Assembly: GCF_018977255.1 (NCBI RefSeq)
Contig: NW_024704742.1
Span: 620,001 to 684,000 of the forward strand
Source of the DNA: Callorhinchus milii
Taxonomy: Eukaryota
DNA: 64,000 nucleotides
Reading direction: 5' to 3'
The notes beneath the pieces are model-generated. The model did not search any database and was not told the DNA's origin. It saw only the letters and a list, made by a program, of their open reading frames with translations. The translations under genes were made by a program, and so were the position numbers. Positions within the stretch are counted from its first letter, which is position 1, and every line of letters starts with the position of its first letter. This document shows, in pieces, positions 1 to 64,000 of this stretch.

Positions 1-2319
1 ATGAATAATTCATTTTGAACCATCTATTTTTGAAACCGAAAGATTTCAAGACTCAATAACTCACATTTTCCATACCGGCTCAGCACACTCATCGCTGAGG
101 TGAAAGAAACTTGTGAATCCAGGAGAGTTGAAAATCTTCAATAGGTTTTGATGAAGGATCTAACCTGCAATCCTAAACTTTCTTTCAAATTCTAATATAC
201 AATAATAGTAATACATTTACGTTCCCCTTATCGTATTCTTTCACAATTTAAAAAAAAAACCTTATCGGGTACTTTATACTTTGCAGCTAACGGACACCCT
301 GACAAGGAATTCTTCAATGTTTAACGGTCGATTGTGAACCATATTTTTATTAACACTGAAATTGAAGACTGTGCTGGAACATGGCAAATACTCTCAGCTG
401 CACATCCGTAGAAATCTTCTTAGTCTTTTCAGTTTGTCTGTTCGAACTGTTTTTCTGTTGTTCGCTACCAATTGGCAGACTTACTCAAGAGAGGCGGCAG
501 GCACTGTTTGAGTGGTTTGAAAGAGCGAGGTGAACTCTAGAGATTGACTGAAATTGGCAAGCTTACACCGAGCTTACACTGGAGTTTGGAGAGTGGTTTT
601 GTTCCATCTTGGTGTTGTGGTAAGCCACGGTGGCCAAATATTTGATGCAGCGTAATTTGCACACCGAGGAGGTTTTCGTTTGTTATTCCACAATTAGTAA
701 TTAATGTAGGAATTTTACTTGGGAGACTGTTCGTTGAGGAACGGCATTAAATTGCCTCGCGGCAAACCAAGTTGATTAAAAACACTGTTAAACAAGGTGC
801 GCTGCTATTTCAGTGTGATTGCACATATGTTTCGTCATGTTATGTAACAATTGGTGCTAGTCATATACCTGCCAGGAACTGACAAATGGCATCTGGTGGT
901 TTAACTTGACATATTTAATTATTAATGTGCAGTGTCATTTGAAACTTGCTTTAGTCTAACATTTTAAATGCAGTGTAGAGTGTTTCCACAACTCCTCAAA
1001 AATGTTTTTGCTGTCAGGAAACATTCCCACTCCCCCACGGTGCAAATCAGTTGGCACAGGAACAAAAAAAACTTATCGTGTGAAGCATTTTGAGGCGTTT
1101 CAATATCAGAAGGTGCTACAATATTTATTGCAGGGATTAACTGCATACGCCATATACACAATTGCTTAAATGTAATACTGTATTGAGTCAATTTGTGAAG
1201 AGTGCATGTGGAGCTTTTTTGGTGAGTGACCCAGTGATGCTTGAGGGGGGTGGGGGGGTGGGAAGAGGGGAGATGGAAGCTTCAGATAATATCTTTTGAT
1301 GTCGCATCTTTTGATATGATGATATGTAGCTTTACAATAACAAGTAACTTTTACTGTAGAACAGTAAAATGTTCTACAATACAGCATCCCTCCAGTGTTG
1401 CGTGTGTACAATGCCTTCAGAGGTTTTCTGTGAAGAGCAGTGACTGTAACTGTAGGCAAACACGGCAGTCAATTTGCACACAACAATGCCCCGCAAACAT
1501 ACCATGAAGTGAATGACCAGTTATTTTTAATTTGGGAAATTTGTTGGTCAGGACACTGCGATAAACTCCCTTCTCCGAATAGTGCCGTAGGATCTTTAAC
1601 GCCCACCTGAACAGAAGATGGGACCTCAGTTTAACATTTCATCCAAAAATATGTTACGTTGAGGGTAATACAGTTTACCCCCAGCACTGCATTTGCTCTA
1701 TTCCTTCTCCAGAGAAGCTTGAAGTCTGTGGGTTTGAAACCGAATTAAAATGTTAAGCAACATATCATCATCTTCCATTCCAGTTGCCTTTAAAACTCTT
1801 GTTGGCAGAACATGGTGTCCCAGTAAACGTTGTCCAACTTACCAGTGGTCAGTTGTTTTTCTAAGGCCTCTTAACACAGTACCCTTATGGGGAGAATACA
1901 CTCAGTACAAATTAAAGTGTCCATTGGATTGTTTTTTGTTCAAAATCGGAAAAGTCTCTGCTTACACGCACGTGAATTTATTTGTTGTAGAGTAAATCCA
2001 ATATCAATCTATTCAATCTATCCTAATCTTGTAACTTTGTTTTTCTATCCCTAACTCATGGTTTGATTCCCTAACCTAATTCTAACCATGTTTGGAGTCT
2101 ATTCTGCGTCATGAGCACAGAGGAATTTCTGCATGCGCTTCATTCCATAATTGACAGCCAATGACATTTGGTTCGAGACATCGCTGATAAGTCAGTGGAT
2201 GACTTTAAAGCACAAGAGAATTGCTCTGTGCTGTTTCTTCTCCCCTCAGGACAATTTTTACAAAATTGGCACATCTTTTCAAACCTTCGCTTCACGTATT
2301 ACAATTGTTTTTGTTCCAG

Positions 2320-2423
2320 TTAAACTTCAGCTACAAGCAGAAACTGTAGGAGTGATATCGATCAAGGGGGTCTGTGCGAACCGTTACCTTGCTATGAACG
2401 AAGATGGGAAACTGTACGGCTCA
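2320..2423 (+). CDS. FGF2: Fibroblast growth factor 2, coding exon 2 (104 nt)
   Basis: ttccag|TT AAA CTT CAG...GGC TCA|gtaagt. Translates KLQLQAETVGVISIKGVCANRYLAMNEDGKLYGS, matching FGF2 (human KLQLQAEERGVVSIKGVCANRYLAMKEDGRLLAS). Joins exon 3 in frame. Confidence 0.97.
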
Positions 2424-2577
2424 GTAAGTATGATGCAGTGCTTGCTCCCCTCTTTTTTAATTGTTGTATTTTATTCTTTTCTTTATGTTCTTTTGACCGT
2501 TCCTGCTTTTTCGTTTGGATTAAATTGAGTTGGGCTGGGGGGGGGGGGAATGGGGTCTACGGGCTCCTTGATTTCCC

Positions 2578-2640
2578 GGGGGAGGGAGGGAGAGGGGAGG
2601 GAGGGAGAGGGGAGGGAGGGAGAGGGGAGGGAGGAAGAGG
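2578..2640 (+). repeat. 15-bp G-rich tandem repeat (GGGGAGGGAGGGAGA) x about 4
   Basis: Read directly. Confidence 0.9.
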
Positions 2641-4292
2641 ATCCTGCTATTATTCTGACTATTCTTTCTCATGGTGGTAAAAGAAATTTGGCGAAGTATG
2701 TCTGCCTATTCTGTAAATAAGCAGGTCATTTGATGACCCGAAAGTCTTTTTGTAAAAGGAATCCATCAAAGCACTGGGAGCAAATTGGCCAGATATGTGC
2801 AGCGAGACCAGGTGTTGTGCCTCTTTATTAGTGCGGGTTGGGATTGTGTGGCTCAGAACCACTGTGTTATAAAGGAACTCCACTGCTTGGTGGTGTGCCA
2901 CAGAGAGCAGGTATAATTCTCTGCTCTGACATTCATTGACATTCCCTAATAATAATCCTCCAAAACCAAAACCAATAATAAATTGGCCATTTTCAATCTA
3001 CGACTGTTTGTGGGACATTGCTGTGCGCAATTGGCTGCCGCGTTCGCCCATAAATATACAGTCAATTCACTTTACAGTGTGTTCTCTGAAGCGCTTTGGG
3101 ACGTCCTCCCGACGTGAAGAGCGCTATATCAAATGCAACGATTATTATTATTATTATTCCTTCTCTCTAATTGCTGGGTCATGTGGGAACACTTATACGG
3201 TGCAGTGACACTGGCATTTTCTGCCCCCTCTCTCAGAAACACACGCCTTGGCATTGTGCACCCCCCGAGACAGTTGGAAAATGCCACACTTGATGTGTTT
3301 CTGCTTGTCAGGGATTTCTTTAAAAAAAAGAAACCTGTGTTCCTCTCGCTGAACAAGGCTTAAAAGGGCAGAGATGTGACCTGTTTCCAGACTGCACCTT
3401 CTTGTGGTGTTTGTGGAATAAATTGGGAACTTTATTATCTTGGCCACGGTATAAAGGTTGATGCTGAATATCGGGGATACAGAAATGAAAAACCTGTTTG
3501 AGTACTTTATCTCTTACTTTTGTTCATCGGCGTCCACACACTCACTCCTACTGCCGTACAAAAGTCTGCAAAAGAAAAAGGAAGAAGAAAAAAAGTCCTC
3601 TCCTTCCCTCTGTACACTGGCTGAACCAGCATAGTATGTCCCGCAGTAAAAGCCATAGTTGACCCTCCGCCCATGCTGTTGGTGAAGCGGCCTTCAGGTG
3701 GGACATGGTATTTATCGTTCCAGCAACAATCTGAGTGTCTTGAGTTTATCTTGGACTGCATCACTGAGGGAGGAACTGGCTGTTTGAACCATATTTCCGT
3801 GCCAACAAACTGTGTGGCACGCAGAGCACACTTGGATGGTTTTCCGAATATTCATTTGGAACTTGCACGTCCGTCGCGAAACCCAATGGACGGGCCGACA
3901 TTTGCAGCAAGAGTCCCATAAATGAACTACAGGGTGTCCACAAAGTCACGTTACCTCCCCCTTCCCACCACCACCCCGTTACAAAACAGTGACGTGAGAC
4001 TACGGAAGAACTCAAACAATTTGTCACTTGGTTAAAAGTGAAATTTTCAAATGTTTGATAATCGCCTGCTACCAATCGTGTATATTCACTGACACGACAT
4101 CGCCTTTGGATAGTGCTGCATTCTAACACACTATCTGAATCACACTACCACACGTTGCCACACGCTACCACACTCGCGGGGTCTGGTTTGCACCTTAAAC
4201 TTGCAGACTTCTTTTTTTTAAATCTTCACTTCCAAACATAGCAAGTGCGGCTGGTAATGCGGTATTATTTTACACACACACACACACGCACC

Positions 4293-4515
4293 AAGTGTGG
4301 TGGAAATCTGGAACTCTCTCCCCCAAAAAGGCTGTGGATGCTGGATCCATTCAAATCGTCAAGGCTGAGGTGGATAGATTTTGATTAGATAAAGGGTATC
4401 GAGGGATATGGGACAAAGGCGGGTATTTGAAGTTGAGCTACAGATCAGCCATGATTTAATGGAATGGCAGAACAGACTATGATGGCTACGGTGGTCTACT
4501 CCTGTTCGTATGTTT
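4293..4515 (+). mobile_element. CR1-type LINE 3' end fragment
   Basis: Decayed WNSLP...AV.A...FK.E.D.F motif of the CR1 ORF2 C-terminus followed by the typical GATCAGCCATGAT...GAATGGC...CTACTCCTGTTC 3'UTR. Confidence 0.75.
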
Positions 4516-5816
4516 GTGCTGTACCCACAGATGTGAAGATTTGCATCCTCGTCTGATTTGGGTTTTTTTTTGAAAAAGAAATCGAACCAAGCAGGATTTT
4601 GTTTTTGAAAACCTGCAGGCCCCAGAACATCTGTGTGCATAAATTATTATGGAAGGAAAATTTCTATGGATTGACGTTTGGAATCACATTCCACAATTGA
4701 TTCAAAGACCACCTGTGATTTGGGGCATCGCTCCAGGTGCCCTTTAAATTCATTGAACTCCCTAACGTATTCTGAATCATCCATATCTGCAAAAGTGAGT
4801 AATTTGCTGGCAGGGCGGTATTTTATTCTGAAATAGTCTATGTGAATATGTGCGTTGGAGCGCTGCAAGGGTAGGTCATTTTTAAAAAAATAACTTACAT
4901 AAAAAAAAATAAAAAAACGAGGTCACTACACTTTACAATACATTTTCCGAAGCGTTTTGAGACATTTCAGCCACGTGATGAGGCTTTATGAAGTGCGAGG
5001 ATTATTATATTTTAAGCGGAGATACCAGGTAGTGTGGGTGCTGAACTTGTGAAAGGATGAGTGGGGGGTCAATGCTGAATTATTTAGCACTTCTTGAGTC
5101 AGCTCCGAAAACAATACAATTGGTGCAATGTGAGACTGGAAGGTGTTGAATACTCAATTAGGATTAATTGGACAATTTGAGGAGGAACCAGTGAAAGGAA
5201 GTAGAAAAGGACACTAGGAGAGGGACAAAGGGTGTGCGATGTAGAGTGTTGTTTTATTCAGAATTTGGAAAGACAAACTAAAGAAGCTACTAACACACCT
5301 GTGACTTCGAGTGAGTTATGTTACAAAAGATTTGCTCTTAAAAGAGCCAGCACTCAATGGGCCAAATGGCCTTCTTCTGTGCTGTAAATTTCTGTGGTTG
5401 TAAAGTCAGTAGTCAGATAATTAAAATGTTTTGCTATTGTTCTGTTTTTAAAAACAGATCTCCTATTGTAAGTAGAAATGAGGTCGTTATGATGGCATCT
5501 TAGGAACAACTAGAGTATTGTAGCATTTTTTATAGTCTCATTTCTGGGTGTATGGGTGTAACAGTGATTTGTTTTCCAGTGAATTATGGCCGTATAAGTT
5601 CTGGTGTTACCATGAGTAATCTTATATGAGCCTTGTTTTTCTTCCAAAGCACTAAGCTTGCAGATGGGTGATGGTCTGTTTAATGGTATTCCAGATGAAT
5701 GCTCTCACTTTCCCCCCCCCCCCCCCCGCCTCCCGCAGAAAAGAACCTTTGCCTTATCAAAGCTCATCCATTGTATTACTGGGTAAGAGTACTGCTTGGT
5801 GTAAAAGCCAAGGCGA

Positions 5817-6215
5817 GTGTCAGCCTGCTTTAGTTGGTAGCACTCTTGTTTCTGCGTCAGAAGGTTATGGATTCAAGCTAAACATCAAGACTCTGAGCTG
5901 ATGGTCTGGGCTGATGCTCTAATGTAGTGCTGGGGAAGCACTACATTGTTGGAGGTGCTTTCCTTTCGATCAGACGTTAAGCCAAGGCTCTCCCTGTTCA
6001 GGTGGATGTTAAAGATTCAACCACTACTTGTAAAGAGAGGGATTTCTACCAGAGTCCTGACCAACAATTACCCCGGGTTGAAATTGGTCACTCACTTCCT
6101 GGCTGTTTGTGGAACATTGTTGTGTGAAAATCGGCTGCCAGATTCGCCCACAATTACAGTCATTACACTTTATCAGAAGACATTTTGACGTGATGAGGTG
6201 CTATGTCAAATTCAA
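5817..6215 (+). mobile_element. SINE family B (DeuSINE, SacSINE1/AmnSINE1-like), diverged
   Basis: tRNA head GTCAGCCT...GTTGGTAGCACTC...GTCAGAAGG, Deu motifs CCTGTTCAGGTGGATGTTAAAGAT and GGCTGTTTGTGG. Confidence 0.8.
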
Positions 6216-7569
6216 AATTTTTTTAAGACCATATCGCCCAGTGTAATATAAAACACTTTTGTCACTAATCCTGGTCTATGGAAAGTTGCCTGATCTCAGC
6301 CAAGGGCCACAGTGGATTGTTACAATTGGTCTCGGCCCCATTTTATTACATAATTATAGCGCTTAATATAAGATCTCTGGGACGCTACCCTGCATGAGGG
6401 GCGCTATATGAATGCAAGTTGTTGTGGTTATTTTTTCTCTTCCCCACTCCCCACCCTCCCCAGGCTATGGAAGTGAAAATTCAATTGAACGATTGCAACT
6501 CAGTGACTCTTACATACATGCACAGGTACATTTGCGGAAAGAGCGCCTTTGGAGGTAAAGAGCAATTACCGCACGTAAGTGACACCCACCCTACAGGATC
6601 TCTGATCTGACCTGAATTTCCATACAGCCAGTCGGATAAGATGAAAGTGTTTTTTCTACTGGCTGTGAGTACCATGTGGAATGATTTGGCTACTCACTGA
6701 GTTAGGATAGCATTAAGCTTGACTGATGCCCTCAGCAAACCTATAAGTTGTTGTTGTTGTTGTTGTTGTAAGTGTACTCCTGAATTGGCCACCACATTTT
6801 GCAGGTGGAAAGAGAGAGAGATCATAAAGTAGAGACCTACCTGCTCATTGGAGCTAGAATTGTGACCTGTATTTAACCGGTTGTAGCTTGTTAAACTCGG
6901 TTAAAAGTGTCAAATGTCTATTTTTCCCCTTAAAGAGAGCAAAATCTATCGGCGAGCTGATCACCTGCACTCATTTCAATACCCTTCTAGAAACCCACCT
7001 CTGTGACCGTACCAAGCATCTTACCCCAGTTTTCCATCTCGTTTGGGTTTCCATTCCACCTCTTGTAAAGGGCTTCCAGTCGTGGACGTATATGAAAGGC
7101 GCCATATAAGTGCAAGTTGTTAAGGAAAATGCCTGCAATAATATCAGTTTCTATGCTGTTAAAAAGCTTAAATACTACAGGGTATTTGAATAGCCTCACT
7201 TCATGTTACATTTCTGTAGGTAGGGTTTAAAAGCCATCTGCTTTGTAAATATTTACAATGGCAGTAAAGTAAAGACAACATGCTGAAAACTGTGAGCCGT
7301 ACACAGACTAACATTTGTCTAGTGGATAAATCTCAAAAGCTTAACTGTGTTGATTTACAAATTAGTGGGATTTTCAGTAATATTGTGGAAAAAGTAGCAA
7401 CATATTACAATTTTCTGTTGTAATTTCACGTTCCATACTTTGGTTCTGGATTAAATACTTACAAGAACAATTTTTTTTTTTTGTTCGGGAAAGTTCTCCC
7501 CCTGCAAGAGCTGTATGTAACTTTCCTGCTTTTTATATTAAAAAAATGCTATTTATTTTTCTCCTCTTT

Positions 7570-7946
7570 GTGGAGTCCTGTAGCTCAGTGGTTGGAGCGC
7601 TCGCCTTGCAAACGTGAGGGCCTGGGTTTGATTCCCAATCAGGGCGAAAAGTTGGGCAAGTTTCCTTACTCCACACTCCTCTGTTTACCCGGCAGTAAAT
7701 AGGAACCTGATTGTTAGTCAATTGGTGATTGCTTTTCTGGGGGTGATAATCCCTTCTTTAAAAAAATGAATAATAATTTGGTCACTCAATCCACGGCTGT
7801 TTGTGGGGACGCCGCTGCGCGCAATTGGCTGCCGCGTTTAGACCACAAATATACAGTTAATTCACTTTACAGTGTATTCTGTGAAGCTCTTTGAGACGTC
7901 GCAGCGACGTGATAAGGCGGGATATCAAATGCAAGGATTATTATTA
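7570..7946 (+). mobile_element. SINE family A, full length (tRNA head, CORE-like middle, Deu-type 3' half, (ATT)n tail)
   Basis: A box TAGCTCAGTGG, degenerate B box GGTTTGATTCCC, then GGGCAAGTTTCCTTACTCCACAC, then GCGCAATTGGCTGCCGCGTT and ...ATCAAATGCAAGGATTATTATT. Confidence 0.85.
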
Positions 7947-10900
7947 TATTAAACTACTGCTTTAGTTTTTCAGTTTGTGTATCTGCTGCTTCAGGTGGTC
8001 AGTCTGCCAGCCCCCAAATCTCCGTTTGTGTCTGCTTTATTTTTGTTATTTCCAGGCATGAGGTACTGTACTGTCTTAAGTAATGTTCTGAGTCGATTTT
8101 TATGTTTCTTGTCGTCCCTCTACCTTCTCCACTCCGCTGTCGTCCAGTATAAAATAAAATAAAAATAGAGTAAAATTTCTGGTCGATAAATCAAACATTG
8201 TACATGTAATGCAGCCATGAGCTACAAACTCCTTCATCTGTCATAAAAATCCTGTTGGTGGGGGGGGGAAAAGATTCTTAACTTAAAACTTTTTTTTAAA
8301 AACAAGAAACTTTTGATACAGGGTCAAGTTGCCTGGTGAATGGAGCAGATATTTGCAGACAGAGCTCTGGCAATGTTCCACTGGCTGCTGAAGGTGCAGA
8401 GTGTCCTATACAATCTTTCTTTCCGTCCATGCGAAATCTCACATTTCCTGACTCGTCTCCATCTTCGCTCTCCCGTCTTTACTCGTCGTCTTCCTATCAC
8501 GAGAAGAGAAAAAAAGAACAGTTTAGGCTTCGTTTTTTAGACGCAGAGTCGTTGGGATTTGGAATGCCCTGTTAGGTAAGGTGGTAGAAGCAGAGGCCAT
8601 TGTGGATTTCAAGAGGGAAGATATATACTGATAGGAAGGGTAGAGGTTTGAAGGAGTATGGGGGATAAGGCAGGGCAGCGTGCGGTCTTCTCTTTTCCAA
8701 TTAGAGCCAACCCACCATCTTCTGCCTTCTCTCATAACTTGGATTCCTCATACCTGGAATTTGGCATTATTACTGCAGACATTTTTTTTTAAAGAAAAAC
8801 ATAATACGTCAGCCTGCGATCCTAATGTGCGCTGGGGAAAGGCTGGGAGCAAATATGCTCTGCAGAAAGCTGCCTGGATAGTGAGAGAGAGAAGCTAATT
8901 GTTTAACTGAGGAATATTTTTTATATTTCTCGTGACAGTAAAATAAATTTTGGAAAACTGCACATGTAAATTTTTACCATGTCTGCTGCTATGTGTTTTG
9001 TGTTGAGCCTGAGAAGAGGAAATAAGCCTTGACAATTGAAACCAAAATACTAGAAACCAAATTTCCTGAGGGGTAAAAGAGGCAAGATTGATTTTAATTT
9101 TAAAACAATAAGCATTAATTGGTCATTGTAGTCCCGAATCCTTGATTACTCTCAATGGGGAAAAAATCTCCCACATGTAATGAGGTTTTACACAATGTAC
9201 TTAAAAAAAAGAGAATAAACAGAGCACGTGCTAATCAAAATCTGTCCAATGGATGCGCTCTGAGACGCTATCCTGAGGGAAGGGCGCTATATAAGTGCAA
9301 GTTGTTGTTGTAGGCACAATGCCTATCAAATCTCAGGATTTAATTAAAAGCACCAAGGTTAGACCAGATAAGTGCAGTGAAGGTCTGCCTTTATTTTTTT
9401 TAAGAAAAAAAATATAAAGTAAACAAAAAAACTTGCCCCAATGCTGCTAGATGCTGAAGCTTTGGTCAACTAATCCAACCTATCCTGAGTTTTTTAAATT
9501 GTCCCATTTTCCAACTGAGTTTGGCAATGTGTCAGGCCCTGTAGACAAGATGTGGAGTCTGCCAAAACTTTCTTAAGGCCTTAAATATGCTTAGCCACCA
9601 ATTTCAAATATTAGCAAGGCTGTAAGCCAAGCAACTGACAAACATTCCCAACCTCCTGCTCTCCTTAGAGCAGAGCATTCACATATATGCCAGGGTTAAA
9701 TCAAGGCAGAACTAGCTACCAACTAATTAAATTTTTTGTGTACTGGTTATGATATCTTCTGCCTCGTTTTTGTCATCCTTGAAATGGAAGCTCAGCTCAT
9801 GTGGTGTTCGTTAGTGTGTGTATCTGATAATTTCTCAATTCTTCCATGAAATGCCTTCCTATCATGGTGACATTTACCATTTTCATTGAGTTTTTGTTTC
9901 TTCCTGAGTAGTCCTACTGCAGTCTTACAGCTGACAAAAAAGGCTGTAGCTTTCACTACTCGTCCCACTTCATAAATGCATCTGCAGTTTGACATTTTGC
10001 CAGTAGATCCCTCTTTGTGTTGGGTGTACAAGAACTTGGAACTGTCAAGTGAAGCATTTTTTAGATACTTTCTCCCACACTAACCTTTCAGCTGCATTAT
10101 TGCACTTAGAAGCTCCAGTGAGCAAATCTCTTATAGCCATCGAGTTTTGGGTCTCAACCCCCTGATGAGGCAACTTCTGTGGCAGTCTGAGAGACTGTCA
10201 TGTTCACTGGCTCCTCCAAACTTTGGATGACTCATTGTTTTCCAATGTTGGGATAACTTTTCACTTCACGCTTCTGATCAAGTAGCTGAGCCTGAAGCCT
10301 TGATCAGCTGTAGGATCATAGTTCATTGGCAGTGCCTCCTTGCTGCTTTAGAGGGTTTGTATTGCTGTAACTTTGATGATGCATGCTCCAGGGTCATATG
10401 ACTGGCAAGATCTTCCTCTTTGACCACGTCTTTGGGCACACTCCTACCCTACCTGCCATCAACCCCTCCTGATCCCAACCCTCAGCTCAGGTCCAGATCC
10501 CTGACTGCTTCTCTGGATGTGAAAGGTGCTATGCAAATGTAATTTGTTGTTGTTGCTGGTGTTTGTGTTGGTATCTTTAGGTATTATGATTATCAGTTGA
10601 GTTATGTTAGAAGCAGAGCATAAATTTATGATTTGATGAAGAACATGATTTAAACATGTACATTGTGTAAAGCATGATGCTTCCACCCTGCCCTCTGCCA
10701 TCTCACTTGCAGCCATATTCCTGAGTAAGAAGGAGTTGGCTTGGATCCTTTTGGTAAAAACAAAAGTTGAAGTCTGATCTCTCAATTGCCTGTAAATGCT
10801 CTTCACTTCCTGTCAATAAGGCTTAGTTGATTTATTCAAGAGACTTTGGCAAAATTTAGGCCTTGTGGCTGCTTTCTCAGCTGCCTACTATTGACCTAAG

Positions 10901-13900
10901 CAGAGATCTGCATCCTTCCTGGGCGTAGGTGCCAATCCCAGTGTTGGGATTTGGCTGGAAAGCTCAATGCCAGGATCTGAGCCTTTTCTGATAATGAGCT
11001 CTTCATTTATGTTCCAGTGCCAACCTCCATATCCTGGAATGTAGTGTGACTCAAGTCAATGATAGCACAGTCAGTCAGCAGACAGATAGCTCATCGTAGT
11101 GTGTTTTGTTTCTGATTGGGACCCGACATAGTGAGTTTCCATTGAGGATACCTTCTTGTGGAAATCATGTTAGCAATAAGAAATCTACCATAATCTTCTC
11201 CTTTTCTGAGTTTTGCTTTCCTTCAAAAAAAAACACACACATACTTTACGCTTCCTTCTGTAGGTTGGAAGGAAGTCTGCAGACCTACAGCCCCTCCTGG
11301 AATTGATATAGAAACCCAAAATGACTGTCCTTCAATTGTGAACCCCAGACCCAAGCATTGTTAAAACTATGGAAGCAAGGAGTGGCGTTTCCAATCCAGA
11401 GCAGATGGTGCTCGTATCAGCAGTTTGTGGGAAACGAGTCACTTAAAGTTTCTATTCAGAGAACCATGGTTCTTCTTCAGTGGATGAGTTTTGTGCTTGG
11501 GAGTTTTCAAATTACTCAAAAATCATTGTTTTTCTTGGACTCCCCCCGCCCCCTGCTCATTTTCAGGCTAATATGAATAGACAGTCTTTCTTTACAAAGA
11601 ATTTAGAGGCAAATTTTCTGCCTTAACCAAAAATAATTACATAAATTTTAGCCTCTTTAAATTTTAAGATTGTGTTTAATTTTTGGAAAATGTTTTGGAG
11701 TTTTTACCTCACATTTGGGAGTATGGTCTAAACTCTTCAACCGTTGGGCTTTCTTGGGATTTCCAGAGTCTTAACTGCTTAAATAGTAATTCTGAACAAT
11801 CTGCATAATTAACTCAATGAACCAAAGAAAGTGTAATTCTATTTCTTTCCAAACTTAAAAAGCTTTTGTTAAAACAAAATGCTAATTCATCCCAGTTGGA
11901 TCTGCAGGCAAAGTACATTCAGTAAATGCATTGACTGTCCTCAACTCTGAATGCTGCTGGAATTGGCTCATTGCTTTATTTACTATGGAGTCTAATAAAC
12001 TGGCTCCAATGTTTCAGCTGTATATAAAACGATTCTGCAGAGATCTATTATTGCCAATGTTAGTTTCTCCATTAATGATAGTGCTGCAGTCTTAACAACA
12101 CAAAGTTACAAAACTGGAGAACGTTGCAATGAAAGCATCACTGCACTTTCTTGGTTTGAATATAAACTTGCTCTGTTTGTTATTGGTTGATTCACGGCAG
12201 TTGAAATGATTTCAGATGTTACTGCTTTATTTGTAGTTAAATGTTGAAGAACAAGATGAGGAAAGCCATTCCTGGTAATGGAGCATTTTTGCACTTTTGG
12301 AAGTCATTATCATCATTAGAGAATCATCTGGTTTGGTTGCTTTGTGGGCCACATGCAGACTTGGGGTAGACCTTCACTCGGTTGGCTCAGTTAAGTTGAA
12401 GTTTTTGTGAGTACTTTTCATAACCATTAAACTTATTCCATTATTTGGCATCTATCTACAACAATGCACCATGTATTTATTTACCTTCATGAAGCCTATA
12501 TATTAACTAGGTTGGCTACGTAGGAAAGGAATTCATGGCCGATTCACGTTGCGTTGCCTCAAACTCATTGGAGCAGAAAAGCTATCCCTGCTGTAGAGTT
12601 GCTTCAAGCCAAACACATTCAGAGCATTGGAAATTGGTCTGGTTACTTGTCTGGGGAAGGAGTTGGGGAAATGCCTGATTTGTTGCTGTATCAGAAAGAT
12701 TAAGCAGTTGTTGCGTGCCTTAGCATTGGTGTTTTATTTTTATAGTGCTGCTAACAGAAGCTAACCTAGAACCAGCTCCTATGATGGCCTGGATTAGTAA
12801 AGGCACCGTGCAGTTTAACACAGGCCAAGAGGTTGCATGTTTGTGTCCTGGCCTGTGCTGGGTTAAATGATGACTGCTGAGGCAGCATTTGGGGTGCTAG
12901 AATTGGCTTCGGGTTATGGAAGGGAAAGGCAGTTAGTTCCTGATCGGTATCTAATGACCCATGTTGGAAAATATGTTTATACAAGGCTCTGCAGTTTGGG
13001 AGATGTGGCCGGAATGTTATTTGTTGACAGGATTATGGCTATCCCTCGAGAAGGGATTGGTTCTGCCAATGCTGGTCCTGAATTGAAAGTTCAATTGAAA
13101 TGTGCACGAATAGAAGACGTCACGTTTAATTTTCACGTCTTTTCTCGTCTCCTTCAGTCAACGTCCTTGCCTGGAGCTCCCCTTTCTCTATAGGAATTCT
13201 TCCGTACAGAAATTTGAACCTCATCTGCCGAGAGCGAGTGGAATGGTTTTGGGGACACGAGAGGTGTTGACCTACAAGTGGTTTATGTGTCCTTGGTCAC
13301 CACCGTTTTGAAATATCTGACCTGGTTCCATTTCTTACAGCACAACACAGTATTTAGCTGTAGAATTGACGTACAGTTTTCAACACGTTTGGGCAAAAAG
13401 TCAACTTGTTTCAAACGTTTTGCATAGTCTGTACTTAAACCTGTATTGCCTTCCATTCATTTCTTACCTCGGAGACGGTAAGCAAAGTGGGTCACACGCT
13501 ACTAAATACAACGGATGCTGGAAATCATCTCTTGAAAATCTTCCCGATTGAGGTAATTGGTGTCCATAAAACAGTTAATATCTCCCTGAGGGACTCCATC
13601 TTCATTTTCAGCACTGGCTGCCTTTCTATTAGAAGAGAGATGTGTAGGAAACGCATGCGATTTTCCCTCGATATGTTGTTAACCTTGTTGGTCAGGTTAC
13701 ATTGGGGGGAGACTGTCTGGAACCTATTACAGCATCTGTAACTATTTTTTTCCATATTGTGCATTCTTCTCCGCTACACGATTACTTTGTTTCTCCCTTC
13801 ATGTGTTTTGGTTTCAAGTATCTGTTTTACATCTTGCCCTTTAGTATGACGTGTGAGAGGATAGGCTTAGCCCTTTTGAGGAAGGGTGAACGCGACAGAG

Positions 13901-16900
13901 ATGGTAATCTGCCGACTGTAATAGTTCTTTGTAATAGTTCTTTTCTTCCAAAGTGTTTTGACTTTTCGGCATCTTTTTCACTCTCTGAAAAAAGAGTTTG
14001 CTGTTTCATACTGTTGGTTTGAATAGGCTGTGCTTTAGTTTGGAGATTTTATGCCTGGCAAAGCTAAATAAATCCTGCAAAGGGCATGCCATTCAACACG
14101 CTCTTAAATGTTGTGCAAAGTTTTGATTGAAACTTACTCCTACTCAGTCCACAGAATAAACCTCCCAGGCCCCATTTCCGAGAATCTGTGTTGTTACTGT
14201 TATTGCCATCACATGTAGGTTGTAAGCCCCCGAGTACAGTCAGAATATAAGCACTGCACTCTTGTGTTTAAGTCTGTTTTCGGTTGCGTTAGTTGTGTTC
14301 GGTTGGAATACAAACATGATTTATGCCTCGAATTGTGTCTTTGAAGGCCTTCTGTAAAAACACCATATTATTTATTTTTGTTGTTTATTTATTTATTTAC
14401 GATTGTTATTTATTTATTGTTCAGATACTTTTGCCGTTTGACAAAAGCACTCGCTCTCAGGGCGCATCCCAAAGGAGAAATGTTGGCACGTGGTTGCTCC
14501 AGTTGCTTTGTTGAGGCATCGTGAATTTTCAGATCTTTCAGATCAGCTTTACTTTTTGCAGTGGAAGGTACAGTCATGCATTTAGTAGCTATTATAGATT
14601 TGGGGATTTCCTGGAGAATACGTTGAACTGCCTACTGCCGCCAGATGTTGTTACAGATGTTGAACTGCTTTGAGGCATTGTTATTTTTGTCAATATAAGG
14701 AGTGAGTGGTGGTGGGGTCCTTTTTGGGGAAGGTGGGGGGGAGGGGGAAAGAAGAAAACTGTTAAGTATAGACTGACGAGTAAAGTGTTGTCAAGGATTT
14801 CTACACCTGACTTTAAATTTGAAGCTCTTGTGTTTTCAGTCTCGCTGCTGCATGTCATTTATTGCCGTCGAGCTATCGTTTTTTGGGGGGTGGGAGGAGG
14901 AGAAAAAGAAAGCATCTCTCCAGACTGTAGGGCACACATGGGAAAGTTTGATCGATTGGAATATCTAACTTGATAACGCTCCACATGCTCTGGATAAATA
15001 CCAGCTCTCACTGATGAAATATGCTGCAATAATGCTACCCCGACCTCATCTACAAATGGTTCCTCATGTCCTCACTCGACTAAGAATTTTGTCTAATGTT
15101 GAAATTACTTATATAGGTTCAACTATGGTTTAGAGTTTCTCTCTCCCAACTCCCCCCCCCCCCCCCCACCCCAGATCCTCCTCAGTCTTTTCAATTCTGA
15201 ATGCATGTGTCACAAAAGCTACGTGGAATACTGTGGCATGGTGGCAATTCCCCAGAGCTGAGATAAAGCAATGCTGTTAGCTTGACATCAAGACCTACAG
15301 AGTTTAATGCCAACTATTCAGAGTACTTTAGATTGATTATAAATACGATGTCCTATCATGTACACTCCTAAAGATAAAGTAAATACAGAGGAAATTCCCG
15401 CACAGGACTGTTAGCAAAATATATAAGGATCGGAAAGGAGATGGCTTGCTTTGGTCATTATGGTTTTAATATTTTGAGATTCAGTGGCTTCCATTTCCTT
15501 CATTTTATTGAGACATCCGTTGGCTTCTCACTTCTACCATCAGGATAGACAAGTGGCAGGAGGAACTGCTGTCTACTTTATAATCCCAATGCTTACACCA
15601 ATTGTATGAGTCAGCTAGGGAGGAGAAGGAGGGGGGAGAGAGAATGAAACAGCCTGTATGGACACATTTACCCAGAGTATATAGAAGTGAACTTCTGTCT
15701 GTTTCCCCCTGGGTGGCTGTTCGTCATTAGTCGTGTACCCAAGAGCAGGGAGAACAGCCATGTGGCAAGGCACCAAAAGAATGATGGCAGCAGTACAACA
15801 TATGACGGTGTGGGTGATGCCTTTTGGGGAACCGAGAGGAAAGGGAAGAAAGTGCAGAGGGGATAAATGTAAGGGATGTGTTGCAAATTGTTGGAGGAAA
15901 CATTATGTCACCTTTATCAGACGATCTTGGCCTTATTCCCTAATCTCTCCCTCTACTCTATGAAAGCCTCTTGTGTTGCTGGTATGTCTTCTATTTGAGC
16001 TGCCAAAGTTGTTCACTGCTATTTGTTGCTTTGATTTCAGGGAATTGAGTTCCAGTCGCACTGCTCAAGTTCCAGCTCACACTCTTCTCTCTATGTTTGA
16101 GAAAGAGATTGTCCAATGTGGTGAAATAACTTGTTTGCAAAAGTAGTTTAGTATTTACAATGTGAATTCAAGAGCATAGTTCAACATGTGAATTGAGCCT
16201 CACGCAGGGGGAAGTGAATTGATTTCTGGGATGACAAATTAAACATTGTTGATGCTGAATAACGCAAACTTTGGGACAAATTATTCATAAAATTGTTTTC
16301 GGTATCTGATGCAGGACTCATCAAAGCTCTGAAAAAAAATGCCCTTGACTTGGCTTCCTCCAATGACGCCTTTCACAGCTTCTTAAATGAGTACTGAATG
16401 TCCTTTACTAGTTTTGGTCAGTTCACATCTGTAAAGTCGTTTATACATCAGTCTTACACAAATGCATAGAACTGCACTCGCTTCTAACCATCATCTCGGA
16501 ATAAATGGGAGGAAAAAATGCACTTGTGTTCTCAAATAAATGAGGAAAACACACACATCCGTCCTTCGGATGAGATGTTAAACCGAGGTCCCGTCTGCCT
16601 GTTTAGGTGAATGTTAAAGATCCCGTGGCGCTTTTCGAAAAGAGAAAGGAGTTTCTCCTGGTGTGCTGGCCAACACTCTCCTGAAATAAAATTTGTAATT
16701 CATTTCATGGCTGTTATGGGACGTTGCTGTGAGAGTTTGCCTACAAAATACAGAGTCGCTTCATTTCACAGCAATCCCTGTGAGACATCCTTCTCACGTG
16801 ATAAGGCGTTTTAACAAATGCACGTATTATGTTATTTGTGGATTATCTCAGGATAATTAACCCCTCACTTTTGATTTATCTTGGAATAAATGGGGGAAAA

Positions 16901-18305
16901 CCATAAGCGCAATTTATAGTCGGACGGAAATGCTCTTGCTCCTTGGTTACAATCTTCATTCCTACACATAGAATCATCCTTTAATTAATGGCTTTCTGGC
17001 TGTGGTTCAGGAAGGCAATCTGTCTTTCCTTTCCATTCAGTAGCTATTTTTGAAGAATGTATTTTTTTTACACACTCTTTGCAACCTACAGGGATTTCTT
17101 CACAATTTGACACTGTAGCAAGATGCAGTTTAATTAAAAAAGACTGCAAGGTTTATGGAGTACTGACTTAGATTATTTTTTGCCAGTTTGGAAAAAGTGG
17201 AGTCCGAATCTCTTGTTGTCTTTGGACCCAGTAGGAAAGTGTTATTGCTTTTCTTATTTGACCTCACCCTTACTACAACAATAACAACAACAAATTACAT
17301 GTGTATAGCGCCTTTCACGTGAGGAGGACGTCCCAAGTCGCTGGATAGTCAGAGCTCCGCACCCGAACTGGTGGTTGGGATCAGGGAGAGCTCATTCTTT
17401 ATTGCAAGATTAAGGTTTTATTTCTTTTAATTTAGTAACCAGTCAGGCTTGCTTTTGTTCTGTTGCAATGGATATTGGAAATGTATTGTTTTTGCACATT
17501 ATTTGATAGAAAATTGCATACTCACTTTGAACAAGCAATTGGGTACAGAAAGGTCCAGGTCCTCTCGCTTGCGAGGCGAGTGCTCTCACCAATATGCTAC
17601 AGGACACCACTTATAGTCAGGTCTGACTGTATATTTGACTCACCTTTGGATAAAGAGAGGGGGTCATCAATCTCCCAATAGGGTCAAGGGCTAATTCTCT
17701 TGTTCAGCCACAATAGTGTTCGGTATGGTGCCTCTTCACTGTTTCGAACGGTGTTCAGTTTATTTATTGCAGTCCACTTGGGATTTTATCATCATCAATC
17801 TGATTGTACTCAGTTGCCATTTGGCATCTGCAAAATTCACGTTGTGTTACGGATATTTTATTTTGTAAGACAAAGAGCTGAATGTTTTGCAGAGCTGTCA
17901 AAATAAAAATTCGATGTGGGAGGGGAGTGGCGGCCTTGCTTGTTTAGCTCAGACTTCTCGGAAACCAACAAGTTGGTTTTCCATCAGTACTGTAGTTTGT
18001 CGTTTGGAAAAAAAAGTAGTTAAAATCTCAAAAAAAAATTTTTAACGTCCCTCAACATTTNAAAAAAATCAGTAAGCTCATAAACATTTTTAATCATATG
18101 ATAAAAAAAATCTTAATTGAAGCTTAAACACACAGTGAAAAGCTTCCTGGTTCTTCAGTGAGTAAAGGCTCCGTGTGGTTTTGAGCCGTTTGGGCAAGAA
18201 CGTGCCAATGTAGTGTCTAATGTTGAGTTATCTGATCCGGGGGATGGGGGTGGTGGTGGGAGGATCCTGCAGCTTCCTGGATCTCTCCCGAATCTTTATC
18301 CATGA

Positions 18306-18672
18306 GTGGAATCCTGTAACTCAGTGGTTGGAGCACTCGCCTCGCAAACGAGAGACCAGGGTTCGATGCCCGACAGGGCGAAACATTCGGCAAGTTTCCT
18401 TATTCCACACGGCTGTCTACCCAGCAGCAAGTAGGAACCCGATTATTAGTCGATTGGTGGATCGCTTTTCCGGGGATAATAATTCCTTCAAAAAAATTTA
18501 TAATAAATTGGTCACTCAATGCACAACTGTGTGTGGGGACGCTGCTGTGCACAATTGGCTGCCGCATTTCAGACACAAAATATACAGTCAATTCACTTTA
18601 CAGTATATTCTGTGAAGTGCTTTGAGAGACGTCTAGACATAAGGCATTATATCAAATGCAAGGATTATTATT
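18306..18672 (+). mobile_element. SINE family A, full length
   Basis: Colinear with 7570-7946. Confidence 0.85.
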
Positions 18673-19344
18673 AGTTTTATTATTTATCGCTGGCATTATA
18701 GTCAACCTGTTGTGGAACCTGCATTTGGTGAGTACAGGATAATAATAATTATCATAATCCTTGCATTTGATACAGCACGTATCAGGTTATTCATACGTCT
18801 CAAAGCGCTTCACAGAATATACTGTAAAGTGGATTGGCTGTATATTTTGTGAGTGATGAGGTTTGGCTTTGATGCCTCCTTTTGTTTCCTGATGCCTGAA
18901 GTCGTTGTCTGGTATAGAACAAGGCTTTAAAGACCAGCATTGCAGGTTCAGCGAGTTCTGTTAGTTAGCTGACCTCTGTGTATTGGTGTTGACCTCAGCT
19001 GGGACTGTGGTTGGGATAATACATTGGCTCTTTGTGCTCCTGAGTTAAGAGGAAATTGGCCAATGTTGCTTTGCACCATACAAGGTGTGCTACATGGTGA
19101 TGTGCTGACCTCTGCCAATGGTGCTCTGAGGTGCGTGTGAAATCCAGACACACACCGTGGGGGAGAGGGTGATGGAGAGGGATTCCCTTTAGATGTGGGA
19201 AGCAGTTTGATTTTGCTCCTCAATATATTCTGATGCTCCAAACATCCTGCGTTGTTGTACATCCTGATTGTCAGGAAGTTTTAATAATAACTGTTCATAA
19301 GTTACAGCTCTTGATCCAGGTGACAAAGCAATAAAACCAGTCCA

Positions 19345-19590
19345 GCTCAAAGGCTCTTCAAGGGACATCTTGGAGGGGACCTTATAGAAGTATATAAGGT
19401 GCTGGATCAAATTCGGAAAGTCAATCCAGAACAATATTACCAGCTACACCAAGGCCGCAGCCAAGAGGACATGGGTTCAGGGCTTTGGAGGGCAATTTCA
19501 GGACAAGCCAATGTGTATATTTACACCAATTTAACAATGGGTAGGAGTTTCAAGGAAAGATTGTGGACACACGAACACGGGATGTCTCAG
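19345..19590 (+). mobile_element. CR1-type LINE ORF2 C-terminal fragment
   Basis: Translates GDLIEVYKVLDQIRKVNPEQYYQL, then a frameshifted RGHGF. Confidence 0.7.
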
Positions 19591-20219
19591 TGAACATGAT
19601 AAGGCACTGTATGAACGGATATGCAAGGATTATTATTATTATAGATACTTCTGCTGTAAATCCAGAGCTCTGCTGTGCATGCTGTATAAAGGGTACACTG
19701 TGTTGCATGTGGGATGAATTTCGTGGTGCGTTGAGGATGTCAGCTTGTGCTGACATTCTTCCAACTTGGCTGTTTGAGGTTCAAAATGCCATGGAAGGAA
19801 ATAGTAACCAGTAGTGTTTGTGTCCAGGACCATTGAGAAGCAGTAAACAAGAAACAGGATCCAAGGATGAAAACACATAATGAAGCAGATTATGCAGAGA
19901 AGGTGGTGTGTGTTTTATTTTTTACCCTTGGATTTTGAGAACTATTCCAGGTCAACTGGCAGGCACCCTAGCGCTCCTTCCTTACACTCCAGCACACCCA
20001 TTTCTGCGGGTCTGTAAGGTTTACCACGTGCTTATAAGACGAACTCTCCCGTTGTAAGTAAACACCAGTAAGGTCAATTTAACTTCACCCCCTCCCCAAC
20101 ACGACTCTGACACTGCTGCTTGGCACTTCAAGTGAGGGTCTCTATTAGAGTGGCCTGGATTGATCGTTCCCACATTGGGCCAAGTAATGAAACTGCAGCT
20201 CTCCATGTGGGAAACCGAA

Positions 20220-20612
20220 CAGTGAAGCTGGCTTGAACTCCAGGCTGATACCCTAATGCAATGCTGGGGGTGCGCTGCATTGTTGGGAGGTGACGTTCTT
20301 TGAACAAGATGTTAAATCGTTGTCCTATCTGCCTGTTCAGGTGGATGTTAAAGGTCCCATGGCACTATTCGAAAAGAAAAGAGAGTTTCTCTCTCCTGGT
20401 GTCCTGATCTACAATCCCTCAAGTAATAAAAAAATTGGTCGCTCACTTCATGGATTTTTATGGGATGTTACTGTGTGCAAATTGGTGGCCACATTCACCT
20501 ACAAATTACAAAATCACTACCCTTCACAGCAAAAACATTTTCTTTCCTGTAAAGCGCTTTGAGACATCTCGGTGATGTGATAAGGTGCCGTTTCAAATAC
20601 AAGAATTATTAC
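20220..20612 (+). mobile_element. SINE family B (DeuSINE-like), 5' degraded
   Basis: GTTAAAGGTCCCATGGCACTATTCGAAAAGA and the shared tail. Confidence 0.8.
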
Positions 20613-20847
20613 TGTACTGACAGCACCAGTGGATCGATGCGTCAATTCAGAGGGACAGCTGAGCTTATCCTAAAGGTCACAGTGTGGTGTGTGGGGAGAG
20701 GGAGGCCAAGACAACACTGCGGGTGAATCATGAGCATGTGATCGATACAAACTGAATGACTTGTGTATAGTTTTATATCTTCACCTCTTGTACTTTTCCC
20801 CAGGCGGTAAAAGAGACTAATCCTGTATTCTTTCATCACTGTTTCAG

Positions 20848-21036
20848 AAACAGACGACAGATGAATGCTTCTTCCACGAACGGCTGGAGCCAAACAACTA
20901 CAACACGTATCGCTCAAAGAAATATGACAACTGGTATGTTGCTCTCAAAAGGTCTGGACAATACAAGCCTGGACCAAAAACTGGACTGGGACAGAAAGCC
21001 ATTCTCTTTCTCCCGATGTCTGCTAAATGCTCGTAG
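20848..21036 (+). CDS. FGF2: Fibroblast growth factor 2, terminal coding exon 3
   Basis: tttcag|AAA CAG ACG...TGC TCG TAG. Translates KQTTDECFFHERLEPNNYNTYRSKKYDNWYVALKRSGQYKPGPKTGLGQKAILFLPMSAKCS*, the FGF2 C-terminus. This frame is not in the ORF track because it has no start codon. Confidence 0.97.
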   Translation, partial: KQTTDECFFHERLEPNNYNTYRSKKYDNWYVALKRSGQYKPGPKTGLGQKAILFLPMSAKCS

Positions 21037-21981
21037 TCATTTGCTTCCAGCCGTCACCTTTTACCTTAAAGAATCGGAGGAAATGTGACTTGTTCGGAAA
21101 CCAAATTTTTGATGACTTTTTTTTGCTGCAAAAGCCATCAATGTGCATGGTATTTTGTCACTACGCTCTCAAAAGTTGTATTACAGCTATTTATCCTGTA
21201 ATACACCAACTGTTGTGCAATATCACGCTTCTATCAAATGTGACTTTGTAAGTCATCCCATCTTTCGGATTCCCACACTCGTCTTGCTCAATGTCAGTGT
21301 TGAAAAGCACCTTGTGTACAATATGCAACTAAATATATACTGTGGTGAATCAGTAATTCACTCATTTAACAAAACTGTATAACATAAATACAGGAAGGTA
21401 CAGTTGATGCTGTGTGATACAGTACTTTACTTATCAAGTGAAGGCAAACAAGCTTTATTCAGTAAGACACGAGCTCTTTGAACCTGAAGCAGTTATTTTA
21501 ATCTGTCCATCTGTGAACAGAACCAAATGGTATCTTGTGTTTTGAGGTCCAACCATAGGTTTTCCAATCTCGGGTTAAGAAAACTTCAATTCCTATTTTT
21601 TTTATTCAGTAAAAAGTCACTGATTCATTGCACTACGTGGGGCATGTGGGGGAATGTGTAACTCAATGAAATGTGCGTAACTGGCAGAGAAACAGTAGGT
21701 TTGAGCAAAAAAAAAAGAAGGATTCCTCTTGTTCAAATTGGGGGTATCGACCAACAAATATCAAGCGATTAGATAGAGAAACAAAGAGCAATAATTTCTG
21801 ACATTATTGACTAAAACACAATAGTACATGTGGAGAAAATTACTGAACTCTAGTGTCTTCATATACATTGCGTTTCTGAACACCATGTAGTTGTTTCTCT
21901 CCTACCCCAACAATATCACATCAAGAATATGCCGACATCTTAAAAGAAGGGAAGCTGAACACGATGTAATAGCTGCTTTCA

Positions 21982-21987
21982 TTTATT
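21982..21987 (-). terminator. Nearest canonical polyadenylation signal (AATAAA) for NUDT6
   Basis: TTTATT on + strand about 800 nt beyond the NUDT6 stop. Further copies at 21601-21606 and 21454-21459. Confidence 0.45.
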
Positions 21988-22786
21988 GGCACTATCCAAC
22001 TATTGAAAGCAGTGACGGCCAAAAACAAACCAGAGTGGGTTTGAGATGATACTGTTTCAGCAAGATGCATCTCTGCTTGTTAACCAATCTTTCTCCAAGG
22101 GTACAGAGGTGCCACAAGCCAGGGGCGGGCTGAAAATCTCTACAAATGTATTTTTTAGACAAATGAGTACATTCGTAATTCTAATCCCGTTTCATTATTG
22201 TTCTTCGTTACAAGGTCTATGGTTGGATATGTACATTTGCGATTGATAGTGTGGAGGACTCATCATTTATCATGAGGTTGGGGAAATGCAGTATTGTTTA
22301 AGACCACCAAATACTGCGTTGGGAACCCTGAGAATTGGATACATTGCATAATATGTGCAGAGACCTTGACCCTGGACAAATTAACATTGCACGCCTGAAT
22401 CTTGTTGGCGAAATTGGAATCTGAAATGCCGCACACAGCATTGAAAACCTGGAACACTGCCAACAAATCGGATGTGTGTCACAATGACCCGTGCAGCAGG
22501 CGTCTTATTCAATCTCCTCCTGCGATCAGAATTCCTGGGGCATGGCGTGATGCAGATCTGGTTAGCAGCAGGATTTAGCATTTGCAATCTTTAAGAGCAT
22601 TTCATTCCAGAAACATACAGTCAATTCGCTTTACAGTATATTCTGTGAAGAGCTTTGAGGCGTCTTCAAGACGTGATTAGGCTCCAGATCAAATGCAAGG
22701 GATTATTATTATTCGACTCGGAACGATTCTCGTTTGCCTAGACATGGGTGGGTGGAAAAAAAATCTTGGCCACATTCTTCCAAAAC

Positions 22787-23190
22787 CTATTTCAATGGCT
22801 CTTGCTTCAGCCGCTCATAAGTCTCTGGCAATTCCTTGTGATAGAGTTTGTAGAGAAGGCCAGTGTAAACTGCTGGAAACTCTCTCACGGTTAGGTCAAT
22901 TTTCTCAAAGCCTTCCCTGTATCCATAGAAGAGCAGCCTGGCCACCCTGTTGGTTATAAGTGTGGTGCTCCGGGACCTGACCAGCTCCTCCAGATCCACC
23001 CATTCGCACCGCACGCATTCTTCCTGGCAAAAGTCGATGTCAAATGTCACCGGTGTCAGACGGCAAACAATGTACATGTCGGACTTGCCGAAGGCCCCCG
23101 GGTGATTGTGCTGCTGGCGAATGCTTAAAAGCGACTTGAACTCTGTCTTTACTCCAGTCTCTTCAAAGACTTCTCGGACAGCAGTCTCTC
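22787..23190 (-). CDS. NUDT6: Nudix hydrolase 6, terminal exon 5 (404 nt incl. stop)
   Basis: ttgcag|GA GAG ACT GCT GTC CGA GAA. Translates (G)[44 protein letters not shown]...[21 protein letters not shown], including the second half of the Nudix box. Confidence 0.96.
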
Positions 23191-23263
23191 CTGCAAGCGC
23201 AATCGTCAGCCAAATTTAACTTTTATGTGGACGTGAAGCATTTTGCCAAAGGTAGTGTACAGC

Positions 23264-23269
23264 AATAAA
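23264..23269 (+). terminator. First canonical AATAAA downstream of the FGF2 stop
   Basis: No canonical AATAAA seen on + between 21036 and here. It lies just beyond NUDT6 exon 5. Others at 25726 and 25792, ATTAAA at 27649 and 27673. Confidence 0.4.
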
Positions 23270-23404
23270 ATTGGCAGGTATCCCATTCAACTTTATAGAG
23301 TCATTCTAGAAATATAGGATTAACATCTACAGATCCAGTCCTCGGAGGTGTGAGCATGATTCCCACCATCTTCACCCTTGCCACTCCCATTTTGTTTTGC
23401 GGGC

Positions 23405-23645
23405 CGGAGCCCCAAAATTCCACCCAGCCTTAGTGCGTTAGGACCTTTTCGTCTTTTAAGATTGAACAGAATTGTGGAAAATTCTTAAAATTCAGTCTCA
23501 ATTTGGAAGTTGGCTTTCCGCACTTCTTAAAAACGAACCGGCTTCCAAATCAAGTCTCAATTTAAGGATTTTACACGATTCTGTGCACAGTCTTGTTTCG
23601 AAATAATAATGGCCTTGGAGGCTAAGAAGTGGAATTTTGGATCTC
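23405..23645. mobile_element. MITE-like imperfect palindrome
   Basis: Outer arms CCAAAATTCCAC..CTTAG / CTAAGAAGTGGAATTTTGG. Inner arms of about 55 nt: AAGATTGAACAGAATTGTGGAAAATTCTTAAAATT..TTTGGAAGTTGG / CCGGCTTCCAAAT..AATTTAAGGATTTTACACGATTCTGTGCACAGTCTT. Confidence 0.6.
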
Positions 23646-26327
23646 ATCTGAAGTTTTTTAAAAAAAAATACAATTTAATTTCACCGAATTCTTGTCAAAA
23701 CCATTAAAAAGTACAATTTACAGGATATCCGATCCCAATTAATGCGATCGCTTGAGGCCCTTCGTGCAGTGCTGGGTGGTTTTGTGTTTCCTCTTCTCAG
23801 CCCCACCGAGACTATTAAGTTCACTCTTATTTTTAACAATTAGTGAACACAGAAGGAATGAGCCACAATTTCAAGATCACTGCATGATTTAAAGAGTTCC
23901 TTATCTCATGAAACCAAATTGTTTCTTTAACTTTCCGCTACAGACAGACCTGTAGTAGGTCTTGCAACCGTTGTGGGACACTGCTGTACGCAATTGGCTG
24001 CTGTGTTTTGTCCTCAAATTACACAGCCAATTCACTTTACAGTGTATCCTGTGAAGCGCTTTGAGACGTTTCAACGACGTGATAAGGCGCTGGGTCAAAT
24101 GCGCGTGTTATTGTAAGGATTTTATTATCGTATAAATGTGGCCGCTGAGTCAGGGCAACACGCTCAGGAACCAATGCTCCTCATCACCGAGCTATAAACG
24201 TGGCTGATGTGGATGAACTGGCATCTTGCCAAACCCTGTTTTAAAAACTGGTAAATTTGTGTGCCCCCCCAAAAAAACAACACAACAACCCAACAAAAAC
24301 AACATGGTTTCTACATTGAATCATTATGCCAGGGAGGAGAGAGAGAGAGAGAGAGAGAAAAAACTGAATGATGGTTCACACATTGAAGCCCTCCCATCTG
24401 AGCCCAGAGGTTGCACAGCAGTTGTTGTTTGATGGGTTAGTTCCTATTTGGTGGGTTAGTTCACATGAGTTGCCAGTACCTGACTTGTCTCCACTGTCAC
24501 CTTATTAATGCTGGAGACAGTAAGATCACAGCAATCCAAACCCTGTAGCCCTGGTCGGAAGCGAGAACCTTCGAAGATGACATGAAAACGAGTCGTGCAG
24601 GTTCAAGTATGTGTTTCACACAAACTATTGCCATTGAGAGTAATGAAATGATGTGGAGATGAAAATTATTCTGGATTGTTCTATTCATTAATAAGGATGT
24701 TTAAAGAGAGAGAGAGAGAGAGAGATTGGCGAAGGTAATAGTCAGGGGGTATGGTGGAACAGGCTTGATGGTCTGATTTCTGTCCCTGCTTTCCTATGTT
24801 TCGCGTGCCGTTAAAATTGCAGCCTGCCTACATCAGAGGGTTGGCTAAGTTAAATGACTCTTCATTAATCTACTTATCTCGAGCTTGTCTTTCCATTCAC
24901 TTTTCAGCATTATCCCTGCTGTACTGGTGATAAAGCATATTTTGAAGTTCAATCGGCCTGTGTCCAGTCGCTACGTAAGACAGTTCATCCAAACCGTCTC
25001 TAAGCAAACCATTCCCAGTTTGCAGCTCGGTATTTGAAATGTTTCGGACAGGCCCTGATGCTAACTGTTTTAATACGATAGACTCTCAGCTAAACCACAG
25101 AGAACTCTTGTGTTTCCCCTCTTGGGGCAGTAAATGGTCTCTTCTGTACAGTAACACTGTAAATTATCAGCCAAAGCGAATATTTACATTAACATCCAGA
25201 GGTAAATCTGAAAAACAGCTCTAGCTTTATGATGATAATGGCATCCACACAGCGTCCGTATCTCCCAAATTAAGCCCTAGAAAGGACACGGCTGGAATAA
25301 TTAGACTGCACCTGAAACCATTTTGTAATTACCCAGTGTGTTCTCCCGAGGACACATTTGACGAGGAGTTCAAATCGACCTTTTGAGGAGAAAAAAATAA
25401 GGGAATTATAAAGTTCCGACTCTCGGTTGGCATTGTCGTTCTGAAAATCCTTAAGGTTTTTATTTGAATCGAAGTCAAAGCAAACTTCCCGATCTGCAAA
25501 ATCTGCTGAATAAGACTGAGCTTGAGGAGTCATCTACAACAACAACAACAACAAAATAACACTTGTATAGCGCCTTTCATGTTGGGAGGACGTCCCTTTC
25601 AGCATTAAAATAGTAGAATAGTGTGCAACAGATATTCCACTAATGTATGGCAAATAGCAATGCATACAACAAAAACATAAATGCAACATATGGCTTAAAT
25701 CCTTTGTTTCAAAACAAGTTTTCCCAATAAATACAAACCGATGATATTTCTGCTATTTATTTTTAAACAAGAATGTATCAAGAGAGAGAAAAATAAATCC
25801 CCAGACTTGCATTTTATCAGATACTTTTTGTTTAAACAGCATCGGCAAATGTGTTCCTACGTAACGGTTTCATATTGGAATTTTTCCTATCAACCAACTG
25901 AGTTTTCATATACTTCTAAACATTGAATTTGACAAACTGTGCCTTTTCTAAGCACCCATATATATATATATATATATAAAATGTATTTTTTATCTGGTAC
26001 TAAGATTTCTTATTCTTACTCTCTCATGTAAATAGTTCAGTGCGGAAGGATCAAATGTTTATTTTTTAAATATAATTGGTGAATTCTAACACACTGGTCT
26101 CAAACCGGATCTGCAATTTGTTTTACTGGAGAAAGTGGTTAAAACGGCGACCAATATGCTGATGCCACACTGAGAGAAAAGTTCAAACGGAAAGAAATTG
26201 TCATAGTGAATGAAAACAAAATGTACATTTTGAGATTTTTAATCATTTTTTGATTTTTTTTATATATATATATTATATATTATATACGTCGATAGTTGAT
26301 TATAAGTCGAGGAGGATCATGGTATAA

Positions 26328-26762
26328 TGTCAGCCTGGCTCAGTTGGTAGCATTCTTACCACTAAGTGAAAAGGTTGTGGGTTTACCTACTTTGGGGCTT
26401 TGAGCTCACAGTTCACTGACACTGCAGTGGTCAGGGGAAGTGCTGCGCTGTGGGACGTGTCGTCCTTCTGATAAGACGTTAAACTGAGATCTCGTCCCCC
26501 TTGTTCGGGAGGACGTTAAAGATCCCGCGGCACTATTCGAAAAGAGAAGGGAGTTTGTCCCCGGTGTCCTGGCCAACAATCCCAGACAAAATTAGTCACT
26601 CACTTGCTGGCTGACCGTGGGACAACGCTGGGCGCAAATCGGCTGCCGTGTTCTTCTACAGTCACTACACTTTACAGTAAAATCCTGTGAAGCGCTTTAA
26701 GATGTTTTGATGACATAAGGCGCTATTATCAAATCCACGGATGATGATTATTATTTATTATT
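26328..26762 (+). mobile_element. SINE family B (DeuSINE-like), full length
   Basis: A box TGGCTCAGTTGG, full Deu domain, (ATT)n tail ending 70 nt from NUDT6 exon 4. Confidence 0.85.
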
Positions 26763-26831
26763 TTAGTCGAGTTCTAGGCTGACACATTGTTCATTTAAAG
26801 CTGTTTTATTTATATATGTACTTTTACTTAC

Positions 26832-26886
26832 CAATATCTTCCCCTGGGTCGGACAAACCTCCTGGAAACTTCCAAGCATTCTTTGC
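26832..26886 (-). CDS. NUDT6: NUDT6 exon 4 (55 nt)
   Basis: ttaaag|GCA AAG AAT GCT TGG AAG TTT CCA GGA GGT TTG TCC GAC CCA GGG GAA GAT ATT G|gtaagt = AKNAWKFPGGLSDPGEDI(G), the first half of the Nudix box Gx5Ex7REUxEExGU. Confidence 0.95.
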
Positions 26887-29800
26887 CTTTAAAAGTAATA
26901 ATGGTATAAAGTGCAAGTCACTTAAAAGTAAAACGTTAAAACTGTTAAATGTGATAGAAGAAACTGCTTGTTGCCTTATTTTGTTAAAGTTTTGAAAAAA
27001 CTGCAGTAAAGCTTTTGTGTTTAAAAAGAAAAAAGAAATTGTGGCTCTGTTAATTTTAGACTAAGCAGATTAAGCAGCTGCAATGGGGCCTTAACATGGC
27101 ATTCATTCTATATATTAAACAAAACGTATGTGAAATGGTGAAAGTGTTTCATTCTACTGACGCTCCAGGAGCAAATGAAATGGTGATGTGTTTTTGAGAT
27201 CGGCAAAAGGGACGTTGTTTCCTCTTTTATAAAGAAACATTGACAATGCTGCTAGTTAAATAAGAGAGTAGGGAGAATAGAGAAGTTGATTTATTATGAA
27301 TCAAGCTGCTATGTTTAGAAATCTGTACAGACCTGCAGTATGGTTATATTCATACCAATGCATTCTTATTAGTTTTCAATAGTGGCCTTTTGTTTTGAAC
27401 TGTGTTGGTGTGTTGATGTTCTCCGGTGAAACAAATTGGCATTTGTAGTACTGTACTGTATTGTATTGGGTTAAACGTTGTCCTGCTATTAACTTGGTAT
27501 GTTGCTAAATAGTCAGATATTGTTACCTTACTTCTGTATCAAATCAAAACCAGTAAACAATGTTTTTTTAAAAATATATATATATATATCATTGTGGAAT
27601 GGTGAATCTTTTGTGTAGTGTCTTGTCTGTGCAACCAAGGAAGCATGTATTAAAATATCTAATGTTTGCACAATTAAAATCAATACATGTGTATCTCCAT
27701 TATTGGTGTCTAAATAGGACTGGAAGTAAATGCCTATTTAACCGACATGGAATTTAACGGTTTAACTGTGGACAGGGAATTTCACAATCACATTCACTTG
27801 TTTGAAAATCCCAAAGTCCAGGTTACCTCATGCAATTAAACAGTCAATCGGGGGTGAGTCAGATCAATCATTTGGGCTGCTCAGTCAATCATTGCTATCT
27901 TCTCCCTATCGTAATGACTGCAGATGACCAAACAACAACTTGCAATTCGTACAGCGCCCTTCACTCAGGAGAGCATCTCAGAGCACTTACACTGCTGTGG
28001 TGCGACAATACAGTGCAAACAATTATACAATCACACACAGGACAAATGTGATCCATCCTTCAGAGTGGACTCACACAGTTTACTACACAGTACAGTAACT
28101 TTGTGAAGAACTTTGAGATGTTTGATAAGGTGCTTTATCAAATGCAAGTATTGGTATTATTGTACACCCATCCAACACGTACACCCATCCAACACACACC
28201 CGCACAAAAGGACTGAAAACAGAATACCTCTGTTAATTCCACAGTGTAAAATGAATGTAAGGGGTCATTTCCAATACAGGGAACATGTGTTGGCCTACAG
28301 GGATCTTGGTTTCATGGCAAACAATCTTTCACCAGCCCACAACTGCTGGACTGCAATCATTTCCAGGTAACAATCCTCCACTGTATGAGAACAGCTGTGT
28401 TTTTTTCAGGAAGGGTTATCCTGGCCAACATGGTGTGGAGTCAATGGCCTGTCATACTCTACTGTTACAGGCTGAGGCCGGTGGCACCTGTTGTAACTGG
28501 CTTTGCAATCAACAGACCCACTCTGCCTTGGGCCTGTTGCTTGTTTTTATGAAAAGCAGTTACAATTGTCACAACACACAGACGCTAGATTTTAAAGGAC
28601 AAGGATAAGTAGCAAATAACCACTGCATGCTGTCAGATATATCTTCACGAGTGGAGTGGCTCGACAACATCACTTGAGGGGAGAGAACACACTCTCCGCC
28701 AATTCTGGGTAATCTAAAAATCTGCCCAGGTGAGGGGTTAAGAAATACTTAGCGTAAGAAGCACATTTCTAAATTTTGTATATATATATATATATATACA
28801 CACACACATACATTCAGGGGCTATGAGTTAAGACCATACTTTGAAGACTATGGATCATGAAACTCGCTGGAACTGCTCCCAGTTCACTGAAGGGCCTTGA
28901 GTGCAATACACTTTCCATTACACACACAGCAGCAGCAGCTTCAACAAGAGATGAAAACTTAAGCAACATGGCTATGATTTCATGACTCCGGCAATTTACT
29001 TGTGCTTATGTTAACATTGCTAACTTAGCTCTGAAGTGAGATTATTTTATGTATGTATGTATGTATGTGTGTTTGTGTCTCTGCTTAAGAGTAATTACTG
29101 AGATTGAACCATGGAGAGCTGAGGCTGAGTTTCTCGCACTGAATTCAAGAAACCAGGGATTTGCGTCAAACTGGGGTGGGTGGAGCAGGCGGGGGGTGGG
29201 GGTTAGTTCTTAAGCAGTAATATGAGAAGGGCCCGTCTCAAGACCTTCCTCTTTCACCGTGGCTTCGGTCATCCTCCCACCCCTCCTACCCCCTCACCCC
29301 TCTTGATCCCTTGACTGTCCATCACCTTGCAACATCCCCTTGATGCGAACGGCGCTGTATAAATGCAATTTGTTTGTTGTTTGTTTGCTACATTTGCATC
29401 CATCGGTGGGGACGGGGAGGGGGTCGGCAAAAAAACCACACAATGACTTGACTCCTAAACCCACCGGTTCTGCACGCAGCACACAGCCCCCTCCCTCTCT
29501 GCCCTGCCCTGCGTGTGTGCCTGGACTGTGTGCCAGCTCCATAACGCACACTGCTCTTTCTTGGCTCTCTTCGCTGGCCCAGGGCTGAGAATAATTTAGT
29601 TGCTGCTTCGTCGGCAGCAGCTCGAAACTGCAGCGAAGCGACCTGACGGCGAACTATGAACAAGTTTGCGCTGAGCGGATTGCGATTGGAATAACAGCGC
29701 TCCAGGGTTTCCTCCTCAACAAGCGCTGCAAAATGTGTGTATGTGTGGCCAGGTCCTAGCAATAATGGGTCGGGTTCCTGTTCACTGCAATGCACCGAGT

Positions 29801-31914
29801 GAGTGACGTGAGCGAGTAAGAGTGTGCGTTTGGGTGGGTGGCTGGGGTGGGTGAGCTCCTCACTAATACACTGGAGCCAGCTGCTCAGCTTATCTTTGGC
29901 TACAAACCTTCAGCAGCTCCACACGCACACACGCACACACGATACACGTACACACACCGCCTTAGCAGAGTTTCTTCACTTCACAGAGAGAAAGTACCTC
30001 TCGGAGCCCTGGACCACACTGTCAAACCGGTGTGTCATTTATCTCTACCTATGGTCACAGGAATATGAGTTTTTTTCAAAAAAAAATTCTATCCAGTATA
30101 TAGTCTTAAGGAATCATGTTAGCTGAGTACTTGTTGCGTCCAGAAAGCAGAATCTATCTTCAAGTGCCTGCCAAAAAGCTCCGTGTGACTTGCCAAACTG
30201 TCCGAGACATACGGGGGCCCAACCTAGTGAGGTTGAGAGCAGTCTGACAAGACTGAAAAAATATATTGTTTAATGCCTTTTACTTCCCAACAGTAGGTGC
30301 CTGTGTCCTTGGCTCCCTCACTCTCGCCCTCTTTCCTTGATGGTGACAGGAAATAATAAAATGCAGGACTCTTGTGAATAACCTCTTTCACAATCTTCAT
30401 TAACATACCTTCCTGAACAGTACAGGCCTTGAGGTGTATCGGGCTTCTGGTTTCACTTCAGGGCAGCAATCTGGAGGTTGGTACGACTGGAAAGTTACCC
30501 AGTGACAAATTACTTTTGAACCTCGCCTCTGGCAACGGAAAGCCTGCACTCAATTACCTCAATGATGTTGTTGACAAACTCTTCAGAAATGACTTCCATA
30601 CTTTTAATCAATAAGTAGGGTCTGCCTCAGGTTGCACAAAGCTCCTGCTGTCATCTTGTCTCCTGACATGTCAAGGAAATAGCAATTTTTCTAAAAAAAA
30701 ATCCCTATTTAGTTCATTTGACTTTTCCTCTCTCTCTCGCGCTCTCTCTGTCTTTCCTTAATGGTGACAGAAAATCTCTTGCCTCTTGTTGATTAAAGTC
30801 CCGAGATCGTGGGCAAGGCTGGCACTCCAGTGCCTGTGTGTTTGAGGTGCCGTCCATCAGATGAGAAGCTAAACCAAGGTCCCGTCTGCCTATTCAGGTG
30901 GAATTTAAAGATCTCAAAAAGAAAAGGGAGTTTCTCCCGGTGTCCTGGTCAACAATCCGCCAAGTAAGATTGATCATTCACCTTATGACTGTTTGTGGGT
31001 GATATTGCTGTGTGATAATTTGCTACCATGTACACCTAAAAGGTACACAGTCACTTCAATAATTACTGTGAAGGGTTTTGAGATTTTTTGTGGTGTCTCT
31101 CTTGCAAGCACACACACACACCTCTCCTTTGGCCTCTCTCACACACAAATCTTTCTCTCTCTCTCTCTCTCTCTCTCACAAACAAATATGTGTAAAGTAG
31201 GGGATGGCGAGAAGCCCATTACAAAATTACGGCTATAAAGTAAACTTTGTTATAGCACGTCAAGTCTCCAGCAAATGTAAAAGTAAATCTTGATCTCCTC
31301 CTGAGGAGTTGATGAGGATTTTTCATCATTTTGATAATGAGGTGGATGTTGGACTAACACAGTCCCAGCCCAATGCTGTGACACTGCACAGAGCCCAGTC
31401 TGACGTGTGTACACAAGAAGGCCAGTGAGTTTTAATGGCAGGACACAACAGCACTGACTTGTGGTTTGGTCGCTGAGTGCTTGCGTTTCCTTTTTAACTG
31501 ATTGTTTCTCTTTCCTTTCCCCTTGTTACTACAACTTATGATTTGGATCAAAAAGTGGAGGGAGCGGAAGTAATAAATAATAATATTTGTATTTGATACA
31601 AAGAGCCGCATTGAAAATTGTCAAAACACTTGAGACAATGAGTTACAGTACTTTATACATTTGATATAGGGCCTTATCACATTGAATCATCTTCTGTGAG
31701 CTTCACAGAGTCTTCTGTAAAGAGTGTGTATTTATAGGCAAATGTCCCAGAAACAGTCATGAAGTGATTGAGCAATTTTTTATTTGGGGGATTGTTGGCC
31801 AGGGCACTAGGGGAAACTCCGAACAGTGTCATGGGATCTTTAACGTCCACTTTTGAACAGTTAGATGGATTCTTGGTAACTTCGATAATGTATCATTCTG
31901 CCAGCACAACATTC

Positions 31915-32300
31915 AACAACAACATCAACAACTTACACTTGTCTAGCACCCTCCAATGGAGGGCAGCGTCTCAGAGCGCTTAACAATGGCGGAGGCTGAC
32001 TCGGGTGGTGGGGGGGGGGGGGGTGACCGTAAGCACCAGTCGAGGAGGAAGATCTTCAAGCGGGAGCCCTTGAAAAAGAAGAGAGAGGGGGCAAGGCGGA
32101 GGGATTGAGGGAGAGTGTTCCAGAGTTTCGGGGCGTAGGGGCTGAAGGCACGACCTCCGATGGTGGGGCGGAGGGTGCGAGGGAGAGCAGGAGCCGGGGC
32201 CAGTCGAGCGGAGGCACCGGGTGGTGGAGTGGGGAGTCAGGAGGTCGGAGAGGGAGGGAGGGGTGAAGGGATTTGAATACGAGAGCGAGCAGCAGACCAA
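31915..32300 (-). mobile_element. L2-type LINE 3' end with (GTT)n tail
   Basis: Minus-strand frame RTLRPTIGGRAFSPYAPKLWNTLPQSLRLAPSL (L2 ORF2 C-terminal motif), then the AAGCGCTCTGAGACGC...GTTGTTG tail. Relatives at about 29210-29380(+), 36640-36960(-), 38185-38560(-), 39420-39680(-), 43690-43830(-) and 59510-59750(-). Confidence 0.8.
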
Positions 32301-33347
32301 CAGTAGAAAAAAAACTCAAATGCTTTCTGCAGGAGAGGAGGGAGGGGAGGAAAGTGCAAAATAAAAACAAGGTCACCTTAACTTGTCCAGACAGTTCAGC
32401 CCTAAATACCTGCTGACTTTAAATCTGCAGAGAGACAGACAAAGTCATATGTGAACTATGGCAAGTTTTCCACAAGCAGTTTCCTCTGTTTCACAAACTC
32501 TATATCTAAAGACATCAAGCGGCATATGCAGCCCCCAGTGGCACGTAACCTTTTGGTTAATACACTACCTGTAATTTGTTTTAAGTGAGTTTAGATGTGC
32601 AAAAAAATGACAACAGTTTCAACAAACACATTGCATGGGTGAGGGGAGGTGGGGGAGGGGGTTTAATGCAGTAAGTGGTGTGATACTTATCACTGGAGAT
32701 AATAAAACTGCCAAATTATTAAAAACTCCATTCCTCTCCCACTGCCCCCGTTTCTGGAGACAAGAAATTCGCTGTGTGAGAAATAGTGGCTTTTAGTCTC
32801 AGTTCTTACAAGATGTTTTTATGTCTTTCTGAAGTTCTCCGCAGCAAGATGTCAGGAATGAGCAGGATCAAGATCCTAAGCTGGTAATAGCTGTTAAAAG
32901 AGTTCCTTGGAAAAGTCCCTGTAACCTCCTACATGTTGAGCGTGTTTTACAGTGTGTCACTGACACAAACAACTGTGATTTGATTTCCATTAATGTCCAC
33001 AAGCTTCAAATAAAATTAAATATTCATAAAAAGTAACAGTGAACAGGACCTCGGTTTAATGTCTCATCCAAAGGACGGCACCTCTGACAATGATACCCCC
33101 CCCCCCACCCCACCACCACCACTGCTACATCGAAGTGTCATCTTAGACTACGTGAGTTCAAGTTCTGACATGGGATTTGAACCCACAGCCTTCTGACTAC
33201 AGTGCAGTAGTACATATGCAGTATTTAGAGGCCTTCCCTGATGAACAGGTATTGACAGATCACTGTATGATTGTGTTACTTGGTTGATGTTTTGCCAGCA
33301 ACGACTAGGTGATGTTTTTATCAAATGCCACTCGAGCATCAACTCAC

Positions 33348-33403
33348 CTTGTTCTTGTCCTGCACAACCAGAACTTTACCATTGGCTTCATCCAACACAG
33401 CAC
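33348..33403 (-). CDS. NUDT6: NUDT6 exon 3 (56 nt)
   Basis: tgtag|GT GCT GTG TTG GAT GAA GCC AAT GGT AAA GTT CTG GTT GTG CAG GAC AAG AAC AAG|gtgagt = (G)AVLDEANGKVLVVQDKNK. Phases fit exons 2 and 4. Confidence 0.94.
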
Positions 33404-33724
33404 CTACACAGTGAACGGCAAACAAGAAAGAGAATGTTCCTGGTGGTATAACACACACATTCCTGCCATCAATAAGATCAAATCACGATGTATAGTCCCT
33501 ATAGTTTGGTGTAGCATCGATTGACTGCCACAAATTGCATTTAGAACTACTTCTGAAGAGGGTGTTACAATCTAGCTCAGTCACTCTGGGCCAGGGTTTT
33601 TGACCCTAGACTTCAATCATTGACCTGCTGGAAAATATGTGTTCCATTCCTCCCCCCATGAGCCTGCTTACTGTCTAGACTTAGACAGTATTGGAGAGCC
33701 CTGGCACTGCTTAAAGTGGACAAT

Positions 33725-34002
33725 TGGCAAAAGAATCAGAGGGGAGATAAGGAGAATTTTTTTTAACGTAGCGAGTTATTACGAACTGGAATACGCTGCC
33801 TGAAAGGGTGGTGGAAGCACGTTCAATAATAACTTTCAAAAGGGAATTGGATGCTTACCTGAAAATAAACAATTTGCAAGGATATTGGGAGAACAAACAG
33901 GGGAGTGGGACTAATTGGATAGCTCTTTCAAAGAGCCAGCACAAGCATAATGGGCTGAATGGCCTCAGTCTGTGTTGTAAAATAATAATAAGATTCTATG
34001 AT
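33725..34002 (+). mobile_element. CR1-type LINE 3' end fragment
   Basis: Translates RVITNWNTLPERVVEARSIITFKRELDAYL with an upstream in-frame stop, then a GGGCTGAATGGCCT 3'UTR. Confidence 0.8.
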
Positions 34003-34360
34003 CAGTAGAAGAGAGGAGAGAATATATTTTAAAAAATGCATTACGAAAATATCCAACGGTGCAACATTTACTAAGTAATATGAAGAAAGATTGAATCCAA
34101 ACACTTAATTTATTTTCCAGTATCCAGAGCAGCATAGACTCCTGGCACACAGACGGGAGGAACCCGAGGGTTTAGAGGAAGCAAAAGTTCATTTTTCCAT
34201 CAGATTTTGATTCTCATAAAGATTTGGTGGAAAAACAAACTTCAACTTATACAATTTTCGGGCTCAGTACATTCAGAACTCTTAAAGTTCACATTTGTGC
34301 AACCTGAACAGTCACTGGTTTCAATCTTGGTTTTGATGGTTAAACCTGACCAAGAAACCA

Positions 34361-34590
34361 ATAATAATGATAATAATCCTTGTATTTGATATAATGCCTT
34401 AACACATTGATTATTATGCCCGAAAAGCGATCCTCCAATCGACTAATAACTGAGTTCCTACTTGCTGCCGAGTAAACAGAGACAAGTGGAGTAAGGAAAC
34501 TTTGCCTAAGGTTTTGCCCCGCCCAGGAATCGAACCCGGGGGCCCTCTTGCTTGCGAGGCGAGTGCTCTAACCACTACCCTACAGGACGC
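34361..34590 (-). mobile_element. SINE family A, internally deleted
   Basis: Head, middle and tail are present in reverse complement; most of the Deu part is missing. Confidence 0.75.
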
Positions 34591-37044
34591 TTATGCATTA
34601 ACTTGCTTTTGGAAGTTCAATTTGTTATGAAACAAAAACTTCTCACAGCTGGTCAAGACTTGAGAATTGTTCCACCCCTGAATCTGATCAGCTGCAAATT
34701 ATTGTATGGAATGGTTATGATTGATTAGTTCCAATGACCTGAATTTGATCTTGGTTTGAAGCAGTGGAGCATCAGCCAATTGGCACTTGAATGGGACATT
34801 TCCTGGATTGATGTAATAGCTATGTTTGTAACCGTGGCCTCTTGCATCCCCCAACATATGTATCATAGTTTCTGTACTGAGGACCAGGCAGATAACCCAT
34901 ACCACAATGAATTTTGAGATTTTGCTGTTTCCCCCCCATCCCCCACTTCTGCCCAACAGCAATCAATACAGGATCAATGCAAAAATCTAGTTATACAACT
35001 ACCTTATCTAATTTATTCAGAGTTGTCTCGAGCTAACGCTCTGGAACTCAACTGGAACACTGATCTCATCTGGATAGAGGGTGTCAATTTAAAGGCATTA
35101 GGACCACCCTACCTGTCAGGGCTTTGGTTTGCAGGGTTAACAGGAGCTGAGTGGGATGACTCCCTGTCCCCATTGACTGGTCTGCCCTTCCAGGTCCTGC
35201 CAATGAGCCAGGCTGGGCTGTGCTGTCATCAGCAGTGCTCTGGAATACGCTCCAAGGAGACCCCACTTACCTCCCTGCCAAGGAGGATGAAGTTATTAGC
35301 AAGTGGGCAACAGGGAGATTAGACCCAGAGATTAAACATGGGAAATTTTGGAAATCACAAAACCTGCTTGGAGACCCTTATACAAAAGGAAATCACAGGT
35401 GCCCTCAAAAATATAGTCACTCCACTTTACAGGATAGCCTATGAAGCACTTTGAGAAGTCCTCCCAATCTGAGACATATTTTACCAAATGTAAGTGCTAT
35501 TATTGTGAAATTTGCAGCAGTTGTTATGTATAAACAATTGCAATGGTTGTTTCTTAGCTGAGTTAACAGGATTTAAAAACTCTGGGCTCAGTTAAGAAAC
35601 AATTTGCTCCTATGATAGGAAGATGGTAGGATAGGATCAAATGGAGTTGAAACTTTCTTGTGATCTTGTGAAAAGACACCTCCTGAATAATTAGTCTCAC
35701 AATACAGCCGACATGTTGAGAACGCAAAAATCCTTGATGAGATATATTATTTATTTGATTACAATCGTATACTGATATTTTCTTTCCTGATGGGACACAG
35801 TATATCCCATTCAGTCGTGAGCAGAGGATTAGCTTTCAGTCCGTATTGTCTGTGTCATCTACAAATGCGGTTCTCACAAAGCCCCACGAGCTATCTGATC
35901 ATCTCTCGCCTCGTTCACACACACGTAACATCCATTGGTTTGCTTCACTGATGCTGCTATTCTGTTACAAAGCGATTTACACTCATGTAGGGCCTTTCAC
36001 ATCGGGGGATGCCCCAAAGGGCTTGGAGTTGTACAACATTTTAAGCATGGACCACTTTGTTGGCTGCCTATTGCGACGCATGCCATCATCATTCCTCGAG
36101 TGGTGGATGCCACACACGTGTAAGTCTAGGATTGCACTAAGCTGTCACACCCAGAGTTGAACAGCCCATTGACAAGGCTTCTCCAGACGCAGATGTGAAG
36201 AGCAGTAGTTTGGATGAGTTACCAGAAGCTATTTCCCCAGCCTATAGAATTATACCCCAACACGAGTTATCAGCTTCAGGAAAGGAATCACAGCTACAAA
36301 ACCAGAGAGAAAATTAGAGGAAAAATGTTTTCAGAAATACAATCCTTTAATATAATGTCCCAAACACATGTCTGGCCTTTTTAATTTACTGTTAAAAGTA
36401 TTTTCAGACACACAGAGCATGCAATTTCTTCCGGGTACAATTTACTTTTAATAGATCCAGCTTTCTGTGTGCACCAAATTCAGATGCGGCTGCAAATGGC
36501 AATGCTTTTGAAGGCAGCACAGATTAGACCGTGGAAGCAGGAAGGGAGGCCTTTCAGCCCATTGATCCTGCTCCGCCGGTTTGTTACATCACATTTCCTA
36601 ATCTCACTTCTAAGCGCTCTGGGATGCTACCCCTGCGTGAAGGGCGCGATATAAATACAAGTTGTTGGTGTTGTAATCTTCTAACTGTAATTTAAAATTT
36701 AAGGAACTTAAATTATGGAAAACGATCCAGTCAGTGAGGACCCAGGAAATGGTTTGGAATGTGTGAACATTGTTCTTTAGAGGCTGTGAATCTAGATCAT
36801 TAACATGTATTGAAAAAATACAGGAGCAAGGATGGATAGACTTAAGAAACAAATGGTGCTTAAGTAAACACCAAGGGTGGCTACTGAAAGCCTGGAGATT
36901 GTCGGAGAAAGGAAAGACTGAGAAGTAAGAAGTTCCACAGTAATAGGACTGATTATGGAAAGAAAGTTGAAAGGGACATAGTGTCAGGAATTTTGAGTTC
37001 AACATGTTCAGAGAGGGGTGCGAATGTACAAGGCAGAGGCTACA

Positions 37045-37432
37045 ATAATCCTTGCATTTGGTTTAGTGCCTTATCAAGTCGGAGGGACTTATCAAATTAA
37101 GTGACTGTGCATTTGTAGGCAAACGCAGCAGCACAATTGCGCACAGTAATGTCCCACAAACAGCCATGAAATTAGTGACCAATGTTATTTGGGGGATTGT
37201 TGGCCAGGACACCGGGAGATACTCCTTTCTCCTTTTGAGTCGTGCCATAGGATCTTTAATGTCCAGCTGAACAGGTAGACGGGACCTCAGTTTAATGCTC
37301 AACCAAAGGATGGCACCTGCTACATTGCAATAACCCCTCAGTTCTGCCCTGGAGTGTCATCTTAGACTATGTGATTAAAACCACAACCTTCTGACTCAGA
37401 GGCGAGAATGCTACCACTGAGCCAGGCTGACA
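37045..37432 (-). mobile_element. SINE family B (DeuSINE-like), near full length
   Basis: Reverse complement of 26328-26762. Confidence 0.85.
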
Positions 37433-40400
37433 CATCTAAAGGAAAGACAAAAGGAAAGAAACAGAGTAAAAAAAAAGTTGACCAATATCAAGTTATGCTT
37501 CAAATACCATAGTGATGACATTCATTTCCAGATGAAAGATTTAGTCCATCATTCAAAACAAACAACTTCCTATTTCTCTTAGCTAAAGTTTGGGCCAAAC
37601 TACGTAGGCGGGGCACTTTAAGACTTTACATGGAAAAGAGAGCGTGTCAGTTTATTGTTGTGGTTTGGCCTTATACCCTCAGTTATGTCAGGACATGTTG
37701 GGACTTTAGCAATGACTAACCGATTAATTATTTCCTGAGCAAAACACCTTCCTGTCTCCGGTTTGGCAGTCAGTCCAATTAACGTCTGACAATAAAAATA
37801 TATTGGAATTATCTATACATTCAAGAATGATGTCCGATGTCTGAGGAACAGAAAGTAACTGTGCTACCTCCAATTCATACAGGGCAAACCCGACCGCACT
37901 GTACAGAGTACTAGTGTACGTACTCTGAGATGCTTCCCCATGTAAAGGGTGCTGTATAAATGTAAGTTGTTGTTGTTGTGTAGGTCTCTTCAGGGCCCTG
38001 GACCAAGATCAAATTTAAAAGGGGGAAATGGGTAACTGAGTTACAGCACAAATAAAAACTTACAAGAGCGTCAGGCCTAGATGGGAATCTAGCTTCGAAT
38101 GTCCTTCCTTATAAATTTGTCTTAAATGCTTTCAATTTGATTTCAGCAAAGTAGGCGTTCCACAACTTTTTCTGCTATTGCACCTGTCACACAGGGTGAT
38201 GTCTCAAAGCACTTTACAGAGTGGGAGCAAAGCAGGAACTCAGAGGAGGTGGGGGGAGCGGAGAGGAAGGGACTGAGGTGACTGAAGGCCCAAGTCAGCG
38301 TGTCAAGTTTTTAAGGTTGAATTTGAAAGCAGAGAAGGAGGCTGAGAGACAGCAGGATTTAGGGAAAGACTTCCAAAGAGCCGGGGCAAAGCGGCTAACT
38401 GCTTTTATGTCAACGCTGGGATGGAGGGGGCGAAGGATATGATTGGCAGAATGAGGGAATGGACGAGGCAAGAGGGCAGCAGGGGATTGTACAGATACAG
38501 TGGAGCAAAGCCATGGAGTCATCTGAAATCTTAAAGTCGATTTGCTAGCGAAAGGAGCCTGGCGAGGAGGAGGGTGATGGGCTTGCGGAGATCTGGATGA
38601 TCTGGAGTTTGCGGAGGAAAGAGCTCCGGAGGTAGGTGAACAGTGATTTATAATAACAATAATAGTCATAATAATAACCCTTGCGTTTGATATAGCACCT
38701 TATCGTGTTGTTGAGACATCCCAAAGCGCTTCGTATCTTTTCTTTCCTTGGGTTAGTTTTTCATTTTTATCCCACCGACTTACTGACTTCCCCTTTTCTC
38801 TTCTCCTTTCTTACTTGCTTTCTATTCCTTTCTGGCAAAAAGCAAGTTTTATACCCAAGAGATAGCCGTAATCGTCTGTCAGAGTAAAAACAGATGTTAT
38901 AGTAAGTTCCAGCTGCAGCCAGTTTAAATGGTTTGAGCAGAGTGTAGGTCTACAGTAAACACTGTCAGCAGAAAGTAGAGCTTTTTAACGTATAGATGAA
39001 GTAGAAGTTGATTGAGCTGTAAGGGATGGTAAACAGCATCCTGAAGACAGACATCATGCGCTGTGCCATTGCACAAATAAGCATAGCTTCAAAACTCCTC
39101 ACATCAACAACATGGAGATTATTCCTGGCTCACGGACTAGGCTGACCCTTCAGTGCATTGATGGGGGCAAAATTTTGCAATGTTCTCCTGTGAGACGCTT
39201 AGCCGAGGTCCAGCCTCCTGCTCACGAGGGCGTTAATGATATCAGGACATTATTTGATGTCTTCTTGGCTCTTGATCATCGACCCTCCTGTTAAAATGAG
39301 TCATTCACTTCATGGCTGTTAGTGGGACTTTACTGCCTGCATATTGGCTTGTTTACCTGCAAGCCCACAGTCACCGCATTACAGTAATGACCTGTGAAGC
39401 ACTTTGAGATGTTATGACAACAATTTATATTTATATAACCCCTTTCACGTCAGGAGAATCTCTCAAAGTGCTTCACAACCTGGCCCGGGGTGGTGGTGTG
39501 GGGTGGGGGGCGGTTGTGGGGGGAGAGGAACACAACAACTGAGAAGGGAGGGAAAAGATAGTTAAAACAAAGTTGAAGAGGTAGGTCTAAAGGTGAAAAT
39601 AGAGAGTGGGGGGTAAGGCAGAGGGACACTGGTATGGAGTGCCAGAGAGTGGTGAAAGCTCGCTCTACAGTGGTGTGGTGGATTTAGACAGATGACATGA
39701 AGCATCTGGTGTTCAGCGAGAGGTCACGCAAAACACGAGTGAGTACCCGGGCAGATGGGTGCAGTCAGCAACTGAGGTGACGGAAACAAGCAGGAGAGCC
39801 TCGGTCATGTTGGCATTGAGTTGTAAAACGTTAGAGCTCATCCAGTGCGATATCTGACAGCCAATCAGTCAGAACAGCATTGGTCTTGGAATCGAGGTTG
39901 GAGGTATAGAGAGAGAGAGAGAGAGTTAGGCGTCAGCCACGTACGCTCGGACCCTTTTCCTCTGGTCTCCTTTTGCTCTGCCCCATTCTCTGTCCGAGAA
40001 GGCAGGAACTCACTTGGCTCTGGGACGTTGCAGCCTTACTCAGTCTGACAACTCATCCCTCAGACATTTCCCTCGCTCTGTGTGGGCCTCCCCAGTGACG
40101 CGACCGAGACTGAGATCTTCTTGCGTGCGACTGACTGTACAGGCGCGTGTATGTGTGCGAGAGCAGCAAGGGGGGAGGTGGGCAGTCGACGGGGATGAGC
40201 CTATGTTACCCTACTCTGTCTCGCTCTGTCTGGAAACGCTCAATAAGACTCTCCCAAGCCAGCGACATTTCTGTTCATTGGTTTTTTTCAGCCACAGAAC
40301 TAATAAAGCTCACTATTTGGACATGCTGCAGTGTGCAAGATTTTGCGAGCAGTCCGTAGGTCATCTCTACGAAATTATTCTAACTTGTTTCTTCCCCCCC

Positions 40401-40634
40401 GGTGCCAAAACCAATGAAAAACATGTTCAAACATGTTTTGGACAAACAACTGAACCGCGCCAGCCGTCTCGAACACTGCCGCCCGCTGCTTGTGGTGAGA
40501 ACTGCTCCTCTTACACTTGTACTTTTTTTTAAATATACACTTTTTTTCTTCTTCTTGTGTAAAACTTGCTGCAAACAGAGAGGTGCGAACAATCGCCAGA
40601 CAACAATAGCTTTCGGCACTTTCCACGTTATATA

Positions 40635-40740
40635 TAAATAAATAAATGAATAAATGAATACATAAATAAATGAATAAATGAATAAATCAATAAATCAATA
40701 AATCAATAAATCAATAAATCAATAAATCAATAAATCAATC
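40635..40740 (+). repeat. (AATAAATG)n/(AATAAATC)n tandem repeat
   Basis: Read directly. Confidence 0.92.
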
Positions 40741-41764
40741 CTTCCGAATTTACTTCGGTCGAGTTTTTATCGTGAAGAAAAAAAGGAATCTTTTCACCAG
40801 GATGCCGCTTCCTCTCCATCAGTGGTACTTTCACAAATCAAACAGCCAACAAATACCGTGAATTTCCTTTGGGTTTTCTTTTGTTCTGCCAATTTTTGGG
40901 GGAAAATAAATAGGACAGTAGCTTGGTTGAATTTGAGGGCAAGTGATATCAATAGAATACCTGACTTAGGGGTATAACTTCTCCTTCAGATGAGACTTTA
41001 AACAGTCCTGGTGGACCTTAACGATCCCATGGCACTATTCGAAAAGAGAAGAGAGTTTCTCCCAGGGTCCTGATCAATAATCTCCAGATAAATCAATCGC
41101 TGATTGTGGGACATTGCTATATGCAAATAGACTGCTGCTTTCACCCACAAATACATAGTTACTGTACTTTACAGTGAATCCCGTGAAGCTCTTTGACACC
41201 TACTCCCGATGTGAAAGGCACTAATATCTAATGCAAAGATTGTTTTTCACTTACAGTCCTGGGATAATCCCATCTCCTAACCGGATTCCTTTTGTCCCAA
41301 TCGCCAGCAAGAGAAGGGAAAGGTAACTGCATTGAATCTTAGCGCTGGTAAATCGTGCATCTGGAGCATCGGAGACCCTGGGGCAGATCTGCTGAGGCCG
41401 AGAGGTGGGGGGGGGGGGGGGAGTGCCCTCAGGTTCCTTACCATGAGCTCCCTGGTCTAAAAAGAACTTGTGTGTAGTAAGGGAAGCTTCTGATAACTAG
41501 ACATAAATTTTAGTTTTCCATTTTATGTTTCTCGGTTAACGAAAGAGCTTAAAAAGCCTGTATCGGAACAATTCGTGTCCATTGCTGACCAACAATGAAC
41601 CGGTCGCCATGATTTATTTTAGGAGACCTTAAAAACCATTGTGAATCAGGTTAACTATGAAACTAACTTAAACACATTTGATAGAATCCACGCATCAGAC
41701 TGTGCACAGTCTTCAAACCAGATAATAATTATAACCATAATAAGAACTTGTGTGTGTTCATTTT

Positions 41765-42125
41765 TTTATATTTTAAATTTGATAAAGCCCTTATTACGTT
41801 GGTGAGACGTCTCAAAGCACTTTCCAGAATATACTCTAAAGTCAATCGACTGTATATTTTGTGGGCGAAACACAGCAGCCAATTGCGCACAGCAGTGTCC
41901 CACAATCAGTCGTGGTTTGAGTGACCACATTTTTCTAAAGGGATTGTTACTCCTGGAAAGCAATCCTCCAATTGACTAACAACCGAGTTCCTGCGTACTG
42001 CTAGATAATAATAATATTAATAGTAAGAATAAGAATAAGGATAAGAATAAACAGATAAACAAAGTTGTGTGGATTAAGGAAACTTGCCTGAGGTTTCACC
42101 CTGCCCCGGAATCGAACCCGGATCC
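41765..42125 (-). mobile_element. SINE family A, interrupted by an (AATAAG)n run
   Basis: Reverse complement of the family A body with B box GGTTCGATTCC. Confidence 0.75.
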
Positions 42126-42355
42126 TCCAAATAATGACTTGTGTCATCCCTTTCTAGATAATAATAGAACAACAACAACAACTTGCACTTATATAGCGCC
42201 CTCCATGCGGGGTAGCGTCTCAGAGCGCTTAGAAAGGGATGAGACATGTAATTATTTAGATTTTCATTGCAAAGAAATGCGGGAAATAGATTTTTTTAAA
42301 AAAATGCTCACTTTGTGGGAACGAAATAATTGGAGGAGAAAAGGCTATTGCTCAC

Positions 42356-42559
42356 CCGCTACTCCGACTTGATGCGTGGCACGTGGAGGAAGCCTGCTCT
42401 GCCCCTGAGCCAGCCACAGGGCCAGGGTGGAACAGTCCTTTTCTGCACGGTGAAAGGTGAAGCCCTCAGCAGCTGCTGCAGCTATAAACCTGCTCTGGAG
42501 AATGGGCACACGCAGCCAGACGGCCACCCTCCCTTCTGCTCTCCAACGCTCCAGCGAAT
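42356..42559 (-). CDS. NUDT6: NUDT6 exon 2 (204 nt)
   Basis: ttgcag|AT TCG CTG...GTA GCG G|gtgagc = (D)[67 protein letters not shown](G), the pre-Nudix N-terminal domain of NUDT6. Confidence 0.95.
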
Positions 42560-43563
42560 CTGCAAACGGCACAAAACAGGTTACAATTCTGCTTCGCCCA
42601 CACAATACACAGTCAGGTCAACTTTACAGGACATTCTGCGAAGCGCTTTGAGACGTCTCGAAGGCGTGATGAACAGCAACGAACAACTTGCACTTACTTA
42701 TAAGATGCTACATCAAATGCAAGGATTATTATTATTATTATTATTATATTCTACCCGACTGTCAGCCTTGCAGATGTGATTTTCGTCCGCGTCTTTAGAC
42801 CGGCTCAGTTGGTAACCCTCTCGCCTTGGGATCAGAAGGTCGTGGGTTCAAGCCTCGCATCAGAAGTTTGAGCTCACAGACTCGGCTGCCACTCCAGTAC
42901 ATCACTGGGGGGGAGAAGCTGGTGCACGTTCAAAGGTGGTGCCCCTTAGATGAGACGTTGAACCGACGTATCGTTCAGAATTGGACGGATGTTAAAAATC
43001 CCATGTCACCACCAGAGAAGGGAATTTCTACCGGTGTTCCTGGCCAACAATCCTCCAGATAGAATTGGTCCATTCACTCCACGGCTGTTTGTCAGACTCA
43101 GCCACGTCTGAGCTATACGTGTCTTGGGAACGTTTGATTCGGACAGTGGGTTCCTGAACCGGAAATAAATTTCCATTCCCGACAGTTGACATCCCTCCCC
43201 TAGACAAGCACGAAATTCACCTCCCAAATCCGGAGAGACTTTAGAAATATCATCACAATGTGAAACCAGTGGGAAACAGGCAGATTCTTAAAATGGCAGC
43301 TGTGAAATCTTGTCCCCGGGAATTGATATGCAGGTTTCTTGCCTTTGTTTCTTTTTTTAAAAAAAAACAACCCATTTAATATTGAGCCAATTCGGCGACG
43401 GACCCACGGATCACAATGTCTGCATTTGTTACACAACGCCAACAACAAGTTCCTCGTCGGCAGGGCCTTTCGTGCAGAAAACCGTCTCGAAGCGTTTTAA
43501 CCCTGAGTGAGTGGGTGCGAGAGCAGGATGGGAGACTGGATGGGTAGAGAATTTTTGGGGCAG

Positions 43564-43641
43564 GCTGGGTGTCTGACGCACGCGGATACCCATCGCCGTG
43601 CTTAAGAGGCGATGGGTTTCCGCGTGCGTCCGACACCCAGC
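43564..43641. repeat. Near-perfect inverted repeat (34-bp arms, 2 mismatches, 10-nt loop)
   Basis: GCTGGGTGTCTGACGCACGCGGATACCCATCGCC gtgcttaaga GGCGATGGGTTTCCGCGTGCGTCCGACACCCAGC. Confidence 0.92.
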
Positions 43642-44045
43642 TGTCCAGAAAAAAAACGAAGCAAGAGGGTAAGAGAGGCAACAGGCGAGGGCTCGGGCAA
43701 AGGGGTTGTTTTTAAGTTGGAGTTTGAAAGCAGGGAGAGAGTGGGGGATACGGTGATGTGGAAGGGTTTCAGCGGAGAGTTCCAGAGAGTGGAGGCAAAG
43801 AGGCCGATGGTGGCGCAGAGAGGACAGAGATTGCCATTTGACCGAACACATTTATTTCACTGAGGGCCCCTTTCGGCTGCAGGAGAGCAAAGAGCTGTAT
43901 CCCAGCAGTCTGCTATCTGGATCCAATCCATGTCCCAGAGGTGGGAGGGCAGTGCGCTAACGTGCGCTGCCACACAGCTTCACAAAGTGAAAAACAAAAC
44001 CAGGAGTGGGTGAAACATACAGTATTCAGGCAGATCAATATTCAG

Positions 44046-45515
44046 CTCACACCTCACACACACTCACACTCACACACACACACCTCACACACACTCACAC
44101 ACTCACACACTCACACACACACTCACACACTCACACACANCGCTCACACACACACTCACACACACGCTCACACACACATACACACATACACACTCACACA
44201 CATACACACTCACACACACGCTCACACACACACTCACACACACACACACTCACACTCACTCACACACCTCACACACACTCACACTCACACACACACACCT
44301 CACACACACTCACACTCACACACTCACACACTCACACGCTCACACACACTCACACACACTCACACTCACACACTCACACACTCACACACACCTCACACAC
44401 ACTCACACACTCACACACACACGCTCACACACTCACACACACACACACTCACACACACGCTCACACTCACACACTCACACACACGCTCACACATACACAC
44501 ATACACACACACACACTCACTCACACACACACACACACACACTCACACACACACACACATACTCACACACACACACACACACATACATACACACACTCAC
44601 ACACGCTCACACACACACACACTCACACACACACACTCACACGCTCAAACACACACACACACGCTCAAACACACATACACACACACTCACTCACACACAC
44701 ACACGCACACACACACACACGCTCAAACACACACACACACACACACACACGCTCAAACACACACACACACGCTCAAACACACACACACACACACACATGC
44801 TCAAACACACACACACACTCAAACACACACACACACACGCTCAAACACACATACACACGCTCAAACACACACACACACTCACACACACACACACACACAC
44901 GCTCAAACACACACACACTCAAACACACACACACACGCTCAAACACACACACACTCAAACACACACACACACACGCACACACACACACACGCACACACAA
45001 ACACACACACACTCAAACACACACACACGCTCAAACACACACACACACACGCTCAAACACACACACACACACTCAAACACACACACACACGCTCAAACAC
45101 ACACACACACGCTCAAACACACACGTGCTCAAACACACACACACTCAAACACACATACACACGCTCAAACACACACACACACTCACACACACACACACAC
45201 GCTCAAACACACACACGCTCAAACACACACACACACGCTCAAACACACACACACACGCTCAAACACACACGTGCTCAAACACACACACACTCAAACACAC
45301 ACACACACGCACACACACACACACGCACACCCATGCTCAAACACACACACACTCAAACACACACACACGCTCAAACACACACACACACGCTCAAACACAC
45401 ACACACACACTCAAACACACACACACACGCTCAAACACACACTCAAACACACACACGCTCAAACACACACACTCAAACACACACTCAAAAACACACACAC
45501 TCAAACACACACGCA
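44046..45515. repeat. Compound (CA)n-based array with CT / GCTCAAA interruptions; contains an N at 44140
   Basis: Read directly; produces the spurious His/Thr ORFs. Confidence 0.97.
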
Positions 45516-46973
45516 CTCGGACAGCCACGCACTCGGACAACAGCCACGCGCACACACTCCAGCACACGTCACTCAGTGTGTTCCCCCTCTCAATCAACTT
45601 TCATCCCAACTGCGTTGACATAAGCGTTTCAGGAAGAGACTGAAGAATTCTATCAAAGCTGCTAACTCCAGGTCAGTAAACAAGTAAATCATAAGCTGGG
45701 GGTTAGCAGGCGGTCTGACAAAGTGCTTGGCTCACAAACCAAACTGGTGACCCGAGGAGTGATAAATGAGTGGAATCTTTGCACCTTAGTGCTGTATTGA
45801 GGTTGTAGTTTTCAAATGCTGATCACGAAAATACAGTCCTTGGTTTGGAAGAAAACTGTCGATTAAAAACCGAACTGTTATTTGTGCTTAAGTTGCTTCT
45901 GTGTGTAATCCTCATGCTGTGAATTAACATTAACCCAGTGTTCAACTGAGGCGAGACCTGAGTTAATATTCAGCAGTTTAACTGTTTATCTTAAAGAGTT
46001 GATGCATTTATTAGTTGGGTTCATCAGGTGGATGGTAACGATTCCACGGCACTGTCGCAAAAGAGAAGGGAGTTTCTCCCGGTGTTAGTGCTGTTTGTGG
46101 GATGTTGCTATGTGTAAATTGGTGCCATGAACACCTACAAACCATTACAGCCACTACACTCCACAAAAAAACCGTGAAGCACTTTGATGCATCTTCCCAC
46201 CATGGAGGACGCAATGAAAATGATTCACACTATTGACGACACAACGTGCATCGCCAACGGACTTCCGATTAAAAATCGCCCATTTCACGGAGGTAAGATT
46301 AATAAATCTAAAATGAATGTTATAGCCTTTATTCTAATGAACGTTGCACTTAAATAAAAACAATTTGCCTTTTCACTAGTGTGAATATTATGACCCATAC
46401 CTTCTGCCGCAAGAAATAAGAAGTATCATATATTCATGATACAAACTGAAATCTATGCTCATGCGCTATACATTTGGGGGAAATTGTGGTAATCCATATT
46501 ACCAGAGATCGGCTCCAGGGGTCACACATGAAAAGCAACTTGACAGATAGAAGATTAACAACAACTTTTATTCGTATGGACTGTTTGTGGGACAATGCTG
46601 TGCCCGATTGGCACAAAATATACAGTCAATTCACTTCACAGTGTACTCTGTGCAGCGTTTTGAGACGTCTCGAAGACGTGACAACAAGGACGATTATGGA
46701 AGTATATCTGTGCGCTTGTTTTAAAACAAAAGTATTTGCAGGCAAATGTCCCACAAAAGGCGTGAGGTGAATTAATAATTCTCCGATTAATCTGGAGAAT
46801 TATCGCCTGGGACACTGGTAAACTCCTTTCTCTTTCCGATGAGCGCCCTGGGATCTTTGACATCCACCCGAAACAGGCGCACGGGACTGTGGTTGAGAAT
46901 AATGACGATTAATGTCCTGGTGTGAGGGGAAGACAGCGGGTAGATCGGCGGGTAATTCACCGCCATTACTTGC

Positions 46974-47208
46974 CATGCAGGAGTTTCTGGAAGGAGCGTA
47001 GGTCGAGTTGCCGTGGGAGGTCTTGGTGGTCGAGATGCACAGTGATGGCCCCAAAGCGGTCCGTCCTGGCTGTGCTGAAGATGCTGCCGGATCCTTGAAG
47101 GCAGCCACGGCGTCTCCAGGTCCCGCCAGCCCGGGCTGGAGTTCCACAGGCCCTAACACCCCCCCCGCTCCACAGTGCCAGCCTCGCGCGCAGCATGGCC
47201 ACAGGCAT
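46974..47208 (-). CDS. NUDT6: NUDT6 coding exon 1 (ATG at 47208, alternative in-frame ATG at 47196), GC donor
   Basis: MPVAMLRARLALWSGGGVRACGTPARAGGTWRRRGCL...TDRFGAITVHL...LDLRSFQKLLH, similar to human DRFGGISVRL...AAAFQKGLQ. The Arg-rich, acid-free N-terminus resembles a mitochondrial presequence. Ends CAT G|gcaagt. Total CDS 235+204+56+55+404=954 nt. Confidence 0.85.
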
Positions 47209-47280
47209 CCCCCCCCCACTCCACGGAACAGCCGAGCGGCACAAGCAGCAACGCAAAGGGGGCACAGCGACAAGGAGCGC

Positions 47281-47331
47281 GGCCAAGCTGGCAGATCCGG
47301 CCAAGCTGGCAGATCCGGCCAAGCTGGCAGA
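47281..47331. repeat. 18-bp tandem repeat GGCCAAGCTGGCAGATCC x about 2.8
   Basis: Read directly; lies just upstream of the NUDT6 ATG. Confidence 0.9.
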
Positions 47332-48494
47332 AGCCTGATCCGGATATCTCGTAGGATCGCCGCCCGGCCGTCACGCGTCTGCCCACGTTCCGTTCGGGAG
47401 TTTATCTTCCGACGCGAGTTTGACGTGACTCGCGCTCTGCAGAAGTCGCTGCGACACCTCCGGTCCCAACCGATGCGACTTAAGGCGAGGCTCACAGTGC
47501 AGTGCAGGTCGGCAAACTCGCACAGCAGGAACCCGCCTCGAAACGGCAACAGCACCGGAGGAGGACGGGGAAACACGAGCGCAGACTCTCGCGTGCGCAC
47601 GCGCGCACACGCACACACACACACGCGTGCGCGCGCGCACACACAGCAGGAACAGCAACAACACCCAGAGCGAAACAGAGAGAGCCGCTCCACACAGACA
47701 CCCAGACCGCAAACAGCAACGCAAAGAGCACAGACAACAGCAACACAAAGAGCGCAGACAACCGCTCCGCGGCCACAGCAGAGGGAGCAGCAGGGCAATA
47801 GCACAGTACCGGGAGCAGCAGCAGGCAGGCCTGAGCCTCAGCGCAGAGCCGCCCCCACCCCCCCCCTCCCTCGGGCTGTTGTAACCCGAGGCTGTGGGTA
47901 GGTCTGCGAGCAGAAGCTTCACCACTCCACACCGCACCGGGGAGGCTGGGGCTGGGGCTGGGGGGTGGTGGCCCAGCACAGCACAGCACAGCACAGAGAC
48001 TGGTGGCAAACGAGGGATAATAACCGTGAGGCAGGAGAAGCGGCCTCTAAAGTGATTTGGTGTTTCACAATAGGAGTCAGCAAATGGTTAACGCTAACCT
48101 TGTCTGCCTGTCGCTCCCGATGATTGACACTTGCTCCGAGCCTCTCACACACTCCCGGCCACGGACACTGTTTTGAGAACCCATGTAGCCCTCAAAGGGG
48201 GAAAAAAAACACTGATAAATGGGTAACTTCAATCCACGGCTGTTTGTGTGTGTGTGTGGGGGTGTGTGCGGGGGGGGTGGGGTGGGGGGGGACACCGCTG
48301 TGCGCAATCGGCTGCTGCATTTCGCCGACAAAATATACAGTCCATTCACTTTACAGTCTATCCTGTGGAGCGCTTTGAGACGTCTCGACGACGTGATAAG
48401 GCGCTGCATCAAATGCGAGGATTTATTATCATTCAAATCTATATGCTGCAGCGACATATACGCGTGTGCACTGCATATAACATATAATAAGAGC

Positions 48495-48810
48495 AATAAT
48501 AATCCTGGCATTGGATACAGCGCCTGATCACGTTCTTCGAGACGTCTCAAAGCGCTTCATGGAACAGACTGTACAGTGTCGCGGACTGGAGATTTTGTGG
48601 GCGAAAGGCGGCAGCCGATGGCGCACAGCGGCCTCCGATATACGGCCGTGGGTTGAAGTGGCCGATTTATTATGGTTTTTTTTTGGGGGGGGGGGTTCTT
48701 GAGATGTTATTACGGGAGTGAGGACACTTGCCCGAGGTTTCACCGTGACCTGCGCCACTCCAACCCCAGGTCTCCCGCTCGGGGGGCGAGTGCTCTAACC
48801 ACTGAGCGTA
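48495..48810 (-). mobile_element. SINE family A (diverged), tail-to-tail with a + strand partial copy at 48215-48430
   Basis: Reverse-complement tail, Deu part and tRNA head (ccactgagc). Confidence 0.75.
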
Positions 48811-49302
48811 TGTTACACATATATATTATAATATAATGTAATGTAATGTAGCCGTGTGTGGTACGGCACAGGCCGGTGTGCAGGCAGGAGGCCGGGCATG
48901 GCCCGGGGCTGCTGTTTGGTGGAGTTTGGGCTACAAAGTGGGTTTTTGGGGGGTCCGGAAATCGCAGTACCATTTTGTAGCCCAACACGAGCCCAAAAAG
49001 TAGCCCAACGTTCCGCCTGTGTCCTGCGGTGAGGGTCGCGGGGTGTGGTGTTGGGGGTGTAACACACTCACACACACACTCACACACTGCGGGGGCTTCC
49101 GCGGGTTCCTGTGGGGACACCAGAACATTTGCGGCCCCGAAGCAGTTTTTTTTTCCCGTTTTTTAAAAAAAAGTCATTATTTATAACCCAATAACCCGCC
49201 CCGACGGCAGAGAGAGAGCGCAGCGCAGCGCAGCGGAGCGGAGCGGAGCGGAGCGGAGCCGCCCATTCCCCTCTGACAGGGAAGGGCATCACAGCACATG
49301 TG

Positions 49303-50171
49303 GGGACACACACACACACACACACAGATAGGGACACACACACACACACACAGGGACACACACACACAGGGACACACACATAGATAGGGACACACACACA
49401 CACACACAGGGACACACACACACACACACAGGGACACACACACACACACACACAGGGACACACACACACACACACAGGGACACACACACACAGGGACACA
49501 CACACACACACACACACACAGACACACAGGGACACACACACACACACACACATAGATAGGGACACACACACACACATAGATAGGGACACACACACACACA
49601 CAGGGACACACACACACACATAATAGGGACACACATAGAGACACACACACACACAGGGACACACACACACACACACAGGGACACACACACACACAGGGAC
49701 ACACACACACACACACAGGGACACACACACACACAGGGACACACACACACACACAGGGACACACACACACACACAGGGACACACACACACACACACAGGG
49801 ACACACACACACACACACACAGGGACACACACACACACACACAGGGACACACACACACATAGATAGGGACACACACACACAGGGACACACACACACAGGG
49901 ACACACACACACAGGGACACACAGGGACACACACACACACACACACAGGGACACACACACACACACATAGATAGGGACACACACACACACACACAGGGAC
50001 ACACACACACACACACACAGATAGGGACACACACACACACAGGGACACACACACACACACACAGGGACACACAGGGACACACACACACACACAGGGACAC
50101 ACACACACACAGGACACACACACACACACAGGGACACACACACACACACAGGGACACACACACACACACAC

Positions 50172-50217
<46 letters not shown>

Positions 50218-50331
50218 GGACACACACACACAGGGACACACACAGAGGGACACACACACACATAGATAGGGACACACACACACAGGGACACACACACACA
50301 CACAGGGACACACACACACACACACATAGAT

Positions 50332-50362
<31 letters not shown>

Positions 50363-50433
50363 GGGACACACACACACACACACAGGGACACACACACACA
50401 CAGGAACACACACACACAGGGACACACACACAC

Positions 50434-50464
<31 letters not shown>

Positions 50465-51463
50465 GGGACACACACACACACAGGGACACACACACACACA
50501 CACAGGGACACACACACACACACACAGGACACACACACACACAGGACACACACACACACACAGGGACACACACACACACACACACACAGGGACACACACA
50601 CAGGACACACACACACACACACAGGGACACACACACACAACACAGGGACACACACACACAGGGACACACACACACACAGGGACACACACACACATAGGGA
50701 CACACAGGTTCACACACACACACACATAGGGACACACGGACACACACACACAGGGACACACACACACATAGGGACACACACACACATAGGGGCACACAGG
50801 GACACACACACACAGGGACACACACACACACAGGGACACACACACACACATAGGGACACACAGGTTCACACACACACAGGGACACACACACACAGGGACA
50901 CACACACACAGGGACACACACAGACACACACACACACAGGCACACACACACATACACACATAGAGAAACACACACAGCACAGACAGGCACACACACACAC
51001 ACACACAAATAGACACAGACACACACACATAGACAGACACACACAGACATAGTCACATAGACACACACACACATAGACACAGGCACACACACATAGACAG
51101 ACACAAATACAGGCACACCCACCCACACAGACACAGACACACAGACAGATACCCAGACAGACACACACACGCACAGACACCCAGGCACATACACACACAC
51201 AGACACACAACGACACAGACACACATAGACACACACACAGACAGATACACAGACACACACACGCAGACAGACAGGCACAAACACACACAGAACACACATT
51301 GACACACACACAGATACCCACACACAGACACACACACAGGAGGACATACATAGATAGACACGCACAGACACACACACACACACACAGACAGATACAGACG
51401 CACAGACAGACACACAGACAGACACACAGATACAGACACACACACACACACACAGACGCACAC
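49303..51463. repeat. Compound (CA)n-based array with AGGG / ATAGATAGGG / AGAC interruptions
   Basis: Read directly; produces the spurious Cys/Val ORFs. Ends about 25 nt before the SPATA5 ATG. Confidence 0.97.
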
Positions 51464-51489
51464 GGGCGAGGCTGGGCTTTAATTAAACC

Positions 51490-51670
51490 ATGTCCTCCAA
51501 AAAGAAGAGCAAGTGCAAAGCTGGCAGGAGCCAGGAGGAGAGCAGCCAGAGCCAACGCTCCCCGCTCAGGGCGGGGGGTGCAGGAGGAGGGGAGGGTGGG
51601 GAGGGGGCAGCTAACAGCCCCCAGCCACCCTCCTGCCTCTCGCTCACCGTGGCTGACATCCTGCTCCAGG
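51490..51670 (+). CDS. SPATA5: SPATA5/AFG2A AAA-ATPase coding exon 1
   Basis: accATG with an in-frame TAA just upstream. MSSKKKSKCK...LSLTVADILLQ G|gtaagt; human starts MSSKKNRKR...TLTVTNLLEK. Confidence 0.88.
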
Positions 51671-51711
51671 GTAAGTCAAGTAACTCGGCTCCTGTTCACC
51701 CCTTCGAGCCG

Positions 51712-52110
51712 TAAGCCCTATAAGGGTCGAGTTGGTCCTGGCTGGACGAGCTCGCAGCCGGAGACCTTGCCAGACCAGACGGCGATCTCGGTAGCTGGTG
51801 TAGACCCCAGCAGTTAGCCCGACGCACACTCTGGGCTCCCCCCCCCCAAAAGCCTCGGCTCTCGCCACCCTGCGCCTAATATTTTCCGGAATTAGGTAAA
51901 CGGGATGTGTCCCTCCAGGGAGAGAGAGCGGAGAGAGAGAGAGAGAGAGCGCCATTGCATTCTTAAGCAACAAAGGTGATGGGTTTCCGTGCGTATCGCC
52001 CCCCCCCCCCCCCCCCCCCCCCCGGCTAACCCCCCAAAAAACTCTCAGGCCAACCTCACACTGGGGATTTTTTTTAGTGTGGGTGACGTTTTACCCACTC
52101 CCCCCTCCCC
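51712..52110 (-). repeat. Unclassified interspersed repeat (family C)
   Basis: Its reverse complement aligns by eye with 55548-55800. Overlapping pieces at 35075-35250, 43510-43641 and 63700-63760. Confidence 0.65.
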
Positions 52111-52618
52111 CCGCCACATGCCCTCCTCAGGCAATGTGTATCCGCAGCCATATAACCGTGTTATAATAATAATAATAATACTATAATAATTCTCGCATTT
52201 GATGCAGCGCCTTATCACGTCACGGAAACGTCTCAAAGCGCTTTTCACGGAATATACCGTAAAGCGAAATAATCGAGTTGTGTATTTTGGGCTTCACGGT
52301 ATTTGCTGTCGTCTGATTTGTAGCGTCTGGTTTATTATTGGCAAAACCAACAGTCATTTACGCACAGCTAGGTCTTAATGCGAGGTATGAAGCAAAAATG
52401 ACCAGTTAATTCGAGTAGGGAGTTTTCCTCGAGGGAGCTTGAACATCCACCTGAGCAGGGAGACGGAGACCCAGCTTAGCATTGCCTCGCGGAGATGAAT
52501 CGAAGGGGAGTTGGGAGCCAAGGCAGCTCACTGGAGGGAGGGAAGGAGGGAGTTTGCGTTCCCTCTCTAGCGCCTGGGAGACGAACGACTTTCAGTGTTT
52601 CACGTTTGTGGTTTTCAG

Positions 52619-52743
52619 GTGACGAGAATGTCCCGAAGGCGTACCAGAAACATCTTGTGCAGTTAGGTCTGAATAGCATGAAACTGGTAGCTCTCTGCAT
52701 CGGACGGCCTGCCCTGCTTACCAGCAGTGCGGGCAGGCAAGAG
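52619..52743 (+). CDS. SPATA5: SPATA5 exon 2 (125 nt)
   Basis: tttcag|GT GAC GAG...CAA GAG|gtaagt = [41 protein letters not shown]. Confidence 0.93.
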
Positions 52744-53111
52744 GTAAGTGATGGGAACTGCAGCTGCTTTCAGAATTGCCAAGGCAGGAGGACAACAAGG
52801 GCCAGGTCGAGGTGAAGGCCCGGCAGCAGGAAGTATCTGCATAGAGGAAGATAATTTAACGAGTGGAACAGGTTACCAGGAAGGGTGCTGGAAGCCAGGA
52901 CCCCGGACGTGTCTAATATACAGCTTGTTACTGTGCGGGTACGGTCGGGTGGGTTTTCCTGGGAAGATGAGATCAAATGGTAAACAATGCAGTCAGTCCG
53001 ACAGTGCTATCCACTCTACTAACGGATATGGTACAGTTCATACTAACAGTCAGTAAGTTTCTAGGTGTCTTAAGGTTGTTTTGAGGCTTGTTGTGGTATT
53101 TTATCTCTCAG

Positions 53112-53269
53112 GTGTGCACAGCATGGCCGGTGCTGGGTTTCCCGAGGGATCGGGTGGGGTTAAGTGCGATCACCCAGAGGAGCCTGAAGGTCAAGGTTAA
53201 TGATGTGATCTCGGTGCAGCCACTGAACAGCCCCATCTTGCAAGCGGAGGAGTTACATTTAACTTTGAG
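53112..53269 (+). CDS. SPATA5: SPATA5 exon 3 (158 nt)
   Basis: tctcag|GTG TGC ACA GCA TGG CCG...TTG AG|gtttgt = VCTAWPVLGFPRDRVGLSAITQRSLKVKVNDVISVQPLNSPILQAEELHLTL(R). Confidence 0.92.
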
Positions 53270-53759
53270 GTTTGTATCCACTAGATCTGGTCTTACGCTT
53301 CAATTATGCTGAGTTCCAGCTTATCTCTTCACATCCGCTGGCATATAGAGTCTCTCCAACTCGTTATCGGTCTGATACTTGAGCTGGGCGGACTAGTTAA
53401 AGCACCTGTGGGCACTGGTAAGGCAGCATCTGGAGAAGTCAGAGTAGGTTCTCGCCCCGTAATGTGCAGAGTGGCCACAAAGTCCTGCTTTTATTTGATG
53501 AGACTCCAGAGCGGCTGAAACAAGCTGTCAGAGATGCCGTTTGCTTCCTCACTCACATCCATGTCACGGAAGATATCACACCGAACATAGCGACAGATTA
53601 TTATCGGCCATGAAAATGATGGCCCTCACTCGCGCACGCGCACGAACACGCGCACGCACACCGATTGTCTGGACGTTCAATTACAGTTAAACACTTGTAC
53701 TGATTACAATTAAGTGCTTCAAAATACAGTACTCTGCATTCCTCCACATGTTTCAGTTG

Positions 53760-54085
53760 TTGGTCAGTGCTGTGTAGGGAGGGAAAGAAGGTGACAAGAC
53801 TTTGTGGACACCCTGTACATTGAAGCTTGACTCGATAATGCCAAGGTAGCGGAACGAGAGAAGCAGGGGGGTTACACGGGACAATTTCCGGGACAGAAAC
53901 TGGGAAGTACTTCTTTACCTATGGCATTTTAATGGCTGGAACAGGTTATCAAGAGGCCAGGACACTGGACTTGTTTACCAAACAGCTTGATGGAGTAATG
54001 GGAGGTCGGTAGATTGGGTCTCCAGGAAAGATGAGATCAAATGGGCTGAATAATCTTTTTCATCTGAACCATTCTTCTGATTTCC
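53760..54085 (+). mobile_element. CR1-like 3' fragment (related copy at about 52830-52985)
   Basis: Both share TGGAACAGGTTA...CAGCTTG...GGAAGATGAGATCAAATGG. Confidence 0.55.
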
Positions 54086-54186
54086 TGGAAATAAGTGGTA
54101 TCCGGTTACTTGAAGCAGTTAGTGGAGTTGTGTCAGGAAATCGGTTTGGATTGTTTCAAGAAAATCTCCTTTCTCGTTGATTCCAG

Positions 54187-54245
54187 AGATCAAGACGATT
54201 CTTTTAAGACGGACGAATTGTCGGATTTCCTGCTGAGGAGCTTGG
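54187..54245 (+). CDS. SPATA5: SPATA5 exon 4 (59 nt)
   Basis: ttccag|A GAT CAA...AGC TTG G|gtaagg = DQDDSFKTDELSDFLLRSL. Phase 2 in and phase 1 out fit the neighbouring exons. Confidence 0.88.
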
Positions 54246-54814
54246 GTAAGGACACACCGTGCGGGGTTTGCTCAAAACGATGCAAACCGGCAGTGAATCA
54301 TTGCTGGCACATTATCTTGGAATTCCCGTCGGTTACGGATGCTGTGGCACTATTCGTGGAGAGAAGGCAGTTTCCCCCCGTGTCCTGGTCTTGTTTGATC
54401 ATAGATTACTATTGTCTGTTGTTTGGGTCTGCGTCCTGGGGAGAGTGGGGGGGAGGGTGGGCTCTGGCCTGTGTCCGGGTGGGTGGGTTTGGTGGTGGTG
54501 GGGGGAGCTGCCAGCCTGGATTGTTTGCTGGGCCTTTGCACTCGTGCTCTGAATGTTAACGGCACCTGGCGTGACATAGACAAGACTCACCCGGTGTTTA
54601 CACTCCTGACGAGTTCCCGTTCCTCTTATTCCCCTGCCCCGCACCCTCGAATTCCCTTCTCTCCCGAGTTTCCTGTTAAATCTTGAGCGTCGTTGTGCTT
54701 CCTGCCTCACCTGGGGGCGATGAAGTTTCCCCGCAAACTCCCTGTTAGATCTGCCGCCTTCCACGCGATGATTAACGTCCCATCGGTTTCACGTACCCTT
54801 TGCTCCTCGCGTAG

Positions 54815-55393
54815 ACGGCAAGATCGTGTTCCCTGGGAACCTCCTGCACGTGCAGTTTTACGGGCGGCCTTGCAGCTCGACGGTGACGAAGGTGAAAGGA
54901 GTGGACGGTGTGGTGTTGGAGGGTCCCCCGGATAGCGAGGCTGTGGACTTGCCAGCCTCGGCCCACGAGACCAGCGCCATAGACCTGTCCACCCACCTCA
55001 GCGGGCTGGCTATAGACGACTCTGGAGGAGAAGGGAGCCCGACCGGCCAAGCCCGGCCCCCCGCCGCCATCGCTTCCCCAGCTCCCTGCCCCCCCGCGGT
55101 GGGCGGGGAGAGCCTGGGATCGGTCCGGGAGGGGGACGCCGGGCGGGATCCTCCACTGGAGGACTTTATGCTGCAACAGGACAAGCGGGCGAGAGGTGGC
55201 GGAGAGGTCTTTTACTACATCTCTCCTCTCACTCGGATCAAGTGGCCAGACTGTGCCCGTGGGGAGTCTGCCCGGGAGGAGGCCGAGGCCAGGGTTACGT
55301 ACGACGCGATCGGGGGACTGGCAGCCCAGCTCCGCGCCATTCGAGAGACCATTGAGTTGCCCCTGAAGCAGCCGGAGCTCTTCAGATCCTATG
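54815..55393 (+). CDS. SPATA5: SPATA5 exon 5 (579 nt)
   Basis: gcgtag|AC GGC AAG ATC GTG TTC CCT GGG AAC...TCC TAT G|gtacga = (D)GKIVFPGNLLHVQFYGRP...low-complexity linker...VTYDAIGGLAAQLRAIRETIELPLKQPELFRSY. Confidence 0.94.
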
Positions 55394-55547
55394 GTACGAG
55401 TGTGGAGCAGGTGCATAACGAGGGCTTGGCGGGGCAGAAAAAGGGGGTCTTGGGGTCTTTTTTTTTTACGGTCATCCTGGTCTCCTGACACGTCACCGTG
55501 CCTTCAGAGAATCTCAACGGAACTGAGCATTCCACGCGTGTTTTCCC

Positions 55548-56300
55548 ACCTACGCAAGGAATTTTCCCTGTGTCTGGAATGGAATGATGCGCACTCTCTC
55601 CCCTGGAGGGAAGCTCTCTGCTTTACCTAATTTCGGAGCGTATCAGGCGCAGGTGGATGGGAGCCAAGGTTTTGGGACGCCCAGAGTGTGTGTGTGTTGG
55701 AGTCTAATCAGCTGAAGCCACGTGGCTTGTCATTAATGTCGCTGTCTGGCAAGCTTTCTTAATGCTGGTCCAGCTGGGACCACCCTACCCATCAGGGCTT
55801 TGACTTGCTGGGGTAACAGGAGCTGATTGGGATGATTCTCTGCCACCAGTGACTGGTTTGCCTTCTAATTCCTGCCAATGAGCCAGGCTGGGGCTGCGCT
55901 GTCATAATAATAATCCTTGCATTTGATACAGCGCCTTATCATGTCTTCGAGATGTCTCAAAGTGCTTCACAGGATACACTGTAAAGTGTAGTGACTGTAT
56001 AATTTGTGGGCGAAACGCGGCAGCCAATTGTGCACAGCAGCGTCCCCACAAACAGTCGTGGATTGAAGTGACCAAATTATTTTTTAAACTTATTTTGAAG
56101 GAATTATTACCCCGGAAAAGCGAACCAAGTTCCTGCTCACTGGTGGGTAAACAAGAGACGTGTGTGTGGAGTAAGGAAACCTGCCCAATGTTTTGCCCTG
56201 CCCGGGAATCGAACCCAGGTCCTCTCGTTTGCGAGGCGAGTGGTCTAACCACTGAGCTACAGGACTCCACAGGTCGTCAGCAGTGCTCTCAAGTACTGTG
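55548..56300 (+). repeat. Family C repeat interrupted by SINE A (55904-56270)
   Basis: GGACCACCCTACC..CAGGGCTTT...CCTGCCAATGAGCCAGGCTGGG...GTCAT[SINE]GTCGTCAGCAGTGCTCT matches the uninterrupted copy at 35101-35245. Confidence 0.7.
55904..56270 (-). mobile_element. SINE family A, full length, young; nested in family C repeat
   Basis: Intact A and B boxes and a cloverleaf-like head (56195-56265). Flanked by gtcat/gtcgt. Confidence 0.88.
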
Positions 56301-56632
56301 GACCCACCGAGCTCAGGAGCTGGACAATCGAGACCACCACAGAGGGTTGACTCGATTTTGACTTTTGTTTTGCCAAACATGTCACCTTGGGGCCAGGAGG
56401 GCTTCACGGAGACCCTGCTTACCTCCTCCCCTCCCGAGATCGGTCCTTAGAGATGCGTGGAGGAGTGGGATTGTGGGATGCACAGTAGGCCTTATCCTGG
56501 AAGGGGTCTGAATGATTATGATGATAGAAACATGGGTCTGAGTGACATTGATGCCCGTGCCCCCCCCGCCACCCCCTCGCTCGCCCCTCCCTCCCCCACC
56601 CCTGCACTGAGCCCCCCAGGCACAGACGTTGA

Positions 56633-56785
<153 letters not shown>

Positions 56786-57267
56786 TAAGTGCAGTAAGTC
56801 TTTGGGTCCCTGGTCGGGTTTCCGAGCCCAGCAAAACAACCCAATTGAGCTGCGATAAAAGGTGCAGTAAATAGAAAGGGGCTGACAATGAATCGGGTCA
56901 AAAATAATCCTAATAATCCTCGTGTTTGGTGTAGTGCCTTTCGTGTCGGGAGGACGTCCCAAGGGGCCTTCACAGGAGATACTGTAACGCGCAGTGAGGG
57001 TGTGATTTGTGGGCGAAGCTGTAAACCGCAGCCAATTTACGCATAAACCAATCGTGAAGCGATATCGACCGATTTGTTCTTTGAACTTGAAGGAAACCCA
57101 CTCAGAAGTGACTGTGCTTTATCTGCACAGTACGTGCGAGGCAATCCCTCACGGACTCCACTCCACTCATTTATTGTACATCGGTACCTCCTCGAGGGTC
57201 AGAGTGGTTTGTTCATCCCACGGCTCTACTCCTCAACCCTCGCTGTTTGTCCTCACGCAAAAATAGT

Positions 57268-57710
57268 GTGTCAGCCTGGTCTAGTCAGTGCACCAGTCAG
57301 TGGCACTCTCTCCTCTCGAGTCAGAAGGTTGTGGGTTCAAGCCCCACGTAGGGCCTTTTGAGCTCAAGAGTCTGACCTGACCCTCCATTGCAGTCCGAGA
57401 GGTTGTGCTGCAACGTTGGAGGTGCTTTGCCTTCGGATGTTAAAACGAGATGCTGTCTGCGTGTCCAGGTGGACATTAAAGATCCCGACCAATTCGAAAA
57501 AGAGAAGGGAGTTTTTCCCGGTGTGTTCCCGGCTAACAGTCCCCCAATAAAATGACGTCATTCACTTCACGGCTGTTTGTGGGACTTTGCTGTGCGCAAA
57601 TTGGCTGGTGAGTTTGCTGACAAAATAATCGGTTTCTGCACTTTACAGTAAATCTTGCGATGGGCCCTCCTGACGCGAAACACTGAATTAAACACTGATT
57701 ATCGTTATTT
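57268..57710 (+). mobile_element. SINE family B (DeuSINE-like), full length
   Basis: B box GGTTCAAGCCC, Deu domain. Partial copies also at about 1400-1650(-), 16560-16830, 30815-31090, 33045-33200(-), 40990-41240, 42800-43100, 46020-46220 and 59240-59480. Confidence 0.85.
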
Positions 57711-58249
57711 ATTACAATAAACCCCGGATACTGAGCATCACCTCACCTCGATATCCTGCGGAGCGCGGACTAACTCGCTCCACACTTACCCAAATCCGAT
57801 AACACCTGTTTCTTCATCACACGTTTATCGAGCGCTTGTTTTTTGCAGGAACCATCTCTGCCTTGGCCGATTGTTTTGGGGGGAATTTATACCACGGCGT
57901 CTGTCAGACCTGGAAAATTCCCCCCCTCCCCCAACCCACCCCCCCACATGTCTAATCTCACTTCATGTTTCCTCTGAATTTTAACACTTAAATGATCTGA
58001 AAATAAATGTTTGTGCGCTGTGGTAACTTGACTGATTCTGCGAGTCTCACCAACGCTCATAGTTCTGCCGTGATCTAACACAGTGAGTCGAGTGTTAGGG
58101 CAGAGGATGGCAGAACAGCGTGACACTTGTTATTGGGGGTTTTGCCCCGATCGCTGGGGGTAACTAAACGCCGACCGACCTGGCTATCTGGTGGGTTATT
58201 CCAGTCTCTGTGACGTTAACACATCTGCCCTCCCTCCTCTCTGCGACAG

Positions 58250-58306
58250 GTATTACGGAGAGAGCGAAGCAAGACTGAGGCAGATCTTTGAAGAGGCCAC
58301 TCGACG
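58250..58306 (+). CDS. SPATA5: SPATA5 exon 7 (57 nt)
   Basis: gacag|G TAT TAC GGA GAG AGC GAA GCA AGA CTG AGG CAG ATC TTT GAA GAG GCC ACT CGA CG|gtaaac = YYGESEARLRQIFEEATR (AAA pore loop 1 region). Confidence 0.95.
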
Positions 58307-58528
58307 GTAAACAAGCAAACAAGCGACAGCCTGTGTCCGCCCCTGTAAATGATGGGAGCATTTCATCTGCCGGCGTTGGCACGGAAATCTTATGTCGATG
58401 TTGTCGGGAAAGAATGGCAGCTGGTTCCTAAACGGTCTCAGCATGTCACCTTTGCGTTTTGCCCACAGTCACTACACTTTACAGTGGTATACTGTGAAGC
58501 GTTTTGAGACGTCCCGAAGACGTGATAG

Positions 58529-58798
<270 letters not shown>

Positions 58799-60147
58799 TA
58801 AAGTAACAAGGCGGGGTCCGATCTTAGAACGAGAAGACTTTTCGGGCCTCTGTTTCGCGTTGCGCCCACAAAACACACACAGTCAATTCACTTTACAGTG
58901 TATCCTGTGAAGCGCTTTGAGACGTCTCGACGTCGTGATGAGGCGCTGCATCAAATGCCAGGATTAGTATTATTATTATTATTGTTATTACTCTGTTGCT
59001 CTGTGTTAGTGGGAGCCCAGCGCCACCTACTGGCTCCATCAGGTTATGTTTCCGCTGCTGTTGTGTGACAGAGACGGTAAAACAATCCTTGCGTCTGTAA
59101 ATGTAAACAGACGGGGGAAGAAACAAAGCGTTTTGTCGTGAAAAGTGGTGGAGAGAGGCCCGACATCAAAAACCAGGTTAGGTGTAAGTGTCTGCTCCAG
59201 AACCAGAATAGGGCAGAACGTTTAGATAGTTAACCCGGTGCTTTGAATAAGACGTTAAACCGCAGTTACGCCTGTCCATTGTAGGAGGACGTCAAAGATC
59301 TTATGAGACATCGGAAAAACGAAGAGAGTTTCTCCCGGTGTCCTGGCCAAAAACCTTCCAGATTGAATGGTTGGTTTTAGTTAATCTACCGGGTTGTTAG
59401 TGAGACCCGGCTGTGTGAGCAGGGGTGGGCGCTGTTTCTGCCAACAAGAAGAGTCGTTACTCTTGACGGTAGTTGTGCTTTGAAGCTTTCATCAGATGAA
59501 TCGAAAGCGCGTGGTTGAAGAGGAAGGTCTTGAGACAGACCTTGAAGGAGCTGAGGGCAGGGGTGAGGTGTAGGGACTCTGGGATGCAGTTCCAGAGAGT
59601 GGGGCAGAAAGGCTGGAAGCCTGACCGCTCCATGTCGAGCGCAGGGAGCAGGCGAGTGAGTAGCGTTTTTAGAAGGTCACAGAGGTAGAGGAGGGCAAGG
59701 CCACGGAGGGCTTTAAAAGTGATCCAGGACGTGGATCTTCAACTTGATCCTCGGGATGTGGAGCCGGGCAAAGACGAGAGCCACAGACTCCCGCGAGGAA
59801 GCGAGAGCGGGAGAGAACACAAGTCAGCAGTGATGTGACAACCCAGATTCAATCACTCAACCAACCGTACTCTTAACCAGGTTTCCTTGTTGCCTGCTCT
59901 TGGGTTGGTTTATTATAACAACAACAATAATATAATAATTATAATAATATTATAATATAATATACAATAATAATAATACAATAATAAAAATCCTTGCATT
60001 TGATCTGGCGCCTGATCACGTCTTCGAGACGTCTCAAAGCGTTTCACGGGGTACACTGGAAAGTGTAGTGACTGTGTGTTTTGTGGGTGAAAGGCGGCAG
60101 CCAATTGCGCCCGACGATGTCTCCAATTATAGCTTATTGAGTTCCTG

Positions 60148-60320
60148 GTGGGCTGGGCAGGGCAGGGCTGAGCAGGGCTGGGCTGAGCAGGGCTGGGCTG
60201 AGCTGGGCAGGGCAGGGCAGGGCAGGGCTGAGCTGGGCAGGGCAGGGCAGGGCTGGGCTGGGCAGGGCAGGGCTGGGCAGGGCTGAGCAGGGCAGGGCTG
60301 GGCTGGCAGCGCTGGGCTGG
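60148..60320 (+). repeat. G-rich pentamer array (GGGCA/GGGCT/GAGCT)n
   Basis: Read directly; about 100 nt upstream of SPATA5 exon 9. Confidence 0.92.
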
Positions 60321-60425
60321 TGACTGTTGACCTGCTCTGGCTGGCGGTGAACGCGTTGGGTGAGTTTGGCTTCTTGACCGTCTTGACCTTTTTTCTGGGG
60401 CCCCCCCCATCCCCCACTGTACCAG

Positions 60426-60681
60426 GAGGGCAGTCGTGGCCAGCTGGTGGTCCTGGGTGCCACGAACCGCCCTCACGCCCTGGACCCCGCGCTGCGCAGA
60501 CCCGGACGGTTCGACAAAGAAATCGAAGTCGGGATCCCCAGCCCCGAGCAGCGGGCGGACATCCTGAGGAAGCTGTTGAGGAACGTTCCGGCTTCGCTGA
60601 GGGAGGCGGAGCTGGTGCGGTTGGCGGATGCTGCCCACGGCTACGTCGGAGCTGATCTGGCCGCCGTCTGCAAGGAAGCCG
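60426..60681 (+). CDS. SPATA5: SPATA5 exon 9 (256 nt), second region of homology; GC donor; gene continues beyond the window
   Basis: accag|GAG GGC AGT CGT GGC CAG...GAA GCC G|gcaagt = [38 protein letters not shown]...[15 protein letters not shown](G). Confidence 0.93.
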
Positions 60682-61020
60682 GCAAGTACTGGGCCACGAG
60701 GGCCAAACCCCCCGCCCGCCCCCCCACCCCCCGCCCGCCCTCGCTGCTGCTGCTGTCTTTTTATTATTTCGTTTTGCGCCATCGCGTGGTCAACATGGGT
60801 ATTACCCGGAGACAAGAAAGCTGCCGTTAGTCAGTTAAGTTAGTTGGTTAGTTAATTAGTTAATTAGTTAGTCAGTCTCAATCAGACTAAACTGAACATC
60901 ACGACAAAAATCACACGGCAAAGTCAGTTGCAACACGGGCGTGCCAGCATTTGAGGATTTAAGTAAAATGGGGGCAGTTTGGTCAGTGAATAATTTTTTT
61001 TAAAAAAAGCAATGATTGGT

Positions 61021-61330
61021 AATAATAATCCTGGCATTTTCATATCACGCCTTATCGCGTCTTCGAGACGTCTCGAAGCGTTTCTCAGGGTACACTGCGA
61101 AGTGAATTGGCTGTATATTTTGTGGGTGAAACGCGGCAGCCAATCGCGCACAGCAGCGTCCCCACAAACAGCCGTGGATTGAAGTGACCAAATTTATTAT
61201 TGTTTTTTTTCTGGAGGGATTATTATTTAGGGCTGTGTGTGGAGTGAGGAAACTTGCCCAAGGTTTGGCCCTGACTGACCTGCCGCGAATCGAACCCAGG
61301 TCTCTCGCGTGCGAGGCGATATGGTTCGCA
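61021..61330 (-). mobile_element. SINE family A
   Basis: Reverse complement of tail, Deu part and partial head. Confidence 0.8.
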
Positions 61331-61344
61331 TTACATTATCACGG

Positions 61345-61908
61345 TGTGTCAGCCTCATGCAGTTGGTAGCACTCTTGCCTCGGAGTCAGAAGGTCGTGGG
61401 CTCAAACCCCACGTCGGGGACTTGGAGGCACATAGTCGAAGCTGACACTCCAATGGTGGGGGCTGTTGTGTTGTCAGATGAGATGTCAACCCGAGGTCCC
61501 GTCTGCCTGTGCAGTTGGATGTCAAAGATTCTGTGGCACTGCTTCAAAAGCGAAGGGAGTTTCTCTCGGTGTCTTGGCCAACAATCCCCCAGATATCTGT
61601 GGAGTCCTGTAAACTCAGTGGTTAGAGCTCTCACCTCGCGAGCGAGAGACCTGTGTTCGATTCCCGGCGGAGGGCGAAACCTTGGGCAAGTTTCCTCACT
61701 CCACACGCCCGATAATAAAAAACAATAATAATTTGGTCATTTCAATCCACGACTGTTTGTGGGGCACTGTTGTGCGCAATTGGCTGCTGCGTTCGCCCAC
61801 AAATATACAGTCAATTCACTTTACAGTCTATTTATTCTGTGAAGCTCTTTGAGACGTCGAGAAGATGTGATAAGGTGTTATATCAAATGTGAGGATTGTT
61901 ATTATTAT
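61345..61908 (+). mobile_element. Composite SINE: family B 5' part (61345-61595) followed by family A element (61598-61908)
   Basis: Two successive tRNA heads, each with A and B boxes, sharing one 3' tail. Confidence 0.8.
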
Positions 61909-62474
61909 AAATCAAATTGGTGACTCACTCCACTCCACTTTACACTATATCCTGTGAAGTGCTTCGAGATGTTGTGATAAGGTGCAACATCAAATGCAAG
62001 ACCTCGGGAGACGACCTCCCAGGTTTTAGTAATAATAATAATATAATTATCCTTACATTTGGTAAATCCCTCGAATGACCTGTTTTACAGTAAATCCCTT
62101 GAAAGACGTATTAATGAGCTTCAAGGAACTTACTGTAAAATAGGTCATTCTGTTGCTGAGCTCATAATGGCTGCTGCATTTGCCAACAAATACAGTCGCT
62201 GCACTTTACCGTGAACCTGTGAAGCACTTTGAGACATCTCGATGATGTAATAAGATGCTATATCAAATGTAAGGATTACTATTACTGTTGTAAGTGTAGT
62301 GACTGTATTTGTAGGCTATATATTTGTACAGAAGGACAGACAGATTGAAGGGAATGCATTCCCTCATATCTTTTACAGAACTTGTGTTGGAAGGAGTGAA
62401 TTACGAGGGTGGGAAGCTATTAAAACACAGCAGAAGGAAAGTAAGAAATGACCAGCTCTTTTCTCCCTATGTCT

Positions 62475-62797
62475 GTGGTGGCCCGTGGTGGGTTGGTTAG
62501 CGAACTCGCCTCGCAAGCGAGAACCTGGGTTCAATTCCCGTGCGGAGAGAAACCTTAGGCAAGTTTCCTTACTCCGCACGCCTCTGTTTACCTGGCAGTA
62601 AGCAAGAACCTGGTTGTTAGATCTCTTTCCGGGGGGTGATAATCCCGCACAAAAAAAAAGAATATTTGATTACTCGATCCACGACGCTGCTGCCTGCAAT
62701 TGGCTGCCGCGCTTCGCCCACAAAATGCCCTTTATATTCTGCGAAGCGCTTTGAGAGAACGTGATTTTGGTACCTCATCAAATGCAAGGATTATTAT
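62475..62797 (+). mobile_element. SINE family A
   Basis: CTCGCCTCGCAAGCGAG head, GGCAAGTTTCCTTACTCC middle, shortened Deu part, tail. Confidence 0.8.
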
Positions 62798-64000
62798 ATC
62801 ATTATATTCCCCCCCTCGTTACAAAGCCCGTTGCCCCATGACACCACGCAACAGCGTAACGCTGATACACTGATTTGGGTTGGGGGTGGAAGTTGTGGGG
62901 GTGGGGGAGGGAGTAAGGGGGTAAGGGGGTTTGCCGTGCTTGTGGAACAAAAATTGGAGTACAAGATTGGCAAATGCTTCTGTTCGCTGCTCTAAGAAAC
63001 GGTGGACTGAGGGCTGTGCCTGTTCCTGGCTCCACTGCCGTGGCTCTGTGCTGCTCCAGGTTGATTGATGGGCAGGTGGTGGTGGAGAGAGAGAGCGCTC
63101 ACGTGCTTTCAGTGTGCCGGGAGGAGGCGCTCGGGAACAAAATCCACCCGTTTTATGAAGGCAACGGCTTGTCCTGGTCAGGAGTTTGGTGCCGTAGAAT
63201 TAGGTTTTCTCCCTTTGCCCCCCCCCCACACACATCCCCCGCTCGGAGTCAGGCTCCACCACTGTTAAGAGCTCTGACACTCTGCCCTGCGTGGAGGGCG
63301 CTATATAAGTGCAAGTTGTTGTTGGTGGTGCGCAGGCAAGCGCACACGGAACGCGCTCTAACTCTTCCCCTTGGGAGAGGGGGAAGGACAGGTAACATCT
63401 CTGAAGCGAGTGGGGAGAAAAGTGGGGGGAAATTGATCACCTTTCCAAGCTTATGCTTCATTGAGTCAGCCAGTGAATGACGTGCATCAATGTCTGTCTC
63501 TCTCTCTCTCTCTGTTTGGTATGCTCCCCCATCCCCCCACTCAAAATCTCCCCCCCCCCCCACCTCCCCAACCTTCTCTGGATCGTGTGAATGCTCTGAC
63601 TTGTATTCAGGCTCATCCCCAGTGCAATGTGCCTGAGGTCAGCAACTGCGCAGGTCACACATGAGGAACTCCCAGCCTGGTTGGGATAATTCTTTTCAGC
63701 GCAGTGTGGTGGTGATGGGTTTCCGCGTGTGTCAGCCGTCCAGCTGGCCAAAGCAGGTTGGACCGACACAGGACCCCATCGCAAACACGTGAGCGAACTC
63801 TCTCGAACGACTCTGTTCACTCTGGAGCCCCGATGGGTCACGAACCAGGATTCTCGATGGTTTTCCCCTCACTTTAACCTCAAGAGAAACATCTCGTCTA
63901 CAACAGATGGCAGTTTCTGTTTCTCCAGCTCTGACCTTGAGCGTGTAAGAATGCAGCTTTTTTTTTCACTCTTTCTCTGGACTCGTGCCCCCAAAACAGT

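Follow-up and report, generated by a model that had tools for sequence, protein, structure and literature searches.

A long FGF2 3′UTR probably antisense to two NUDT6 exons in the elephant shark, Callorhinchus milii

Gene content of the locus

The window, the whole 64,000-nt stretch of DNA analysed, holds two adjacent and convergent genes, FGF2 and NUDT6, with stop codons 1751 nt apart at the positions first predicted for them (21036 and 22787). On the + strand, FGF2 exon 2 (2320–2423, 104 nt) was located by translation and AG/GT ends, and the coding part of exon 3 (20848–21036, including the stop TAG at 21034–21036) by translation, PDB and Pfam. The top PDB matches of the exon 3 product were FGF2 chains (E 3e-30 to 1e-28), with FGF1 at ~5e-18 or weaker, and the Pfam FGF domain was found in it. 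Judged by its sequence, this gene is the FGF2 orthologue.

On the − strand, all five exons of the Callorhinchus milii NUDT6 protein were located in the window by mapping. These were the coding part of exon 1 (46974–47208, followed by a GC donor), exon 2 (42356–42559), exon 3 (33348–33403, also supported by a contig joint), the 55-nt exon 4 (26832–26886, also supported by translation and contig joints), which encodes the first half of the Nudix box, and the coding part of exon 5 (22787–23190), which runs from the second half of the box to the stop. Exon 5 agreed with the protein at 133/133 aa; with NUDT6 100% identical to that of Callorhinchus milii, the DNA is chondrichthyan, as the original prediction had supposed in dating the overlap. 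PF18290 and PF00293 were matched, and the Nudix box is intact and agrees with the consensus quoted in PMC2254637. The intron joints 23189/26831 and 26885/33347 were seen as CT..AC in contigs; intron 4 is 3641 nt long, with a weak pyrimidine tract at its acceptor before exon 5. The NUDT6 3′UTR (21965–22786, − strand) was drawn to a proximal signal, AATAAA at 21987–21982, whose predicted use is based on the hexamer and on a downstream U content equalled by 24 of 236 hexamer sites.

RNA-derived cover beyond the FGF2 stop

Unstranded contigs from four probable RNA runs (X1, X4, X7 and X9, from three studies, the RNA labels being guessed) were compared with 18500–33600. Their contig sets comprise 25–94 million letters, against ~900 for X11–X14. 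Spliced joints were seen for NUDT6 intron 4 in X1 and X4 and for intron 3 in X1 and X7, two of the four runs in each case, and they indicate that the runs contain RNA.

Of the 6534 nt between the FGF2 stop and 27570, a span that takes in NUDT6 exons 5 and 4 and the intron 4 between them, at least 6030 were covered by the pieces listed. RNA over the NUDT6 exons, anticipated in the original prediction, is therefore seen in unstranded contigs that cover these exons and the surrounding introns. Pieces from all four runs are distributed along the whole proposed UTR, and 32/32 of those listed fall in 19902–27558 of the 18500–33600 compared. Among the pieces listed, cover of intron 4 was at least 2799 (X1), 1731 (X4), 1186 (X7) and 676 (X9) of 3641 nt, and cover of 26887–27570 at least 600, 618, 249 and 179 of 684 nt, respectively.

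An X1 contig of 2344 nt (20848–23191) begins exactly where FGF2 exon 3 does and continues through NUDT6 exon 5. X1 contig 3 begins at 20848 exactly and shares 30 nt with the intron-side contig, which is the pattern expected of a graph branch at a used FGF2 exon 3 acceptor. The proximal NUDT6 poly(A) region (21965) is bridged by unstranded contigs of X1, X4 and X9, from all three studies. RNA is thus continuous between FGF2 and NUDT6, with no gap at the proximal NUDT6 3′ end, though a contig across two genes does not prove one transcript. Among the pieces listed from the four runs, none holds 21037–27570 in one piece, and the exon 5/intron 4 edge was unbridged under a 31-letter rule (X1 29 letters, X7 19). 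Neighbouring X1 pieces among those listed overlap by 30 nt at the edges of the NUDT6 splice joints as well as at 25567–25592.

The proposed 3′UTR was accordingly placed at 21037–27570 (~6.5 kb) and would lie on the + strand, ending at or after 27558 and maybe as far out as ~27700. An earlier estimate of ~6.6 kb, to 27690, stands for the long cover and not for the exact end, since the furthest piece among those listed is X4 27305–27558. Bins with a depth of 0 in 4/4 runs served as a silent-stretch control, although zero depth does not count as evidence by itself and can also be produced by a skipped repeat or a pruned contig tip. These were 27572–28075, 28580–29083 and 30092–30595, three of the 12 bins past 27571; the other nine had depth, several over repeats. 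The zero depth past 27571 would fit an FGF2 end near AGTAAA 27552.

X4 record 10 crosses the exon 4/intron 3 side unspliced, with 364 nt of intron 3, and is then spliced to exon 5. This structure is also expected from minus-strand RNA.

Polyadenylation signals, base composition and repeats

The first + strand AATAAA after the FGF2 stop lies at 23264, beyond NUDT6 exon 5, as predicted. This does not oblige a proximal FGF2 mRNA to extend over exon 5, as had been proposed: nine variant hexamers occur at 21200, 21328, 21332, 21383, 21387, 21577, 21608, 21665 and 21810, all ahead of the proximal NUDT6 signal at 21987, and a short FGF2 mRNA could thus end without overlapping NUDT6. AATAAA 23264 was rejected as a main end, having an ordinary downstream U content (80/236 sites equal it) and pieces that run past it.

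The candidate distal signal is AGTAAA at 27552–27557 (+ strand), chosen on its hexamer and on a downstream U content equalled by 17/236 hexamer sites, partly due to a short T/A plus (TA)n run at ~27562–27590. Alternatives are ATTAAA at 27649 and 27673 (27649–27678, + strand), collinear with a bird AATAAA. All three hexamers are present as claimed, but the number of AATAAA, ATTAAA and AGTAAA in 26887–27700 (6 vs 2.9 expected, P = 0.063, 2000 shuffles) is no more than chance, and the distal cluster was rejected as evidence.

The predicted AT-richness and freedom from interspersed repeats of the distal stretch were borne out: A+T content was 67% in 26887–27570 and 72% in 27571–27700, and self-BLAST of the window, which is blind to single-copy repeats, gave none in 26764–27930. 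A SINE-like insertion was found within the proposed UTR at 26328–26763 (+ strand; self-BLAST and repeat families), with shorter copies by self-BLAST at 22597–22714, 23965–24134 and 25534–25596, all of which we take to be SINE-like. Inverted repeats capable of a long hairpin numbered 11 pairs in the UTR (24–41 nt, 71–88%), none convincing.

A conserved distal block with a miR-15/16 site

Comparisons were made with one bird-like locus (L001) and one human oligo; the other five of six metagenome loci (L002–L006) had no FGF2 match and were dropped, and viral contigs gave 0 matches. A non-coding block at 27242–27475 (+ strand), inside NUDT6 intron 3, aligned to 7233–7043 of the bird locus with 135/184 identical positions (z 7.7, 0/300 shuffles), in keeping with the expectation that the distal stretch would align to a tetrapod FGF2 locus. 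This is a local alignment; a MAFFT alignment of the shark and bird loci placed the block wrongly. When 100 windows of 300 nt from 18.5–33.6 kb were scanned against the whole bird locus, just one non-exonic window, 27200–27499, outscored the wrong-strand maximum (2657 against 1967). A control window in intron 4 near exon 5, which is SINE-like, gave z 3.2 and 4/300 shuffles, with the reverse strand scoring similarly. Nothing similar to the bird locus was found in the proximal UTR, the NUDT6 3′UTR, the greater part of intron 4, intron 3 outside the block or the end of FGF2 intron 2.

The stretch from the block to the poly(A) candidates was not significant against bird (z 0.1, 1.1, 1.7), nor was the collinear alignment of ATTAAA 27649 and 27673 to the bird AATAAA (z 1.1, 1.7). 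The latter lies on the FGF2 strand 555 nt past exon 4, and the shark candidates lie 666–787 nt past it. On this comparative evidence the distal UTR appears homologous to the tetrapod FGF2 3′UTR, its terminal part not significantly so. Rfam gave 0 matches in 18500–34000 and the block had a folding z of 0.22, with no stable fold; by these two measures it is not a known structured RNA or microRNA gene.

Within the aligned block, a miR-15/16/195 8-mer, TGCTGCTA, is found on the FGF2 strand in both shark (27247–27254, + strand) and bird (7225). The 13 nt at 27247–27259 are identical to 13 nt of a human FGF2 3′UTR reporter insert (PMC8092352, Table 1), mutation of which abolished miR-195 repression in a reporter assay. 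The human site shares the 8-mer and 13 nt on the FGF2 strand with that of the shark; function was demonstrated in human cells only, and the shark site is predicted. The block and the 8-mer are the grounds on which the distal RNA would be read as + strand.

Probable overlap of FGF2 and NUDT6

The gene anatomy, the RNA-derived cover and the conservation of block and site are best explained by a long FGF2 mRNA antisense through NUDT6 exons 5 and 4 that carries a distal control block, to which we assign a probability of about 0.83. The long isoform, with a last exon from 20848, would pass the proximal NUDT6 poly(A) signal and run antisense to exon 5, to intron 4 with its 3.6 kb and to exon 4 before being polyadenylated in NUDT6 intron 3 at ~27.57–27.70 kb. 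Its complementarity to spliced NUDT6 mRNA would comprise two patches, of ~1225 nt and 55 nt, jointly encoding the Nudix box, and sense–antisense pairing would be possible wherever both RNAs are made. The distal UTR would serve as a post-transcriptional control block in which miR-15/16-family microRNAs restrain the long isoform via the conserved 8-mer, and isoforms cut short at weaker signals further upstream would escape this restraint. Here we infer the strand, the continuity as one molecule, the exact end and the microRNA action. Because the control block would sit beyond NUDT6 exon 4, neither gene could be moved without harm to the other, and this mutual tie alone would explain the persistence of the overlap.

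FGF2 and NUDT6 (FGF-AS, GFG) form a convergent sense–antisense pair in human, rat, chicken and Xenopus, with an FGF2 3′UTR complementary to NUDT6 mRNA (PMC3899992 and PMC2254637); human–chicken conservation of the pair is listed in Table 3 of PMC1524920. The shark locus resembles the tetrapod pair in having the same two genes tail to tail, with a five-exon NUDT6, and differs in its SINE-like UTR insertions and in a last-exon overlap of ~1.2 kb, against the >400 nt of complementarity stated in PMC3899992. The bird locus likewise has a 55-nt exon 4, an intron 4 of 3562 nt (shark 3641) and a distal signal past exon 4, although its stops are 508 nt apart rather than 1751. The longest human FGF2 mRNA is also said to overlap the last two NUDT6 exons. 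Together, the contig cover and the bird-aligned block fit the originally proposed two-exon overlap, which would be formed by one + strand FGF2 molecule.

No earlier case of this overlap in a cartilaginous fish was found in the literature searched. The elephant shark is most likely a further member of the known pair, with a ~6.5 kb tail. It adds to a system already described, and the long UTR may already appear in public gene models of the species. Since the bird locus has the same layout, the overlap would be older than the split of cartilaginous and bony fish. A long overlap in a holocephalan would put its origin at the root of the jawed vertebrates, and it probably goes back to the first of them. 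The pair was among the first described vertebrate sense–antisense pairs, and why it persists is unsettled, as knock-down studies disagree; a simpler, testable reason would be the position of the FGF2 control block, with its miR-15/16 site, behind NUDT6 exon 4, linking the two genes.

Possible sense–antisense duplex and RNA editing

The same anatomy could instead be kept by an FGF2:NUDT6 duplex, A-to-I edited or otherwise silenced, as has been proposed for Xenopus oocytes, an idea that rivals the mechanism only and that we consider tentative, at somewhat below even odds. The Xenopus duplex has reportedly been found to be A-to-I modified. In the shark, FGF2 and NUDT6 RNAs both occur in run X1, and an X4 contig (21197–22640) has 5/7 differences that are A>G or T>C; these are at full depth on one contig and haplotype-like. 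Overall there was no excess of A>G plus T>C, which made up 5/24 differing places in X1, 5/15 in X4, 0/6 in X7 and 0/1 in X9, and within the NUDT6 mRNA overlap one of five differing places was A>G, contigs hiding rare variants. The A-to-G mismatches originally suggested as a sign of editing thus gave no signature in the contigs of four runs, a result that is weak both ways as rare variants are dropped.

The literature is conflicting. A duplex is favoured by the reciprocal effects of knock-down seen in rat glioma cells (PMC3899992) and by the rescue of Fgf2 by Nudt6 GapmeRs in mice (PMC10277891). In rat hippocampus, raised or lowered NUDT6 left FGF2 levels unchanged (bioRxiv 10.1101/2022.09.05.506638), a result that makes the duplex component of the mechanism less likely. 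That a regulatory duplex matters in the elephant shark is somewhat doubtful.

Other possible origins of the distal RNA

The extra RNA could be NUDT6's own, from the − strand, with intron 4 often retained, a second start in intron 3 at ~27.57 kb and a long 3′UTR to FGF2 exon 3; FGF2 would end early (e.g. at AGTAAA 21608) and the block would be a promoter or splicing element. This fits X4 record 10, which runs from 27250 to exon 4 and is spliced to exon 5, the weak pyrimidine tract at the exon 5 acceptor, the variant hexamers before 21965 and a frame open for 57 codons upstream of exon 4 (P ~0.02). However, that frame has no ATG and its bird counterpart closes after 6 codons, and a coding 5′ extension of exon 4 was rejected on these grounds. 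With 32% G+C and 7 CpG, the stretch does not resemble the island at exon 1, and none of the 3 listed cluster members of the Callorhinchus milii protein begins at exon 4 or exon 5. Record 10 is expected of a strand-blind graph where a sense UTR and spliced antisense share exon 4, and the conserved motif is a microRNA site on the FGF2 strand, present in the human FGF2 3′UTR (PMC8092352). As it also needs three separate assumptions, we regard an origin from NUDT6 as quite unlikely.

Very unlikely too is a separate + strand transcript, a lncRNA or processed UTR fragment unjoined to the FGF2 coding exons. Contigs do break at microsatellites and SINE-like pieces, and no listed piece spans the stretch. 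Against this, listed X1 pieces share 30 nt at NUDT6 splice edges and at 25567–25592, all four runs occur along the stretch, and PMC8092352 assigns the matching human site to the FGF2 3′UTR. Genomic carry-over or unspliced pre-mRNA, with no stable long UTR, is extremely improbable: the runs are RNA by guess, X1 has a word share of 0.83 (0.78–0.83 in genome-sized runs) and X1 and X7 also extend over the final 1 kb of FGF2 intron 2, but the contig sets are at most a tenth of genome-sized ones and have spliced joints, all 32 listed pieces are confined to 19902–27558 of 18500–33600, and the conserved block would be left unexplained.

A candidate long NUDT6 isoform

Cover of the end of FGF2 intron 2 (X1 19902–20353 and 20327–20877; X7 20548–20823) suggests a long NUDT6 isoform antisense to FGF2 coding exon 3. 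Its candidate 3′UTR extension (19900–21964, − strand, the strand inferred) is drawn from contigs and a hexamer, and would pass through FGF2 coding exon 3 into intron 2. In Xenopus, the 3′UTR of the bFGF antisense RNA (Kimelman and Kirschner, 1989) reportedly extends over the coding portion of FGF2 exon 3, as that of the shark candidate, reaching to ~19900, would. The shark candidate differs in that it would be a second isoform beside one ending at ~21965, and no editing was seen.

The overlap would then be two-sided, with a long FGF2 UTR over NUDT6 exons 5 and 4 and a NUDT6 isoform that runs antisense to the proximal FGF2 UTR and to all of coding exon 3 and is polyadenylated ~950 nt inside FGF2 intron 2. 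The human/bird-type and Xenopus-type overlaps would represent two alternative poly(A) choices at a single locus of the jawed-vertebrate ancestor. We hold this to be possible, at just short of an even chance. If true, the poly(A) choice of each gene would set the extent of pairing, from ~1.3 to ~2.4 kb including FGF2 coding sequence, and should the long NUDT6 isoform prove real, the arrangements of frogs and amniotes would be variants of one ancestral design. The contig end, seen in one run only, lies 12 nt beyond a minus-strand AATAAA (19919–19914) that is followed downstream by a U-rich stretch, and the bin at 19004–19507 had depths of 1.7, 0, 0 and 0 across the four runs.

The probable overlap and its relation to the known FGF2/NUDT6 pair

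A long FGF2 3'UTR of about 6.5 kb, running on the plus strand from 21037 to ~27570 and antisense across NUDT6 exons 5 and 4, is probably a real feature of the Callorhinchus milii locus (estimated probability roughly 0.8). In human, the FGF2 mRNA overlaps two NUDT6 exons. The shark overlap would belong to this already known antisense pair, which has been reported from Xenopus, chicken, rat and human (PMC2254637, PMC3899992, PMC1524920 Table 3). A literature search judged by title and start of abstract, with most subscription journals outside its coverage, returned no on-topic account of the pair in a cartilaginous fish.

Gene identities and exon structure

The translation of 22790-23188 (minus strand) was identical to Callorhinchus milii NUDT6 at 133/133 aa in a protein search, with sharks as the next-best matches (77-83% identity), confirming the chondrichthyan source on which the dating in the original prediction depended. 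All five exons of the 317-aa C. milii NUDT6 were placed within the window on the minus strand by protein mapping, with edges taken from splice signals: the coding part of exon 1 at 47208-46974, exon 2 at 42559-42356, exon 3 at 33403-33348, exon 4 at 26886-26832 and the coding part of exon 5 at 23190-22787. The Nudix box is divided between exons 4 and 5, both exons of the proposed overlap. On the plus strand, FGF2 exon 2 lies at 2320-2423 and exon 3 at 20848-21036, the latter matching FGF2 chains at E 3e-30 vs ~5e-18 for FGF1.

Elsewhere in the window, the NUDT6 intron 1 donor is GC instead of GT (46974 / 46973-46972, minus) and a G+C-rich, CpG-rich stretch lies at NUDT6 exon 1 (47100-47900). 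Plus-strand exons of an AAA ATPase occupy 54772-60827, with Pfam AAA and AAA_lid_3 at 60387-60827; we take this gene to be SPATA5, head to head with NUDT6. Long, C/A-rich low-complexity tracts with extreme strand skews were found at 44000-46000 and 49000-52000, and a single N at 44140.

Polyadenylation signals

The coordinates of the original prediction were all correct on checking. Its distal hexamers were within chance (6 observed vs 2.9 expected, P = 0.063), and taken by itself the sequence argument for a long FGF2 UTR is weak. The claim that even a proximal FGF2 mRNA must cover NUDT6 exon 5 did not hold: the interval from the FGF2 stop to the proximal NUDT6 signal contains nine variant hexamers, so short FGF2 mRNAs could stop ahead of any overlap.

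RNA-derived contigs across the proposed overlap

The search for public sequencing runs gave 14 runs from 4 studies, 10 of them RNA by guess and 0 on record, and 4 with genome-sized contig sets. Contigs of four runs from 3 studies (X1, X4, X7 and X9), all unstranded, were aligned to 18500-33600. RNA is present in these runs, because spliced NUDT6 joints were seen for intron 4 (X1, X4) and intron 3 (X1, X7).

As predicted, RNA-derived cover extended across the NUDT6 exons, with unstranded contig pieces of the four runs lying along 21037-27570. The 32 pieces listed, from a set with 9512 more, covered at least 6030 of 6534 nt of this stretch; coverage by the pieces listed was at least 3149/3641 nt for NUDT6 intron 4 and at least 672/684 nt for the stretch beyond NUDT6 exon 4. 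The furthest piece among those listed reached 27558, plus 12 unplaced letters. No single contig among these unstranded pieces spanned the whole proposed UTR. Contigs of X1, X4 and X9 spanned the proximal NUDT6 poly(A) region, and the edge between NUDT6 exon 5 and intron 4 was bridged by just 29 and 19 exon letters.

One X1 contig (contig 3) shares its first base with FGF2 exon 3 (20848), has a 30-nt overlap with an intron-side contig, and stops at 23191, the point at which spliced and unspliced paths diverge. From k = 31, we infer that both ends have the form of assembly-graph branches at used splice sites. In an X4 contig (record 10), intron 3 sequence is continuous with exon 4, which is then spliced to exon 5. 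In our reading, sense and antisense RNAs were merged here in the assembly graph, but a minus-strand transcript with its start inside intron 3 would produce the same contig. Differences from the window at 22121 (G inserted behind), 22820, 24804 and 24839 were common to runs of two or three studies and are either common alleles or assembly errors.

Comparison with a bird locus

The NUDT6 exon 4 pattern matched six metagenome loci, and the five without an FGF2 match were left out. The remaining locus, L001, carries NUDT6 exons 3-5 and FGF2 exon 3, its exon 5 being 97% identical to bird proteins. The shark locus has the same geometry as this bird locus: both have a 55-nt NUDT6 exon 4, intron 4 measures 3562 nt in L001 (7539-11100) vs 3641 nt in the shark (23191-26831), and an FGF2-strand AATAAA lies 555 nt past exon 4 in L001. 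The two introns are near-equal in length but had no detectable sequence similarity.

One check named in the original prediction was alignment of the distal stretch to tetrapod FGF2 3'UTRs, and an alignment to the bird locus was found. A block at 27242-27475, inside NUDT6 intron 3, aligned with L001 7233-7043 at 135/184 identical positions (z 7.7, 0/300 shuffles). Four of five control windows gave z -1.3 to 0.5; the fifth, a SINE-like piece, gave z 3.2 with a similar score on the reverse strand. In a comparison of 100 windows against the entire bird locus, the wrong-strand maximum was exceeded outside exons only by this block. Between the block and the poly(A) signals, alignment was collinear but non-significant (z 0.1 for AGTAAA 27552; 1.1 and 1.7 for ATTAAA 27649 and 27673), so the 3' end of the UTR is not fixed by homology.

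The block holds a further exact 12-nt match (27443-27454 / L001 7074-7063), the core of which presumably fits a miR-101 seed site. In L001, the proximal FGF2-strand AATAAA and the NUDT6-strand AATAAA (11613, 11721) cross, so that even short isoforms there would overlap by ~110 nt plus tails. In the NUDT6-like genes of the five other loci (L002-L006), the exon 4 motif is likewise followed by a GT donor at the matching position, so this intron position either predates the FGF2 overlap or is independent of it.

A miR-15/16/195 site in the distal block

A miR-15/16/195 8-mer, TGCTGCTA, stands at the start of the conserved block on the FGF2 strand in both shark and bird. At the shark site, 13 nt are identical to the human FGF2 3'UTR reporter insert of PMC8092352, where seed mutation removed miR-195 repression. 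The motif for this literature match was picked with the human site already in mind, so the match confirms a lead and does not amount to a blind test.

We favour a working in which the long FGF2 isoform would end within NUDT6 intron 3, bearing an old control block, and would be repressed by the miR-15/16 family while shorter isoforms escape, as the human assay and the conservation suggest. A control block behind NUDT6 exon 4 would tie FGF2 and NUDT6 together, and an FGF2:NUDT6 duplex of ~1225 + 55 nt could form wherever both RNAs are made.

A candidate long NUDT6 isoform

Contig pieces were also found in the final kilobase of FGF2 intron 2 (X1 19902-20353 and 20327-20877; X7 20548-20823). One X1 contig ends 12 nt beyond a minus-strand AATAAA (19919-19914). 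The chance of an AATAAA in a given 21-nt slot is P ~0.03 (29 in 18.4 kb of intron), and only 6 of the window's 236 hexamer sites equal this one in downstream U-richness. These features point to a long NUDT6 isoform that would run antisense to FGF2 coding exon 3, a layout like that of Xenopus, where antisense RNA reportedly crossed the same exon in a 1989 study. Speaking against such an isoform, a similar picture would arise if FGF2 intron 2 were partly retained, and the end was seen in one run only, in unstranded contigs. The FGF2 intron 2 site showed no similarity between the shark stretch and L001, which nonetheless has a NUDT6-strand AATAAA 744 nt into the FGF2 intron. An overlap from both sides, by a long FGF2 UTR and a long NUDT6 isoform, is tentatively put at slightly under even odds.

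Duplex regulation and editing

The Xenopus sense-antisense duplex was reportedly found to be edited. Support for a function of the FGF2:NUDT6 duplex is mixed and derives from rodents, with reciprocal effects described in PMC3899992 and PMC10277891, and unaffected FGF2 levels in bioRxiv 10.1101/2022.09.05.506638. No A-to-I editing signature was seen in the contigs of X1, X4, X7 and X9, contigs being a poor test: A>G plus T>C made up 5/24, 5/15, 0/6 and 0/1 differing places in the four runs, and A>G was found at one of five differing places inside the overlap. In an X4 contig at 21197-22640, 5/7 differences were A>G or T>C, in a haplotype-like pattern.
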